Part shown: positions 1 to 49,187 of the stretch, one piece after another
How the letters are laid out: the number at the start of each line of letters is the position of its first letter
Position numbering within the stretch: position 1 is the stretch's first letter
From: a bacterium
Lineage (GTDB): Bacteria; JACRDZ01; JAQUKH01
Assembly (NCBI GenBank): GCA_028719205.1
Contig: JAQUKH010000020.1
Coordinates: 1-49,187, forward strand
Length of the DNA: 49,187 nt
Reading direction: 5' to 3'
The notes under the pieces: model-generated
Databases searched by the model: none
Told to the model about the DNA's origin: nothing
Seen by the model: the letters and a program-made list of their open reading frames with translations, nothing else
Program-made: the position numbers and the translations under genes

Positions 1-1885
1 CAAGTATATGGAACTGGTCAGGGTCTTTAAAATGCTGTTCATCTTTCGGGAACACTCCTATCACTCCAACAGTTTTTTCAGAACCTGTAAAAGGCAGATA
101 AATACCGTTAGCACCAGGCAATGTCTCAGTGCTTTTTCCGGCGGGTTTTTTATTTTCATAAACCCATTCTACTACCGCGTAATCATTTGAATTAACATCT
201 ATTTCCTTGATTTTTCCAAAACCTGGAATAAGTTTTTTATTTTCATCCGGTATAAAAATAACTGCCTTACACTGGAAAAATCCTTCGACATGTTTCAATG
301 AAATTGAAAAAAGCTCTGCGGGATAAGAACTCTTTGATAAGTCTCTGCTTATGGCATATAACGCCTGCGTGCGGTCCTCACGGATCCGCATGGCGGCATT
401 TTGCCTCTGCAGCTGACCGGTCAAATGAGCTATGCTGAATCCAACCGTCAGCATTACCGCGAAAGTTATAATATATTGAATATGCGCTACCGCGAAAGTA
501 TAATATGGCGGCACAAAGAAAAAATCAAAAAACATTACGCTTAAAAACGACGCTATAATTGAAACTCTTCGTCCATATCTAAAAGCAAGCCATGTTACTC
601 CCAGAAGATAAAACATTATTAAATTCACGACATTCAGATAGGGATGTAATATTTTATTAATAAGTGTACAAAAAATAACCACGCCAAAAGCCCAGCCGAT
701 ACCTTTCCGGGATATAGGAGGGATCACCATAGGCCTGATTTTTTCCTGTTCCTCTTCTGATTTACTGCTCAATAAATATAGATCGATCTCTCCGCTTTTA
801 CGCGCGATCTTATCGATCACCGAACCAAAAAGAATTTCTTTTAATCTTGGTTTCCCTGGTTTTCCAACTATTATTTTGTTTATATTTTTCGAGAGTGCAT
901 AGGCTATTAAAGTTTCAGCAATATCCTGCCCGCTTAACGTTACTGTCGCAGCACCGAGTTTTTCAGCAAGCCGCATCATCTCAGAAACTCTGTTTTTGCC
1001 TTCCTTGTCTATCAGTGCGGGGGTTTCGACATACGCAACAATCCAATCCACGCCTAGATCTGAGGCGATTCGTTTTCCTGACCTGATCAACCGCACAGCC
1101 TCCGGGCTTGGGCTTATACATACCAGAAATCTATCCTCAATGTTCCATACCTTTGAAATTGAATGTGTTTGTTTAAATGATTGTAGTTTAGAATCCACTC
1201 TATTCGCTGTGTAACGCAAAGCAAGCTGGCGCAACGCGATAAGATTTCCCGGCTTAAAAAAATTTTCCGCCGCCCGTACAGCCTGTTCAGCAAGATATAC
1301 TTTACCTTCTTTAAGCCGCTTCAGGAGTTCTTCAGTAGGAAGATCAACAAGCTCTATATCATCCGCCCTTTCAATAAAAGTATCCGGAACCGTTTCACGA
1401 ACTATTATTCCGGTGATCTGCGTTACTACATCATTTAAGCTTTCACAGTGCTGAACATTTAAAGTTGTATAAACGTCTATACCTTTATCAAGAAGCTCTT
1501 CAATATCCTGCCATCGTTTAATATGCCGTGAACCAACAGCATTTGTATGAGCTAATTCATCAATAATAATGAGCTGGGGATTTCTTTTTAAAGCGGAATC
1601 AATGTCAAATTCAGGCAGTTTAACGTTCTTGTATTCTATGTTTTTCCTGGGCAGGATCTCTAATCCCTCTAAAAGTGCCTCTGTCTCAGCACGTTTGTGT
1701 GTCTCAACGAAACCGATTGCGACATCAACACCTTCTTTTTTCCGATGCCTCGCGGCTTCAAGCATTGTGTAAGTTTTCCCCACACCGGCCATTGCCCCAA
1801 AGAAAATCTTGAGTTTGCCCCTGTTTGTTTCTTCTTCCTTAACTCTCTCCAATATTTTATCCGGATCAGGCCGCTCTATTTCCAT
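1..1885 (-). CDS. kdpD: Sensor histidine kinase KdpD (runs off the left edge)
   Basis: Hand translation from ATG at 1885: MEIERPDPDKILERVKEEETNRGKLKIFFGAMAGVGKTYTMLEAA, the KdpD N-terminal signature; lies directly after kdpC. Absent from the ORF track because no stop codon is in the window. Confidence 0.95.
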   Translation of the reverse strand, partial: MEIERPDPDKILERVKEEETNRGKLKIFFGAMAGVGKTYTMLEAARHRKKEGVDVAIGFVETHKRAETEALLEGLEILPRKNIEYKNVKLPEFDIDSALKRNPQLIIIDELAHTNAVGSRHIKRWQDIEELLDKGIDVYTTLNVQHCESLNDVVTQITGIIVRETVPDTFIERADDIELVDLPTEELLKRLKEGKVYLAEQAVRAAENFFKPGNLIALRQLALRYTANRVDSKLQSFKQTHSISKVWNIEDRFLVCISPSPEAVRLIRSGKRIASDLGVDWIVAYVETPALIDKEGKNRVSEMMRLAEKLGAATVTLSGQDIAETLIAYALSKNINKIIVGKPGKPRLKEILFGSVIDKIARKSGEIDLYLLSSKSEEEQEKIRPMVIPPISRKGIGWAFGVVIFCTLINKILHPYLNVVNLIMFYLLGVTWLAFRYGRRVSIIASFLSVMFFDFFFVPPYYTFAVAHIQYIITFAVMLTVGFSIAHLTGQLQRQNAAMRIREDRTQALYAISRDLSKSSYPAELFSISLKHVEGFFQCKAVIFIPDENKKLIPGFGKIKEIDVNSNDYAVVEWVYENKKPAGKSTETLPGANGIYLPFTGSEKTVGVIGVFPKDEQHFKDPDQFHIL

Positions 1886-1919
1886 AGCTGATATAATACC
1901 TTATTTTAATAATTTTTTG

Positions 1920-2492
1920 TTATTTAAATTCATCCAATTCCAGATTTAATTCCAGCACATTTACAACCGGCTCGCCTATTAATCCCAGTAAACGCCTGCT
2001 AGCGCATTTCATGACGGCATTTTTAATTTCATCAGGTGGCATATTTCTAATCCGTGCTACACGGGGGATCTGGTAGAATGCAGCAGCCAGACTGATATGC
2101 GGATCCAATCCGCTCGCTGAAGATGTAACAAGGTCAACAGGAACAAGATTTATATTCTCAGGATCAGCTTCTTTTAACGCTTTAACACGCGCTTTTACCA
2201 CGTCAATTAACTCGGGATTTAACGGCCCGAAATTTGAACCTCCGGATGACGCGGCATTATACGGCGGCGTTGTCGCTGAAATCCTGCCCCAGAAATATTT
2301 CGGATCGGAAAAGTCCTGTCCGATAAGCCTTGAGCCTATCGGTTTCCCATCTTTGTAAATTATACTCCCGTTTGCCTGCCTGGAAAATAAACCCTGCGCA
2401 ATTCCTGTAACAACAAGGGGATAAATAACGCCTGTGATAATTGTTAAAATTAAGAATATAAAAAAAGCCGGACGAATTTGTTTTGTGAACAT
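1920..2492 (-). CDS. kdpC: K+-transporting ATPase subunit C
   Basis: GSRLIGQDF, YFWGR and VTSSASGLDPHIS motifs; operon position. Confidence 0.97.
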   Translation of the reverse strand: MFTKQIRPAFFIFLILTIITGVIYPLVVTGIAQGLFSRQANGSIIYKDGKPIGSRLIGQDFSDPKYFWGRISATTPPYNAASSGGSNFGPLNPELIDVVKARVKALKEADPENINLVPVDLVTSSASGLDPHISLAAAFYQIPRVARIRNMPPDEIKNAVMKCASRRLLGLIGEPVVNVLELNLELDEFK

Positions 2493-2555
2493 GTTTTCTC
2501 CTAAAAATCCCTCCTGACCTCCCCTATCAGGGAAGAAACAGGAATCCTGATGGGG

Positions 2556-4643
2556 TTAAACCAAATGTAACGCGACCAGAATCATATCAATTACTTTTAT
2601 CCCTATAAATGGTGTAATAATTCCACCTAATCCATATATCAAAAGATTATTTCGAAGCAGTTTACTCGCCGGCATTGGCCTATACGGCACACCTCGCAAC
2701 GCCAGCGGGATAAGAAATATAATAATAAGCGCGTTAAAAATAACCGCTGATAAGATCGCACTCGAGGGTGTAGCAAGTTTCATAATGTTAAGCGCGCCGA
2801 GAACCGGATACGTACCGACAAACGCCGCAGGAATGATCGCAAAATATTTTGAGATATCATTCGCAATACTGAAAGTAGTCAATGATCCTCTTGTCATAAG
2901 AAGCTGTTTCCCAATTTCAACAATTTCAATAAGTTTTGTCGGATTGGAATCGAGGTCCACCATATTTCCTGCCTCTTTCGCGGCCTGGGTTCCCGTGTTC
3001 ATCGCGACAGCGACATCCGCCTGAGCGAGTGCCGGAGCGTCATTGGTTCCGTCTCCTGTCATCGCGACAAGCCTGCCCCCCGCCTGCATATCACGTATAT
3101 ATTTCAACTTTGTTTCAGGTGTAGCCTGCGCGAGAAAGTCATCCATCCCGGCTTCAGCGGCTATTGCCGCGGCTGTCATCGGATTATCGCCTGTGATCAT
3201 TACGGTTTTAATTCCCATCCGGCGAAGTTCTTCAAACCTTTCCTTGATCCCGCCTTTTACAATGTCTTTCAGATGGATAACACCAAGCACATTTTTATGT
3301 TCCGCAACAACAAGAGGAGTTCCGCCGGTTTTTGATATGGATTCAATTGATTTTTTTAGATCTTCAGGGAACGACCCGCCTGATTTTGCAACATAAGCTT
3401 CAACAGCGTCAACTGCTCCTTTTCTGATCGCGCGGCCATCCCCAAAATCCACCCCGCTCATCCGTGTCTGCGCTGTGAAAGGAACAAATTTTATATTTAG
3501 TTCGTGAATTTTGCGGCCACGAATGCCATATTTTTCTTTCGCGAGTATTACAATACTTCTCCCCTCCGGGGTTTCGTCCGATAGGGAAGAGATTTGCGCC
3601 GCGTCCGCTAAAGCTTCAACGGTTACACCTCTGGCAGGTATAAACGCGACTGCCTGACGGTTACCAAACGTTATGGTTCCTGTTTTATCCAGAAGTAAAA
3701 CGTCCACATCCCCTGCGGCTTCAACCGCGCGTCCTGACGTAGCAATAACATTAGCCTGTATCATCCGATCCATACCGGCTATACCGATCGCTGATAACAA
3801 ACCACCGATCGTAGTTGGTATCAGACATACAAGCAACGCGACTAATACTGTAACCGTTATCGGAACACCCTGGCCTGCAGTATTAACACTGTAGATCGAA
3901 AATGGTAAAAGTGTAACGGTTGCTAACAGAAATATTATAGTAAACACCGCGAGTAAAATACTAAGAGCGATCTCATTAGGTGTTTTCTGCCTTTTCGCGC
4001 CTTCTACCATGGCAATCATGTGATCCAGAAAGGTCTCTCCCGGATTCACGCTGATCTTCACAACTATCCAGTCAGAAAGTACCCTCGTTCCTCCTGTAAC
4101 CGCGCTTCTGTCTCCGCCGAATTCCCTTATGACCGGAGCGCTTTCGCCGGTGATCGCGCTTTCATCAACAGACGCGACGCCTTCGACGATTTCACCATCC
4201 ATAGGAATAAAGTCACCTGCCTCAGCTAAAACAACGTCTCCTTTCCTGAGTATAGCAGCGGAAATCAATGAGATCTCACGTTTTATTTTACAACTGCCAT
4301 CAACATAATTTAAAAGCTTTTTTGCTTGTGTGTCTTTCCGGGCTTTCCTTAAACTTTCTGCTTGAGCCCTGCCACGCCCCTCTGCCATGGCCTCCGCGAA
4401 ATTCGCAAAAATAACTGTAAACCACAGCCATAATGAAATCGCTAGGATAAAACCCGCGGGTGCTTCGCCCTTTCCTAAAATAGCCTGAGCGTATAAACCT
4501 GTAGTAAAAATACTTCCGATCAAAACCACAAACATTACCGGATTTTTTATCTGATGTCTCGGATCTAATTTTTTTATAGAATTAACCATTGCAGGACCTA
4601 AGATAGACCAATTGAATAAAGATTCTGATTTATGTGATTTCAT
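2556..4643 (-). CDS. kdpB: K+-transporting P-type ATPase subunit B
   Basis: DKTGT phosphorylation motif, [19 protein letters not shown]. Confidence 0.98.
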
Positions 4644-4655
4644 GTATCTCCTAAT

Positions 4656-4716
4656 GTAGGGGCGAACCCATGTGTTCGCCCTTTTATTTGGGCAGACACG
4701 CGGGTCTGCCCCTACA
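4656..4716. repeat. GTAG-type REP doublet (REPIN-like)
   Basis: GTAGGGGCGAAC..GTTCGCCC followed by an inverted GGGCAGAC..GTCTGCCCCTAC between kdpA and kdpB. Confidence 0.75.
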
Positions 4717-4718
4717 AA

Positions 4719-6455
4719 TTACATCATTAAATGTTCCACGATCGGGCCCAACGCCAGAGCCGGGAAAAATGTTAATGCCCCGACAATCAAAACGATCATA
4801 ACCAGAAATACTATAAAAAGAGGCGTATGAGTCGGTAAAGTTCCCTGGCTCACCGGTATTATCTTTTTCTTTGAAAGAGAACCCGCAATCGCGAGTGTGG
4901 GAATAGCCAGCCAATAGCGCGCGAAAAACATTGCTATACCCAAAGTCAGATTATAAAATATTGTATTTACGTTTAATCCGGCAAAAGCGCTTCCATTATT
5001 ATTTCCGGCTGAAGAAAAAGCATATAAAATCTCGCTAAAACCGTGCGGCCCCGGATTTAATATTCCAGCCAGTCCCTGCGGCAAAACAACAGCAATAGCA
5101 GTCCCAAAAAGAACAAGCATGGGAGGAATTAAGATACAAATACTTGCCATTTTCATTTCATAAGCTTCTATTTTTTTGCCCAGAAATTCCGGTGTGCGTC
5201 CGATCATCAGCCCTGATATAAATACTGCCACGATCGCGAACATTATCATTCCATAAAGCCCTGAGCCTACACCGCCAAAAACTACCTCGCCTATTTGTAT
5301 CAGCCACATCGGAATTAATCCTGATAAGGGCATATACGAATCGTGCATAGAATTTACGGAACCATTTGAGGCCGCAGTAGTAGCGGCAGCCCAGATTGAC
5401 GAATTAACAATTCCCAAACGGGCCTCTTTCCCTTCCATATTACCGCCGTTCTGAAAAACAACCGCGCTCTGGTCAACACCAAGATTCAGTATTTTAGGAT
5501 TTCCTTTTTGTTCATACGCAATAATTCCAAGCAAACATGGTACGAAAATAATCATCATTGCCGCTATAAAAGCCCATCCCTGCCGCCTGTCTTTAACCAT
5601 ATATCCAAAAGTGTAACATAAGGCGGCAGCTATCAAAAGTATCGAGAGCATTTCTAAAAAATTTGCCAATGCTGTAGGGTTTTCAAATGGATGAGCGGAA
5701 TTTACATTAAAAAATCCTCCACCATTTGTGCCTAACTGTTTAATCGCGATTTGAGAAGCCGCGGGGCCAAGAGGAATTGTCTGCCCGAAAATATCTTTTC
5801 CATCTTTGTCTTTCGATATTTGAAGCAGAGAAGTCTCAGAATAAGGTTTAAAAGTCTGAACTACGCCTTGTGTCACCAAAATCACAGCAAGAACAAGAGA
5901 AAGCGGGATTAAAATATAGAGCGTGGACCTCACCAGATCCACCCAGAAATTACCGATCGTTTCCACCTGCTTTTGCACAAATCCTCTGATAAGCGCTACA
6001 AGAATAGCCATGCCGGTTGCCGCGGACACAAAGTTTTGTACAGTTAATCCAACCATTTGGGTAAGATAACTTAAAGTTGTTTCTCCGCCATAGGCCTGCC
6101 AATTGGTATTTGTGGCAAAGCTTATTGCCGTATTAAACGACAAATCAAACGGCACTCCAGGCATACGCATGGGGTTTAAAGGAAGATATGCCTGAACACG
6201 CTGTAGAATATAAACAACAAAAATCCCTATTATGTTGAATAACATCATGGCAACGGCATATTCTTTCCACACCATACCTGTTTCAGGATTAACACCGGAA
6301 ATCTTATAAATCCATTTTTCAAATGACGCAAACCACACGTTAATACCGGCAGGTTTTCCTTCGTATATTTTCGCCATGTAAATTCCCAATGGTTTAACGC
6401 ACAAAAGCAGTATCCCTAAATATATAGTTACCTGAACCAAATTATTCCAGTTCAC
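4719..6455 (-). CDS. kdpA: K+-transporting ATPase subunit A
   Basis: NTNWQAYGGE, LGTNGGGFF, NNGSAFAG motifs. Start placed at GTG 6455 behind GGAGG; the longer track ORF overlaps kdpF. Confidence 0.97.
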   Translation of the reverse strand: MNWNNLVQVTIYLGILLLCVKPLGIYMAKIYEGKPAGINVWFASFEKWIYKISGVNPETGMVWKEYAVAMMLFNIIGIFVVYILQRVQAYLPLNPMRMPGVPFDLSFNTAISFATNTNWQAYGGETTLSYLTQMVGLTVQNFVSAATGMAILVALIRGFVQKQVETIGNFWVDLVRSTLYILIPLSLVLAVILVTQGVVQTFKPYSETSLLQISKDKDGKDIFGQTIPLGPAASQIAIKQLGTNGGGFFNVNSAHPFENPTALANFLEMLSILLIAAALCYTFGYMVKDRRQGWAFIAAMMIIFVPCLLGIIAYEQKGNPKILNLGVDQSAVVFQNGGNMEGKEARLGIVNSSIWAAATTAASNGSVNSMHDSYMPLSGLIPMWLIQIGEVVFGGVGSGLYGMIMFAIVAVFISGLMIGRTPEFLGKKIEAYEMKMASICILIPPMLVLFGTAIAVVLPQGLAGILNPGPHGFSEILYAFSSAGNNNGSAFAGLNVNTIFYNLTLGIAMFFARYWLAIPTLAIAGSLSKKKIIPVSQGTLPTHTPLFIVFLVMIVLIVGALTFFPALALGPIVEHLMM

Positions 6456-6469
6456 ACAATCCTCCAGTT

Positions 6470-6559
6470 TTAAAATAATTCCGGTTTTAAAAGCGCTACT
6501 ACAAGATAAATAAGTAAAAGTAACGAAACAATTGCACCAATACAATAAATAGCTGACAT
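6470..6559 (-). CDS. kdpF: KdpF, 29-aa membrane peptide
   Basis: MSAIYCIGAIVSLLLLIYLVVALLKPELF with the typical YL..AL.KPE.F end; AAAGGAA RBS; immediately upstream of kdpA. Confidence 0.9.
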   Translation of the reverse strand: MSAIYCIGAIVSLLLLIYLVVALLKPELF

Positions 6560-6576
6560 AAAATTCCTTTCTGAAA

Positions 6577-6632
6577 TGTAGGGGTTCGATTCATCGAACC
6601 CAAAAAAGGGCTTGATAAATCAAGCCCCTACA
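6577..6632. repeat. GTAG-type REP doublet
   Basis: TGTAGGGGTTCGAT..ATCGAACCC plus inverted GGGCTTGAT..ATCAAGCCCCTACA. Confidence 0.7.
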
Positions 6633-6639
6633 ATAATTA

Positions 6640-6720
6640 TTACACCCTGCCACAAAGCCTAATAAATCCAAATGAAATCGCGGCTAACAAAATTATTACC
6701 CCTATAAACAAAATTTCCAT
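6640..6720 (-). CDS. 26-aa hydrophobic peptide upstream of kdpF
   Basis: MEILFIGVIILLAAISFGFIRLCGRV with AGGGG RBS; single TM; first ORF after the riboswitch terminator. Confidence 0.65.
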   Translation of the reverse strand: MEILFIGVIILLAAISFGFIRLCGRV

Positions 6721-6730
6721 TTTATCCCCT

Positions 6731-6763
6731 AAATAAAATAACCAGAGAATGTATCTCTGGTTA
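6731..6763 (-). terminator. Intrinsic terminator, expression platform of the riboswitch
   Basis: TAACCAGAGA-tacat-TCTCTGGTTA followed by TTTTATTT on the minus strand. Confidence 0.8.
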
Positions 6764-6767
6764 CATC

Positions 6768-6932
6768 TCTATTATACCTACGAGGTTAGCTGTCGGGCTA
6801 AGGTTGAGAACCTTTATCCACCTAAGCTGGATTTGTCCATCTCAGGCGAATATGCGCCCCAAGGATCTTTCGATCGAATCTGGGTCCCCCGTTTTCTTCA
6901 TTATTAAGAATAAAGAAGAAACTCGGCTTTTA
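6768..6932 (-). ncRNA. c-di-AMP (ydaO/yuaA) riboswitch
   Basis: Minus strand has GCCGAG..ACGGGGGACCCA..TTGGGGCGCAT..GCCCGACAGCTAACCTCGTAGG, the conserved segments of this family, upstream of K+ uptake genes. Confidence 0.88.
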
Positions 6933-6974
6933 AAAAAATTCATTTTGGAGTAGTATACTCCAGTATTTATATAT

Positions 6975-7006
6975 ATACAAGTATAAAATCCCATTTTCAG
7001 GTAACC
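6975..7006 (-). promoter_or_regulatory. Putative alternative-sigma promoter, copy 1 (kdp)
   Basis: GGTTACC-N16-TACTTGTAT, about 45 nt upstream of the riboswitch; identical boxes and spacing to 12018-12049 and 15917-15948. Confidence 0.7.
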
Positions 7007-7148
7007 TGTTTTAACTATTAGCATTACTAAAAATTCATTTTGACATAGAATACAATCATATTTATAAAATAGCAAATCTAAAAAACAATTAAAAATCTTC
7101 GGATTGACTTTTTTATGATTTTGTTATATATTACGCGCGGAGTTTAAT

Positions 7149-7517
7149 ATGCTTACTTTTTTAAAAAAATATAAAAAAATATTTATTATAGGAATTGTAT
7201 TTTTTTTCAGCAATGCTTCGGGATTTGACTATGAGGCTTGTTTAAAATCCCAAAGCAATGTAAAAAAAACAGGATGGTCTTTTACAGGCCGAAATGATTC
7301 TCCCCACAATTTAAAACAAATTTCTCAAAATTTTGAGATCGGCATCACCACTTTTGAGATTAAAGAAGCCGCAGAAAGGTTTTACAGATTATTATTAAAG
7401 GATTCCTGTTTTGGTGTTAACTCCATTACAAAAATATATACTTTAATCGATATTTCATCTTCAATAAAACTTAGTTCTATTCCTATTTTCCTCAAGGATT
7501 GTTCCCTTCTTATTTGA
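7149..7517 (+). CDS. Hypothetical protein with signal-peptide-like N-terminus
   Basis: 122-aa ORF with GGAG RBS and basic/hydrophobic N-terminus; no recognised family. Confidence 0.4.
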   Translation: MLTFLKKYKKIFIIGIVFFFSNASGFDYEACLKSQSNVKKTGWSFTGRNDSPHNLKQISQNFEIGITTFEIKEAAERFYRLLLKDSCFGVNSITKIYTLIDISSSIKLSSIPIFLKDCSLLI

Positions 7518-7645
7518 ACATAAATCCTATTCCGCAAAATATTAATAAATTTAAAGTATTACCTTGTTCTAAATACCTTACTAAGATTGAACTCGATTGA
7601 TTATAATTTAAAGTTTTGTATAAATAGCATTATATGGAGGAAAAA

Positions 7646-10045
7646 ATGAGACTGAGACCAAATTCTGTCAAAATTACATCAGGTGCAATATTTTTGCTTA
7701 TGATCAATCTGATACAATCAGCCAGGGCAGGCGAAGCAGACCTGATCTTGCCTGATCTATCTTCTGTCAGTTTCTTCAGCATAAACGGGCATTCTCTTCT
7801 TTTATATGGCATGTCGATATGCGTATTCGGATTTATTTTCGGTTTAATACAATTCCTGGATATTAAAAAAATGAACGTTCATTCTTCAATGAAGGATGTT
7901 TCAGAGCACATTTACGAAACCTGTAAAACATATCTGTTCGAGCAGGGAAAGTTTATCCTGATGCTTGAGATAATAATAGGAGTTGTGCTTTTCCTGTATT
8001 TTAAATTGTTAAAAAATCTTTCTCTCACAAGCGTCAGTATTATCCTTCTTTCAAGCCTTATAGGAATAATGGGCAGCTATTTTATTGCATGGTTTGGAAT
8101 GCGCATAAACACCATGGCAAATTCCGCTACCGCTTTTAAAAGTTTAGAAGGGAAACCTTATCCGGTTTCTTCTATACCATTGAAAGCCGGGATGAGTATC
8201 GGAATGCTACTGGTAAGTGTAGAATTATTTCTGATGCTTTGCATCCTTTTATTTATTAAAGCGGAATACGCGGGGCCCTGTTTTATCGGTTTTGCTATCG
8301 GTGAATCGCTGAGCGCGTCGGTGCTTAGGATAGCCGGCGGTATTTTTACGAAAATCGCCGATGTCGGCTCAGACCTTATGAAAATAGCCTTTAACATAAA
8401 AGAAGATGACGCGCGTAACCCGGGTGTTATCGCGGATTGCGCGGGCGATAACGCGGGCGATTCAGTAGGCCCTACCGCGGACGGTTTTGAAACTTACGGC
8501 GTAACCGGAGTCGCACTGATCACCTTTATTTTAGTCGCTGTTAAAGACCCGATCTTCCAGGTACAACTTCTGGTTTGGATCTTCGTAATGCGTTTGATCA
8601 TGATCATCGCAAGCGGCTTATCCTACTGGATAAACAATATATATAATTCCGCGCGTTATTCCAACGCTAAAGAGATGAATTTTGAACTGCCTTTAACTTC
8701 ACTTGTATGGATCACTTCGATTGTATCCGTTATTATGACGTTTATTTTTTCTTATCTTTTGATCCCAAATCTTGGAGACGGAGAGTTGTGGTGGAAACTG
8801 GCGACGATCATTACCTGCGGTACAATGGCCGGAGCGCTCATCCCTGAACTCGTAAAGGTTTTTACTTCTACTGAATCACAGTATGTAAAGAACATTCTGC
8901 ATTTTTCAAGAAAAGGCGGAAGTTCCCTTAATGTTCTCGCCGGATTAACTGCCGGAAATTTCAGCGCCTACTGGATGGGAATAGCTATTATGCTTTTAAT
9001 GGGCATAGCCTTCGGGGTAAGCGGCGAGAATATGGCAATCTATATTCATAATCCGGCAATATTCGCGTTCGGCCTTGTCGCGTTCGGCTTTTTAGGAATG
9101 GGGCCGGTTACCATAGCGGTTGATTCCTACGGCCCTGTGGCTGATAACGCCCAGTCAATTTTTGAACTTTCCGTTATCGAACATATCCCAAATATCAGTA
9201 AAGAAATTGAAAAAACATATGGTTTCAAGCCTGATTTTGAACTGGCTAAACATAACCTTGAAGCCAATGACGGAGCAGGAAATACATTTAAAGCAACATC
9301 CAAACCGGTACTCATCGGCACCGCGGTTGTAGGCGCTACTACCATGATCTTTTCTATCATCGCCATTCTTACTCAAGGTTTAACGATCAATATGGATAAA
9401 TTATCTATCATATATCCTCCTTTTTTCCTGGGGCTTATTGCCGGAGGATCGGTAATTTATTGGTTTACCGGAGCATCCATGCACGCGGTCACCGCAGGCG
9501 CGTATCACGCAGTATCCTTTATAAAGGATAATATAAAACTTGACGGAGAAAAAGCCTCGGAAGAAGCAAGTAAAAAGGTTGTGGAGATTTGCACTAAATT
9601 CGCGCAAAAAGGTATGATAAATATTTTTCTCGCGATCCTCTTCAGCACACTTGCCTTTGCCTGTGTAAACCCATTCTTCTTTATCGGCTACCTTATCGCC
9701 ATCGCCATATTCGGCCTGTTCCAGGCGATCTTTATGGCAAATGCCGGAGGCGCTTGGGACAACGCTAAAAAAGTAGTGGAAGTTGATCACAAGGACGAGA
9801 AAGGGTCAGACTTTCATGCCGCCACGATCGTAGGTGATACTGTCGGCGACCCTTTTAAAGATACTTGTTCAGTCGCCATTAATCCTTTGATAAAATTCAC
9901 TACTCTTTTTGGTTTACTGGCAGTCGAAATAGCCATTGAGTTAAACCAGACATTAAATTATATTCTTGCGGGAATTTTATTCGTTTTTTCCATGTATTTT
10001 ATTTTACGTTCGTTCGGCGATATGACGATCCATAATATTGAATAA
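7646..10045 (+). CDS. hppA: Membrane-integral cation-pumping pyrophosphatase, divergent K+-independent type
   Basis: GGIFTKIADVGSDL, EDDARN, DSYGPVADNA, GDTVGDPFKD; GNTFKA at the K+-determinant site. Start at 7646 behind GGAGG. Confidence 0.93.
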   Translation: MRLRPNSVKITSGAIFLLMINLIQSARAGEADLILPDLSSVSFFSINGHSLLLYGMSICVFGFIFGLIQFLDIKKMNVHSSMKDVSEHIYETCKTYLFEQGKFILMLEIIIGVVLFLYFKLLKNLSLTSVSIILLSSLIGIMGSYFIAWFGMRINTMANSATAFKSLEGKPYPVSSIPLKAGMSIGMLLVSVELFLMLCILLFIKAEYAGPCFIGFAIGESLSASVLRIAGGIFTKIADVGSDLMKIAFNIKEDDARNPGVIADCAGDNAGDSVGPTADGFETYGVTGVALITFILVAVKDPIFQVQLLVWIFVMRLIMIIASGLSYWINNIYNSARYSNAKEMNFELPLTSLVWITSIVSVIMTFIFSYLLIPNLGDGELWWKLATIITCGTMAGALIPELVKVFTSTESQYVKNILHFSRKGGSSLNVLAGLTAGNFSAYWMGIAIMLLMGIAFGVSGENMAIYIHNPAIFAFGLVAFGFLGMGPVTIAVDSYGPVADNAQSIFELSVIEHIPNISKEIEKTYGFKPDFELAKHNLEANDGAGNTFKATSKPVLIGTAVVGATTMIFSIIAILTQGLTINMDKLSIIYPPFFLGLIAGGSVIYWFTGASMHAVTAGAYHAVSFIKDNIKLDGEKASEEASKKVVEICTKFAQKGMINIFLAILFSTLAFACVNPFFFIGYLIAIAIFGLFQAIFMANAGGAWDNAKKVVEVDHKDEKGSDFHAATIVGDTVGDPFKDTCSVAINPLIKFTTLFGLLAVEIAIELNQTLNYILAGILFVFSMYFILRSFGDMTIHNIE

Positions 10046-10055
10046 TCAAAAACAG

Positions 10056-10092
10056 ATAATCAGGGGCTCCGAAAACGGAGCCCCTGATTATT
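10056..10092. terminator. Bidirectional terminator between hppA and glnK
   Basis: ATAATCAGGGGCTCCG-aaaa-CGGAGCCCCTGATTAT perfect hairpin between convergent genes. Confidence 0.85.
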
Positions 10093-10094
10093 AT

Positions 10095-10436
10095 TTACCC
10101 GATTGCCTCCGGACCTCGTTCATCAGTACGGATACGCACACATTCGTTTAGATCAAGAACAAATATTTTACCGTCACCTGTTTCGCCCGTTTTGGAGCCT
10201 TTGCTGATAGCTTTTATTGTCTTCTCGACAAAATTATCGTTAACAGCGATCTCTAAACGAATTTTTCTTAACAGGTTACCCGTTTCTCTCGCGCTGCGGT
10301 AAACCTCGGTTACACCTTTCTGACGGCCATGCCCTAATACCTCGCTTACCGTGATAAGATTTATGTCGGACTTATATAGTTCTTCTTTTACTTCTTCTAA
10401 TTTATATGGTTGAATTATTGCTATAATTAATTTCAT
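10095..10436 (-). CDS. glnK: PII nitrogen regulator (GlnK-type, amtB-linked)
   Basis: GHGRQKG, TGETGDGKIFV, RIRT motifs; start MKLIIAIIQP behind AAGGAG. Confidence 0.93.
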   Translation of the reverse strand: MKLIIAIIQPYKLEEVKEELYKSDINLITVSEVLGHGRQKGVTEVYRSARETGNLLRKIRLEIAVNDNFVEKTIKAISKGSKTGETGDGKIFVLDLNECVRIRTDERGPEAIG

Positions 10437-10452
10437 TGTTTTCTCCTTTTTC

Positions 10453-10530
10453 AATGAGCACATTACTTATGGAACACGAAGTGTGAACAGAAGTAATAGT
10501 GCGAATTGAACCCCGATGAACATCGGGGTC
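10453..10530 (-). repeat. Two-hairpin intercistronic element, copy 1
   Basis: GACCCCGATG..ATCGGGGTTCAATTCGCAC..GTGCTCATT, related to 11774-11826 and 14988-15056. Confidence 0.7.
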
Positions 10531-10531
10531 T

Positions 10532-11761
10532 TCATTCCAATATTGTATACGCCCTCTCATGATGCTGGGTAAGATCCAGCCCCATAAGTTCTTCTTTTTC
10601 GGTAACACGCATACCGATCATTAAATCCACAACTTTATAAATAATCACAGTTAATATAACAGAATATACTATTGTAGCCAGAACAGTAACCGCCTGAACC
10701 ATAAACTGTTTAGGATTCCCGAAAAATAAACCGTCCGCACCGGCTGGATTTACCGCCTTTGAGGCAAATAATCCGGTAGCCAACGCGCCCCATATGCCTC
10801 CCATACAATGCACTCCAAAAACATCCAGCGAATCGTCGTATTTCAAAGCTGGTTTTATAACACTTACGGCAAAAAAACATATAACGCTGACAAACATTCC
10901 TATAACAATCGCTGACATTACACTGACAAATCCCGCAGCCGGAGTGATGGCAACCAAACCCGCCACAATACCACTCACCGTCCCAAAAATTGTAGGTTTA
11001 CCGTTTTTCAACCATTCAATAATTGCCCAGGTCAGCCCCGCGGCAGCCGCTGAAGTATTAGTAACTACAAAAGCGTTAACCGCCAATCCATTCGCGGCAA
11101 GGGCGCTACCCGCATTAAAACCGAACCAGCCAAACCATAATAAACCGGTCCCTAAAACGATAAAAGGCAAATTATGCGGAGTTGGCGTGCTGTGTTCGAT
11201 ATTTTTCCGTCTGCCGATCAAAATTGCTGTAACTAAAGCGGCAACACCCGCGCTTATATGAACAACTGTTCCTCCGGCAAAATCAAGCGCGCCCATATTT
11301 TTAAACCATCCGCCGACTCCCCATACCCAATGGCAAACGGGATTATAAACAAGGGTCGCCCACAAAATTGTAAATAACAAAAATGCTGAAAATTTCATCC
11401 TCTCGGCAAAAGCACCGATGATCAAGGCAGGCGTAATTATGGCAAACATTCCCTGATATATCATGAATGCCTGGTGAGGAATAGTCGCGGCATAATCCGC
11501 ATAAGGTTCAAAACCCACCCCGTTCAAACCAAGCCACTGAAGGCCACCAATAAATCCATTTCCAGGAGCAAATGATAAACTGTAACCGTATACGACCCAT
11601 TCAATGCTTATTACGCATAGAATTATAAAACATTGCATTAAAATACCTAATATATTTTTTCTTCTAACCATTCCGCCATAGAAAAATGCCAGTGCCGGGG
11701 TCATTAGCATTACTAATGCCGCTGAAAACAAAACGAAAGCTGTGTCACCTGAATTTATCAT
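10532..11761 (-). CDS. amtB: Ammonium transporter
   Basis: DFAGGTVVH, WFGWFGFNAGS, DDSLDVFGVH motifs. Confidence 0.98.
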   Translation of the reverse strand: MINSGDTAFVLFSAALVMLMTPALAFFYGGMVRRKNILGILMQCFIILCVISIEWVVYGYSLSFAPGNGFIGGLQWLGLNGVGFEPYADYAATIPHQAFMIYQGMFAIITPALIIGAFAERMKFSAFLLFTILWATLVYNPVCHWVWGVGGWFKNMGALDFAGGTVVHISAGVAALVTAILIGRRKNIEHSTPTPHNLPFIVLGTGLLWFGWFGFNAGSALAANGLAVNAFVVTNTSAAAAGLTWAIIEWLKNGKPTIFGTVSGIVAGLVAITPAAGFVSVMSAIVIGMFVSVICFFAVSVIKPALKYDDSLDVFGVHCMGGIWGALATGLFASKAVNPAGADGLFFGNPKQFMVQAVTVLATIVYSVILTVIIYKVVDLMIGMRVTEKEELMGLDLTQHHERAYTILE

Positions 11762-11773
11762 TTTATCCTCTCA

Positions 11774-11826
11774 AATGAGTCCCGATAACAATCGGGACGA
11801 GTTTGACCCCGATTTTACATCGGGGC
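11774..11826 (-). repeat. Two-hairpin element, copy 2
   Basis: GCCCCGATG..ATCGGGGTCAAACTCGTCCCGAT..ATCGGGACTCATT just before the amtB RBS. Confidence 0.65.
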
Positions 11827-11897
11827 ATGTTTTAGTTTATACTTTGCCTTCTTTGATAACTTACTCATTTATATATACAACTGTATAAATACAAGGC

Positions 11898-11983
11898 AAA
11901 AAAAAGACGCGCATAAAAGACATAATTGTCTTTGATGAACGCCTCTGTTCATTGCTTATATTTTATTCAGCACTGCATTGTGC
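11898..11983 (-). promoter_or_regulatory. ANTAR-type attenuator of amtB-glnK
   Basis: GCAC-AATGCA-GTGC and ATGAAC-AGAGGC-GTTCAT hexaloop hairpins; the second overlaps a terminator ending in a T-run. Confidence 0.82.
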
Positions 11984-12017
11984 CTGATTATTTGATTAAA
12001 CAATTGTATTATTAATA

Positions 12018-12049
12018 ATACAAGTAAAATATTACCTATTTTGGTAACC
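12018..12049 (-). promoter_or_regulatory. Putative alternative-sigma promoter, copy 2 (amtB)
   Basis: GGTTACC-aaaataggtaatattt-TACTTGTAT. Confidence 0.72.
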
Positions 12050-12058
12050 TAATAGTTT

Positions 12059-12397
12059 TTACAAAGCTTTTTCGCCTTTTTCGCCTGTTCTGATCCTTAT
12101 GGCATTTTCAATATTGTGTATAAATATTTTCCCGTCTCCAATTTCACCTGTTTTTAAATTATCAATTATTGTATTAACAATCGCTTCCACATCCTTATTG
12201 TTAACAACAAGTTCCAGTTTTGTTTTAGACATAAGTTCCACGCTAGAATCTTCACCTTGCCGCTTACAGGTTACACCTTTCTGCCTGCCATATCCTTCTA
12301 TCTCTGTAATCGTTATACCCAAGTAACCGACTGTTTCTAAAACCTTAAACACTATATCGAGTTTTTCAGGCCGAATTATCACCTCTATTTTTTTCAT
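12059..12397 (-). CDS. PII family nitrogen regulator
   Basis: MKKIEVIIRP, GYGRQKG, TGEIGDGKIF, RIRTGE. Confidence 0.93.
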   Translation of the reverse strand: MKKIEVIIRPEKLDIVFKVLETVGYLGITITEIEGYGRQKGVTCKRQGEDSSVELMSKTKLELVVNNKDVEAIVNTIIDNLKTGEIGDGKIFIHNIENAIRIRTGEKGEKAL

Positions 12398-12453
12398 TTT
12401 TTATTACCTCAATTATTTAATTAAACAAATGAATAAACGAAAGGCAAAAAAAA

Positions 12454-12633
12454 TTAATCTATTTCCAATTTTGTTTTTACCAGATTCGCGTAAACTTTAT
12501 TGATGCGATTAGTCTTTAACCATCTTTCGATTGTAGCGATCTGCACATCAAGGATCTTAGACAGATCATAAAGCGTGTATTTCTTGACCTCTTTTATCCT
12601 GATTATTTTTTCAATTAATTCTTTATCTATCAT
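12454..12633 (-). CDS. 59-aa Cro/XRE-like helix-turn-helix protein
   Basis: Hand translation MIDKELIEKIIRIKEVKKYTLYDLSKILDVQIATIERWLKTNRINKVYANLVKTKLEID; HTH pattern; AGGAA RBS; fills the gap between two PII genes. Confidence 0.75.
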   Translation of the reverse strand: MIDKELIEKIIRIKEVKKYTLYDLSKILDVQIATIERWLKTNRINKVYANLVKTKLEID

Positions 12634-12650
12634 GTTATTTCCTAAAATTG

Positions 12651-12680
12651 GTAGGGGAGGGTTTCAACCCCGCCCCTACA
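12651..12680. repeat. GTAG-type REP palindrome
   Basis: GTAGGGGAGGGTTTCAACCCCGCCCCTAC. Confidence 0.6.
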
Positions 12681-12688
12681 TTAATAAT

Positions 12689-13027
12689 TTACAATGCTTT
12701 TTCACCTTTTTCTCTGGTGCGTATCCTTACTACATCTTCAACAGGATATATAAATATTTTACCATCTCCTATTTTTCCTGTAAAAGCGGCTTCACATATA
12801 GCGTTAATAATCTTATCCAAATCCTCATCTTTTGTCACGATCTCGATCTTTGCCTTGTTGATCAATTCCATTTTATATGTTTTACCGCGTAATTTCTGTT
12901 CCAGGCCTTTCTGTTTCCCGTGCCCTTCAACCTCGCTGATCATCAAACCCGGGTGGCCGACTTTCTCTAAAATAGAAATTACGTCGCCGACTTTCGAAGG
13001 CCGGATCACTGCTTCTATTTTTTTCAT
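12689..13027 (-). CDS. PII family nitrogen regulator
   Basis: MKKIEAVIRP, GHGKQKG, T-loop LRGKTY, TGKIGDGKIF. Confidence 0.93.
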   Translation of the reverse strand: MKKIEAVIRPSKVGDVISILEKVGHPGLMISEVEGHGKQKGLEQKLRGKTYKMELINKAKIEIVTKDEDLDKIINAICEAAFTGKIGDGKIFIYPVEDVVRIRTREKGEKAL

Positions 13028-13044
13028 TTTATATTCCTTTCATT

Positions 13045-13089
13045 GGGCGGGTTTACCTGCCCGCCGCAGGCAGGAAACCCGCCCTTACA
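13045..13089. repeat. REP-like palindrome with inserted hairpin
   Basis: GGGCGGGTTT-ACCTGCC..GCAGG..-AAACCCGCCCTTACA, related to the REP at 12651. Confidence 0.55.
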
Positions 13090-13101
13090 GATTATATTAA
13101 T

Positions 13102-14970
13102 TTATATTGCCTTTACTCCCATCTCTCCTGTACGTATACGCATGACTTCCGACGCGTCGGTCACAAATATTTTACCATCCCCAATATTCCCCGTACGGGC
13201 CGCTTCGCTTATAATATCCATAATTTTAGGTACATCCCACTCTTTGACAACAACATCTATCCTTATTTTTGGAAGGAAATTTATTGTATCACTGCCAGGA
13301 TCTCCATCAGCTTTACCTTTTTGCCGTCCGAAACCTTTTACCTTAGTTACTGTCATTCCCATAATAAAATCTTCCTCTTTAAGAACTTCAACAACAAGGT
13401 TAAGATAATCCGGCCGGATCATACACGACACCATTTTTAAACGGTTTGTTTTACGAACGGTGGTTACCGCTACATAAAGAACAGTTATTAACGCCCATGC
13501 GCCGGCAATAACAAAACAGATCTGCGCTTCCGCCTTTGAATCAGCATTACCAATAGAATACAAATAAATTATCGCGGCAAGCATAATAACGTTTGTTATA
13601 ACTCCCAATACCGGAACAATAACATGTTTTACAACACTGAAATCCTTTCTATCTTTGAACGCTACGATAGTCCAGATACATGTCAAACCATAAAGAACAA
13701 ACGTTCCGAAATTTGATGCAAGTGTAATACCAACTAAACCGACTACCGACCGGATACCAACGGCCGCGATTATCGACGTGGCTATTATCAATACAGCCAG
13801 TGTCATGTAAGGAACACCTGTCTCCGCGTGCAAAAAAGAGAAGTCTTTCGGCAGTTCCCGGTCATCAGCCATACCCGCAGTTACCCGTATGGCGGTATTC
13901 ATACAACTCAAGGTCGTACCTATTATCGCGATTGCTACAGTAAGTGCCATGGTGATCATCAAGCCGAATCCGATCCCGTTAAAGAGAGAATTACCAAGGA
14001 TCTTTGTAAGGTCTCCGATCGGCGCACTTGACGCCGCAGCCGCCGCCATACCGGTCAGTGTGGTCCCGTTAACTAAAACTGTTAACTTTTCATTAACCAT
14101 ATATCCCGCAGCTAAATACTCCAGTAGATAAGCAAACAATCCCTGGATCACAAGAGAAAGTATAATCGCTTTCGGTAATGTATTCTGCGGGTTTTCGGTT
14201 TCTGATGCTAAAGCAGTACAGCTCTCAAAACCAACAAGGATCAAAATCGCGATTGTGGACTGGATAAGCACACCGTTAAACGAATGCGGTTTAATTACAT
14301 CAATCGCGCCCGAAAAGGACCATTGAGCTGCAACCTGTGGATTTGAAATTCGATACCATATGGCCAATCCGCTGAAAATAACTAACGCGGCCCATTGGAT
14401 AATATTGATCCAAAGCGCTGTAGTTGTTGAACCGGTTATTCCGCGATATGCAATGTATCCTGTTACAGCTGAAAATATGATACAAAATAATGTAAGGGTC
14501 GATACTGATAAAGCTGCTCCGGTAAACTGTGTATAAATATACCCGACAAGAGTCGCCATCATCGCCACCATAACCCCCGGATATACCCAATAGAAAAGAT
14601 GCGCCGACCAGCCTGTAACGATCTTTGCGATACGGGCAATTGATTTAGGCCCGCTTTCTTTTTCTTTACGGCTGTCCAAAAAAGCCCTTTCGGCAAAATA
14701 GACACAGCTTGCAAAACCCGCTTCGGGATAAATTCTCGCGAGTTCCGCGTACGCGAGAGCAGTCAGCATCGCGACTATCAAGGCAAGTACAATACCGGCC
14801 CAGATATCACTCGCGACCGATGCCCCGTTTGGAGCCGTGGCCGCTGCCTGCAGCTGGAAAGTGATCCATAAAAACGCCCCGGGCGCTATTAAAGCCATCG
14901 CGTTCACCGTAGCACCTAACAATCCCAGTTTAGGTTTTACTGTTTTTGTTGTAATTTCATTGTTTGACAT
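13102..14970 (-). CDS. APC-family permease fused to a C-terminal PII domain
   Basis: Multi-TM body with GFESC..LASE APC motif; last ~110 aa contain MIRP, GFGRQKG, TGNIGDGKIFV, RIRTGE; single open frame. Confidence 0.9.
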   Translation of the reverse strand: MSNNEITTKTVKPKLGLLGATVNAMALIAPGAFLWITFQLQAAATAPNGASVASDIWAGIVLALIVAMLTALAYAELARIYPEAGFASCVYFAERAFLDSRKEKESGPKSIARIAKIVTGWSAHLFYWVYPGVMVAMMATLVGYIYTQFTGAALSVSTLTLFCIIFSAVTGYIAYRGITGSTTTALWINIIQWAALVIFSGLAIWYRISNPQVAAQWSFSGAIDVIKPHSFNGVLIQSTIAILILVGFESCTALASETENPQNTLPKAIILSLVIQGLFAYLLEYLAAGYMVNEKLTVLVNGTTLTGMAAAAASSAPIGDLTKILGNSLFNGIGFGLMITMALTVAIAIIGTTLSCMNTAIRVTAGMADDRELPKDFSFLHAETGVPYMTLAVLIIATSIIAAVGIRSVVGLVGITLASNFGTFVLYGLTCIWTIVAFKDRKDFSVVKHVIVPVLGVITNVIMLAAIIYLYSIGNADSKAEAQICFVIAGAWALITVLYVAVTTVRKTNRLKMVSCMIRPDYLNLVVEVLKEEDFIMGMTVTKVKGFGRQKGKADGDPGSDTINFLPKIRIDVVVKEWDVPKIMDIISEAARTGNIGDGKIFVTDASEVMRIRTGEMGVKAI

Positions 14971-14987
14971 AAGAATTCCTCCTTTTT

Positions 14988-15056
14988 AATGAGCACATCG
15001 TCCCGATGTCCTTCGGGATGATAGTGCGAATTGAACCCCGATGCAACATCGGGGTC
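14988..15056 (-). repeat. Two-hairpin element, copy 3
   Basis: GACCCCGATG..ATCGGGGTTCAATTCGCAC..GTGCTCATT before the APC-PII RBS. Confidence 0.7.
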
Positions 15057-15108
15057 TAATTCAGTCTACAATTCAGCTTCGCTTTTAACTTGCTAAATTA
15101 TGACTTCA

Positions 15109-15816
15109 TTAGAAGTTAATATCTAATTGTGTTGTTACCGTATTATTTACAGTTATCTTATCATTGTTATAAATGGTATAAGCAAAAATGATACTTGTAT
15201 TTGGAGCAAAAAGATAAGAAAAACCCAAACTTGTTGAGCCGTAAAAACTTTTGCCGGACGCATAATCAACTGCAGCCCACACTTTGTCTGAAATTGCTTT
15301 ATCCCATGTAGCGATTAATCCGGTATTTGCCTTGTCGCCAATTTCATCTACCAACAATTTTTTATTTCCGATATAATAACCAAGTGAAATCCTCCCGATA
15401 GGATTAAATGTTTTAGCAACTACTCCGTAAATAATATTGTAATCAGTCACATCTTTTTTTGTGCCGGCATTACATAACCCAAATGCTATAGCCGGAATAA
15501 CCTCTTTTTCAGAAAACCCATATTTTGCATTAAATTGTACCGGATTTTCAGAAGGCTCAAAAAAATCAATACCCACTTCTAAATTTTTAACCAGCCCATA
15601 AGTTAACCCGACATCTGTAGGAAATGCAACCGGATGATCTTTGTTATCTTTTACCGAGAAATAATTATCGATACCCAAATGCCATGTTTTTACAGCCTGT
15701 ATATCCGTTGAAGGATTCCATATCTGGGTTGAAGGTGTAGCGTGAGCAAAATTCATAACACAGAAATTAAACGCAAAAACCAGAACAAACAATTTTATCA
15801 TTTTAAACTTTTTCAT
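15109..15816 (-). CDS. Probable outer-membrane beta-barrel protein (porin-like)
   Basis: Signal peptide ending AHA, amphipathic beta-strand pattern, C-terminal TTQLDINF; start MKKFK behind AAGGAG. Confidence 0.7.
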   Translation of the reverse strand: MKKFKMIKLFVLVFAFNFCVMNFAHATPSTQIWNPSTDIQAVKTWHLGIDNYFSVKDNKDHPVAFPTDVGLTYGLVKNLEVGIDFFEPSENPVQFNAKYGFSEKEVIPAIAFGLCNAGTKKDVTDYNIIYGVVAKTFNPIGRISLGYYIGNKKLLVDEIGDKANTGLIATWDKAISDKVWAAVDYASGKSFYGSTSLGFSYLFAPNTSIIFAYTIYNNDKITVNNTVTTQLDINF

Positions 15817-15839
15817 TTTTCTCCTTTTTGACGCCAAAT

Positions 15840-15908
15840 AAAAAAGGCGCTCATTTTATCCATCCTGGATTAAAATAACGCCTTTGTAGTTTTTACACTT
15901 CTATGTGT
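15840..15908 (-). promoter_or_regulatory. ANTAR-type attenuator of the porin/APC-PII/PII operon
   Basis: ACAC-ATAGAA-GTGT and AC-AAAGGC-GT; the second overlaps terminator AAAGGCGTTATTTT..AAAATGAGCGCCTTTTTT. Confidence 0.72.
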
Positions 15909-15916
15909 TTCTAATT

Positions 15917-15948
15917 ATACAAGTAATAATTTGATAAGATTGGTAACC
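15917..15948 (-). promoter_or_regulatory. Putative alternative-sigma promoter, copy 3
   Basis: GGTTACC-aatcttatcaaattat-TACTTGTAT, directly after the sigma-factor stop codon. Confidence 0.72.
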
Positions 15949-15956
15949 GGAAGTAC

Positions 15957-16475
15957 TTATTTCCAAACATACTTCCCGCATTTCCCTCTGATCTTATTTG
16001 TTATTTTTATTACGGCAACATGGGATATGTCCAATTTATCGCCTATTTCCCTTGTTGTTAAACCTCTAGCTATTAAGTTTAATACATCCTTTTCACGCTT
16101 ATCAAAACTTTTCATTAAATTTTCTACTATGATCTTGTTGTTTAGATTATCCAGATCATTTTCTGAATGTTTGTCTCTCAGGGATAATATTTCCTTCGAT
16201 GATGTATTTTCATCATCAAGCAAAGCCTCAATACTTACAAATTTCATGTCGGTATTTACCCTGCGGAGATAATTTTTAAGATAGAAATAACAACCTTGCA
16301 GGATATAGCTGTCTGTTTTGTTTTCTAATTTTCCTTCCTGATATTCCAGCCAGAGATGCAGTAATGATTCCTGAAGCAGGTCATCATCATTAAAGAACGT
16401 AAAATGCCCGTTCAATTTATATGTGATATTTTTTAATGTCGGAGATATTCTTTCTACAATAGTATCAAAATTCAT
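15957..16475 (-). CDS. Alternative (ECF/SigH-sized) sigma-70 family factor
   Basis: 172 aa; region 2 DDLLQESLLHLW and region 4 HTH LTTREIGDKLDISHVAV; start MNFDT behind GGAGG. Confidence 0.88.
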   Translation of the reverse strand: MNFDTIVERISPTLKNITYKLNGHFTFFNDDDLLQESLLHLWLEYQEGKLENKTDSYILQGCYFYLKNYLRRVNTDMKFVSIEALLDDENTSSKEILSLRDKHSENDLDNLNNKIIVENLMKSFDKREKDVLNLIARGLTTREIGDKLDISHVAVIKITNKIRGKCGKYVWK

Positions 16476-16484
16476 TTTTCCTCC

Positions 16485-16609
16485 AAAAAAAATGGCGTTC
16501 CTTAAATCCATCACCGGATAAAAGGAACGCCATAGTTCCAAAAAAAAATGCCTTCCCGCGGTTCTGCCCGTGAGAAGACATCAATGTCTTTTTAATACTT
16601 CTTTGTATT
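16485..16609 (-). promoter_or_regulatory. Tandem ANTAR-type attenuator (three hexaloop hairpins, two terminators)
   Basis: AATAC-AAAGAA-GTATT; AAGAC-ATTGAT-GTCTT overlapping terminator 1; GGAAC-TATGGC-GTTCC overlapping terminator 2. Confidence 0.8.
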
Positions 16610-16618
16610 TATGACATT

Positions 16619-16646
16619 ATTATAACACAAAATTTATTTATGTCAA
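16619..16646 (-). promoter_or_regulatory. Housekeeping sigma-70 promoter of the sigma gene
   Basis: TTGACA-N16-TATAAT with TGn extended -10. Confidence 0.8.
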
Positions 16647-16691
16647 TAATATTATTTAATAAAATCATATCAATTTAATTCATACAACTTT

Positions 16692-16728
16692 AAAAAAAGC
16701 GCCCCGATTTCAATCGGAGCGCTTTTTG
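16692..16728 (-). terminator. Intrinsic terminator after the glutamate synthase-like gene
   Basis: AAAAAGCGCTCCGAT-tgaa-ATCGGGGCGCTTTTTTT. Confidence 0.8.
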
Positions 16729-16752
16729 CCCTAATATTGCTGCAAATTAAAA

Positions 16753-18345
16753 CTACTTACCGTCAATTATTTTTTCTGCTTCTTTGCGGTAATTATCCAT
16801 TACATAAGGTATTCCTGATATTTTAGTAGCTTCTTCAGTTAAACTCATAACGTCTTTTCTTGAGATGGTTGACAAATTAAAATTACGGGACCCGGCCATT
16901 AATTGCTGTAACCCGACTTTAATTCTCTGGGAAAAGGTATAAATTCCAACCGCGCCTAATGGAATGTCCTTCATATCCTTGCCATATTTTTCAGCGAGTT
17001 CTTCATAACAAACAAATATTTCCTCCGGTTTGGCACCAAATTCTGATACTGCGTTTGGTAAATTGTTGGTCTTAATCCAATGATCGATATTTTTACCTAC
17101 AAAACCCGGTATCATCAATGCCCTTCCCATACAAACCGCCTTAACATACGGGGCACCCATGGCAATTACCTTAAATACATGATCTTCTAATGAAAAACCG
17201 CCGGCAATCGCGATATCAGGAACACGCATTTTTTTCTTAGTTAGTTTCTGACAAAATTCATACGCGAGAGATTGCAAATAGAATGTAGGTATACCCCATT
17301 CCTGCATCATTCTCCATGGTGACATCCCTGTTCCGCCAGGCGCGCCGTCAATTGTCAAAAGGTCTATCTTTGCCTCTGAACAGTATCTGATAGCCTGCGC
17401 TAATTCCACCATAGAATACGCGCCTGTTTTTAGAGTGATCCTTTCAAATCCTAAACCGCGCAAACGTTTAATTTCCTTCATAAAACCTTCTTGCGAAACA
17501 AAACCAAGACGGGAATGCCTTTCAAATTCTTTTATTGCTCCCGCTTTATACGCCTGATGAACTGCATTGTCTGTAGGATCAGGTGTCACTATATAACCGC
17601 GTTTTTTTAATTCTATAGCCCTGTCCAGTGATTTAACTTTTATTTCTCCTCCGATACACTTTGCTCCCTGTCCCCATTTTAATTCTATAGTATTTAATTT
17701 ATGTTTTTTTATTACATATTCAGCCACCCCTAAACGAGTATCTTCAACATTCATCTGAACTAATATTTCACCATAACCTTCGTGAAATCTTTTGTAAAGC
17801 GCGATACGCCTATCCATTTCAGGCGAATTTGTAATTTTACCTTTGCTGTCCAATTCCAGTTTTGGGTCAATACCGCAAACATTTTCACCGCACACAAGCG
17901 TTACACCGGATATTGCCGCGCCTATAGAAAAATGTTCCCAATTTTTACGGGCAATTTCCGTGGATCCCAGCGCGCCGGTAAAAATTGGAGCCTTCATTTT
18001 TACTTTTTTTGTCCATCCATATTCTGTTTCTGTATTTACCGCGGGAAAAATCGCTGTGTCCGGATTACCGTCAATACCCTTTGGTAAACCTTTCGCTCCC
18101 TGCGCGTAGCCCTGGATATTCAAATGTGAATAATCTACAGGATAATTTTTGTCGCCGCCCGCTGTTATTTCACCAAATGGGCCGGGATAAATTACTTCTC
18201 TGCCTCTAAATGATGATTTAAAAACTTCACAATTACCGCGACAGGATTCAAGACATCTCGAACACAAACCCGAGCATGGAACCACATTTTTTGAGCGGTT
18301 TGATGTTCTGGTTGCATCATTACCACCAGGGCTTCGTAAATTCAT
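16753..18345 (-). CDS. Stand-alone FMN-binding glutamate synthase family protein
   Basis: IELKWGQGAK..GGE, DGAPGGTG, Cys-rich N-terminus; no glutamine amidotransferase domain; start MNLRS behind AGGAGA. Confidence 0.85.
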   Translation of the reverse strand: MNLRSPGGNDATRTSNRSKNVVPCSGLCSRCLESCRGNCEVFKSSFRGREVIYPGPFGEITAGGDKNYPVDYSHLNIQGYAQGAKGLPKGIDGNPDTAIFPAVNTETEYGWTKKVKMKAPIFTGALGSTEIARKNWEHFSIGAAISGVTLVCGENVCGIDPKLELDSKGKITNSPEMDRRIALYKRFHEGYGEILVQMNVEDTRLGVAEYVIKKHKLNTIELKWGQGAKCIGGEIKVKSLDRAIELKKRGYIVTPDPTDNAVHQAYKAGAIKEFERHSRLGFVSQEGFMKEIKRLRGLGFERITLKTGAYSMVELAQAIRYCSEAKIDLLTIDGAPGGTGMSPWRMMQEWGIPTFYLQSLAYEFCQKLTKKKMRVPDIAIAGGFSLEDHVFKVIAMGAPYVKAVCMGRALMIPGFVGKNIDHWIKTNNLPNAVSEFGAKPEEIFVCYEELAEKYGKDMKDIPLGAVGIYTFSQRIKVGLQQLMAGSRNFNLSTISRKDVMSLTEEATKISGIPYVMDNYRKEAEKIIDGK

Positions 18346-18409
18346 GAAATTAAATCTCCTTTCATAATAATTATGCACATATTGCCTATTTTTTAGGCAT
18401 ACTCAAAGC

Positions 18410-18485
18410 AAAAAAAAACCTGCTTCACCATTTTCTGGACGCCATTGTCCACTTATTCGGTAAAATTACCTTGCGCCATTGCAAG
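18410..18485 (-). promoter_or_regulatory. ANTAR-type twin hairpin leader
   Basis: CTTGC-AATGGC-GCAAG and TGGAC-AATGGC-GTCCA followed by a T9 tract; terminator stem is weak. Confidence 0.8.
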
Positions 18486-18510
18486 ATACGGGTTTTCTTA
18501 ATAAAAGAAA

Positions 18511-18538
18511 ATGATAATACAAAATAAACTTTTGTCAA
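18511..18538 (-). promoter_or_regulatory. Sigma-70 promoter
   Basis: TTGACA-N16-TATCAT upstream of the ANTAR hairpins. Confidence 0.65.
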
Positions 18539-18564
18539 GAGTATTAATGCGGAATTTATAAGAT

Positions 18565-20214
18565 CTATAATTTAAATTTACCAACTACCCCTTTTAAATC
18601 AGATGCTGAATTGGCTAGATTCTCGGCGGAATCACTCATTTCCTGCATGGAAGTATTTTGTTCCTCGTTATTTGCGGTTACCGCTTCGATACTTACAACG
18701 GATTGTTTAGCAATGTTTGATATTTTATCTATAGCTTTTAATACTTGTACTCCCTCTGTTACTCTTTCTTGTCCGGATAAAAAAATGTTTTTAGTAAGGC
18801 TTGAAGCTTCCTGTGCCTTTTTGTCTATTTCCCCTAAAAAATCGGCGATTTTGATAACACGATCTTTTCCCTCTTGTACTTCTTTTGAACTTTCCTGAAT
18901 TGAATTAACTGTACGTTTGGTTTCAGTCTGGATTGATTTGATAAAATTATCTATTTTTTTTGTGGCAACCGCGGAACCCTCAGCCAATTTACGTACTTCT
19001 TCTGCAACTACCGCGAATCCCCTTCCTTGTTCACCTGCTCTTGCAGCTTCAATAGCAGCATTAAGTGCTAAAAGATTTGTCTGGTCAGCAATGGAAGAAA
19101 TCGTATCGGTTATCTGCCCAATTTCCAGTGATATCAGTCCTAACTTCTGAACTACCTTGGTAGTCTCTAAAATTGTATTTGTAAGTTTTTCTATTTTCTC
19201 AACTGCTTCTTTAGACGCGTTCTTACCTGCCATAGCCTGATTACTGGTCTGTTCAACTGCTTTACTCGCCGCATCTGCGTCTGACACCAATTGTGTCAGG
19301 TTTATTGATGATTTTTTCATAATTTCCATAACTTTTTTTACTTCTTCCGCTTGATTAACCGCTCCGTTATTTACCTTTTCAAGCGCGGCAGAATTCTGTT
19401 GCGCTGTGACATTTAACTGATGGACCGAACCGGATAATTGTTGTGAAGATTCGGCCACCTTATTCGCATTTTCACCGACCTGAAAAATCATTTTTCTCAA
19501 ACTTTCGTTCATCTTAATAAAAGTTTTAGCCAAATGCCCTATTTCATCGTCGGAACTTACTTTATTTAAATCTTTTTCCGCTAAATTCCCTACAGCAATT
19601 TCCTGAGCTACACCAATTACGTTATATAAAGGTTCAACAATAGTCTTTTTCATTAATAAATAAAAAATAAAACTCCCGAGTATCAAAGTTAGAATCCCTA
19701 CAAGTATTAAAGATAAAATGGTTTCTCCAATAAAAGATGAAGAATAACCCATTCGCAGAACACCCATCTTAACTCCTGCTGAAATAATCGGAAGCCTTGT
19801 TTCCAGAACATTTTTTTCTTGAGGATTTTTTTCCGTAGTTAAGGTTCCCGTGGCTAACGCCTGTTTTTCAAAATCAGTTTGATTCAGATATTGGTCCTTT
19901 AACTTTTCTTCTGACGATGCCACACATCTTCCGTCATTCCCCACCAAAATAGCATATTTCACATCAGAATCATTTTTTTTAGCCTCCTGCAACATCGAAG
20001 CTAATTTATCCCACTCACCTACCATCATTAAGTCCTGTGACGCGATTGCTAAATTAGAACTAACAATCATAGCTTTACTTCCCGCGCCTACTAATAACTT
20101 TCCTCTTACTCTGTAAACCGTTAAAAAAATAATCAGCGCCGTCACCGATACCATAATCAGCAAGAAACTAACTATTACTTTTAATTTCAAACTTATTCTC
20201 ATAAAATTAAACAT
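18565..20214 (-). CDS. Methyl-accepting chemotaxis protein
   Basis: Two TMs, periplasmic sensor, HAMP (DEIGHLA), [35 protein letters not shown]. Confidence 0.95.
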
Positions 20215-20224
20215 TTTTTATCAC

Positions 20225-21394
20225 TCACTTTCCTATATTTTGCCAATTCTTGATTCCCACAAATTTTCCGTCCTGGATCTTAGTAATCCAGACTCTATTC
20301 AATCCTACATGGTCATCAGCTCCATAACTAATGGTTACTCCCCCTATATCCAAAGATTTGATATTTTCAACCGCGTCAATTAATCCTTCGCGTGTTAATG
20401 TTTTCCCTGCCTTTTTTAATCCTTCAACTAAAACTACAGCATTAACAAAACCTTCCAGGCTTACAAAACTTGGAGAATCCTGAGGATAAGATTTTTTTAA
20501 AAAAGTTAGATATTGGCTAATCAATATCATATTTATATCTGTGTAAGGGGGCATTACCTGAGTAACAATAACATTTTCAGTATCCTTTCCCAGCTCTTCT
20601 TTCAGGGCTTCAGGGCCAACAAACGATACAGTATGAAAAATGGTTTTAGACATTCCATTTTTTTTTGCTTCTTTTACAAATTTAGACAAGGGATCATAAG
20701 TTCCAACCATAATTACTGCTTCAGGATCTGTGTTTTTTATCTTTTTTAAGCCTTCTTCTATATTTACCGTATTTCTATCAAAACTGCCATAGCCTACCGG
20801 TGTTATTCCATATTTTTCCAAAGCAATTTCCGTCCCTTTCTTTACGGCTTCCCCAAAGGCATCATACTGATAAAAAACAGCTATTTTTTTAAATTTCAAT
20901 TCATTTACAAAATAATCTATAATAACCTTCGCCTCTTCATAATAAGAAGCCCTGATATGAATGTTATAATGAACTAAAGGGTTTCTTAAAACCTCTGCAC
21001 CGGTAAAAAAACCTACAACTGGAACTTTTGCATTGACCCAAACAGGTTGAGCCTTCACAGCTGTTGGGGTACCTACATAGCATGTAAGCGCGAAAACCTT
21101 GTCCTGCTCTAACAGTTTTTTTGTATTTAATACACAAGTTAAAGGGTCATAATTATCATTATAAAATTTTACGTTGATCTTCCTTCCATTTACTCCTCCA
21201 TGTTCATTCACATAGTTTATATATGCCATTAACCCATGAGATGTCTGAATCCCTAAAAAACTTGCTGATCCTTCTAAAGGCAGAGATGAACCTAAAAGAA
21301 TTTGGTCATTCGTTATTCCGGGATCAGCCGCAATAATGGAATTAACAGATAGCATTAATAAACTAAAAACTACCAAGAGAGCTTTATGCCGCAT
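20225..21394 (-). CDS. LivJ/LivK-like periplasmic substrate-binding protein
   Basis: Signal peptide, NEHGGVNGRKI, VGTPT motifs of branched-chain amino-acid-type SBPs. Confidence 0.85.
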   Translation of the reverse strand: MRHKALLVVFSLLMLSVNSIIAADPGITNDQILLGSSLPLEGSASFLGIQTSHGLMAYINYVNEHGGVNGRKINVKFYNDNYDPLTCVLNTKKLLEQDKVFALTCYVGTPTAVKAQPVWVNAKVPVVGFFTGAEVLRNPLVHYNIHIRASYYEEAKVIIDYFVNELKFKKIAVFYQYDAFGEAVKKGTEIALEKYGITPVGYGSFDRNTVNIEEGLKKIKNTDPEAVIMVGTYDPLSKFVKEAKKNGMSKTIFHTVSFVGPEALKEELGKDTENVIVTQVMPPYTDINMILISQYLTFLKKSYPQDSPSFVSLEGFVNAVVLVEGLKKAGKTLTREGLIDAVENIKSLDIGGVTISYGADDHVGLNRVWITKIQDGKFVGIKNWQNIGK

Positions 21395-21492
21395 TGTTAA
21401 TCTCCTTTCTAAATAAAAAGCTTTTCAAAACAATTACTTATCTTTATTTCGGATATTTTAGATGAATACTTTACACTATTTAAATTTCGCGC

Positions 21493-21521
21493 TTGACAAA
21501 AAGATATCAAATACGTATTAT
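21493..21521 (+). promoter_or_regulatory. Sigma-70 promoter
   Basis: TTGACA-N17-TATTAT. Confidence 0.6.
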
Positions 21522-21557
21522 TAAATTTACAAAAGATAAATCTATCATTAAAAAATT

Positions 21558-22136
21558 ATGGAAATTACAGCGATCCTTGGAAGCCCCAGAATTGAAGGAA
21601 ATTCTGAAATTCTGCTAAAAGAAACAGTCAGGGCCGTTGAAGAAAAAGGGCACAGGGTAAAGATCTTCCGCCCCAGTATAATGAATATTTCTCCATGCAC
21701 AAATTGCGACGGTTGTTTAAAAACCGGCATATGCGTGATCAGGGATGATATGGATATTATATCCAAGGCGATCAGAACCAGCGACCGGTTTATACTTGCC
21801 TCCCCTATTTTCTTTTTCGGCTTAACGGCACAGATCAAAACAGTCATTGACAGGTGCCAGTCATTCTGGTGCGAGAAATATTTGCTAAAAAAACCTGTAC
21901 CTGAAGGCCCTGATGGAAGAAAAGGATTACTGCTGATGACAGGCGGAATGAATAAGGAAATTGAGTTTACATGCGGAGAAGCCACAGCCAAAGCATTTTT
22001 CAGGACAATAAACGTCCAAAAGCATGAAACTCTTTTCTATCCTAAAATAGACGCTAAAGGAGCAATTAAAAACCACCCGACTGCGCTAAAAGATGTTTAT
22101 GAAGCCGGCAAAAGATTAGTCAGCAAAAATATATAA
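21558..22136 (+). CDS. Flavodoxin-like NADPH-dependent FMN reductase / iron-sulfur flavoprotein
   Basis: GSPR..GNS, CxxCxxC-x5-C-xxxDD, ASPIFF. Confidence 0.88.
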   Translation: MEITAILGSPRIEGNSEILLKETVRAVEEKGHRVKIFRPSIMNISPCTNCDGCLKTGICVIRDDMDIISKAIRTSDRFILASPIFFFGLTAQIKTVIDRCQSFWCEKYLLKKPVPEGPDGRKGLLLMTGGMNKEIEFTCGEATAKAFFRTINVQKHETLFYPKIDAKGAIKNHPTALKDVYEAGKRLVSKNI

Positions 22137-22138
22137 CC

Positions 22139-22306
22139 TTACTTTAACTTTGGCGCTATTACTTTATTTAGCTTAGGTGCGGAAACTCTTGGAACCATAA
22201 CCCTTTCAAGTTTTGGCATAGAAACTCTTGGCGCGGTAACTTTTTCAAGCTTTGGCGCGGTAACTCTGGGAACGGTAACTCTTGGAACTTTTGGGACATC
22301 AATCAT
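22139..22306 (-). CDS. 55-aa basic Pro/Val/Lys/Arg repeat peptide
   Basis: MIDVPKVPRVTVPRVTAPKLEKVTAPRVSMPKLERVMVPRVSAPKLNKVIAPKLK behind AAGGAG; repeats are in frame and codon-varied. Confidence 0.65.
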   Translation of the reverse strand: MIDVPKVPRVTVPRVTAPKLEKVTAPRVSMPKLERVMVPRVSAPKLNKVIAPKLK

Positions 22307-22393
22307 TTTCTTCTCCTTTTTATATAACAATTTTTGTTATTATCCGCTATTTTATTAATTTTTTCAATAAATATTTAATATTTTTTATCTTAT

Positions 22394-22852
22394 CTAAATT
22401 TCTTTTTTTACCAATTCAATTATTTTTGGGATTTTTCTTTTTATCAACGGAGACAGCTCCATCTTCCATGAAGAATGTTCTTTCGGCTCGATACCGATAA
22501 TTATCACTTCAGGCATTATTGCAGTTGTCATTGACAGCAAATTTAATGTTTCATGAAAATCAACCTGGTGCAGAGAAAGAATTTTAGATTCGTCCTTTAC
22601 TAAATCTTCAGGAACCAGGCGGTAAATTATTCCCGGTTTTTTTCCTCCCCGGACACAGTCGATCACAATGATTTTTGTCCTGCCTTTAATATATAAAAGC
22701 AGGTCTAATCCTGCCGTACCGCCATCGATCACTTCAACATTTTCAGGCAAGGGCATCTTCATCATCTGTTGAGCGACATGCACCCCTACGCCTTCATCTT
22801 TGAGTAAAATATTTCCAATCCCCAAAATAAGTGTCGTTTTAACTTTTTTCAT
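22394..22852 (-). CDS. Hydrogenase maturation protease (HyaD/HybD family)
   Basis: LGIGNILLKDEGVGVH, DGGT, SLHQ; follows the large subunit. Confidence 0.93.
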   Translation of the reverse strand: MKKVKTTLILGIGNILLKDEGVGVHVAQQMMKMPLPENVEVIDGGTAGLDLLLYIKGRTKIIVIDCVRGGKKPGIIYRLVPEDLVKDESKILSLHQVDFHETLNLLSMTTAIMPEVIIIGIEPKEHSSWKMELSPLIKRKIPKIIELVKKEI

Positions 22853-22854
22853 CT

Positions 22855-24303
22855 TTATACTTCAAATATTTTCATTTTCTTTTTCGCGCCAAGAACATGT
22901 ACCGCGCACGCGATACACGGGTCAAATGAACGAACAACCCTGACAAGTTCAATAGGATTATTATCATCCTTCACCGGCGTACCGACTAACGCCTGTTCAA
23001 TAGCGCCGGGCTGCCCGTTATCATCGCGCGGTGAGCCATTCCACGTAGTCGGAACCACCATTTGATATAGCGCTACTTTACCGTTTTCAATTCTCATCCA
23101 ATGCCCGAGCGCGCCTCTGGACGCTTCAGTCAATCCAACCCCCTCACCTTCTTTTGGTATAATATAGGGAGTATGCACAGGCTCGCCCGGTTTTAATTGA
23201 ATTATCCATTTTTCCATCGCGTCCGCGCACATTTTTGTTTCTAACGCGCGCGCGGCATGCCTGCCGAGAACAGAAAACACTTTAGTCTCGGATATTCCCA
23301 ATGATCCTGCCGTTTTCACTAAGATCGGATCCTGCTTCCGGTTAATAAACATACGCGCCAAAGGCCCTACCTCATGAACTTTATTGTCATACCGGGGAGC
23401 TTTTAACCATGAATAAGCTCCCACCTTATCCAATGACGGTGTCGTTTTGCCTTTACTGGGATGCAGGCCTCCGTTATCATCGTTATACCAGGCATATTTC
23501 ACTTGTTCTGTAATTTTAGCCTGGTTGAATTCCTCATCCTTGCCATCAGTAAACGTGCCTGCTTTAATTAGTTTCTTACCGTCAGCATCGGGATAAACAC
23601 CATAAGAAAGAAAATTTTTACATCCAATACCGATATCCCAATAATCTGAATAAACTTTCGCGATTTCAACTACTGTCGGTATGTATTTATTTTCAATAAA
23701 AGATTTTATCTCTTTTAGCCGCCGAAGAAAATCATTAATTTTGTCCACTGTTACAGTTTCCGTAGCACCTCCCGGAACAGTCCCGCACAGGCCCGGAGCC
23801 CTTCCTCCGAAAATAGCAAGCATTTCATGAGCTTTCATCCTGATATCCAGAGCCTGTATATATTGCCCGACTGCATTTCCATTTGCCTCTTTAGACAGCC
23901 GATAATCTCCTTTATACCGCGGAATAAACGGGGGTGTATCAGGCCCGACCATATAATCCAGCGCGGCAAGATGATAAAAGTGGAGGATATGCGACATTAA
24001 ATTATTGCTTGCCTGTATTAAATTACGAAGTATCCTGCCGTTATCAGGCGGTGTAACTTTAAATGCTTCGTCAGCGCATAAAATAGCGGCCTGCGCGTGA
24101 GATACCGGGCATACCCCGCATATACGCGCGGTAAGCACGTGCGGGTCAACCGGGTTTCTGCCTATAAGTATGGTTTCAATTCCGCGATGCATCGCACCCG
24201 TACTGTACGCGTTTACCACTTTGCCGTTTTCAATTTCAACTTCAATTTTTAAATGTCCTTCAATACGCGTCACCGGATCAATAACTATTTTATGCATATT
24301 CAT
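22855..24303 (-). CDS. Group 1 (1a-like) [NiFe]-hydrogenase large subunit
   Basis: DPVTRIEGH, RICGVC, DPCIACAVH plus cleavable C-terminal tail. Confidence 0.93.
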   Translation of the reverse strand: MNMHKIVIDPVTRIEGHLKIEVEIENGKVVNAYSTGAMHRGIETILIGRNPVDPHVLTARICGVCPVSHAQAAILCADEAFKVTPPDNGRILRNLIQASNNLMSHILHFYHLAALDYMVGPDTPPFIPRYKGDYRLSKEANGNAVGQYIQALDIRMKAHEMLAIFGGRAPGLCGTVPGGATETVTVDKINDFLRRLKEIKSFIENKYIPTVVEIAKVYSDYWDIGIGCKNFLSYGVYPDADGKKLIKAGTFTDGKDEEFNQAKITEQVKYAWYNDDNGGLHPSKGKTTPSLDKVGAYSWLKAPRYDNKVHEVGPLARMFINRKQDPILVKTAGSLGISETKVFSVLGRHAARALETKMCADAMEKWIIQLKPGEPVHTPYIIPKEGEGVGLTEASRGALGHWMRIENGKVALYQMVVPTTWNGSPRDDNGQPGAIEQALVGTPVKDDNNPIELVRVVRSFDPCIACAVHVLGAKKKMKIFEV

Positions 24304-24346
24304 CACCTGCCTTTATTTATCTTTTTTTTGTTGTTTTGGATGTCCG

Positions 24347-25237
24347 TTAAAATAATGGTGAAAATTTGTCCGGCCAGCCGGGTTCAGTACAACCCCTGCA
24401 GCCCGCGCCGCTTTGTACGCACCAGCTCACACGATTATTCCATAACCTTTGAGGACAATCCGCGTAGGTTACAGGGCCCTTACACCCTAATTCATATAAA
24501 CAACCTTCTTCACTAAAATGTTTCGCGAATTTATTTTTATCGTAATCCCTCCGCCTCTCACAATTATCATGTATACATTTTCCGAAAAACATTTTCGGTC
24601 GCCCATAAAGATCTAATTCAGGCATTCCAAAAAGCAAAACATGAGAGATCGTGCCCATCATCCAATCAGGGTGCGGAGGACAACCCGGTATATTGATCAC
24701 CGGTTTTTTTAAATATTCCTGAACTCCTACCGCGCCGGTATAATTTCCGGCAGCCGCAGGAATGCCTCCATACGCGGCACACTGTCCCACGGCTATTATC
24801 GATTTTGCCGAATCGCCTAATCTTGTTACCCATTCACCCATCGGAATACCTTCACCATCCTTCTCCCCGATCTCGCAGTATTTACCGCTCTTTGTCGGAA
24901 TCGATCCTTCAATGATCAGTAAATACTCCCCTTTTTTATTTTTTATCGCGTCTTCATATACCGATAAAGCCAGGCCGCCGGAAGCAGCCATTAAATTAGG
25001 ATGAAATTCCAGGCTTATTATTTCCATCAATACTTTTTTAATATCCGGATGCACGGAATTTAGCAGTGAAACCGAACATCCTGAACAATTCATTCCCTCT
25101 AACCAAATTACTGTTGGCTTACCCCCCGCAGCGGCTGTTAAGGCTCTATATACTTCAGGAATAAGTACCTGCGAAAACCCGGCAGTTAATGCTAAGCCGC
25201 TGCACATTTTTAAAAATTTTCTTCGAGTTAAAGCCAT
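24347..25237 (-). CDS. [NiFe]-hydrogenase small subunit, Tat-exported
   Basis: TRRKFLK twin-arginine signal, CSGCS, PGCPPHP, HDNC..CLYELGCKGP; no C-terminal TM. Confidence 0.93.
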   Translation of the reverse strand: MALTRRKFLKMCSGLALTAGFSQVLIPEVYRALTAAAGGKPTVIWLEGMNCSGCSVSLLNSVHPDIKKVLMEIISLEFHPNLMAASGGLALSVYEDAIKNKKGEYLLIIEGSIPTKSGKYCEIGEKDGEGIPMGEWVTRLGDSAKSIIAVGQCAAYGGIPAAAGNYTGAVGVQEYLKKPVINIPGCPPHPDWMMGTISHVLLFGMPELDLYGRPKMFFGKCIHDNCERRRDYDKNKFAKHFSEEGCLYELGCKGPVTYADCPQRLWNNRVSWCVQSGAGCRGCTEPGWPDKFSPLF

Positions 25238-25351
25238 TTATTTCCCTTCGTATTTTATATGTTATCCCCTTCGAGGATAACAAGAACTAGAAGCGGAAAG
25301 AACCTGGCTTTCAGCCAGAACCTTTCGCTTAAGTCTTGTTTATTATAAAAC

Positions 25352-25388
25352 AAAAAAAAGGGCATCATTTTTTAAATGATTACCCTTT
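25352..25388 (-). terminator. Intrinsic terminator after asd
   Basis: AAAGGGTAATCATTT..AAATGATGCCCTTTTTTTT. Confidence 0.7.
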
Positions 25389-25464
25389 ACTTTCTAACTT
25401 GACCTTTTTTATTTTCACGGAAGACATACTTTAACCTTTTGCCAAGTATTTATAGATATTTTGT

Positions 25465-26478
25465 TTATAAACTTTCCTTAATTAACACTTCAGCGATCTG
25501 CACAGCGTTTGAAGCCGCGCCTTTCAGCAGATTGTCGCTTACGATCCACATATTCAATCCTTTAGGTATCGATTCATCCTCGCGTATACGCCCTACAAAC
25601 ACTTCATATTTATCCTCAGCGTTTATAGCTAACGGATATATGTTATTTGACGGATCGTCCTCGACAATAACTCCGGGAGCTTTTTCAAGGATATTCTGAG
25701 CTTCTTCTTTTGTTAATTTTTTTTCTGTTTCTATATTTACACTCTCGGAATGGCTCCTGAATACCGGCACACGAACGGTCGTAGCCGTAACCATAATTGA
25801 ATCATCTTCCATTATTTTTTTTGTTTCATTAACCATTTTCATTTCTTCTTTTGTATAACCGTTTGGCATAAAAGAATCAATATGCGGCAAGCAGTTAAAT
25901 GCTATCTGATGAGGATATACCTTGGGCGGATATTTACTTTTACCGACCAGGGCTTTTGTCTGTTCTAAAAGCTCAATTATCGCCTTTGTGCCTGTTCCTG
26001 AAACAGCCTGAAAAGTAGTAACAACAACCCTTTTTATTTTAGCTTTATCATGAATAGGTTTTAAAGCGACCACCATTTGTATAGTGGAACAGTTCGGATT
26101 GGCAATGATCCCCTTGTGTTTTTTTATCATATGCGGATTAACCTCAGGCACAACCAGCGGAACATCTTTATCCATCCGAAACGCGCTTGAATTATCAATA
26201 ACCACCGCCCCCGCCTTTGCCGCGATAGGAGCGAATATTTTACTTCTTTCCGCGCCCGCTGAAAAAAGCGCGATGTCCACGCCTTTAAAGGAATCTTCTT
26301 TTAATTCCAGCACAGGGAATTCCTTCCCCTTAAAAATTATTTTTTTCCCGACAGAACGCGATGACGCCAAAGGCACAATATTTTTCACAGGGAATTTTCT
26401 GCGTTCCAGTGTTTTTATCATCTCCTGCCCGACCGCCCCGGTCGCGCCCACTACCGCCACAACATAACTCTTAGACAT
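25465..26478 (-). CDS. asd: Aspartate-semialdehyde dehydrogenase
   Basis: GATGAVG, NPNCST, DNLLKGAA. Confidence 0.97.
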   Translation of the reverse strand: MSKSYVVAVVGATGAVGQEMIKTLERRKFPVKNIVPLASSRSVGKKIIFKGKEFPVLELKEDSFKGVDIALFSAGAERSKIFAPIAAKAGAVVIDNSSAFRMDKDVPLVVPEVNPHMIKKHKGIIANPNCSTIQMVVALKPIHDKAKIKRVVVTTFQAVSGTGTKAIIELLEQTKALVGKSKYPPKVYPHQIAFNCLPHIDSFMPNGYTKEEMKMVNETKKIMEDDSIMVTATTVRVPVFRSHSESVNIETEKKLTKEEAQNILEKAPGVIVEDDPSNNIYPLAINAEDKYEVFVGRIREDESIPKGLNMWIVSDNLLKGAASNAVQIAEVLIKESL

Positions 26479-26523
26479 ATAACTCCTTTCTAAATTTAAA
26501 ACATATTATATCAAAATTTGTTT

Positions 26524-28230
26524 TCACTTCAACCAATTTTTTAAATCCTTAAGATTAAAGGTATTCAATACATCTTTTTTCTCAAGCCATCCCCTGCGGG
26601 CGACGCTGACGCCGAATTTCATCATCCATAATTGTTCGGTGTTATGGGCGTCGGTCCCGATTGCCAGTTTTACCCCGGCCTCTTTTGCCCGGCGTGAGTT
26701 TATATCATTCAGATCCAGGCGCGTATAATACGCGTTAATTTCAAGGGCTATGTTTTTTTCTTTTGCCTTTTTAATGACCTTTTCAATATTAATATGATAC
26801 GCGTCACGCTCACCGATCAACCGTCCGGTAGGGTGCGCGAATATCGAAACATACGGATTGTCCATCGCGTCAAGCACGCGTCCTGTCAGCATATCCTCAT
26901 CCTCTTTGAATCCTGAATGTATCGATGCTATGACAATATCGAGCTTTTTCAATAAATTATCCTGCAGGTCAAGAGTTCCGTCACTTTTAATATTAACCTC
27001 ACTACCTTTAAGAAGCTTGATACCTGTAATTTCCTTATTAATTGTATTTATTTCTTCAATCTGCTCTTCCAATTTTTCAGGCTTCAAACCATGCGCGATA
27101 TGAAGCGATTGTGAATGGTCCGTTATCGCGATATATTCATAACCCATTTTCCTGCCTGTCTCGGCAATTTCCCTGAGAGAATTACTGCCGTCGCTGTAAC
27201 GCGAATGGACATGAAAGTCCCCCCGGATGTTTTTATGTTCAAGAAGCTCTGGCATCCGCCCTTTAACAGCAATTTCAATTTCTCCCCGGTCCTCACGCAT
27301 TTCAGGAGGTATAAAAGGAAGTCCGAGCACTTTATAAATTTCTTCTTCCTTTTTCCCGCCAAGCTTCACATCATCCCGGAATATCCCATATTCATTGATT
27401 TTAAAGCCGGCTTTTTTTGCCATATCACGAAGTTTTATATTATGGTTTTTTGATCCGGTAAAATATTGAAGCGCGGAACCGAAACTTTCTTCAGGAACAA
27501 AACGCAGGTCAACCTGTATTCCATCCTCAACCCGTATGCTTCCTTTCGTTTCTCCGGATGCGAGAACCTCTTTAACTCCTGGATATTTTTTAAAGTGTTC
27601 GATTATTTCAGGCCCGTTACTGCCTGTAACTAAAATATCTATATCGCCTATTGTTTCCTGCATACGGCGCAGGCTGCCCGCCGGAACCGCCTTTTTTATT
27701 TCTTTTATCTTAAAAAGATATCCAAGGATATTTTCAACAAGCGGATAGGCCAAACCTAAATTAATGCGCCCTTTACTGCTCTCGAATACTTCCACACCTC
27801 TCAAAATATTTTCTTCTTTTTTTTCTCCAAAACCTTCTAATTCCCGAAGTTTGCCATCGCTTATCGCCTTTTTCAAGTCATCAATATTTTTTATCCCCAA
27901 CTCCCTGTTTATTTTAGAAACCCCTTTTGGCCCTAATCCGGGAACGGATAATAAACCCACCAGGCCATCAGGGACTTCTTTTTTTATTTCTTCATACCGT
28001 TCAATTTTGCCGGTTTTAATAAATTCCTCGATTTTTTCAGTCATACCACTGCCTATACCCGCGATTTCTTTAAGCTTTCCCTGCTTATCAATTTCTTCAA
28101 TATCCGAAGCCAGGTCCTTAAGTATCCGCGAAGCTTTACGATAGGCGCTTATTTTAAATATATTTTCGCCTTTTAACTCCAAAATATCAGCAATATGTTC
28201 AAAAATAACGGCTATTTCGTGATTTTTCAT
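26524..28230 (-). CDS. polX: DNA polymerase X / PHP 3'-5' exonuclease
   Basis: GSLRR, GDIDIL, YFTGS; PHP motifs HVHS, TDHS, TDAH. Confidence 0.95.
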   Translation of the reverse strand: MKNHEIAVIFEHIADILELKGENIFKISAYRKASRILKDLASDIEEIDKQGKLKEIAGIGSGMTEKIEEFIKTGKIERYEEIKKEVPDGLVGLLSVPGLGPKGVSKINRELGIKNIDDLKKAISDGKLRELEGFGEKKEENILRGVEVFESSKGRINLGLAYPLVENILGYLFKIKEIKKAVPAGSLRRMQETIGDIDILVTGSNGPEIIEHFKKYPGVKEVLASGETKGSIRVEDGIQVDLRFVPEESFGSALQYFTGSKNHNIKLRDMAKKAGFKINEYGIFRDDVKLGGKKEEEIYKVLGLPFIPPEMREDRGEIEIAVKGRMPELLEHKNIRGDFHVHSRYSDGSNSLREIAETGRKMGYEYIAITDHSQSLHIAHGLKPEKLEEQIEEINTINKEITGIKLLKGSEVNIKSDGTLDLQDNLLKKLDIVIASIHSGFKEDEDMLTGRVLDAMDNPYVSIFAHPTGRLIGERDAYHINIEKVIKKAKEKNIALEINAYYTRLDLNDINSRRAKEAGVKLAIGTDAHNTEQLWMMKFGVSVARRGWLEKKDVLNTFNLKDLKNWLK

Positions 28231-28247
28231 TTTAATTTATAAAATAG

Positions 28248-28276
28248 TTGACAATAAATTAATAATTTTGTATAAT
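28248..28276 (+). promoter_or_regulatory. Sigma-70 promoter of rpsT
   Basis: Perfect TTGACA-N17-TATAAT. Confidence 0.8.
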
Positions 28277-28332
28277 CTCAAATTAATGTTAGTTATCAGG
28301 AACTGATCACTTCGTGAAAAGAAAGGTCAAAT

Positions 28333-28605
28333 ATGCCAATACATGATTCCCCAATAAAACAAATGCGTAAAGACAAAAAAAGAAATTTACAAAACAAACA
28401 AGCTAAATCTACTTTAAGAACAGCTGTCAAGAAAATATATACCGCGACAACTGCTGATGAAAAACAAAATAATTTCAAAGTAGCGGCAAAATTATTAGAT
28501 AAAACCGCTCAAAAGCAGACTATCCATTGGAAAAATGCCGCGCGTAAAAAATCAAGATTGGCGATCTATATAAACAAACAGCAAAAAGAGACCAAAGCAA
28601 AGTAA
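28333..28605 (+). CDS. rpsT: 30S ribosomal protein S20
   Basis: KSTLRTAVKK, IHWKNAARKKSRL; convergent with holA. Confidence 0.93.
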   Translation: MPIHDSPIKQMRKDKKRNLQNKQAKSTLRTAVKKIYTATTADEKQNNFKVAAKLLDKTAQKQTIHWKNAARKKSRLAIYINKQQKETKAK

Positions 28606-28607
28606 CA

Positions 28608-29603
28608 TTATTTTGAAAAAGATATCAACAGGGATTCAAAGGCTATTTCCGGCTTTGATATCCCTCTTTTTATTTCATAATCCGCCTGCAGCATTCTTTT
28701 GAAAATATTTTTTAATCCGTCCCATGTAAAATTTTTCATTTCCTGAAGATATTTTGTTACAAATGTAGGATTCATTTTAATTATTTTAGATATCTCTAAC
28801 GGGCTTACCCCCTCTTCATTCATTTCTTTAACCTGCCAGATAATACGAAAATGACGGATCAATAAGCCGAGAACAGCAATAAAATCATCACCTTTATTTT
28901 TTAATTGATTAAATATTTTCAAAGCTTTATCAAGCCTTCTTTCCCCTATAGCGTCGGATAGTTTAAATATATTTTCAATATCACCGGAACTGATCAATTC
29001 CAGTACATCTTTTTCCTCAATAGTTTTTCTGTCTCCGACAAAAATAACAAGCTTTTCAATTTCATTGTCTAAACTTCTTAAGGAATTTCCAGCCAGTTCC
29101 TGTAAAATTTGCGCGCACTCATGCGAAATTAATTTTCCTTTCTGTTTCGTTTTTTCCTGTATCCAGGATGGCACCTGATTTGGAAAAAGCGGCCAGAAAT
29201 GGCTTATAACCGCGTCCTTGGAAGTTAAAAATATAGATTGTAATTTGTTTTTTGAATCTATTTTTTCATCAATAAGCACAAGACAGCTTGACCTGGAAGG
29301 ATTCTCGCAATAGGAGACCAAAAGTTTTTTATCTTTTATGGAATTCACACCCTGAACAACAACTAATCTTTTATCGCCGAAAAAACCGGCTGTTTCTACT
29401 TTTTCCAAAATTGTTTGTATGCTGGCCTCGAAACCATACATCATATCATAATTAAGTTCTTCATCACCCTTTGTTATTAATTTTTCCTTAATTAATCTTA
29501 TTCCCTCATCGATCAAATATTCCTCCGCCCCGGCAAATAAATAAAGGGGAGCGATCTCCCCCTTTTTAAGTTTTCTAAAAAGAATCTGATAATCAATCTT
29601 CAT
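28608..29603 (-). CDS. holA: DNA polymerase III delta subunit
   Basis: PLYLFAGAEEYL, NEIEKL, ADYEIKRG; lptE-holA-rpsT synteny. Confidence 0.92.
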   Translation of the reverse strand: MKIDYQILFRKLKKGEIAPLYLFAGAEEYLIDEGIRLIKEKLITKGDEELNYDMMYGFEASIQTILEKVETAGFFGDKRLVVVQGVNSIKDKKLLVSYCENPSRSSCLVLIDEKIDSKNKLQSIFLTSKDAVISHFWPLFPNQVPSWIQEKTKQKGKLISHECAQILQELAGNSLRSLDNEIEKLVIFVGDRKTIEEKDVLELISSGDIENIFKLSDAIGERRLDKALKIFNQLKNKGDDFIAVLGLLIRHFRIIWQVKEMNEEGVSPLEISKIIKMNPTFVTKYLQEMKNFTWDGLKNIFKRMLQADYEIKRGISKPEIAFESLLISFSK

Positions 29604-29610
29604 ACTTCTT

Positions 29611-29640
29611 CTCTATGCTCCATGCACTATGCTCTATGCT
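29611..29640. repeat. Degenerate 7-bp tandem repeat (x4)
   Basis: CTCTATG CTCCATG CACTATG CTCTATG CT. Confidence 0.7.
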
Positions 29641-29641
29641 T

Positions 29642-30151
29642 CTAGTACCATCCGATTATTACCCTGCGGACAACTGATCTTGCTAATTTTGAAAGTACAT
29701 TTTCCTTAGCCTCAGACTCAGTCATAACGATCTGGCCGCTTCTTAACGTGGTAAAATATGTAATATTTTCTCTTATCCCTTTTTCAATCCAGAGCGGTTC
29801 TTTTCCATCTTTTTCCCAGAATGAGATCTCTATCAATATGGATAATTCTTTTTCAATTGGATTATTATATTCATCAGTACTTGTTGTCAGAAGATTATAA
29901 GCTACAATCTTTCCTTTAATCAACGCGTCAGCATTATCAATATTTGTAACTTTAAGCCTGCCATGTGATATAAATTCCTGAATAACCTTATCTGTAAGTC
30001 TTTCCTCTAAACCATATTCAAAAGTATCATTTTTAAAAACAGATACCGCCACATTTTGAATATTATCCGGCAAAACAGACTTGGTAGTATAAGCGCAGCC
30101 TGCAGCAACAAAAGAAATTAAAATAAATACTATCTTGGATCTTTTACCCAT
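29642..30151 (-). CDS. lptE: LptE-family LPS assembly lipoprotein
   Basis: Lipobox AAGC-AY, FKNDT, position upstream of holA. Confidence 0.75.
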   Translation of the reverse strand: MGKRSKIVFILISFVAAGCAYTTKSVLPDNIQNVAVSVFKNDTFEYGLEERLTDKVIQEFISHGRLKVTNIDNADALIKGKIVAYNLLTTSTDEYNNPIEKELSILIEISFWEKDGKEPLWIEKGIRENITYFTTLRSGQIVMTESEAKENVLSKLARSVVRRVIIGWY

Positions 30152-30196
30152 TATGATTTTATTATAGCAATATTCTTTAACAAAACAAGCTTTTTT

Positions 30197-31507
30197 TTAG
30201 AATTGAGGTAAAAAACTTTTCTTTCTCCGCAGCCTGTGATATTTCAACGCGAACCGGTGAGCTTCATCCCGGATCCTCCTGAGATAATTAAGCTCCTCAG
30301 AATCAAAAGGTAATTTAACCGGAATATTTTCCAAAGGCCGGAATAATATTTCTTCTTTTTTGGCGAGCCCGAAGATCGGAATATCCGCTATTTTCAAATC
30401 ACGGAGTTTTGAGTAAGCCGCGTTCACCTGGGTTAAGCCGCCGTCTATTAAAATCAGATCAGGTAATACCGTTTTTTCTTCCAACCGCCTTTTATATCGT
30501 CTAAAAACTACCTCTGCCATCATGCGGGGATCATCAACACCCTCAACCGTTTTTATTTTAAAACGCCTGTATTCCTGCGGAACCGCTATTCCGTCTTTGA
30601 AATATACCAGACTGCCGCATGGATTTTCGCCCGCGATATTTGAAATATCAAACGCCTCAATTACCCGTGCGATTTTATTTAAATTCAGGGAACTGGAAAG
30701 CTTTTCCGAAATATGATCAACTTTCCTTTTTATTTCAATTTTAGGATAACTCATCCCGTTTACATTCTTAGCAACCAGAGCTTTCTGCCTTTCAATTAAA
30801 CCCCTCAGAGAAAATAAGTAATCGCGGAATTGAGCTGCATCCTCAAATCTTTTCTCCTTCGCTGCGGCATTCATTTTATTTTCAAGGTCTTTTATAATAT
30901 TTTTATAATTACCTTTAAGTATTTTATCAAGATTACTAACTAACTCCTTATAAATGCTGCTGTTGATTTCGCCTCTACAGGGCCCAACGCAATGTTTGAT
31001 AAAATAATTAAGGCAGGGCCTCTTATCCTTTAACCGCTCTCTGCAAGTCCTGAGAGGAAACAGCTGATTAATAAATCTTAAAAAATTTTTCAGGTCTTTA
31101 ACCTTAGTATACGGGCCGTAATATTTTGCCCCGTCATCCTGTTTTCTTCTCACAAGAACCAACCGGGGAAAATCTTCTTTTAATGTCAGTTTCAGGTATG
31201 GGTAAGCTTTATCGTCCTTCAGGTCCACATTATATTTAGGAATATTTTTTCTTACTAAATCCCTTTCCAAAATTAAAGCGGATTCCTCAGAATCTGTTGC
31301 AGTAAAATCTATGTCATCAATTTGTTCTATAAGGCGTAAAGTACGAAGCGGCTTTTGTGTGGAAGAAAAATAACTGCGGACTCTTTTTTTAAGAGAAATT
31401 GCTTTTCCAATATAAATCACTTTCCCTTTATTCTTAAAAAAATAAACCCCCGGCCCATCAGGAAGTTTATTAACCAGAGTTTTTAAATGATTTTTACTAT
31501 TCATCAA
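30197..31507 (-). CDS. uvrC: Excinuclease ABC subunit C (short form)
   Basis: GIY-YIG (PGVY..YIGKA), UVR domain, EAFDISN, LIDGG, RDEAHRFA. Confidence 0.9.
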   Translation of the reverse strand: MMNSKNHLKTLVNKLPDGPGVYFFKNKGKVIYIGKAISLKKRVRSYFSSTQKPLRTLRLIEQIDDIDFTATDSEESALILERDLVRKNIPKYNVDLKDDKAYPYLKLTLKEDFPRLVLVRRKQDDGAKYYGPYTKVKDLKNFLRFINQLFPLRTCRERLKDKRPCLNYFIKHCVGPCRGEINSSIYKELVSNLDKILKGNYKNIIKDLENKMNAAAKEKRFEDAAQFRDYLFSLRGLIERQKALVAKNVNGMSYPKIEIKRKVDHISEKLSSSLNLNKIARVIEAFDISNIAGENPCGSLVYFKDGIAVPQEYRRFKIKTVEGVDDPRMMAEVVFRRYKRRLEEKTVLPDLILIDGGLTQVNAAYSKLRDLKIADIPIFGLAKKEEILFRPLENIPVKLPFDSEELNYLRRIRDEAHRFALKYHRLRRKKSFLPQF

Positions 31508-31787
31508 CTACTTCTATTATTTTGAATTCCTTTCCTGGTTTAAAAAACGGGACCTTTTTTGATGGTACAGAAACTTTTTCCCCTGTTCTCGGGTTTCTTC
31601 CCATTCTCGGACGGCGAGTACGAACTCCAAATGTACCTAAGCCTCTAATTTCAATCCGTTTACCTTCTTTTAACGCCTGGCGCATCGCGCTTAAAATACA
31701 CTCAAAAACCTGTCCTGCTTCCAGTTTATTAAGATTAACCCTCTCTGCGATTATTTCCACAAAGTCAATCTTATTCATCCAGCCCAT
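31497..31787 (-). CDS. HU/IHF family DNA-binding protein
   Basis: IEIRGLGTF, GRNPRTGE, FKPGKE. Confidence 0.92.
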   Translation of the reverse strand: MGWMNKIDFVEIIAERVNLNKLEAGQVFECILSAMRQALKEGKRIEIRGLGTFGVRTRRPRMGRNPRTGEKVSVPSKKVPFFKPGKEFKIIEVVDE

Positions 31788-31814
31788 CCTTTCTTTTAAA
31801 ATAAAATACTAATT

Positions 31815-33158
31815 TTATTTCTTACCCCAAACATTTTCTATGAAATGAGTATCAATTTCTCCCCTTTTAAACAAATCATCTCTCATAATTTCCAAATGGA
31901 AAGGAACAGTTGTCTTAATACCTTCGACAACAAATTCAGATAAAGCTCTGTCCATACGGGCTATAGCTTCTTTTCTGTTTTTCGCGAAAACGATCAGCTT
32001 TCCGACCATAGAATCATAAAAAGGCGAAATCGTATAACCGTTATAAACATGAGTGTCCACTCTTACACCCGGCCCGCCTGGAATAATAAATTTAGTAATT
32101 TCACCCGGACACGGAACAAAATTATTGTCCGGATCTTCAGCATTTATACGGCACTCAATCGCATGCCCGTTAAAGTTAATTTGGCTCTGGTTATATCCAA
32201 GCTTTTCTCCTGCCGCTACCCTTATCTGTTCCTTTAATAAATCGATGTTAGTAATAAACTCAGTTACAGGATGCTCTACCTGAATTCTCGTATTCATCTC
32301 CATAAAATAAAATTTCTTATCTTTATCTGCCAGGAACTCCATTGTTCCGACACCTGCATATCCTACGGCTTTAGCTCCTTTAACTGCCGTTTCACCCATT
32401 TCTTTTCTAATCTCGTCATTTATTAAAGGCGAAAATGCCTCTTCAATTAATTTCTGGTGTCGGCGCTGAATCGAACACTCCCTCTCTCCCAGATGAACCA
32501 TCTGTCCATGTTCATCTCCTAAAAGTTGAATTTCTATATGTCTGGGCCTGTCTATATATTTTTCTATATAAACGCTGTCATTTCCAAAAGCCGCCTTTGC
32601 TTCCGCTTTCGCTGCCAGAAATGACTTCGCGAGATTTAATTCAGTATGTACGATGCGCATGCCCTTCCCGCCGCCTCCAGCCGCAGCTTTAATTATAACA
32701 GGATAGGTTATTTCTTTAGCGATCTTAACAGCTTCAATTTCATTTTCAACATTACCGCTTCCTTTAACAACCGGTAACCCGGCTTCTTCCATTATTTTCC
32801 GGGCTTCAATTTTATTACCCATTTTTCTAATAGCTTCCGACGACGGCCCTATAAATTTTATCCTGCAGGACTCGCAAATTTCCGCGAACCTGTAATTTTC
32901 CGCTAAAAAACCATAACCCGGATGAATGGCTTCAGCGTCAGTAATTTCAGCGGCGCTTATAATATTGGGAATATTCAAATAACTCTTATCAGTTTCAGCG
33001 GGGCCAATACAAATAGCCTCATCAGCTCTTTTTACATGCAGAGACTCACGATCCGCTTCAGAATAGACGGCTACTGTCTTTATACCTAATTCTTTACACG
33101 CCCTGATTATTCTTAAAGCAATTTCTCCACGGTTAGCGATCAATATTTTATTAAACAT
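31815..33158 (-). CDS. accC: Biotin carboxylase
   Basis: [29 protein letters not shown]. Confidence 0.96.
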
Positions 33159-33170
33159 ATTTTTTTCTTC

Positions 33171-33599
33171 TTATATTACTGTCAATTTAAAAAGCGGCTG
33201 GCCATACATAACAGACTGCCCATTTTCTATCAATATTTCTTTTACTTCTCCATCTTTATCCGAAACTACTTCTTTAAAAACCTTCATAGCTTCAACAAAA
33301 CACAGTTTATCGCCGGACTTGACTTTATCTCCCAATTTCACCATGATCTTCTTTTCCGGCCCGGAGACAAGATAACAAGTTCCCACTAACGGAGCTTTTA
33401 TTAAATGAATCTTATCTTCCACACCCGGAGTTGCAACAGAAGTTTTTATTTCAGAGGATAAATTTTCTTTTTTAGCATAAGTTATTTTTTCAGGGCGCTT
33501 TATGAATATTTTTTTGCCGCCACGTTCCCATTCAAATTCAACAATTCCTGAAGAACTGATGATCTTGAATATCTCGTTTACCTGTTCCGAGTTCTGCAT
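33171..33599 (-). CDS. accB: Biotin carboxyl carrier protein
   Basis: EAMKV biotinylation motif; start MQNSE behind AAGGA. Confidence 0.9.
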   Translation of the reverse strand: MQNSEQVNEIFKIISSSGIVEFEWERGGKKIFIKRPEKITYAKKENLSSEIKTSVATPGVEDKIHLIKAPLVGTCYLVSGPEKKIMVKLGDKVKSGDKLCFVEAMKVFKEVVSDKDGEVKEILIENGQSVMYGQPLFKLTVI

Positions 33600-33638
33600 A
33601 GTATTTTCCTTTTCATTATCAATTAAGAATACCATTGG

Positions 33639-33714
33639 ATTCTATCATTCTCTTTATCTCATGTCAAGAGAATCCAAATAACTTATTGACAATCAAGGTG
33701 TTTTTAAGTATTAT
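33639..33714. promoter_or_regulatory. Divergent sigma-70 promoters (accB and acyl-CoA dehydrogenase)
   Basis: Minus: TTGACA(33667)-N17-TAGAAT; plus: TTGACA(33686)-N17-TATTAT. Confidence 0.7.
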
Positions 33715-33752
33715 TTTAAAAATTGATTATTTCTTAATAAGGAGAACTGCAT

Positions 33753-34895
33753 ATGGATTTTAATTTAACACCAGACCAGGAACTAATTATTAACGCAGCC
33801 AAGGAAGTATGTCTTGGTGAATTTTCTAAAAGATCAAAAGAAACAGGTGAAAGCAGCGCGTTTCCTAAAGAAAATGTAAAGCTGATGGCGGAAATGGGTA
33901 TGGCAGGTATTCCGTTTCCTGAAGAATATGGCGGATTGGGCTCCGATTTTCTTACATGGACCGTTATAGGCGAAGAAATATCACATGCCTGCGCCACAAC
34001 CGGAACAATATTCGGAGCGCATATGCTGGCATGCTACCCCATATTTATTTTTGGAACTGAAGAACAAAAGAAAAAATTTCTTACGCCATTGGCAAAAGGT
34101 GAAGCATTAGGAGCATTCGGCCTTACTGAACCAAATGCGGGTTCTGACGCAAGCGCGGTTCAAACATACGCCGCGAAAGACGGTGATCATTATATACTTA
34201 ACGGCACAAAGTTATTTATTACCAACGCCGGCGCGGCCGGTATTTACGTAGTGATTACAAAAACAGCGCGAGATAAAGGCGCTCGCGGAATGACCGCCTT
34301 TATTGTTGAAAAAGACACTCCCGGATTTAAAATAGGAAAAAATGAAAAGAAAATGGCTTTTCCCGGGCTTCCTAATTGTGAATTAATATTTGAAGACTGC
34401 CGTATTCCTAAAGAAAACATGCTTCTCTCCGAAGGCAAGGGATTCCGTGTCGCCATGCAGACCCTCGACGTGGGACGGATCGGGATCGGCATAGGCTCCT
34501 GCGGCCTGGCGCGGGCAGCCTTTGAAGAAGCATTAAAATATTCTAAGGTCAGAAAACAATTCGGCGTACCGATATCTTCTTTCCAGGCTGTCCAGTTCAT
34601 GCTCGCGAATATGGCGACCGAGATCGAAGCAGCAAAACTCCTTGTCCTTAAAGCCGCCAGCCTGAAAGACAGCAACGGAAAATTTGAAAAATTCGCGGCT
34701 ATGGCTAAAGTTTATGCTTCTGAAATGTGCATGCGTGTAACAAACCAGGCAGTTCAGATCCACGGCGGATACGGTTATACAAAAGAATACGCGGTTGAGA
34801 GATATTTCCGCGAGGCAAAACTTTTTGATATCGTTGAGGGCACATCTGAAATTCAGCGGGGTGTGATCGCTAATCACATTTTAAAGGAATCTTAA
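33753..34895 (+). CDS. Acyl-CoA dehydrogenase (butyryl-CoA dehydrogenase-like)
   Basis: FGLTEPNAGSD, RKQFG, QIHGGYGY, EGTSEIQ. Confidence 0.93.
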   Translation: MDFNLTPDQELIINAAKEVCLGEFSKRSKETGESSAFPKENVKLMAEMGMAGIPFPEEYGGLGSDFLTWTVIGEEISHACATTGTIFGAHMLACYPIFIFGTEEQKKKFLTPLAKGEALGAFGLTEPNAGSDASAVQTYAAKDGDHYILNGTKLFITNAGAAGIYVVITKTARDKGARGMTAFIVEKDTPGFKIGKNEKKMAFPGLPNCELIFEDCRIPKENMLLSEGKGFRVAMQTLDVGRIGIGIGSCGLARAAFEEALKYSKVRKQFGVPISSFQAVQFMLANMATEIEAAKLLVLKAASLKDSNGKFEKFAAMAKVYASEMCMRVTNQAVQIHGGYGYTKEYAVERYFREAKLFDIVEGTSEIQRGVIANHILKES

Positions 34896-34898
34896 TCC

Positions 34899-35693
34899 AT
34901 GCTAAAAATTATAGTCTGTATCAAGCAGGTGCCTGACACAAGTGAAATAAAAATAAATCCGCAAACTAACACACTGATCAGGGACGGCGTTCCAAGTATA
35001 ATTAATCCCTTTGACAAAAACGCGCTTGAAGAGGCAATAAAGATCAAAGAAAAAATACCTTCTGAAATTTCAGTAATAACAATGGGTCCGCCTCAGGCTC
35101 AGGAAGCTTTAAAAGAATCATTAGCAATGGGCGCTGATAACGCGTACTTATTATCAGACAGAAACTTCGCGGGAGCTGATACCTGGGCTACATCTTACAC
35201 CCTTGCTAAAGCAATAGAAAAAATCGGCCATTTTGACCTTATAATTTTAGGAAAACAGGCTATTGATGGAGATACCGCTCAGGTCGGGCCTGAGCTGGCC
35301 GAGCAGTTAAATATTCCTCAAATCACATATGTTAAAAAATTAGATCTGGTTATGGAAGAACCGGCCAAAATTATAGCGGAACGGTTGCTGGAAGACTGCA
35401 CAGAAACAGTTGAATGCCGGCTCCCTGTGCTTATTACAGTTACAAAAGAGATAAATGAACCAAGGCATCCTTCTCTCAAAGGAGTTTTAAAGGCAAAGAA
35501 AGCTGTCATCCCCGCATGGAATAAAGAAAGTATTTTTTGTGATGATGATAAGATCGGTTTGAACGGATCTTTCACGCAGGTAATGAAAATATTCACCCCG
35601 CCTGTCCGCACTGAACGTGAGACACTTTCAGGGACTCCTGAAGAGATGTCCAAAATACTTGTTCAAAAACTTAAAGAAAGAAAGATTATATAA
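34899..35693 (+). CDS. etfB: Electron transfer flavoprotein beta subunit
   Basis: VCIKQVPD, GADTWAT, GKQAIDGDTAQVGP. Confidence 0.95.
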   Translation: MLKIIVCIKQVPDTSEIKINPQTNTLIRDGVPSIINPFDKNALEEAIKIKEKIPSEISVITMGPPQAQEALKESLAMGADNAYLLSDRNFAGADTWATSYTLAKAIEKIGHFDLIILGKQAIDGDTAQVGPELAEQLNIPQITYVKKLDLVMEEPAKIIAERLLEDCTETVECRLPVLITVTKEINEPRHPSLKGVLKAKKAVIPAWNKESIFCDDDKIGLNGSFTQVMKIFTPPVRTERETLSGTPEEMSKILVQKLKERKII

Positions 35694-35701
35694 TACTGTT
35701 T

Positions 35702-36763
35702 TTATTTACTTTCCTTAACAAATTTTGTAATCATATCCCCTATTTGAGAAGTAGATAATTCCCCGCCCGCTGATAAATTTTTAATATGTTTCTCTGATAG
35801 CGCCTTTATGATCGCGTTTTCAATCAGGGCGGCGCCCTTTACCTCTCCCAAATATTCCAGCATCATTGCCACGGCCGATATAGCTGCCAACGGATTAATT
35901 ACATTTTTTCCCGCGTATTTAGGAGCCGAACCGTGTATCGGTTCAAACATTGAAACGCCTTCAGGATTTATATTCCCTGAAGCCGCAATCCCTAAACCGC
36001 CCTGTATCATCGCTCCAAGATCCGTAATAATGTCCCCAAACATATTCGAAACAACAATGACATCGAACCATTCAGGATTTTTCACAAACCACATCGTTAT
36101 CGCGTCAACATAAGCGTGATCTTGTTTAATCCCAGGATATTCTTTTCCGACTTCCGCGAAAACCCTGGTCCAAAGGTCATGGGCGTAAGTCAAAACATTT
36201 GCCTTGTCGCACATATAAAGATGGTTCCTTTTGGCTCGTTTTTTGGTAAATTCAAACGCATAACGAATACAGCGTTCCACACCCTTTCTTGTAGCTATCA
36301 TTTCCTGCATCGCTATTTCGTCCTTAGTCCCTTTTTTGAAAAAACCGCCAATACCAACATAGAGATCCTCTGTATTTTCTCTGACAACCACAAAATCAAT
36401 ATGCTCAGGCCCTTTATCTTTTAACGGCGTCCATACATTCGGATATAATTTTACAGGCCGTAGATTAATATATTGATCCAATCCAAAACGGATAGCCAGA
36501 AGTATTTCTTTCTCGAGGATCCCCGGTTTCACTCCCGGATGTCCTATCGCGCCAAGATAAATAGCATCAAACTGTTTTAATTCATCAAGCGCCCCGGGAG
36601 GCAAAGTCTCTTTTGTTTTCAAATACCGCTCGCCACCGAAATCATAATGTTTGAGTTTGTATTGAAAACCGGCCTTTTCAGACGCCGCTTTTAGTACTTT
36701 CAATCCTTCATTTAATACCTCAGGTCCTACGCCATCTCCTGGTAATACTGCAATATCAAACAT
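35702..36763 (-). CDS. leuB: 3-isopropylmalate dehydrogenase
   Basis: PGDGVGPEV, RENTE, NMFGDIITD, EPIHGSAP. Confidence 0.85.
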   Translation of the reverse strand: MFDIAVLPGDGVGPEVLNEGLKVLKAASEKAGFQYKLKHYDFGGERYLKTKETLPPGALDELKQFDAIYLGAIGHPGVKPGILEKEILLAIRFGLDQYINLRPVKLYPNVWTPLKDKGPEHIDFVVVRENTEDLYVGIGGFFKKGTKDEIAMQEMIATRKGVERCIRYAFEFTKKRAKRNHLYMCDKANVLTYAHDLWTRVFAEVGKEYPGIKQDHAYVDAITMWFVKNPEWFDVIVVSNMFGDIITDLGAMIQGGLGIAASGNINPEGVSMFEPIHGSAPKYAGKNVINPLAAISAVAMMLEYLGEVKGAALIENAIIKALSEKHIKNLSAGGELSTSQIGDMITKFVKESK

Positions 36764-36949
36764 AATTATCCTCCTCAAAATTATTATTAAAAGCTAATAT
36801 TATAGCAATTTATTTAAAAAAATCAACCATTTTAATAATTTTTATATTTTATAAAATTAAAATTATTTAATTCTATTTTAACCTGTTTCTTATCTTTATT
36901 TTGTTAAAAATATATAAGAAAATTAAAATATTTAAATGGAGGTGTATTT

Positions 36950-37327
36950 ATGGACACAATTCTTATTGTAGATGACGAAGTTCATATCAGAAGAGTTTAT
37001 AACAAATTATTCAGCGAAGAAGGATATAGAACACTTGAGGCTTCGAACGCTGTAAACGCGTTAGACTTATTGAAAAAGGGCGGGATTGACCTTATTTTAC
37101 TTGATATTAATATGTATGATATTACCGGTGATACATTATATGATATTGTGAGTTTATTTTATAAAAGAATTAAAGTTATTGTTTCAAGTGTTTGTTATAT
37201 CGAAGACCAGAAAAAAATTATTGAAGGGGCTTTCGATTACTATAATAAATCAGATGGAATAAACACACTACTTTTAAAAGTTGAAAAAGCTTTAAAAGAA
37301 AAGGCATTCTTTATGAAGGCTTCTTGA
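36950..37327 (+). CDS. Single-domain response regulator
   Basis: ILIVDDE, LLDINM, conserved Lys; receiver domain only. Confidence 0.85.
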   Translation: MDTILIVDDEVHIRRVYNKLFSEEGYRTLEASNAVNALDLLKKGGIDLILLDINMYDITGDTLYDIVSLFYKRIKVIVSSVCYIEDQKKIIEGAFDYYNKSDGINTLLLKVEKALKEKAFFMKAS

Positions 37328-38228
37328 TCAATTTTACAGCTTGTTTCATATCTTTCGGTATGGGACTTGAAAATTCCATATATTTATTTGTAATGGGGTG
37401 TGTAAAACCAAGTACAGCAGCGTGTAAGGCCTGCCGGTCAATAATATCTGACTTTTTGCCATATAGCGCGTCTCCGATAACAGGGTGTTTTAGATAAGAA
37501 AGATGTACCCTGATCTGATGTGTCCTGCCTGTCAGTATCCTGACCTCTATTAAACTAACACCGTTAAATTTTTCTAATATTTTAATTTTGGATATGGCAT
37601 TCCTGCCGCTTGAAAGATTAACCGCCATTCTTTGCCTCTGTACTTTATGCCGGCCGATCGGTTCATCAACAGTTAATTCACTCTTATCCATTTCACCGTT
37701 AACCAGCGCGATATACTTTCTTGTGATCGTCCTGTCCTGCCATTGTTTAACCAATCCCGCGTGAGTAATATCATCCTTCGCGGCAACCATAACGCCGGTT
37801 GTATCTTTATCCAGGCGGTGAACGATTCCCGGGCGAAGATAACCATTAATACCTGAAAGGTTCTTGCAATGATACAAAAGCGCGCTTACCAGTGTTCCTG
37901 AATAATTGCCTTTCGCGGGATGAGTAACCATACCCTTCGGTTTATTTATCACAATAAGATGATCATCCTCATAAAGTATTTTTAGAGGTATCTTTTCGGG
38001 CTGTATATTTATTTTTTCAGCCTCGGGAATTTCCACCAAAATAATATCCTCAGGCTTTACTTTATAACGGCATTTATTTTCTAAACGGCTGTTAATTCTT
38101 ATTTTTGAATTTTCTATCAGGTTCTGGATCCTGCTCCGTGATATTCCGATTTTTTGCATGCTTAAATACAAATCCAGCCTTTTGTCTTTATCTTCTTCAA
38201 GAACTTTGATTTCCTTTATTATGCTCAT
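37311..38228 (-). CDS. rluD: RluA/RluD family pseudouridine synthase
   Basis: S4 domain, HRLDKDTTG, TGRTHQIRVH. Confidence 0.9.
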   Translation of the reverse strand: MSIIKEIKVLEEDKDKRLDLYLSMQKIGISRSRIQNLIENSKIRINSRLENKCRYKVKPEDIILVEIPEAEKINIQPEKIPLKILYEDDHLIVINKPKGMVTHPAKGNYSGTLVSALLYHCKNLSGINGYLRPGIVHRLDKDTTGVMVAAKDDITHAGLVKQWQDRTITRKYIALVNGEMDKSELTVDEPIGRHKVQRQRMAVNLSSGRNAISKIKILEKFNGVSLIEVRILTGRTHQIRVHLSYLKHPVIGDALYGKKSDIIDRQALHAAVLGFTHPITNKYMEFSSPIPKDMKQAVKLIKKPS

Positions 38229-38236
38229 TACATTTA

Positions 38237-39358
38237 TTATCTCAAAAATAATTGTTCAAGTTTTTTTATATTTTTGTTTAAATCAAATTTTTCTTCAACC
38301 TTTTGTAAAGCCATTTTTCTTATACTGTCCACTCCAATATTATCAGATAATACATCAATAACTTTTTGAGCAATAATTTCACTGTTTTCATAAGGTATTA
38401 AAAATCCATCAATCCCGTCATCTATGATCTCCTGTGTCCCCTGACTTTTGGTAGCGATCACGATCTTCCCTAGCGCCATTGCCTCTATTATAACCAGGCC
38501 AAACGCTTCTCTTTTAGAGGGAAGTATTAATATATCCAATGAATTCATAACTGCGGGAACATCAGACCTGAAACCGGTAAATATTACATCATCTGAAATA
38601 TTCAATTCCCTGACAATATTCTCTAAGTAATTCCTATATCCTTTTTCTTCCCCTTTTGTTTCTTCTCCGACAATAAATATTTTAACTTTAGGAATATTTT
38701 TTAAAATTGCCGGTATTGCCCGCAGCATATATTCATGCCCCTTTCCATCCTGCAAACGGCCAACCACCCCTATCAAATAATAATCTTCCGCAATATTATA
38801 TTCTTTTCTTAAAATATTTTTATGCAGCGCTTTTTGCCTGAATTTTTCGACATCTATTCCGCAATAGATCACATCGATTTTTTCCGGTATTATATGCGTT
38901 GTATCTATTAAACTTTCTTTTATCGCGCCTGTAATCGCGATAGCTCCGGCAAGTGAACGATATAAGACATTATGGAATATATCTTTCTTACGGTAATGAG
39001 ATTCCATATGCCTTGTAAAATATATTTTTTTGCAGCCTGCCATTTTTCCCGCAGGTATAACGATCCACAAATCCTTAGCCATATGGCTGTGAACAATATC
39101 AATTTTATTTTCCTTAATAATTTTTTTCAGTTTCCAGATAGCTGACAGATCGATATATTTTAACCTGTTTTCCAAATTAATAATTCGCAGATTATCCTTT
39201 TTTGCCGCTTTTTCAGCTTGTGAACCTTCAGGACAGACTACAATTACATTATGCCCTATTTCCCCCAATGCCCGTGCTGTAATAGGCATCTGCATCTCAA
39301 GGCCTCCCCACGCACGTGAAAAATTTATTTCCAGAATATTTAATATTTTATTATGCAT
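38237..39358 (-). CDS. Glycosyltransferase family 4
   Basis: WGGLE, VGRL..GKG, EAFGLVIIEAMA. Confidence 0.9.
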   Translation of the reverse strand: MHNKILNILEINFSRAWGGLEMQMPITARALGEIGHNVIVVCPEGSQAEKAAKKDNLRIINLENRLKYIDLSAIWKLKKIIKENKIDIVHSHMAKDLWIVIPAGKMAGCKKIYFTRHMESHYRKKDIFHNVLYRSLAGAIAITGAIKESLIDTTHIIPEKIDVIYCGIDVEKFRQKALHKNILRKEYNIAEDYYLIGVVGRLQDGKGHEYMLRAIPAILKNIPKVKIFIVGEETKGEEKGYRNYLENIVRELNISDDVIFTGFRSDVPAVMNSLDILILPSKREAFGLVIIEAMALGKIVIATKSQGTQEIIDDGIDGFLIPYENSEIIAQKVIDVLSDNIGVDSIRKMALQKVEEKFDLNKNIKKLEQLFLR

Positions 39359-39480
39359 AACAAAATATTATATCATAGTTTATTTTAAAAATAATTTTAT
39401 ATTCTATATTATTTATTATTTTTTTTTAAAATAATATGATATAATTTACACTTTAATAATTATATTGGGATGGAGGAAAT

Positions 39481-39924
39481 ATGAATAAAAATATAAAAAT
39501 TTTTTATATTTTAATTTTAGCCTTTATTTTTGCGCCTTCAATTGCTTTTTCTTATTTTATGGTCATAGATCCTATTCAAAATCGTGTTCCTGTGGTTTAT
39601 TTTAACCATACAAAACATCTTGATAAACAAAACGGGCTTGGTTTCGCTTGCGAAAAATGCCATCATGAATTAAAAACACCCGAACAAAAGCCGACCAACT
39701 GCCCTTCCTGTCATAATGTAGGGCATGACGAATCTCAATTAGAAGAAAAAAATCTTCCACCTCGCCTTAAAGTTGCTTATCATAATATGTGCAGAGGCTG
39801 TCATACGGAAAATAAAAGAAAATACAAAGGTGCACCCACTTCTGAATGCGGCGGCTGTCACATAAAAGAACTGGAAAACTTTATACAGGAAAAAAATAAG
39901 AAGAATAAAGATCAGGAAAAATAA
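39481..39924 (+). CDS. Tetraheme cytochrome c3 family protein
   Basis: Signal peptide, FNHTKH, four CxxCH motifs (CEKCH, CPSCH, CRGCH, CGGCH). Confidence 0.9.
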   Translation: MNKNIKIFYILILAFIFAPSIAFSYFMVIDPIQNRVPVVYFNHTKHLDKQNGLGFACEKCHHELKTPEQKPTNCPSCHNVGHDESQLEEKNLPPRLKVAYHNMCRGCHTENKRKYKGAPTSECGGCHIKELENFIQEKNKKNKDQEK

Positions 39925-39933
39925 AATCATTTA

Positions 39934-40020
39934 GCCGAAGTGGTGAAACTGGCATACACGCATGATTCAGGTTCATGTAGGAGCAATCCTGTGGGGGTTC
40001 AACTCCCCCCTTCGGCACCA
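39934..40020 (+). tRNA. tRNA-Leu (CAG)
   Basis: GCCGAAG/CTTCGGC acceptor stem, CATGA-TTCAGGT-TCATG anticodon arm, long variable arm, GGTTCAACTCC, encoded CCA. Confidence 0.96.
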
Positions 40021-40077
40021 TTATAACCTCAATTTACTTAATCCAGCGAATATAGAACTACCTACTAAAACTTAACA

Positions 40078-40206
40078 TTACGGGAGTTGAACAGGAAAGA
40101 GGTTTGGAGAAAACGTGAGTTTTCTTCAAGGGGTGACAGTGAGCAAAGCGAACGCCAGAGGGGCGAAGCCCCTATGGAAAGCGAAGCGCTCAACGCCCCC
40201 CTGTAG
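40078..40206 (+). other. Structured element downstream of tRNA-Leu
   Basis: Starts with the reverse complement of the tRNA T-arm, ends with a near-direct repeat of it, and contains internal hairpins. Confidence 0.55.
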
Positions 40207-40245
40207 AATACTATAACTTAGCAATACAAAATTGACCGGGAAATA

Positions 40246-40282
40246 AAAAAGGGGCAAAAAACTTTCGTTTTCGCCCCTTATA
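40246..40282. terminator. Bidirectional terminator
   Basis: AAAAAGGGGC-AAAAAC..GTTTTC-GCCCCTT between convergent units. Confidence 0.7.
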
Positions 40283-40296
40283 TTTTCTTGTTTTAA

Positions 40297-41214
40297 TTAC
40301 ATTCCCGGCTTAATCGTCCTACCGCTTTTATCATGTCCTTGCGGCATACCGGTATGAGGCATTGTGCTTTGATCATCTGCCGCAAAATTTATTTTTTTCA
40401 AAACATCCTGATTGACTTCTGCAGGAATTTCTTTTTTAATTTCTTCAAGCCAACTATTAACACTATCCGTCTGTTTCTTACTAATTAATCTATTCCTTAT
40501 TTCTTCTTTTTCAGGTTCCGTCCGTTTAATAATATGATACCCAAAAGAAGTTTTTACAGGCTCGGATGAAATCTCACCTATTTTTAGCGCGAAAATCGCA
40601 TTATCAAATTCGGGAACCATATCTCCTTTAGAAAAAGTCCCTAAAGCCCCGTTATTTTTTTTTGCTGTGGGATCTTCTGATAACTCTACGGCTAATTTTG
40701 CAAAATCTTCGCCTTTTTTAACTCTTTTTAAAACATCTTTTGCTTTATTTTCATCTTTCAAAAGAATATGGCTCGCGCTTGCAACTGAATTGCTTTCTTT
40801 TATTTCTTTTTCCACTTCTTCATCTGTTATTTTAACAGATTTAGTCAACTCTTCACTTTTTGAAACAAAAAGCTCCTTCGCGAGGATATTATCTGTAATG
40901 CTCGCAATAATTTCTTTTACTTCTTCTTTTTTATCGATACCAATAGCCTTAGCTTTTTCAGCTAATACTTTTTCTTTAACAATTTCTTCAAGAAATTTAA
41001 TTTTTCCTTCTTCTCCCGCAAACATCATTTTGTACTGAGGCGGAATATTGTTATATTTTTGCTCAAATTCCTTAACTGTAATTTTAGAATTACCTATTTT
41101 TGCAACAACCGCGTTCCCATCAACTGTTTGGGAACCTGTTTTTTTCTCACAAGCAAGCGAACATAATACAAAAAACACTATGAACAATAAACTTCCGAAC
41201 CTTTTCTTTCCCAT
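40297..41214 (-). CDS. Parvulin-type peptidyl-prolyl isomerase lipoprotein (PrsA/SurA-like)
   Basis: Lipobox SLAC, ASHIL, GALG.F..GDMVPEF, FGYHII. Confidence 0.9.
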   Translation of the reverse strand: MGKKRFGSLLFIVFFVLCSLACEKKTGSQTVDGNAVVAKIGNSKITVKEFEQKYNNIPPQYKMMFAGEEGKIKFLEEIVKEKVLAEKAKAIGIDKKEEVKEIIASITDNILAKELFVSKSEELTKSVKITDEEVEKEIKESNSVASASHILLKDENKAKDVLKRVKKGEDFAKLAVELSEDPTAKKNNGALGTFSKGDMVPEFDNAIFALKIGEISSEPVKTSFGYHIIKRTEPEKEEIRNRLISKKQTDSVNSWLEEIKKEIPAEVNQDVLKKINFAADDQSTMPHTGMPQGHDKSGRTIKPGM

Positions 41215-41393
41215 TTTTTTTACCCTTTCTTTTTTGCGAATTTTAAACCACTATATTATAATATAAAAATAGTTTTAAAGCTACAAGTATTTTATACCGC
41301 TATTTATAAATTTCAACGAAATTATTGACATAATATTATAAGATGTTAAAATATTACAGATATTGAATATTTTCATAATTCAAGGAGAAATAA

Positions 41394-42314
41394 ATGGCTT
41401 TTAAGGATTGGTTTCTTGAAACAAGGCCTCAGTTTATTATTTTATCTGTAATTTTAGTATTATATGGAACTACTGTCGCTTTTTATCACAACAGCTTCAA
41501 CTTATTTGTTTTTATATTAGCTATGGCCGGTTTGACCAGCATGCATATCAGCTGTAATGTCCTCAATGATTATTATGATTATAAAAGCGGCATTGACCTG
41601 CATACCGCGCCTACGCCTTTTTCCGGCGGGAGCGGATTTTTACCTTCGGGAAAATTAAATCCATCCGGTGTTTTTATATTAGGAATATCAACAGCTTTAA
41701 TCGGAGTAATTATCGGAATTTATTTTTGTATTACAGTAGGCTGGGGCTTACTGCCTATTGTTATTGTCGGCACTATTGCCACCCTTTTTTATAATACTTT
41801 TTTTTCAAAAATAATGCTGGGCGAAATATTCGCAGGTCTGGGGCTGGGATTACTTCCAATCATGGGAACTTATTTTGTATTTACCGGCAGATATGATATA
41901 CAGGCTGTATTTGCCGGCATACCCCCATTTTTTTTAGTATTCAATCTTTTGTTTTTAAACGAATTCCCTGACGCTGAGGCAGATAAAATAGGCAAAAGAA
42001 AACACTTTGTGATCGTTTTCGGTCCAAAAATATCCGCATGGATCTACACAATATTCAATCTTTCAGTCTATCTCTGGGTTATTTTTGGCATTTTATCCGG
42101 GATCATGCCGGTCTGGACCATCCTTTGCCTTTTAACATTGCCGCTGGCGTTTAAAGCTATTCAAGGCGCGTTAAAATTCAGGAACAACAGAGATAAATTT
42201 ACCCAAGCGCAAGGCGCTAATGTTGGAATGGTTCTAATTACCCAGATTTTATTAGCAACAGGTTATTTTATTTCACATTGGAGCGATATAAGAATATCCT
42301 GCTGTAATTTTTAA
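41394..42314 (+). CDS. UbiA-family prenyltransferase (MenA-like)
   Basis: NDYYDYKSGID and NEFPDAEAD aspartate-rich motifs; multiple TMs. Confidence 0.85.
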   Translation: MAFKDWFLETRPQFIILSVILVLYGTTVAFYHNSFNLFVFILAMAGLTSMHISCNVLNDYYDYKSGIDLHTAPTPFSGGSGFLPSGKLNPSGVFILGISTALIGVIIGIYFCITVGWGLLPIVIVGTIATLFYNTFFSKIMLGEIFAGLGLGLLPIMGTYFVFTGRYDIQAVFAGIPPFFLVFNLLFLNEFPDAEADKIGKRKHFVIVFGPKISAWIYTIFNLSVYLWVIFGILSGIMPVWTILCLLTLPLAFKAIQGALKFRNNRDKFTQAQGANVGMVLITQILLATGYFISHWSDIRISCCNF

Positions 42315-42317
42315 AGT

Positions 42318-42707
42318 ATGCTTAAGCACATTATTTTAATCCTTTTATTTTTATCTATAAGCTGTACAAAAGAACCAAAGCAAAAACTCAGGCCTACCTT
42401 TTCATCTATATCTAGAAATGTCTTTATTAAAAAATGTTCTCTTTACACATGCCATTCCAGTGCTTTTGCTGACAAATCCGGCAAACTTGACCTGTCTGGC
42501 AAGGATTCATATAATAATCTGATAAATATTCCCAGCAAGGCTTATCCTGAAATTAATAGAATTACCCCTGGTAAACCTGACGAAAGTTTACTCCTCCAAA
42601 GATTAGAAGGTAAAATTATTGTCAGTATCCCCTTGGAGAGGGATTGTGTTACGAAAGAGGAAATAGATATAATCAGAGAATGGATAAAAAAAGGTGCGGT
42701 TCAATGA
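42318..42707 (+). CDS. Lipoprotein with cytochrome c-like domain (CX4CH)
   Basis: Lipobox ISC, CSLYTCH, PGKPDESLL, IREWIKKGA. Confidence 0.6.
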   Translation: MLKHIILILLFLSISCTKEPKQKLRPTFSSISRNVFIKKCSLYTCHSSAFADKSGKLDLSGKDSYNNLINIPSKAYPEINRITPGKPDESLLLQRLEGKIIVSIPLERDCVTKEEIDIIREWIKKGAVQ

Positions 42708-43963
42708 ACTGAACAGGAAATACACGGATCGTATGACCTTACCAGCATCTGACATAATAGTTCGATTTCACTGTCTGAATAACCTTTTTTCGAATAATCC
42801 TTAACCAGTTTATTCAGATCTTCACGGATATTCGCGTGATTTTGACCGGTCGGTATAATAAAATCACAATGAACGATCCTTCCTTCTTCATTATATTCAT
42901 TACAATGGTATAAAATTCCTCTTGGAGCTTCAACAGCCCCTACGCCTTTTCCCTTTTTAGGTTTAATTTTAATATCCTCAGGGCTAAGATCCATATTCAA
43001 TACCTTTTCAAAAAGTTCCAATGTTTCATAAACAGCATGAAAACACTCTACCAATTGAGCGATGTTATTCATAAATGGATTATAACAAATTGCCTTAAGT
43101 TTAAAATTTTCACAGATTTCTTTTGCTTTCGGGTGTAACAGGTTAAAATTATTATTGATCCTGGCTAATGAGCCTACCGCGAAAGAATCCCTGCTTAATT
43201 TTGCAAGTTTCGAAGTGGACCAATCGGACATAAATTCGTTTGTCATTTTTTTATATTCACTTTCCGGCTTCAGCACGCCGTCTGAAGACATTAATTGACC
43301 GCCGATCCACGGATAATTATTTTCACCCTTTAAAGATACAAATTCTGTTTCCCTTTCAAAATCAGGTATTTTTAAACTCATAAATATTTTTGATGTCTCA
43401 ATTAGATCAGGGACCGAATTAAGCAGATCCTTTTGTAAAATTAAAAGGCTTTCCTTTGAAGGAAATTTCGTAAATCCGCCTACAACCATTGTCATCGGAT
43501 GGGTATTCCTCCCCCCGATAACATCACACATATCATTAGCTATTTTTTTTAATCTCAAAGCTATCTCTGCAGCGTTTTTGTTCTTTGTGATAATAGGGAA
43601 AATACTCCCTTCACCTAAAAAATCAGGCAACGCCAGAAAATAAAGATGAAGTATATGGCTCTGAAGGGTCTCGGCATTCATTAAAATACGGCGAAACAAT
43701 TCAGTTTTGCCGCTTATTTTGACATCAAAAGCATTCTCAGTAGCACGAATACTTGCAGTAGAATGCGCTATCGAGCAAATACCGCATATTCTTGAAACAA
43801 TAAGTGAAACATCATCAAAATGCTTGTCAACCATCATTGCTTCAAAAAATCTGGGGGTTTCTATTACCTGCCACTCGGCTTTCTTTATCCTTCCGTTTCT
43901 GACTTTAATATCAATGGTACCATGGCCTTCCACTCTGGTTAGATAATCTTTTTCATTATGCAT
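42701..43963 (-). CDS. Group 3b [NiFe]-hydrogenase large (alpha) subunit
   Basis: TRVEGH, RICGIC, DPCISCSVH; last gene of a beta-gamma-delta-alpha operon. Confidence 0.93.
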   Translation of the reverse strand: MHNEKDYLTRVEGHGTIDIKVRNGRIKKAEWQVIETPRFFEAMMVDKHFDDVSLIVSRICGICSIAHSTASIRATENAFDVKISGKTELFRRILMNAETLQSHILHLYFLALPDFLGEGSIFPIITKNKNAAEIALRLKKIANDMCDVIGGRNTHPMTMVVGGFTKFPSKESLLILQKDLLNSVPDLIETSKIFMSLKIPDFERETEFVSLKGENNYPWIGGQLMSSDGVLKPESEYKKMTNEFMSDWSTSKLAKLSRDSFAVGSLARINNNFNLLHPKAKEICENFKLKAICYNPFMNNIAQLVECFHAVYETLELFEKVLNMDLSPEDIKIKPKKGKGVGAVEAPRGILYHCNEYNEEGRIVHCDFIIPTGQNHANIREDLNKLVKDYSKKGYSDSEIELLCQMLVRSYDPCISCSVH

Positions 43964-43966
43964 CAA

Positions 43967-44719
43967 TTACTCCTTAAAAGCACTGAATAACTCAAATTTA
44001 TCCCTGATCTGTCTTTCTGTAAAACCATTTTTAATCATAATTGTCTTCATAAATTCAATATTTGGTTCTTCCGCGGGGCCGCGACATCCAATACAACTAT
44101 TGCCATTTGACGGGCATCTTGCCCCGCATCCCGCGCGGGTAAGAGGGCCCATGCATATTTTCCCCATTTCATACAGGCATATATTCTGTTTCTCTTTACA
44201 TCTGAAGCAAACCGGATGTTTTAAATACCTGAATTCCCTGCCCAGCGCTATGCTCTGAACTATCGCCTCCACCTCCGATTTATTGACGGGACACCCATAA
44301 ATGTAAAAATCAACCTTAACGACCTCATTAACCGCCATAACCTTATCGTTAGTTTCGATCGGGCAATTACCATAGACCTCTTTTTTTACCCATTCGATAT
44401 CCTTAAATTTATTTTTTAATTTATTTATGCCTCCAAAACTAGCGCAAGTCCCGAACGCGACTAATATCTTTGCCTTTTCTCTTATTTTTTTCAGCCTGTC
44501 AATTTCATCTTTTCTGGTAATACTTCCTTCAATAAAAGCTATGTCATAATCATTATTTCTCTCGGTTAATATTTCTCGAAAATTCACAACCTCAACCAAT
44601 GATATAAAATCAAGCAACTTATTTTCATTATTCGCGATTTGAAGCTGGCATCCCTCGCAACATGAAAAATCAAAAAATGCCGCTTTTGGTTTAATTAATT
44701 CAACACCTAAATATTGCAT
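43967..44719 (-). CDS. Group 3b hydrogenase small (delta) subunit
   Basis: SCCEGC, GTCASFGG, YGCP, CIGCRG. Confidence 0.92.
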   Translation of the reverse strand: MQYLGVELIKPKAAFFDFSCCEGCQLQIANNENKLLDFISLVEVVNFREILTERNNDYDIAFIEGSITRKDEIDRLKKIREKAKILVAFGTCASFGGINKLKNKFKDIEWVKKEVYGNCPIETNDKVMAVNEVVKVDFYIYGCPVNKSEVEAIVQSIALGREFRYLKHPVCFRCKEKQNICLYEMGKICMGPLTRAGCGARCPSNGNSCIGCRGPAEEPNIEFMKTIMIKNGFTERQIRDKFELFSAFKE

Positions 44720-44720
44720 C

Positions 44721-45632
44721 TTAAATTGCCTCTTTTAAATTCATAACTGTCCAGTAATCAAAAACCGGCCCGGAAAGGCAGGTATACGTCGAACCAACAT
44801 TGCACCGGCAGCATTTACCCATACCACAATGCATACGCCTTTCCAAAGATACAAACATATTTTCCATCGGGATACCGAGGTCATTAAGTTTATTGCAAAC
44901 AAATTTAAACATAACTGGCGGCCCGCAGACAATGGCGTGGGTATTGGAAGTATCAATTACAATTTCATTAAAAAGATCTGTGATCAACCCCACTCTTCCA
45001 CTCCATTTTTTATCAGGATTTTGAACTATCGTAAAAAGTTTTATCCCATCGGTTTTTTTCCATGTTTCATATTGATATGTAAAAAGCATCTGGTTTGGAT
45101 CATTTGTTCCATACATAATAAAAATATCTTTAAACATATTGCGATTTTCTTCCACATAATAGATCGCGGACCTTAACGCGGCTAGCCCTAACCCGCCCGC
45201 TATAAGAAGAACATTTGCATTCGCAAACTTTTCCATTGGAAAATGCGTTCCGAATGGGCCTTTTATCCCTACACTAGCCCCCCTTTGCATTTTATGCAGA
45301 AATTTAGTAACACGCCCTTGTTTACGGATACAAAGTTCAACCACACCGCGGCGTGAAGGCGACGAAGAGATTGAGAGCGGAATTTCTCCAAAACCGGGTA
45401 CTTCAAGCATTAAAAACTGGCCCGGCTTAAAAGAAAACCTTTCACGTTCATCCTGATCAATAATTTGTATCTGAAAAAGCTTTTCCAGCGGAGTAAGTTC
45501 AATTATCCCTGTAATTTCAGATTTATAAGTTTTTTCAAAATTACCAAGATCAGTTTTGCGGTTCAACCGGCCACCGGTCTTTATCTTTTTATTATCGCTT
45601 AACACATCCTGATATTTAAGAGATAAATCCAT
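44721..45632 (-). CDS. Group 3b hydrogenase FAD/NAD(P)-binding (gamma) subunit
   Basis: PGQF, AGGLG, CGPPVM, ERRMHCGMGKCCRC; start set at ATG 45632 behind GGAG. Confidence 0.92.
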   Translation of the reverse strand: MDLSLKYQDVLSDNKKIKTGGRLNRKTDLGNFEKTYKSEITGIIELTPLEKLFQIQIIDQDERERFSFKPGQFLMLEVPGFGEIPLSISSSPSRRGVVELCIRKQGRVTKFLHKMQRGASVGIKGPFGTHFPMEKFANANVLLIAGGLGLAALRSAIYYVEENRNMFKDIFIMYGTNDPNQMLFTYQYETWKKTDGIKLFTIVQNPDKKWSGRVGLITDLFNEIVIDTSNTHAIVCGPPVMFKFVCNKLNDLGIPMENMFVSLERRMHCGMGKCCRCNVGSTYTCLSGPVFDYWTVMNLKEAI

Positions 45633-45682
45633 ATTTAACTCCAATATTTAGTTACAATTTATTACTTATATCCTAAAACTAC

Positions 45683-46717
45683 CTATTCTCTGATTGATGA
45701 AATAACCTCTGGCACGGTAATTCCGGCAAGGCACGCTTCTCCACACCTTCCACACCCGACACAAAGAGATTCTTCATACGCTTCTACAAATCCGCGATGT
45801 TTATGATAATACCGGTATTTTAAACGGATATGCCTTTCCGGCCGGAAATTAAAACCTCCTGCTACTTCCGCGAAATCAATTAAAGTACAGGCATGGAGAA
45901 TTTTCAGTTTTTCAGCTTGTTGAAATTTCAAATCAATTTTTTCTTCGATCCCATAACAATAACAGGTAGGACAAACTCGCGCGCAGCTTCCACAACCCAG
46001 ACATTTATCGCCCCATTCCTTCCAGACATCAGACTGAAATTCCATATCCAGGATTTTAGTCAGGTCAGTTACATCTATTTTTGCGGTAAATTTTTCCGCT
46101 TTCAATCTTCTTATTCTTTTATATTCATCATCGTCTTTTTTCGTAATATCTTTTGTCGTAACTTTTTTCAGAAAATCAAAAGCAACGTTGCTGAATATTT
46201 CAATGAAATATCTGTCACCAATATCTATTAAAAACATATCACAGCCATGTTGAACGGTATGTGTTCCTACTGAGCGACAAAAACAAAAAGGTTTTGGATC
46301 ACAGTCCATGCCAATAATAAATGTATTTTTTCTCCTGATAGTATAATAAGGAGAAGGATAATCACCTAACATTAAAACTTTATCTAATTTATTTAATGAA
46401 TTAATATCACAGGGATGCAAGCCTAAAAGAATACGCGGCACTTTGGTTTCATAATTAATATTTTGCTGCCATGAACTATTTTTAATTTCAAAACTTGAAA
46501 TTGCCTCACGGTACGGAAGGAAAAAACGTCTTGGAGGATATTTTAATATATCATAATTGAAATCTATTTCTTTAAAATCGTTCACTAAGCGAAGGTCATA
46601 AATTGGTTTATTATTTTTGTCCTTCGCGATTTTCTGTGGCGCGAAAAAACTATTATTCTCGATAAGAATCTCTAAAAATTTATTGAAATCTTTTTTATCT
46701 ATTGTCTTAAAGATCAC
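45683..46717 (-). CDS. Group 3b hydrogenase 4Fe-4S (beta) subunit
   Basis: CLGCGSCARVCPTCYC and CVGCGRCGEAC. Confidence 0.92.
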   Translation of the reverse strand: MIFKTIDKKDFNKFLEILIENNSFFAPQKIAKDKNNKPIYDLRLVNDFKEIDFNYDILKYPPRRFFLPYREAISSFEIKNSSWQQNINYETKVPRILLGLHPCDINSLNKLDKVLMLGDYPSPYYTIRRKNTFIIGMDCDPKPFCFCRSVGTHTVQHGCDMFLIDIGDRYFIEIFSNVAFDFLKKVTTKDITKKDDDEYKRIRRLKAEKFTAKIDVTDLTKILDMEFQSDVWKEWGDKCLGCGSCARVCPTCYCYGIEEKIDLKFQQAEKLKILHACTLIDFAEVAGGFNFRPERHIRLKYRYYHKHRGFVEAYEESLCVGCGRCGEACLAGITVPEVISSIRE

Positions 46718-46761
46718 AGATCTTCCGCCAGCCTTTCTCCAATAAACTTCAAATTATGAAT

Positions 46762-47994
46762 CTATTTCAATGAATCTAAAACAGGCTTACCTAACCCGAA
46801 TTTTGATATTCTATTCTTCAAGGAATCCATCACATAAATATTTCCCCGGCTATCCACCGCCAACTGGCTAATAGCCTTGAGGCCGCCATTATGATCCCCA
46901 TCGAAACTCGACAACAATACTCCCTCCCAATCATAAACATATACAGTCTTCCCATCTGTTCCATAATAATTACCACTCTTATCTGATACGATTATCTGGC
47001 ATAAATAAAGAGGAATACCCTCCTGTACTAAAGGAATCGGAATAGTGCTTGTTAAATATTTATCAGAAGTATAAACTCTAATTTCATATTTTAACTTCTT
47101 ATCTTCTTCAATTTGCTTTAATATTCTTCCTTTATCTTCCTTCAGGCGTTTCATTTCTTCACTATTTTCTTTTTGTTTGTCTTTGATGTTTTCTCTTGTA
47201 TTCTTTTCTATCTGCGCTAATCTATCCTTCCAAAAATCAATATCTTTAGCAATAAACGCTAATCTGGCATTATATGCATTAATTTGAGCTAAATCGTTAT
47301 CAGCTTTTGCCTTTATTTTACTTTTATCCGCTAAGGATGCAGTTCCAAATTCAAATTCTTTCCAACTATTATCGTAGTCAAATTTTACTGCATCTAATGC
47401 CCATGTAGTATCTCTTATCTCATCCCGGTAATCTAAAAATCTTTGCGCAATCGAAGCTGTCTCCCCATTATCCGGTATTTCAATGGGTTGTGATAATTCT
47501 TTTATATTATCCTCTATTTTACTTAACTCATCATTGTATTCATTAGTTTTAAATTCTTTTCTTAAATAAATTAAATAATAATTACCTTTATCGTCAATAT
47601 TGATCAGTTTAGCATCATCATCTAATGAAAAACTTGTGATCAGATCTTTCTGAGGAGATAATTTCTTTATTTTATTTTGCTGTAAAATATAGATATTGCC
47701 GGAACCGTCCGCCTTGGTCGGGATCTGAATACGTTCATTCAAATGGTTAACCAAAACGCCTGATGAATTATATGTAAATGTACCATCTACATTAACAACA
47801 AATAAATTGTCATCCCAATCTACAAAAATTTCCCCATTTTTGCTTTCAAAGCTTGAAATATAATAATATACAGGCGACTTACTGGTGTAAAACTTATAAC
47901 CGATATTTTCTTGCGATTTTGCGTTTTCTTGTGCTAAGGCCGTTACATTAATAATCAGGCTTATAATAATAAACAGTATAATCTTTTTATTCAT
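46762..47994 (-). CDS. Secreted protein with NHL-like repeats and a coiled-coil insert
   Basis: Signal peptide; DGSGNIYI, DKSGNYY, AVDSRGNIYVMD repeats; charged helical middle. Confidence 0.65.
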   Translation of the reverse strand: MNKKIILFIIISLIINVTALAQENAKSQENIGYKFYTSKSPVYYYISSFESKNGEIFVDWDDNLFVVNVDGTFTYNSSGVLVNHLNERIQIPTKADGSGNIYILQQNKIKKLSPQKDLITSFSLDDDAKLINIDDKGNYYLIYLRKEFKTNEYNDELSKIEDNIKELSQPIEIPDNGETASIAQRFLDYRDEIRDTTWALDAVKFDYDNSWKEFEFGTASLADKSKIKAKADNDLAQINAYNARLAFIAKDIDFWKDRLAQIEKNTRENIKDKQKENSEEMKRLKEDKGRILKQIEEDKKLKYEIRVYTSDKYLTSTIPIPLVQEGIPLYLCQIIVSDKSGNYYGTDGKTVYVYDWEGVLLSSFDGDHNGGLKAISQLAVDSRGNIYVMDSLKNRISKFGLGKPVLDSLK

Positions 47995-48131
47995 TTTTAT
48001 TCTCCTCTATGGTTGCCTCTTTTGTAATAATATACCAATAATTTATTTTTTGCAACTTTAAAATTATAACATATATTTTCATATATTGTTTTTATATATT
48101 TCAACTACACCCTTGTGATATAATTTACTTA

Positions 48132-49187
48132 ATGAAAACTAATTCAATTAAATTATTTATTAATAAATCACTGACAAAAATTGACAAAGATAACCGCAGA
48201 ACACTTAAAATTATCGGCTCAGCTCAAGATAAATATATATTGATCAACGGAAAAAAAACGCTGAATTTATCTTCAAATGATTACCTTGGATTGGCTAATG
48301 ATAATCGTCTTAAAGACGCAGGGATTAAAGCTTTGCGAGAGTATGGAACAAGTTCTTCTTCATCAAGGCTGATTTCCGGGAATATAAAAATACATGAAGA
48401 ATTAGAAAATGCTTTAGCTGAATATTTCCAGACAGGATCATGTCTTTTATTTAACAGCGGTTACCAGGCAAATCTCGGTGTGATTCCTGCTTTAATGGAT
48501 AAAAATGATGAAATTATCTGCGACCGGCTTTGCCATGCAAGTATTATCGACGGCATTTTACTATCGGGTGCCAGATTCAGGCGTTTTCCTCACTTTGATT
48601 ATGATATATTAGAAAATATACTTAAAAAATTACCTCAAAAAACAAAAAAACTTATTATTACGGAAAGCATATTCAGCATGAATGGCGATATTGCGGATAT
48701 TCCGGCATTATTGGAACTTGCGGTCAAATATAATTGTTTATTATACATTGATGAGGCGCATAGTTTGGGGATCCTCGGAGAAAAAGGAAAAGGCATTTTA
48801 GAAAAATATAATATTGATCCTGAAAATAATAATATAATAAGATTAGGTACACTTGGTAAAGCATTTGCAAGTTTCGGCGCTTTCATATTGGGAAATAAGA
48901 ATTTACGGGAGTTTTTAATAAACAAATCCCGCAGTTTCATATATTCTACTGCCATCCCGCCATCCGCCTCCGCGATAAGTTTAACCTCATTAAAAATAAT
49001 AGAGTCTGAACCGAAACGGCGGAAAGATCTTTGGGATTCGACTTTTTATTTTATTCAAAAACTCAAGGAATCCGGATTTGATACATTGAATACTCAAAGT
49101 CCGATAATACCGGTCCTTTTAAAGGATAATAAAACAACAATGAAATTCAGCCAAAGGCTAATTGAAAAAAATATATTCAGTCCCGGG
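48132..49187 (+). CDS. bioF: 8-amino-7-oxononanoate synthase (runs off the right edge)
   Basis: Hand translation gives SSNDYLGL, SRLISGN, HASIIDG, DEAHSLG, GTLGKAF. Confidence 0.9.
   Translation, partial: MKTNSIKLFINKSLTKIDKDNRRTLKIIGSAQDKYILINGKKTLNLSSNDYLGLANDNRLKDAGIKALREYGTSSSSSRLISGNIKIHEELENALAEYFQTGSCLLFNSGYQANLGVIPALMDKNDEIICDRLCHASIIDGILLSGARFRRFPHFDYDILENILKKLPQKTKKLIITESIFSMNGDIADIPALLELAVKYNCLLYIDEAHSLGILGEKGKGILEKYNIDPENNNIIRLGTLGKAFASFGAFILGNKNLREFLINKSRSFIYSTAIPPSASAISLTSLKIIESEPKRRKDLWDSTFYFIQKLKESGFDTLNTQSPIIPVLLKDNKTTMKFSQRLIEKNIFSPG

What the first reader, a model, noticed from the sequence alone, without database searches (positions are those of the whole stretch)
6975..18538. 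Candidate two-tier nitrogen regulon: ANTAR-gated alternative sigma factor driving ANTAR-gated uptake genes
Seen: the sigma gene and the glutamate-synthase-like gene have TTGACA-type promoters followed by twin hexaloop hairpins. The uptake operons (porin/APC-PII/PII/HTH/PII and amtB-glnK) instead have a shared GGTTACC-N16-TACTTGTAT motif followed by the same hairpin-plus-terminator leaders. Known: ANTAR proteins (AmiR, NasR, EutV) bind paired hairpins with A1/G4 hexaloops that overlap terminators. Inference: an ANTAR protein encoded elsewhere first licenses the sigma factor and then antiterminates its targets, a coherent feed-forward AND gate. I see no sigma-54/NtrC components in the window and know no described nitrogen regulon with this architecture.
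Basis: partly seen in the sequence, partly recalled or inferred. Interest (0 to 1): 0.88.

Follow-up and report, generated by a model that had tools for sequence, protein, structure and literature searches.

The report
Sigma factor plus ANTAR nitrogen-uptake switch
An uncultured bacterium appears to switch on its ammonium-scavenging genes in two steps, using an RNA-binding antiterminator that first lets a small dedicated sigma factor be made and is then needed again on each of that sigma factor's target transcripts, a wiring that seems undescribed in print but is widespread in related uncultured bacteria.

Summary
GGTTACC-N16-TACTTGTAT occurs three times in the window and nowhere else in the genome. 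The sites precede the porin operon, amtB-glnK and kdp, the last through a c-di-AMP riboswitch. The two best sigma-70-type promoters of the region precede the sigma gene and the glutamate-synthase-like gene. Four leaders carry hexaloop hairpins with A1/G4. Three have overlapping terminators; the glutamate-synthase-like leader does not.

The 172-aa protein is an ECF-type sigma. Its motif is found almost only in genomes that have the sigma. The genome encodes one ANTAR protein, a GAF-ANTAR. Its orthologues lie on the sigma's contig within 16 kb in 17 of 24 sigma-bearing genomes. A covariance model of target leaders finds untrained leaders, including the sigma's own.

ANTAR control of nitrogen genes was already predicted (PMC3369931), and Geobacter has a related cascade (PMC2995071). 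The dedicated sigma tier was not found in print. This scan reached the same reading earlier on other genomes.

All evidence is computational: no transcript ends, binding or reporter data. It is a new variant of a known kind.

The parts
18511..18538 (-). Sigma-70-type promoter of the glutamate-synthase-like gene (TTGACA-16-TATCAT)
   Evidence: 11 of 12; sequence
18410..18485 (-). Leader of the GltS-like gene. It holds two hexaloop hairpins (18485-18470 and 18450-18437, both with loop AAUGGC) and a U9 run (18418-18410). There is no canonical overlapping terminator.
   Evidence: z -1.58; weak R1 match at 18469-18437 (14.1 bits, E 0.32). The leader is not conserved in the sister genome G004.
16753..18378 (-). 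Glutamate-synthase-like gene (PF01645 over part of the protein). The likely start is ATG 18345, behind AGGAG.
   Evidence: Orthologues lie upstream of the sigma gene in L007, L011 and L013 (79-85% identity), with a more distant partial match (57%) about 9 kb upstream in L021.
16619..16646 (-). Sigma-70-type promoter of the sigma gene (TTGACA-16-TATAAT with TG)
   Evidence: 12 of 12, the best match in the region
16484..16608 (-). Sigma leader. P1 AUAC-AAAGAA-GUAU and P2 AGAC-AUUGAU-GUCU span 16608-16576. Terminator 1 is at 16582-16547 plus a U run. A third hexaloop hairpin is at 16539-16524. Terminator 2 is at 16533-16492 plus a U run.
   Evidence: -55.9 kcal/mol, z -7.7. R1 match of 25.7 bits, E 2e-4, although this leader was not in the training set. 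The same layout occurs in G004 with loop changes that keep A1/G4.
15957..16475 (-). ECF-type sigma-70-family sigma factor, 172 aa
   Evidence: TIGR02937 49.6 bits, above cut-off. 623 homologues, with only generic names among the 120 listed. Alignment A2. Model fold matches are all sigma factors.
15917..15948 (-). Sigma-type promoter 1 (GGTTACC-N16-TACTTGTAT), 9 nt after the sigma stop codon
   Evidence: PWM 25.6. The same position relative to the sigma gene is seen in 18 of 20 related loci.
15837..15908 (-). Porin-operon leader. P1 is ACAC-AUAGAA-GUGU and P2 is AC-AAAGGC-GU. The overlapping terminator is at 15885-15843, followed by a U run.
   Evidence: R1 41.1 bits; fold z -4.85
12059..15816 (-). 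Putative operon: 12-strand beta-barrel porin (15816-15109), APC permease fused to PII (14970-13102), PII (13027-12689), 59-aa HTH-like protein (12633-12454), PII (12397-12059)
   Evidence: The porin fold rests (KdgM/NanC-type porins, TM 0.56/0.61). That these genes form one operon is inferred only from the absence of further promoter motifs.
12018..12049 (-). Sigma-type promoter 2 (GGTTACC-N16-TACTTGTAT) before amtB
   Evidence: PWM 34.9
11896..11984 (-). amtB leader. P1 is GGCAC-AAUGCA-GUGCU and P2 is AUGAAC-AGAGGC-GUUCAU. The overlapping terminator is at 11945-11904, followed by a U run.
   Evidence: R1 34.9 bits; fold z -3.35
10095..11761 (-). amtB (11761-10532) and glnK (10463-10095)
   Evidence: PF00909 4e-131; PF00543 2.7e-26
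6975..7006 (-). Sigma-type promoter 3 (GGTTACC-N16-TACTTGTAT) before the kdp leader
   Evidence: PWM 38.2
6738..6938 (-). c-di-AMP riboswitch (6938-6760) with a terminator-like hairpin at 6764-6738. It takes the place of an ANTAR leader on this transcript.
   Evidence: RF00379, 62.7 bits against a gathering score of 38
4719..6545 (-). kdpA (potassium-transporting ATPase subunit A)
   Evidence: PF03814, 2e-243

Best explanation
This is a two-tier control system for nitrogen acquisition.

Tier 1. Ordinary sigma-70-type promoters drive the core assimilation genes and the gene for a small ECF-type sigma factor. In this genome the core genes are glnN on C11, gltBD on C51 and the GltS-like gene. Each of these transcripts begins with an ANTAR-type attenuator: two hexaloop hairpins, the second of which competes with an intrinsic terminator.

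The antiterminator. The genome's single ANTAR protein is a GAF-ANTAR on contig C3. Its GAF domain is of the NifA/PtsP kind. The inference is that it senses nitrogen status, binds the hairpins in the nascent RNA and lets transcription read through.

Tier 2. The sigma factor so produced directs RNA polymerase to GTTACCA-N16-TACTTGTAT promoters. These lie in front of the scavenging genes: amtB-glnK, the porin/APC-PII/PII operon, and a GATase/Fis-HTH pair on C51. Their leaders again need the antiterminator. The result is a coherent feed-forward loop with AND logic, which should switch on slowly and switch off at once.

The kdp operon uses the same sigma-type promoter, but a c-di-AMP riboswitch serves as its second gate.

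What is shown: the sequence elements, their conservation, the co-occurrence of motif and sigma, and the genomic linkage of sigma and GAF-ANTAR. What is inferred: that the sigma reads the motif, that the GAF-ANTAR binds these leaders, what signal it senses, and the dynamic behaviour.
For: Sigma identity. TIGR02937 is matched above its cut-off over residues 3-168. Sigma region 2 and region 4 motifs are conserved in 21 homologues. The best fold matches are all sigma factors.

Motif-sigma link:
- A copy of the motif lies within about 70 nt after the sigma gene in 18 of 20 related loci and in the window.
- There are 43 sites against 3 for the reversed control in 20 sigma-bearing genomes.
- In the window's own phylum, the sigma-bearing genome G004 has 5 sites, and the 4 genomes without a sigma match have 0.
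- In a sample of 151 genomes, 15 of the 15 with a close sigma (E <= 1e-54) have the motif. So does 1 of the 9 with a divergent sigma. Of the 127 without a sigma, 3 have a single site that lacks the T-tract.
- A PWM built from 40 foreign sites gives exactly 4 strong hits in this genome (41.8, 38.2, 34.9, 25.6). The next best scores 15.3.

Regulon content. Genes downstream of the sites are amtB, porins, PII, APC-PII, GS-I, GS-III, nifH, trkA and Fis-HTH.

Leaders:
- Model R1, built from 22 tier-2 leaders, finds leaders it was not trained on. These precede amtB, porin, GS-I, GS-III and nifH genes, the C51 site and the sigma's own leader.
- All 19 weak matches (E > 1e-3) lie on the gene strand.
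- In 44 distinct matches, 91.2% of cells pair. There are 36 two-sided changes against 7.0 +/- 3.5 in shuffles, and 0-3 when the partners are slid.

ANTAR link:
- The genome has one ANTAR gene.
- A GAF-ANTAR lies within 10 kb on the same strand in 7 of 20 loci.
- A full-length orthologue is present in 19 of 20 sigma-bearing genomes and in G004. The three sigma-less genomes G001-G003 have only GAF-only matches.
- In the 151-genome sample, 23 of the 24 sigma-bearing genomes have it, and in 17 of the 24 it is on the same contig within about 16 kb.

Tier 1. A TTGACA promoter plus P1/P2 plus terminator lies before the sigma gene itself in W, L003, L006, L008, L009, L017, L018 and L020. It lies before nadE-sigma in L002, L004, L010, L011, L012 and L015, and before ANTAR-sigma in L005 (read by eye). 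The glnN leader on C11 is nearly the same as the sigma leader.
Against: No transcript starts, transcript ends or binding data exist, and no RNA run was listed.

The generic dual-hexaloop pattern is not enriched genome-wide.

The training leaders for R1 were picked by a hairpin filter, and alignment A4 is fitted to the model. Pair statistics therefore lean towards the structure.

The GltS-like leader lacks a canonical terminator, and its leader is not conserved in the sister genome.

The second hairpin of the porin leader has only 2 base pairs.

In 3 loci the contig ends inside nadE (L014, L016, L019), so their leader cannot be seen. L021 shows no clear attenuator.

The GAF-ANTAR is far more widespread than the sigma (91 against 24 of 151 genomes). 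The sigma tier is therefore an add-on, and co-occurrence in that direction is weak evidence.

No anti-sigma factor was identified, so another layer of sigma control cannot be excluded.

In this genome the ANTAR gene is unlinked to the sigma gene and sits between a TPR gene and pfk.
Confidence: 0.7

Rival explanations
1. The bipartite motif is the operator of a DNA-binding activator. The activator could be the 'sigma' acting as a LuxR/GerE-type factor, the 59-aa HTH protein or the Fis-type HTH protein. Transcription would then be carried out by the housekeeping sigma.
For: Pfam's only match above its cut-off on the 172-aa protein is GerE/LuxR in the C-terminal helix-turn-helix. HTH and Fis-HTH genes are members of the regulon in several genomes. 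Co-occurrence alone cannot tell a sigma from an activator.
Against: The whole protein matches the sigma-70/ECF superfamily model above its cut-off, including region 2. Fold matches are sigma factors, not response-regulator output domains. The motif is asymmetric and has two blocks 16-17 nt apart. It ends 10-35 nt before the first leader hairpin, as a -35/-10 pair would. No sigma-70-like match of 10 or more out of 12 lies at the three window sites. The 59-aa HTH is found in only 4 of 20 loci.
Confidence: 0.1
2. The leaders are attenuators controlled by something other than the GAF-ANTAR protein, or they are constitutive. Candidates are another RNA-binding protein, a PII-linked factor or a metabolite-sensing RNA.
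For: No binding data exist. The ANTAR gene is unlinked in this genome. Generic hexaloop pairs are common by chance. Five PII domains crowd the locus.
Against: The elements have the features that define ANTAR targets: two hexaloops with A1/G4, and a second hairpin overlapping the terminator (PMC3369931, passages read). The loop positions other than 1 and 4 vary between the W and G004 sigma leaders. Exactly one ANTAR protein is encoded. Its orthologues sit next to the sigma and target genes in many relatives. No Rfam riboswitch family matches these leaders.
Confidence: 0.1
3. The two tiers are not an AND gate. The sigma is made at an adequate level regardless of the attenuator in its leader, and the antiterminator alone decides expression. 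The sigma would only provide promoter insulation or strength.
For: GAF-ANTAR regulons exist without the sigma in 68 of 127 sigma-less genomes of the sample, so the antiterminator suffices elsewhere. In many loci the sigma is co-transcribed with nadE, a housekeeping-type gene.
Against: The sigma's transcription unit carries an ANTAR-type attenuator in most loci where the leader can be seen, often two in tandem. That is hard to explain if the sigma level did not matter.
Confidence: 0.1

Closest known systems
ANTAR antitermination systems (EutV/EutW, NasR, AmiR) and the ANTAR nitrogen regulons predicted by Ramesh et al. 2012 (PMC3369931; abstract and passages read)
   Same: The RNA target is the same: a dual hexaloop with a second hairpin that overlaps an intrinsic terminator. 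The gene classes are those already predicted as targets: P-II, ammonium transporters, glutamate and glutamine synthases.
   Different: The regulator here is a one-component GAF-ANTAR, a class that paper says was uncharacterised. One target is a sigma factor gene. Most targets are read from that sigma's promoters rather than from housekeeping promoters.
Geobacter sulfurreducens GnfL/GnfM -> GnfK/GnfR cascade (PMC2995071; abstract and outline read)
   Same: It is a nitrogen regulon in which a transcription-initiation regulator and an ANTAR antiterminator act on the same genes in a feed-forward arrangement.
   Different: The order is reversed. In Geobacter an enhancer-binding protein, the master regulator, switches on the antiterminator system. 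Here the antiterminator gates the initiation factor. The initiation factor here is an ECF-type sigma rather than an enhancer-binding protein working with another sigma factor.
ECF (group 4) sigma factors that are controlled by their own synthesis rather than by an anti-sigma factor (for example HrpL; recalled, not checked here)
   Same: It is a small sigma with regions 2 and 4 only, a dedicated bipartite promoter and a compact regulon next to its gene. No anti-sigma gene was noticed beside the sigma gene in the genes examined; none was searched for.
   Different: The promoter blocks (GTTACCA / ACTTGTA) differ from the usual ECF AAC / CGT pattern (recalled). The gene is not autoregulated. Its synthesis is gated by transcription attenuation.
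NtrBC / sigma-54 nitrogen regulon of Proteobacteria (textbook knowledge)
   Same: It is a functional analogue: a dedicated sigma-dependent promoter class in front of amtB-glnK, glnA and nif genes.
   Different: The sigma family is unrelated and there is no enhancer-binding protein. Sigma-54 exists in this genome, but no sigma-54 promoter was looked for at these genes.
c-di-AMP (ydaO/kimA-type) riboswitch, RF00379
   Same: The kdp leader matches the family above its gathering score. Control of potassium uptake by this riboswitch is known (recalled).
   Different: Here it sits behind the nitrogen-type sigma promoter, so potassium uptake would require both signals.

Membership tests
ANTAR target RNA (Ramesh et al. 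2012 definition) | Two tandem stem-loops with six-nucleotide loops | tested here: met
   The sigma, amtB and GltS-like leaders and the C51 leader have two clear hairpins. The second stem of the porin leader has only 2 bp.
ANTAR target RNA (Ramesh et al. 2012 definition) | A at loop position 1 and G at loop position 4 | tested here: met
   All eight P1/P2 loops of the four window leaders have A1 and G4. The third hairpin of the sigma leader has U1. In relatives G4 was part of my filter, so its invariance there is not independent evidence.
ANTAR target RNA (Ramesh et al. 2012 definition) | The second hairpin overlaps the 5' arm of an intrinsic terminator | tested here: inconclusive
   Met for the sigma leader (two terminators), the porin leader and the amtB leader. 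Not met for the GltS-like leader (z -1.58).
ANTAR target RNA (Ramesh et al. 2012 definition) | An ANTAR-domain protein is encoded in the same genome | tested here: met
   One PF03861 match (65.9 bits in the genome search; 62.9 bits in the Pfam scan of the 240-aa GAF-ANTAR protein).
ANTAR target RNA (Ramesh et al. 2012 definition) | Protein binding and signal-dependent antitermination | not testable with these tools
   Needs RNA-binding and transcription assays.
Sigma-70 family, ECF-type (group 4) | Regions 2 and 4 only, about 170-200 aa | tested here: met
   TIGR02937 49.6 bits against a cut-off of 42.9, covering residues 3-168. The model has two helical domains joined by a disordered linker. 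The best fold matches are ECF, SigH, SigB and sigma-28 factors (E-values only 1e-3 to 1e-1).
Sigma-70 family, ECF-type (group 4) | A cognate bipartite promoter that co-occurs with the sigma | tested here: met
Sigma-70 family, ECF-type (group 4) | Autoregulation from its own promoter type (common, not universal) | tested here: not met
   No motif lies upstream of the sigma gene. A sigma-70-type promoter lies there instead.
Sigma-70 family, ECF-type (group 4) | A co-encoded anti-sigma factor (common, not universal) | not tested
   No candidate was noticed among the neighbouring genes. No dedicated search was made.
c-di-AMP riboswitch RF00379 | Match to the covariance model at its gathering score | tested here: met
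   62.7 bits against 38, full model length, 6938-6760 on the minus strand.

The most novel reading that the evidence does not exclude
In Omnitrophota and neighbouring candidate phyla, a single one-component RNA-binding protein is the master nitrogen regulator. It is a GAF-ANTAR that reads 2-oxoglutarate or glutamine directly. It works entirely after initiation and has recruited a private ECF-type sigma factor as a second tier. It thereby takes the place of the NtrC/sigma-54 paradigm even though sigma-54 is present. In this genus the same sigma has also captured potassium uptake (kdp here, trkA in the sister genome). On kdp it is paired with a c-di-AMP riboswitch, giving a second kind of AND gate that couples nitrogen and potassium status.
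Probability: 0.4. Interest if true: 0.85.

Novelty: new variant of a known kind. Interest (0 to 1): 0.72.

Why it matters
Nitrogen control is a textbook case of bacterial regulation, and the known solutions all act mainly at initiation: NtrBC/sigma-54, GlnR, TnrA, NtcA and AmtR. Here the master switch would be an antiterminator that also controls the supply of a dedicated sigma factor. The sigma family has 623 homologues at E <= 1e-10. Among the 120 listed, the only names any source gives are generic.

The system offers three things:
- a defined promoter motif and a defined RNA element that can be tested in heterologous hosts, for organisms that cannot be grown;
- a first functional handle on GAF-ANTAR proteins;
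- a natural coherent feed-forward AND gate built from only two proteins.

The kdp and trkA promoters add a possible link between potassium and nitrogen homeostasis.

Tried and rejected
Rfam at gathering thresholds finds no family in the ANTAR-type leaders. It finds only the c-di-AMP riboswitch and one tRNA.

Two generic scans of my own for 'two hexaloop hairpins plus terminator or T-run' gave no enrichment: 82 against 74 and 520 against 520. I therefore dropped the idea of defining the regulon from structure alone.

The whole-genome search with R1 scored only 150 of 911 candidates. It missed the sigma leader that the locus search later found. The list of leaders in this genome is therefore not complete.

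A first PWM used the wrong spacer and was discarded.

No RNA holder was listed for the locus, so expression, transcript starts and termination could not be examined.

I considered that the CCCCGAT...ATCGGGG hairpin pairs before amtB and the APC-PII gene were a further regulatory RNA. They belong to a dispersed repeat family found on many contigs, so I rejected that reading.

Five literature searches returned no paper describing a sigma factor under ANTAR control or an ECF sigma dedicated to ammonium uptake. Only listings were read, apart from the three papers named in the report. Supplementary tables of PMC3369931 could not be seen and may list similar leaders in other phyla.

No complex prediction was run, because no protein-protein contact is claimed.

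Full report
**Layout.** The window is contig C20 of a 2.59-Mb draft genome in 68 contigs, 92.7% complete. Its closest sigma relatives come from Candidatus Omnitrophota and neighbouring candidate phyla.

All genes of the finding lie on the minus strand. In order of transcription they are:
- a glutamate-synthase-like gene (18378/18345-16753);
- a 172-aa sigma gene (16475-15957);
- a 235-aa protein without a Pfam match (15816-15109);
- an APC permease fused to a PII domain (14970-13102);
- PII (13027-12689);
- a 59-aa HTH-like protein (12633-12454);
- PII (12397-12059);
- amtB (11761-10532) and glnK (10463-10095).

Further on, past a divergently transcribed H+-pyrophosphatase gene, lie a c-di-AMP riboswitch (6938-6760, RF00379, 62.7 bits) and kdpA (6545-4719).

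**The observation.** GGTTACC-N16-TACTTGTAT occurs three times in the window, and none of 100 shuffles gave a match. These are the only exact copies in the genome. They sit before the 235-aa gene, before amtB and before the kdp riboswitch.

Each of the four leaders has hexaloop hairpins with A at loop position 1 and G at position 4. Terminators overlapping the second hairpin are clear for the sigma leader (two in tandem), the porin leader and the amtB leader (z -7.7, -4.85, -3.35). The GltS-like leader has the hairpins and a U9 run but no canonical overlapping terminator (z -1.58).

There is an important control. Loosely defined 'two hexaloops plus T-run or terminator' patterns are as common in the reversed genome as in the real one: 82 against 74 and 520 against 520. 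The hairpins alone prove nothing; the case rests on comparison with relatives.

**The sigma factor and its promoter.** The 172-aa protein matches the sigma-70/ECF superfamily model over its whole length and above the curated cut-off. It has 623 homologues at E <= 1e-10. Among the 120 listed, the only names any source gives are generic, and regions 2 and 4 are conserved. A model of moderate confidence (pLDDT 74) finds only sigma factors as its best structural matches, at modest E-values.

In 20 related loci:
- the sigma gene is followed on the same strand by porin, PII, APC-PII, amtB-glnK or HTH genes in 19 (the exception, L007, is a short contig);
- a copy of the motif lies within about 70 nt of the sigma stop codon in 18.

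Across the 20 genomes the pattern GTTACC-N15-17-ACTTGTA occurs 43 times, against 3 for its reversed control. In the window's own small phylum (6 genomes), the second genome that has the sigma has 5 sites, and the 4 genomes without a sigma match have none.

In an even sample of 151 genomes of the phylum of locus L009:
- 24 have the sigma;
- all 15 with a close orthologue (E <= 1e-54) have the motif;
- 1 of 9 with a divergent homologue has it;
- 3 of 127 genomes without the sigma have a single copy each, and these lack the T-tract.

A PWM from 40 foreign sites (consensus GTTACCAaaA-N6-tTTTTTTACTTGTAT) picks exactly four sites in this genome, scoring 41.8, 38.2, 34.9 and 25.6, with the next at 15.3. 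They are the three window sites and C51:4455-4498. The site on C51 precedes a class-I glutamine amidotransferase and a Fis-type HTH gene.

Of 46 distinct sites examined, 45 had a downstream ORF. The genes are:
- amtB (8);
- the porin family (4);
- PII (3);
- APC-PII (3);
- the 59-aa HTH (1);
- kdpA (1);
- glutamine synthetase types I and III, nifH, trkA, Fis-HTH and other beta-barrel proteins, confirmed on ten representatives by Pfam;
- five short or unclear ORFs.

This is a nitrogen-acquisition regulon. That the sigma reads the motif is inferred from co-occurrence, position and the bipartite, asymmetric form of the motif.

**The leaders.** Downstream of these promoters, 10-35 nt after ACTTGTA, comes a conserved pair:
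- P1: NCAC-AUUGNA-GUGN;
- P2: NAC-ANAGGC-GUY, whose GGCGUY is the 5' arm of a terminator.

Often a second P2/terminator unit follows.

I built covariance model R1 from 22 such leaders. The leaders were chosen with a hairpin filter, which biases pair counts. In about 364 kb of loci, R1 found 45 matches at E <= 0.05. These include leaders outside the training set: before amtB and porin in G004, before GS-I, GS-III and nifH genes, at the C51 site, and in the sigma leaders of the window (25.7 bits) and of G004. In the earlier run, all 19 matches weaker than E 1e-3 lay on the gene strand.

On the 44 distinct matches, 91.2% of cells pair. There are 36 two-sided changes, against 7.0 +/- 3.5 in shuffles (0 of 500 reach the observed value) and 0-3 in slid controls. 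That alignment is fitted to the model.

Between the window and G004, the loops of the sigma leader change (AAAGAA to AAAGAG, AUUGAU to AUAGAU), but positions 1 and 4 do not.

**The antiterminator.** The genome has one ANTAR match, a 240-aa GAF-ANTAR on C3, between a TPR gene and pfk. Its GAF domain is nearest by sequence to the GAF domains of PtsP, Aquifex Nlh1 and NifA. Its C-terminus is nearest to Rv1626 and to a response regulator chain. From recalled knowledge, the NifA and PtsP GAF domains sense 2-oxoglutarate or glutamine. That is the basis for the proposed signal, and it is inference.

Linkage and co-occurrence:
- Orthologues lie within 10 kb upstream of the sigma, on the same strand, in 7 of 20 loci.
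- A full-length orthologue is present in 19 of the 20 genomes and in G004. Only GAF-only matches occur in G001-G003, three of the sigma-less genomes of the window's phylum. G005 has the gene split over two contig ends.
- In the 151-genome sample, 23 of the 24 sigma-bearing genomes have it. By my comparison of the coordinates, it lies on the same contig within about 16 kb in 17 of the 24.

The protein is much more widespread than the sigma (91 of 151 genomes), so the sigma tier looks like an addition to an older ANTAR regulon.

**Tier 1.** Besides the sigma gene, three other units in this genome have a TTGACA-type promoter followed by ANTAR-type hairpins and terminators. They are glnN on C11, whose leader is nearly the same as the sigma leader, gltBD on C51 and the GltS-like gene.

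In relatives the sigma's transcription unit carries the same kind of leader (read by eye):
- directly before the sigma gene in L003, L006, L008, L009, L017, L018 and L020;
- before nadE-sigma in L002, L004, L010, L011, L012 and L015 (nadE confirmed on L010);
- before ANTAR-sigma in L005;
- in L007 and L013 a short hairpin/terminator-like element lies just before the sigma, downstream of ANTAR and GltS-like genes.

Three contigs end inside nadE (L014, L016, L019), so their leader cannot be seen. L021 shows no clear attenuator.

**Mechanism.** The best reading is a coherent feed-forward loop. The GAF-ANTAR, active under nitrogen limitation, relieves attenuation on tier-1 transcripts, including the sigma's. 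The sigma then opens the scavenging promoters, whose transcripts again need the antiterminator. The expected behaviour is a delayed, persistence-filtered switch-on and an immediate switch-off.

What is shown: the elements, their conservation, the co-occurrence and the linkage. What is inferred: promoter recognition, RNA binding, the signal and the dynamics.

On kdp the second gate is a c-di-AMP riboswitch instead of an ANTAR leader. In the sister genome a motif copy lies 47 nt before trkA, whereas in this genome trkA has a TTGACA-type promoter. Potassium uptake has thus been drawn into the regulon at least twice in this genus.

**Comparison with what is known.** Ramesh et al. 2012 defined the dual-hexaloop target. 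They predicted ANTAR elements before P-II, ammonium transporter and glutamate and glutamine synthase genes in many phyla, and stated that no GAF-ANTAR had been characterised (PMC3369931; abstract and passages read, supplements not seen).

Ueki and Lovley 2010 described a Geobacter cascade in which a master two-component system activates both the nitrogen-fixation genes and an antiterminator two-component system that acts on a subset of them (PMC2995071; abstract and outline read). That is the nearest described architecture, with the order of the tiers reversed and no dedicated sigma.

A 2025 review lists GAF among ANTAR sensor domains. In the passages I searched it does not treat such a system (PMC12591593; passages read). 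Five full-text searches found no paper on a sigma factor under ANTAR control or an ECF sigma for ammonium uptake (listings only).

This scan reached the same reading on two other genomes (e1-1134704 and e1-1193542). My evidence was gathered independently, but that is not outside confirmation.

**Verdict.** It is a new variant of a known kind. This window adds four points:
- the kdp/riboswitch and trkA members;
- the nifH member in the sister genome;
- the split into a sigma-70-driven tier and a sigma-driven tier within one genome;
- the count showing that the sigma tier is confined to a subset of GAF-ANTAR-bearing genomes.

Noticed in passing
window 10512-10527, 11781-11824, 15002-15053: Strong hairpins (CCCCGATG..ACATCGGGG and TCCCGAT..ATCGGGA) lie just before the ribosome-binding sites of glnK, amtB and the APC-PII gene. 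They belong to a dispersed repeat family: the core occurs 53 times in the genome against 14 in the reversed control, and copies on C1, C6, C15, C29 and C62 share their flanks.
   Followed up: partly
window 6975-7006 with 6760-6938; L027:809-1453 (G004): Potassium uptake genes carry the nitrogen-type sigma promoter. In the window it is kdp, with a c-di-AMP riboswitch as second gate. In the sister genome it is trkA, 47 nt downstream of the motif. trkA of this genome has an ordinary TTGACA promoter instead.
   Followed up: partly
L016:844-3384: In an Elusimicrobia-labelled relative the sigma gene is followed by a sigma-70-type promoter, a c-di-AMP riboswitch (RF00379, 73.4 bits), a PTS EIIA-2 (PtsN-type) gene and kdpA. 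This is another nitrogen-potassium juxtaposition, without the sigma-type motif.
   Followed up: partly
L061:5355-5729 (G000 C51); L045, L060, L038: A small Fis-family HTH protein of about 125 aa, with what looks like a truncated receiver-like N-terminus, is a recurrent member of the sigma regulon. It could be an NtrC remnant or a feedback regulator.
   Followed up: no
L028:1501-2584 (G004): nifH of the sister genome has the sigma-type promoter and an R1-positive leader (29.2 bits). No nifH was found in the window's own genome by tblastn.
   Followed up: partly
window 15109-15816: The Pfam-less 235-aa protein is predicted as a signal peptide plus a 12-strand beta-barrel. It is nearest to KdgM/NanC-type specific porins. 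Its orthologues sit between the sigma gene and amtB in several relatives, which suggests an outer-membrane channel for ammonium or a nitrogen compound.
   Followed up: partly
window 13102-14970: An APC-family permease has a C-terminal PII domain fused to it (residues 512-616). It is conserved at 65-73% identity in L003, L018, L020 and L050, and looks like a transporter with a built-in nitrogen sensor.
   Followed up: no
G013:C6:60500-61009: One relative has a second sigma copy with an in-frame TGA, and a motif copy (AACTTGTA variant) directly after it.
   Followed up: no
L002, L004, L010, L011, L012, L015: In many relatives the sigma is co-transcribed with glutamine-dependent NAD synthetase (nadE) behind one ANTAR-type leader. 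This ties NAD synthesis to the same switch.
   Followed up: partly
G000:C10:61586-62053: The genome encodes sigma-54 (PF04552, 184 bits), so the ECF-type nitrogen sigma coexists with it rather than replacing a lost gene.
   Followed up: partly
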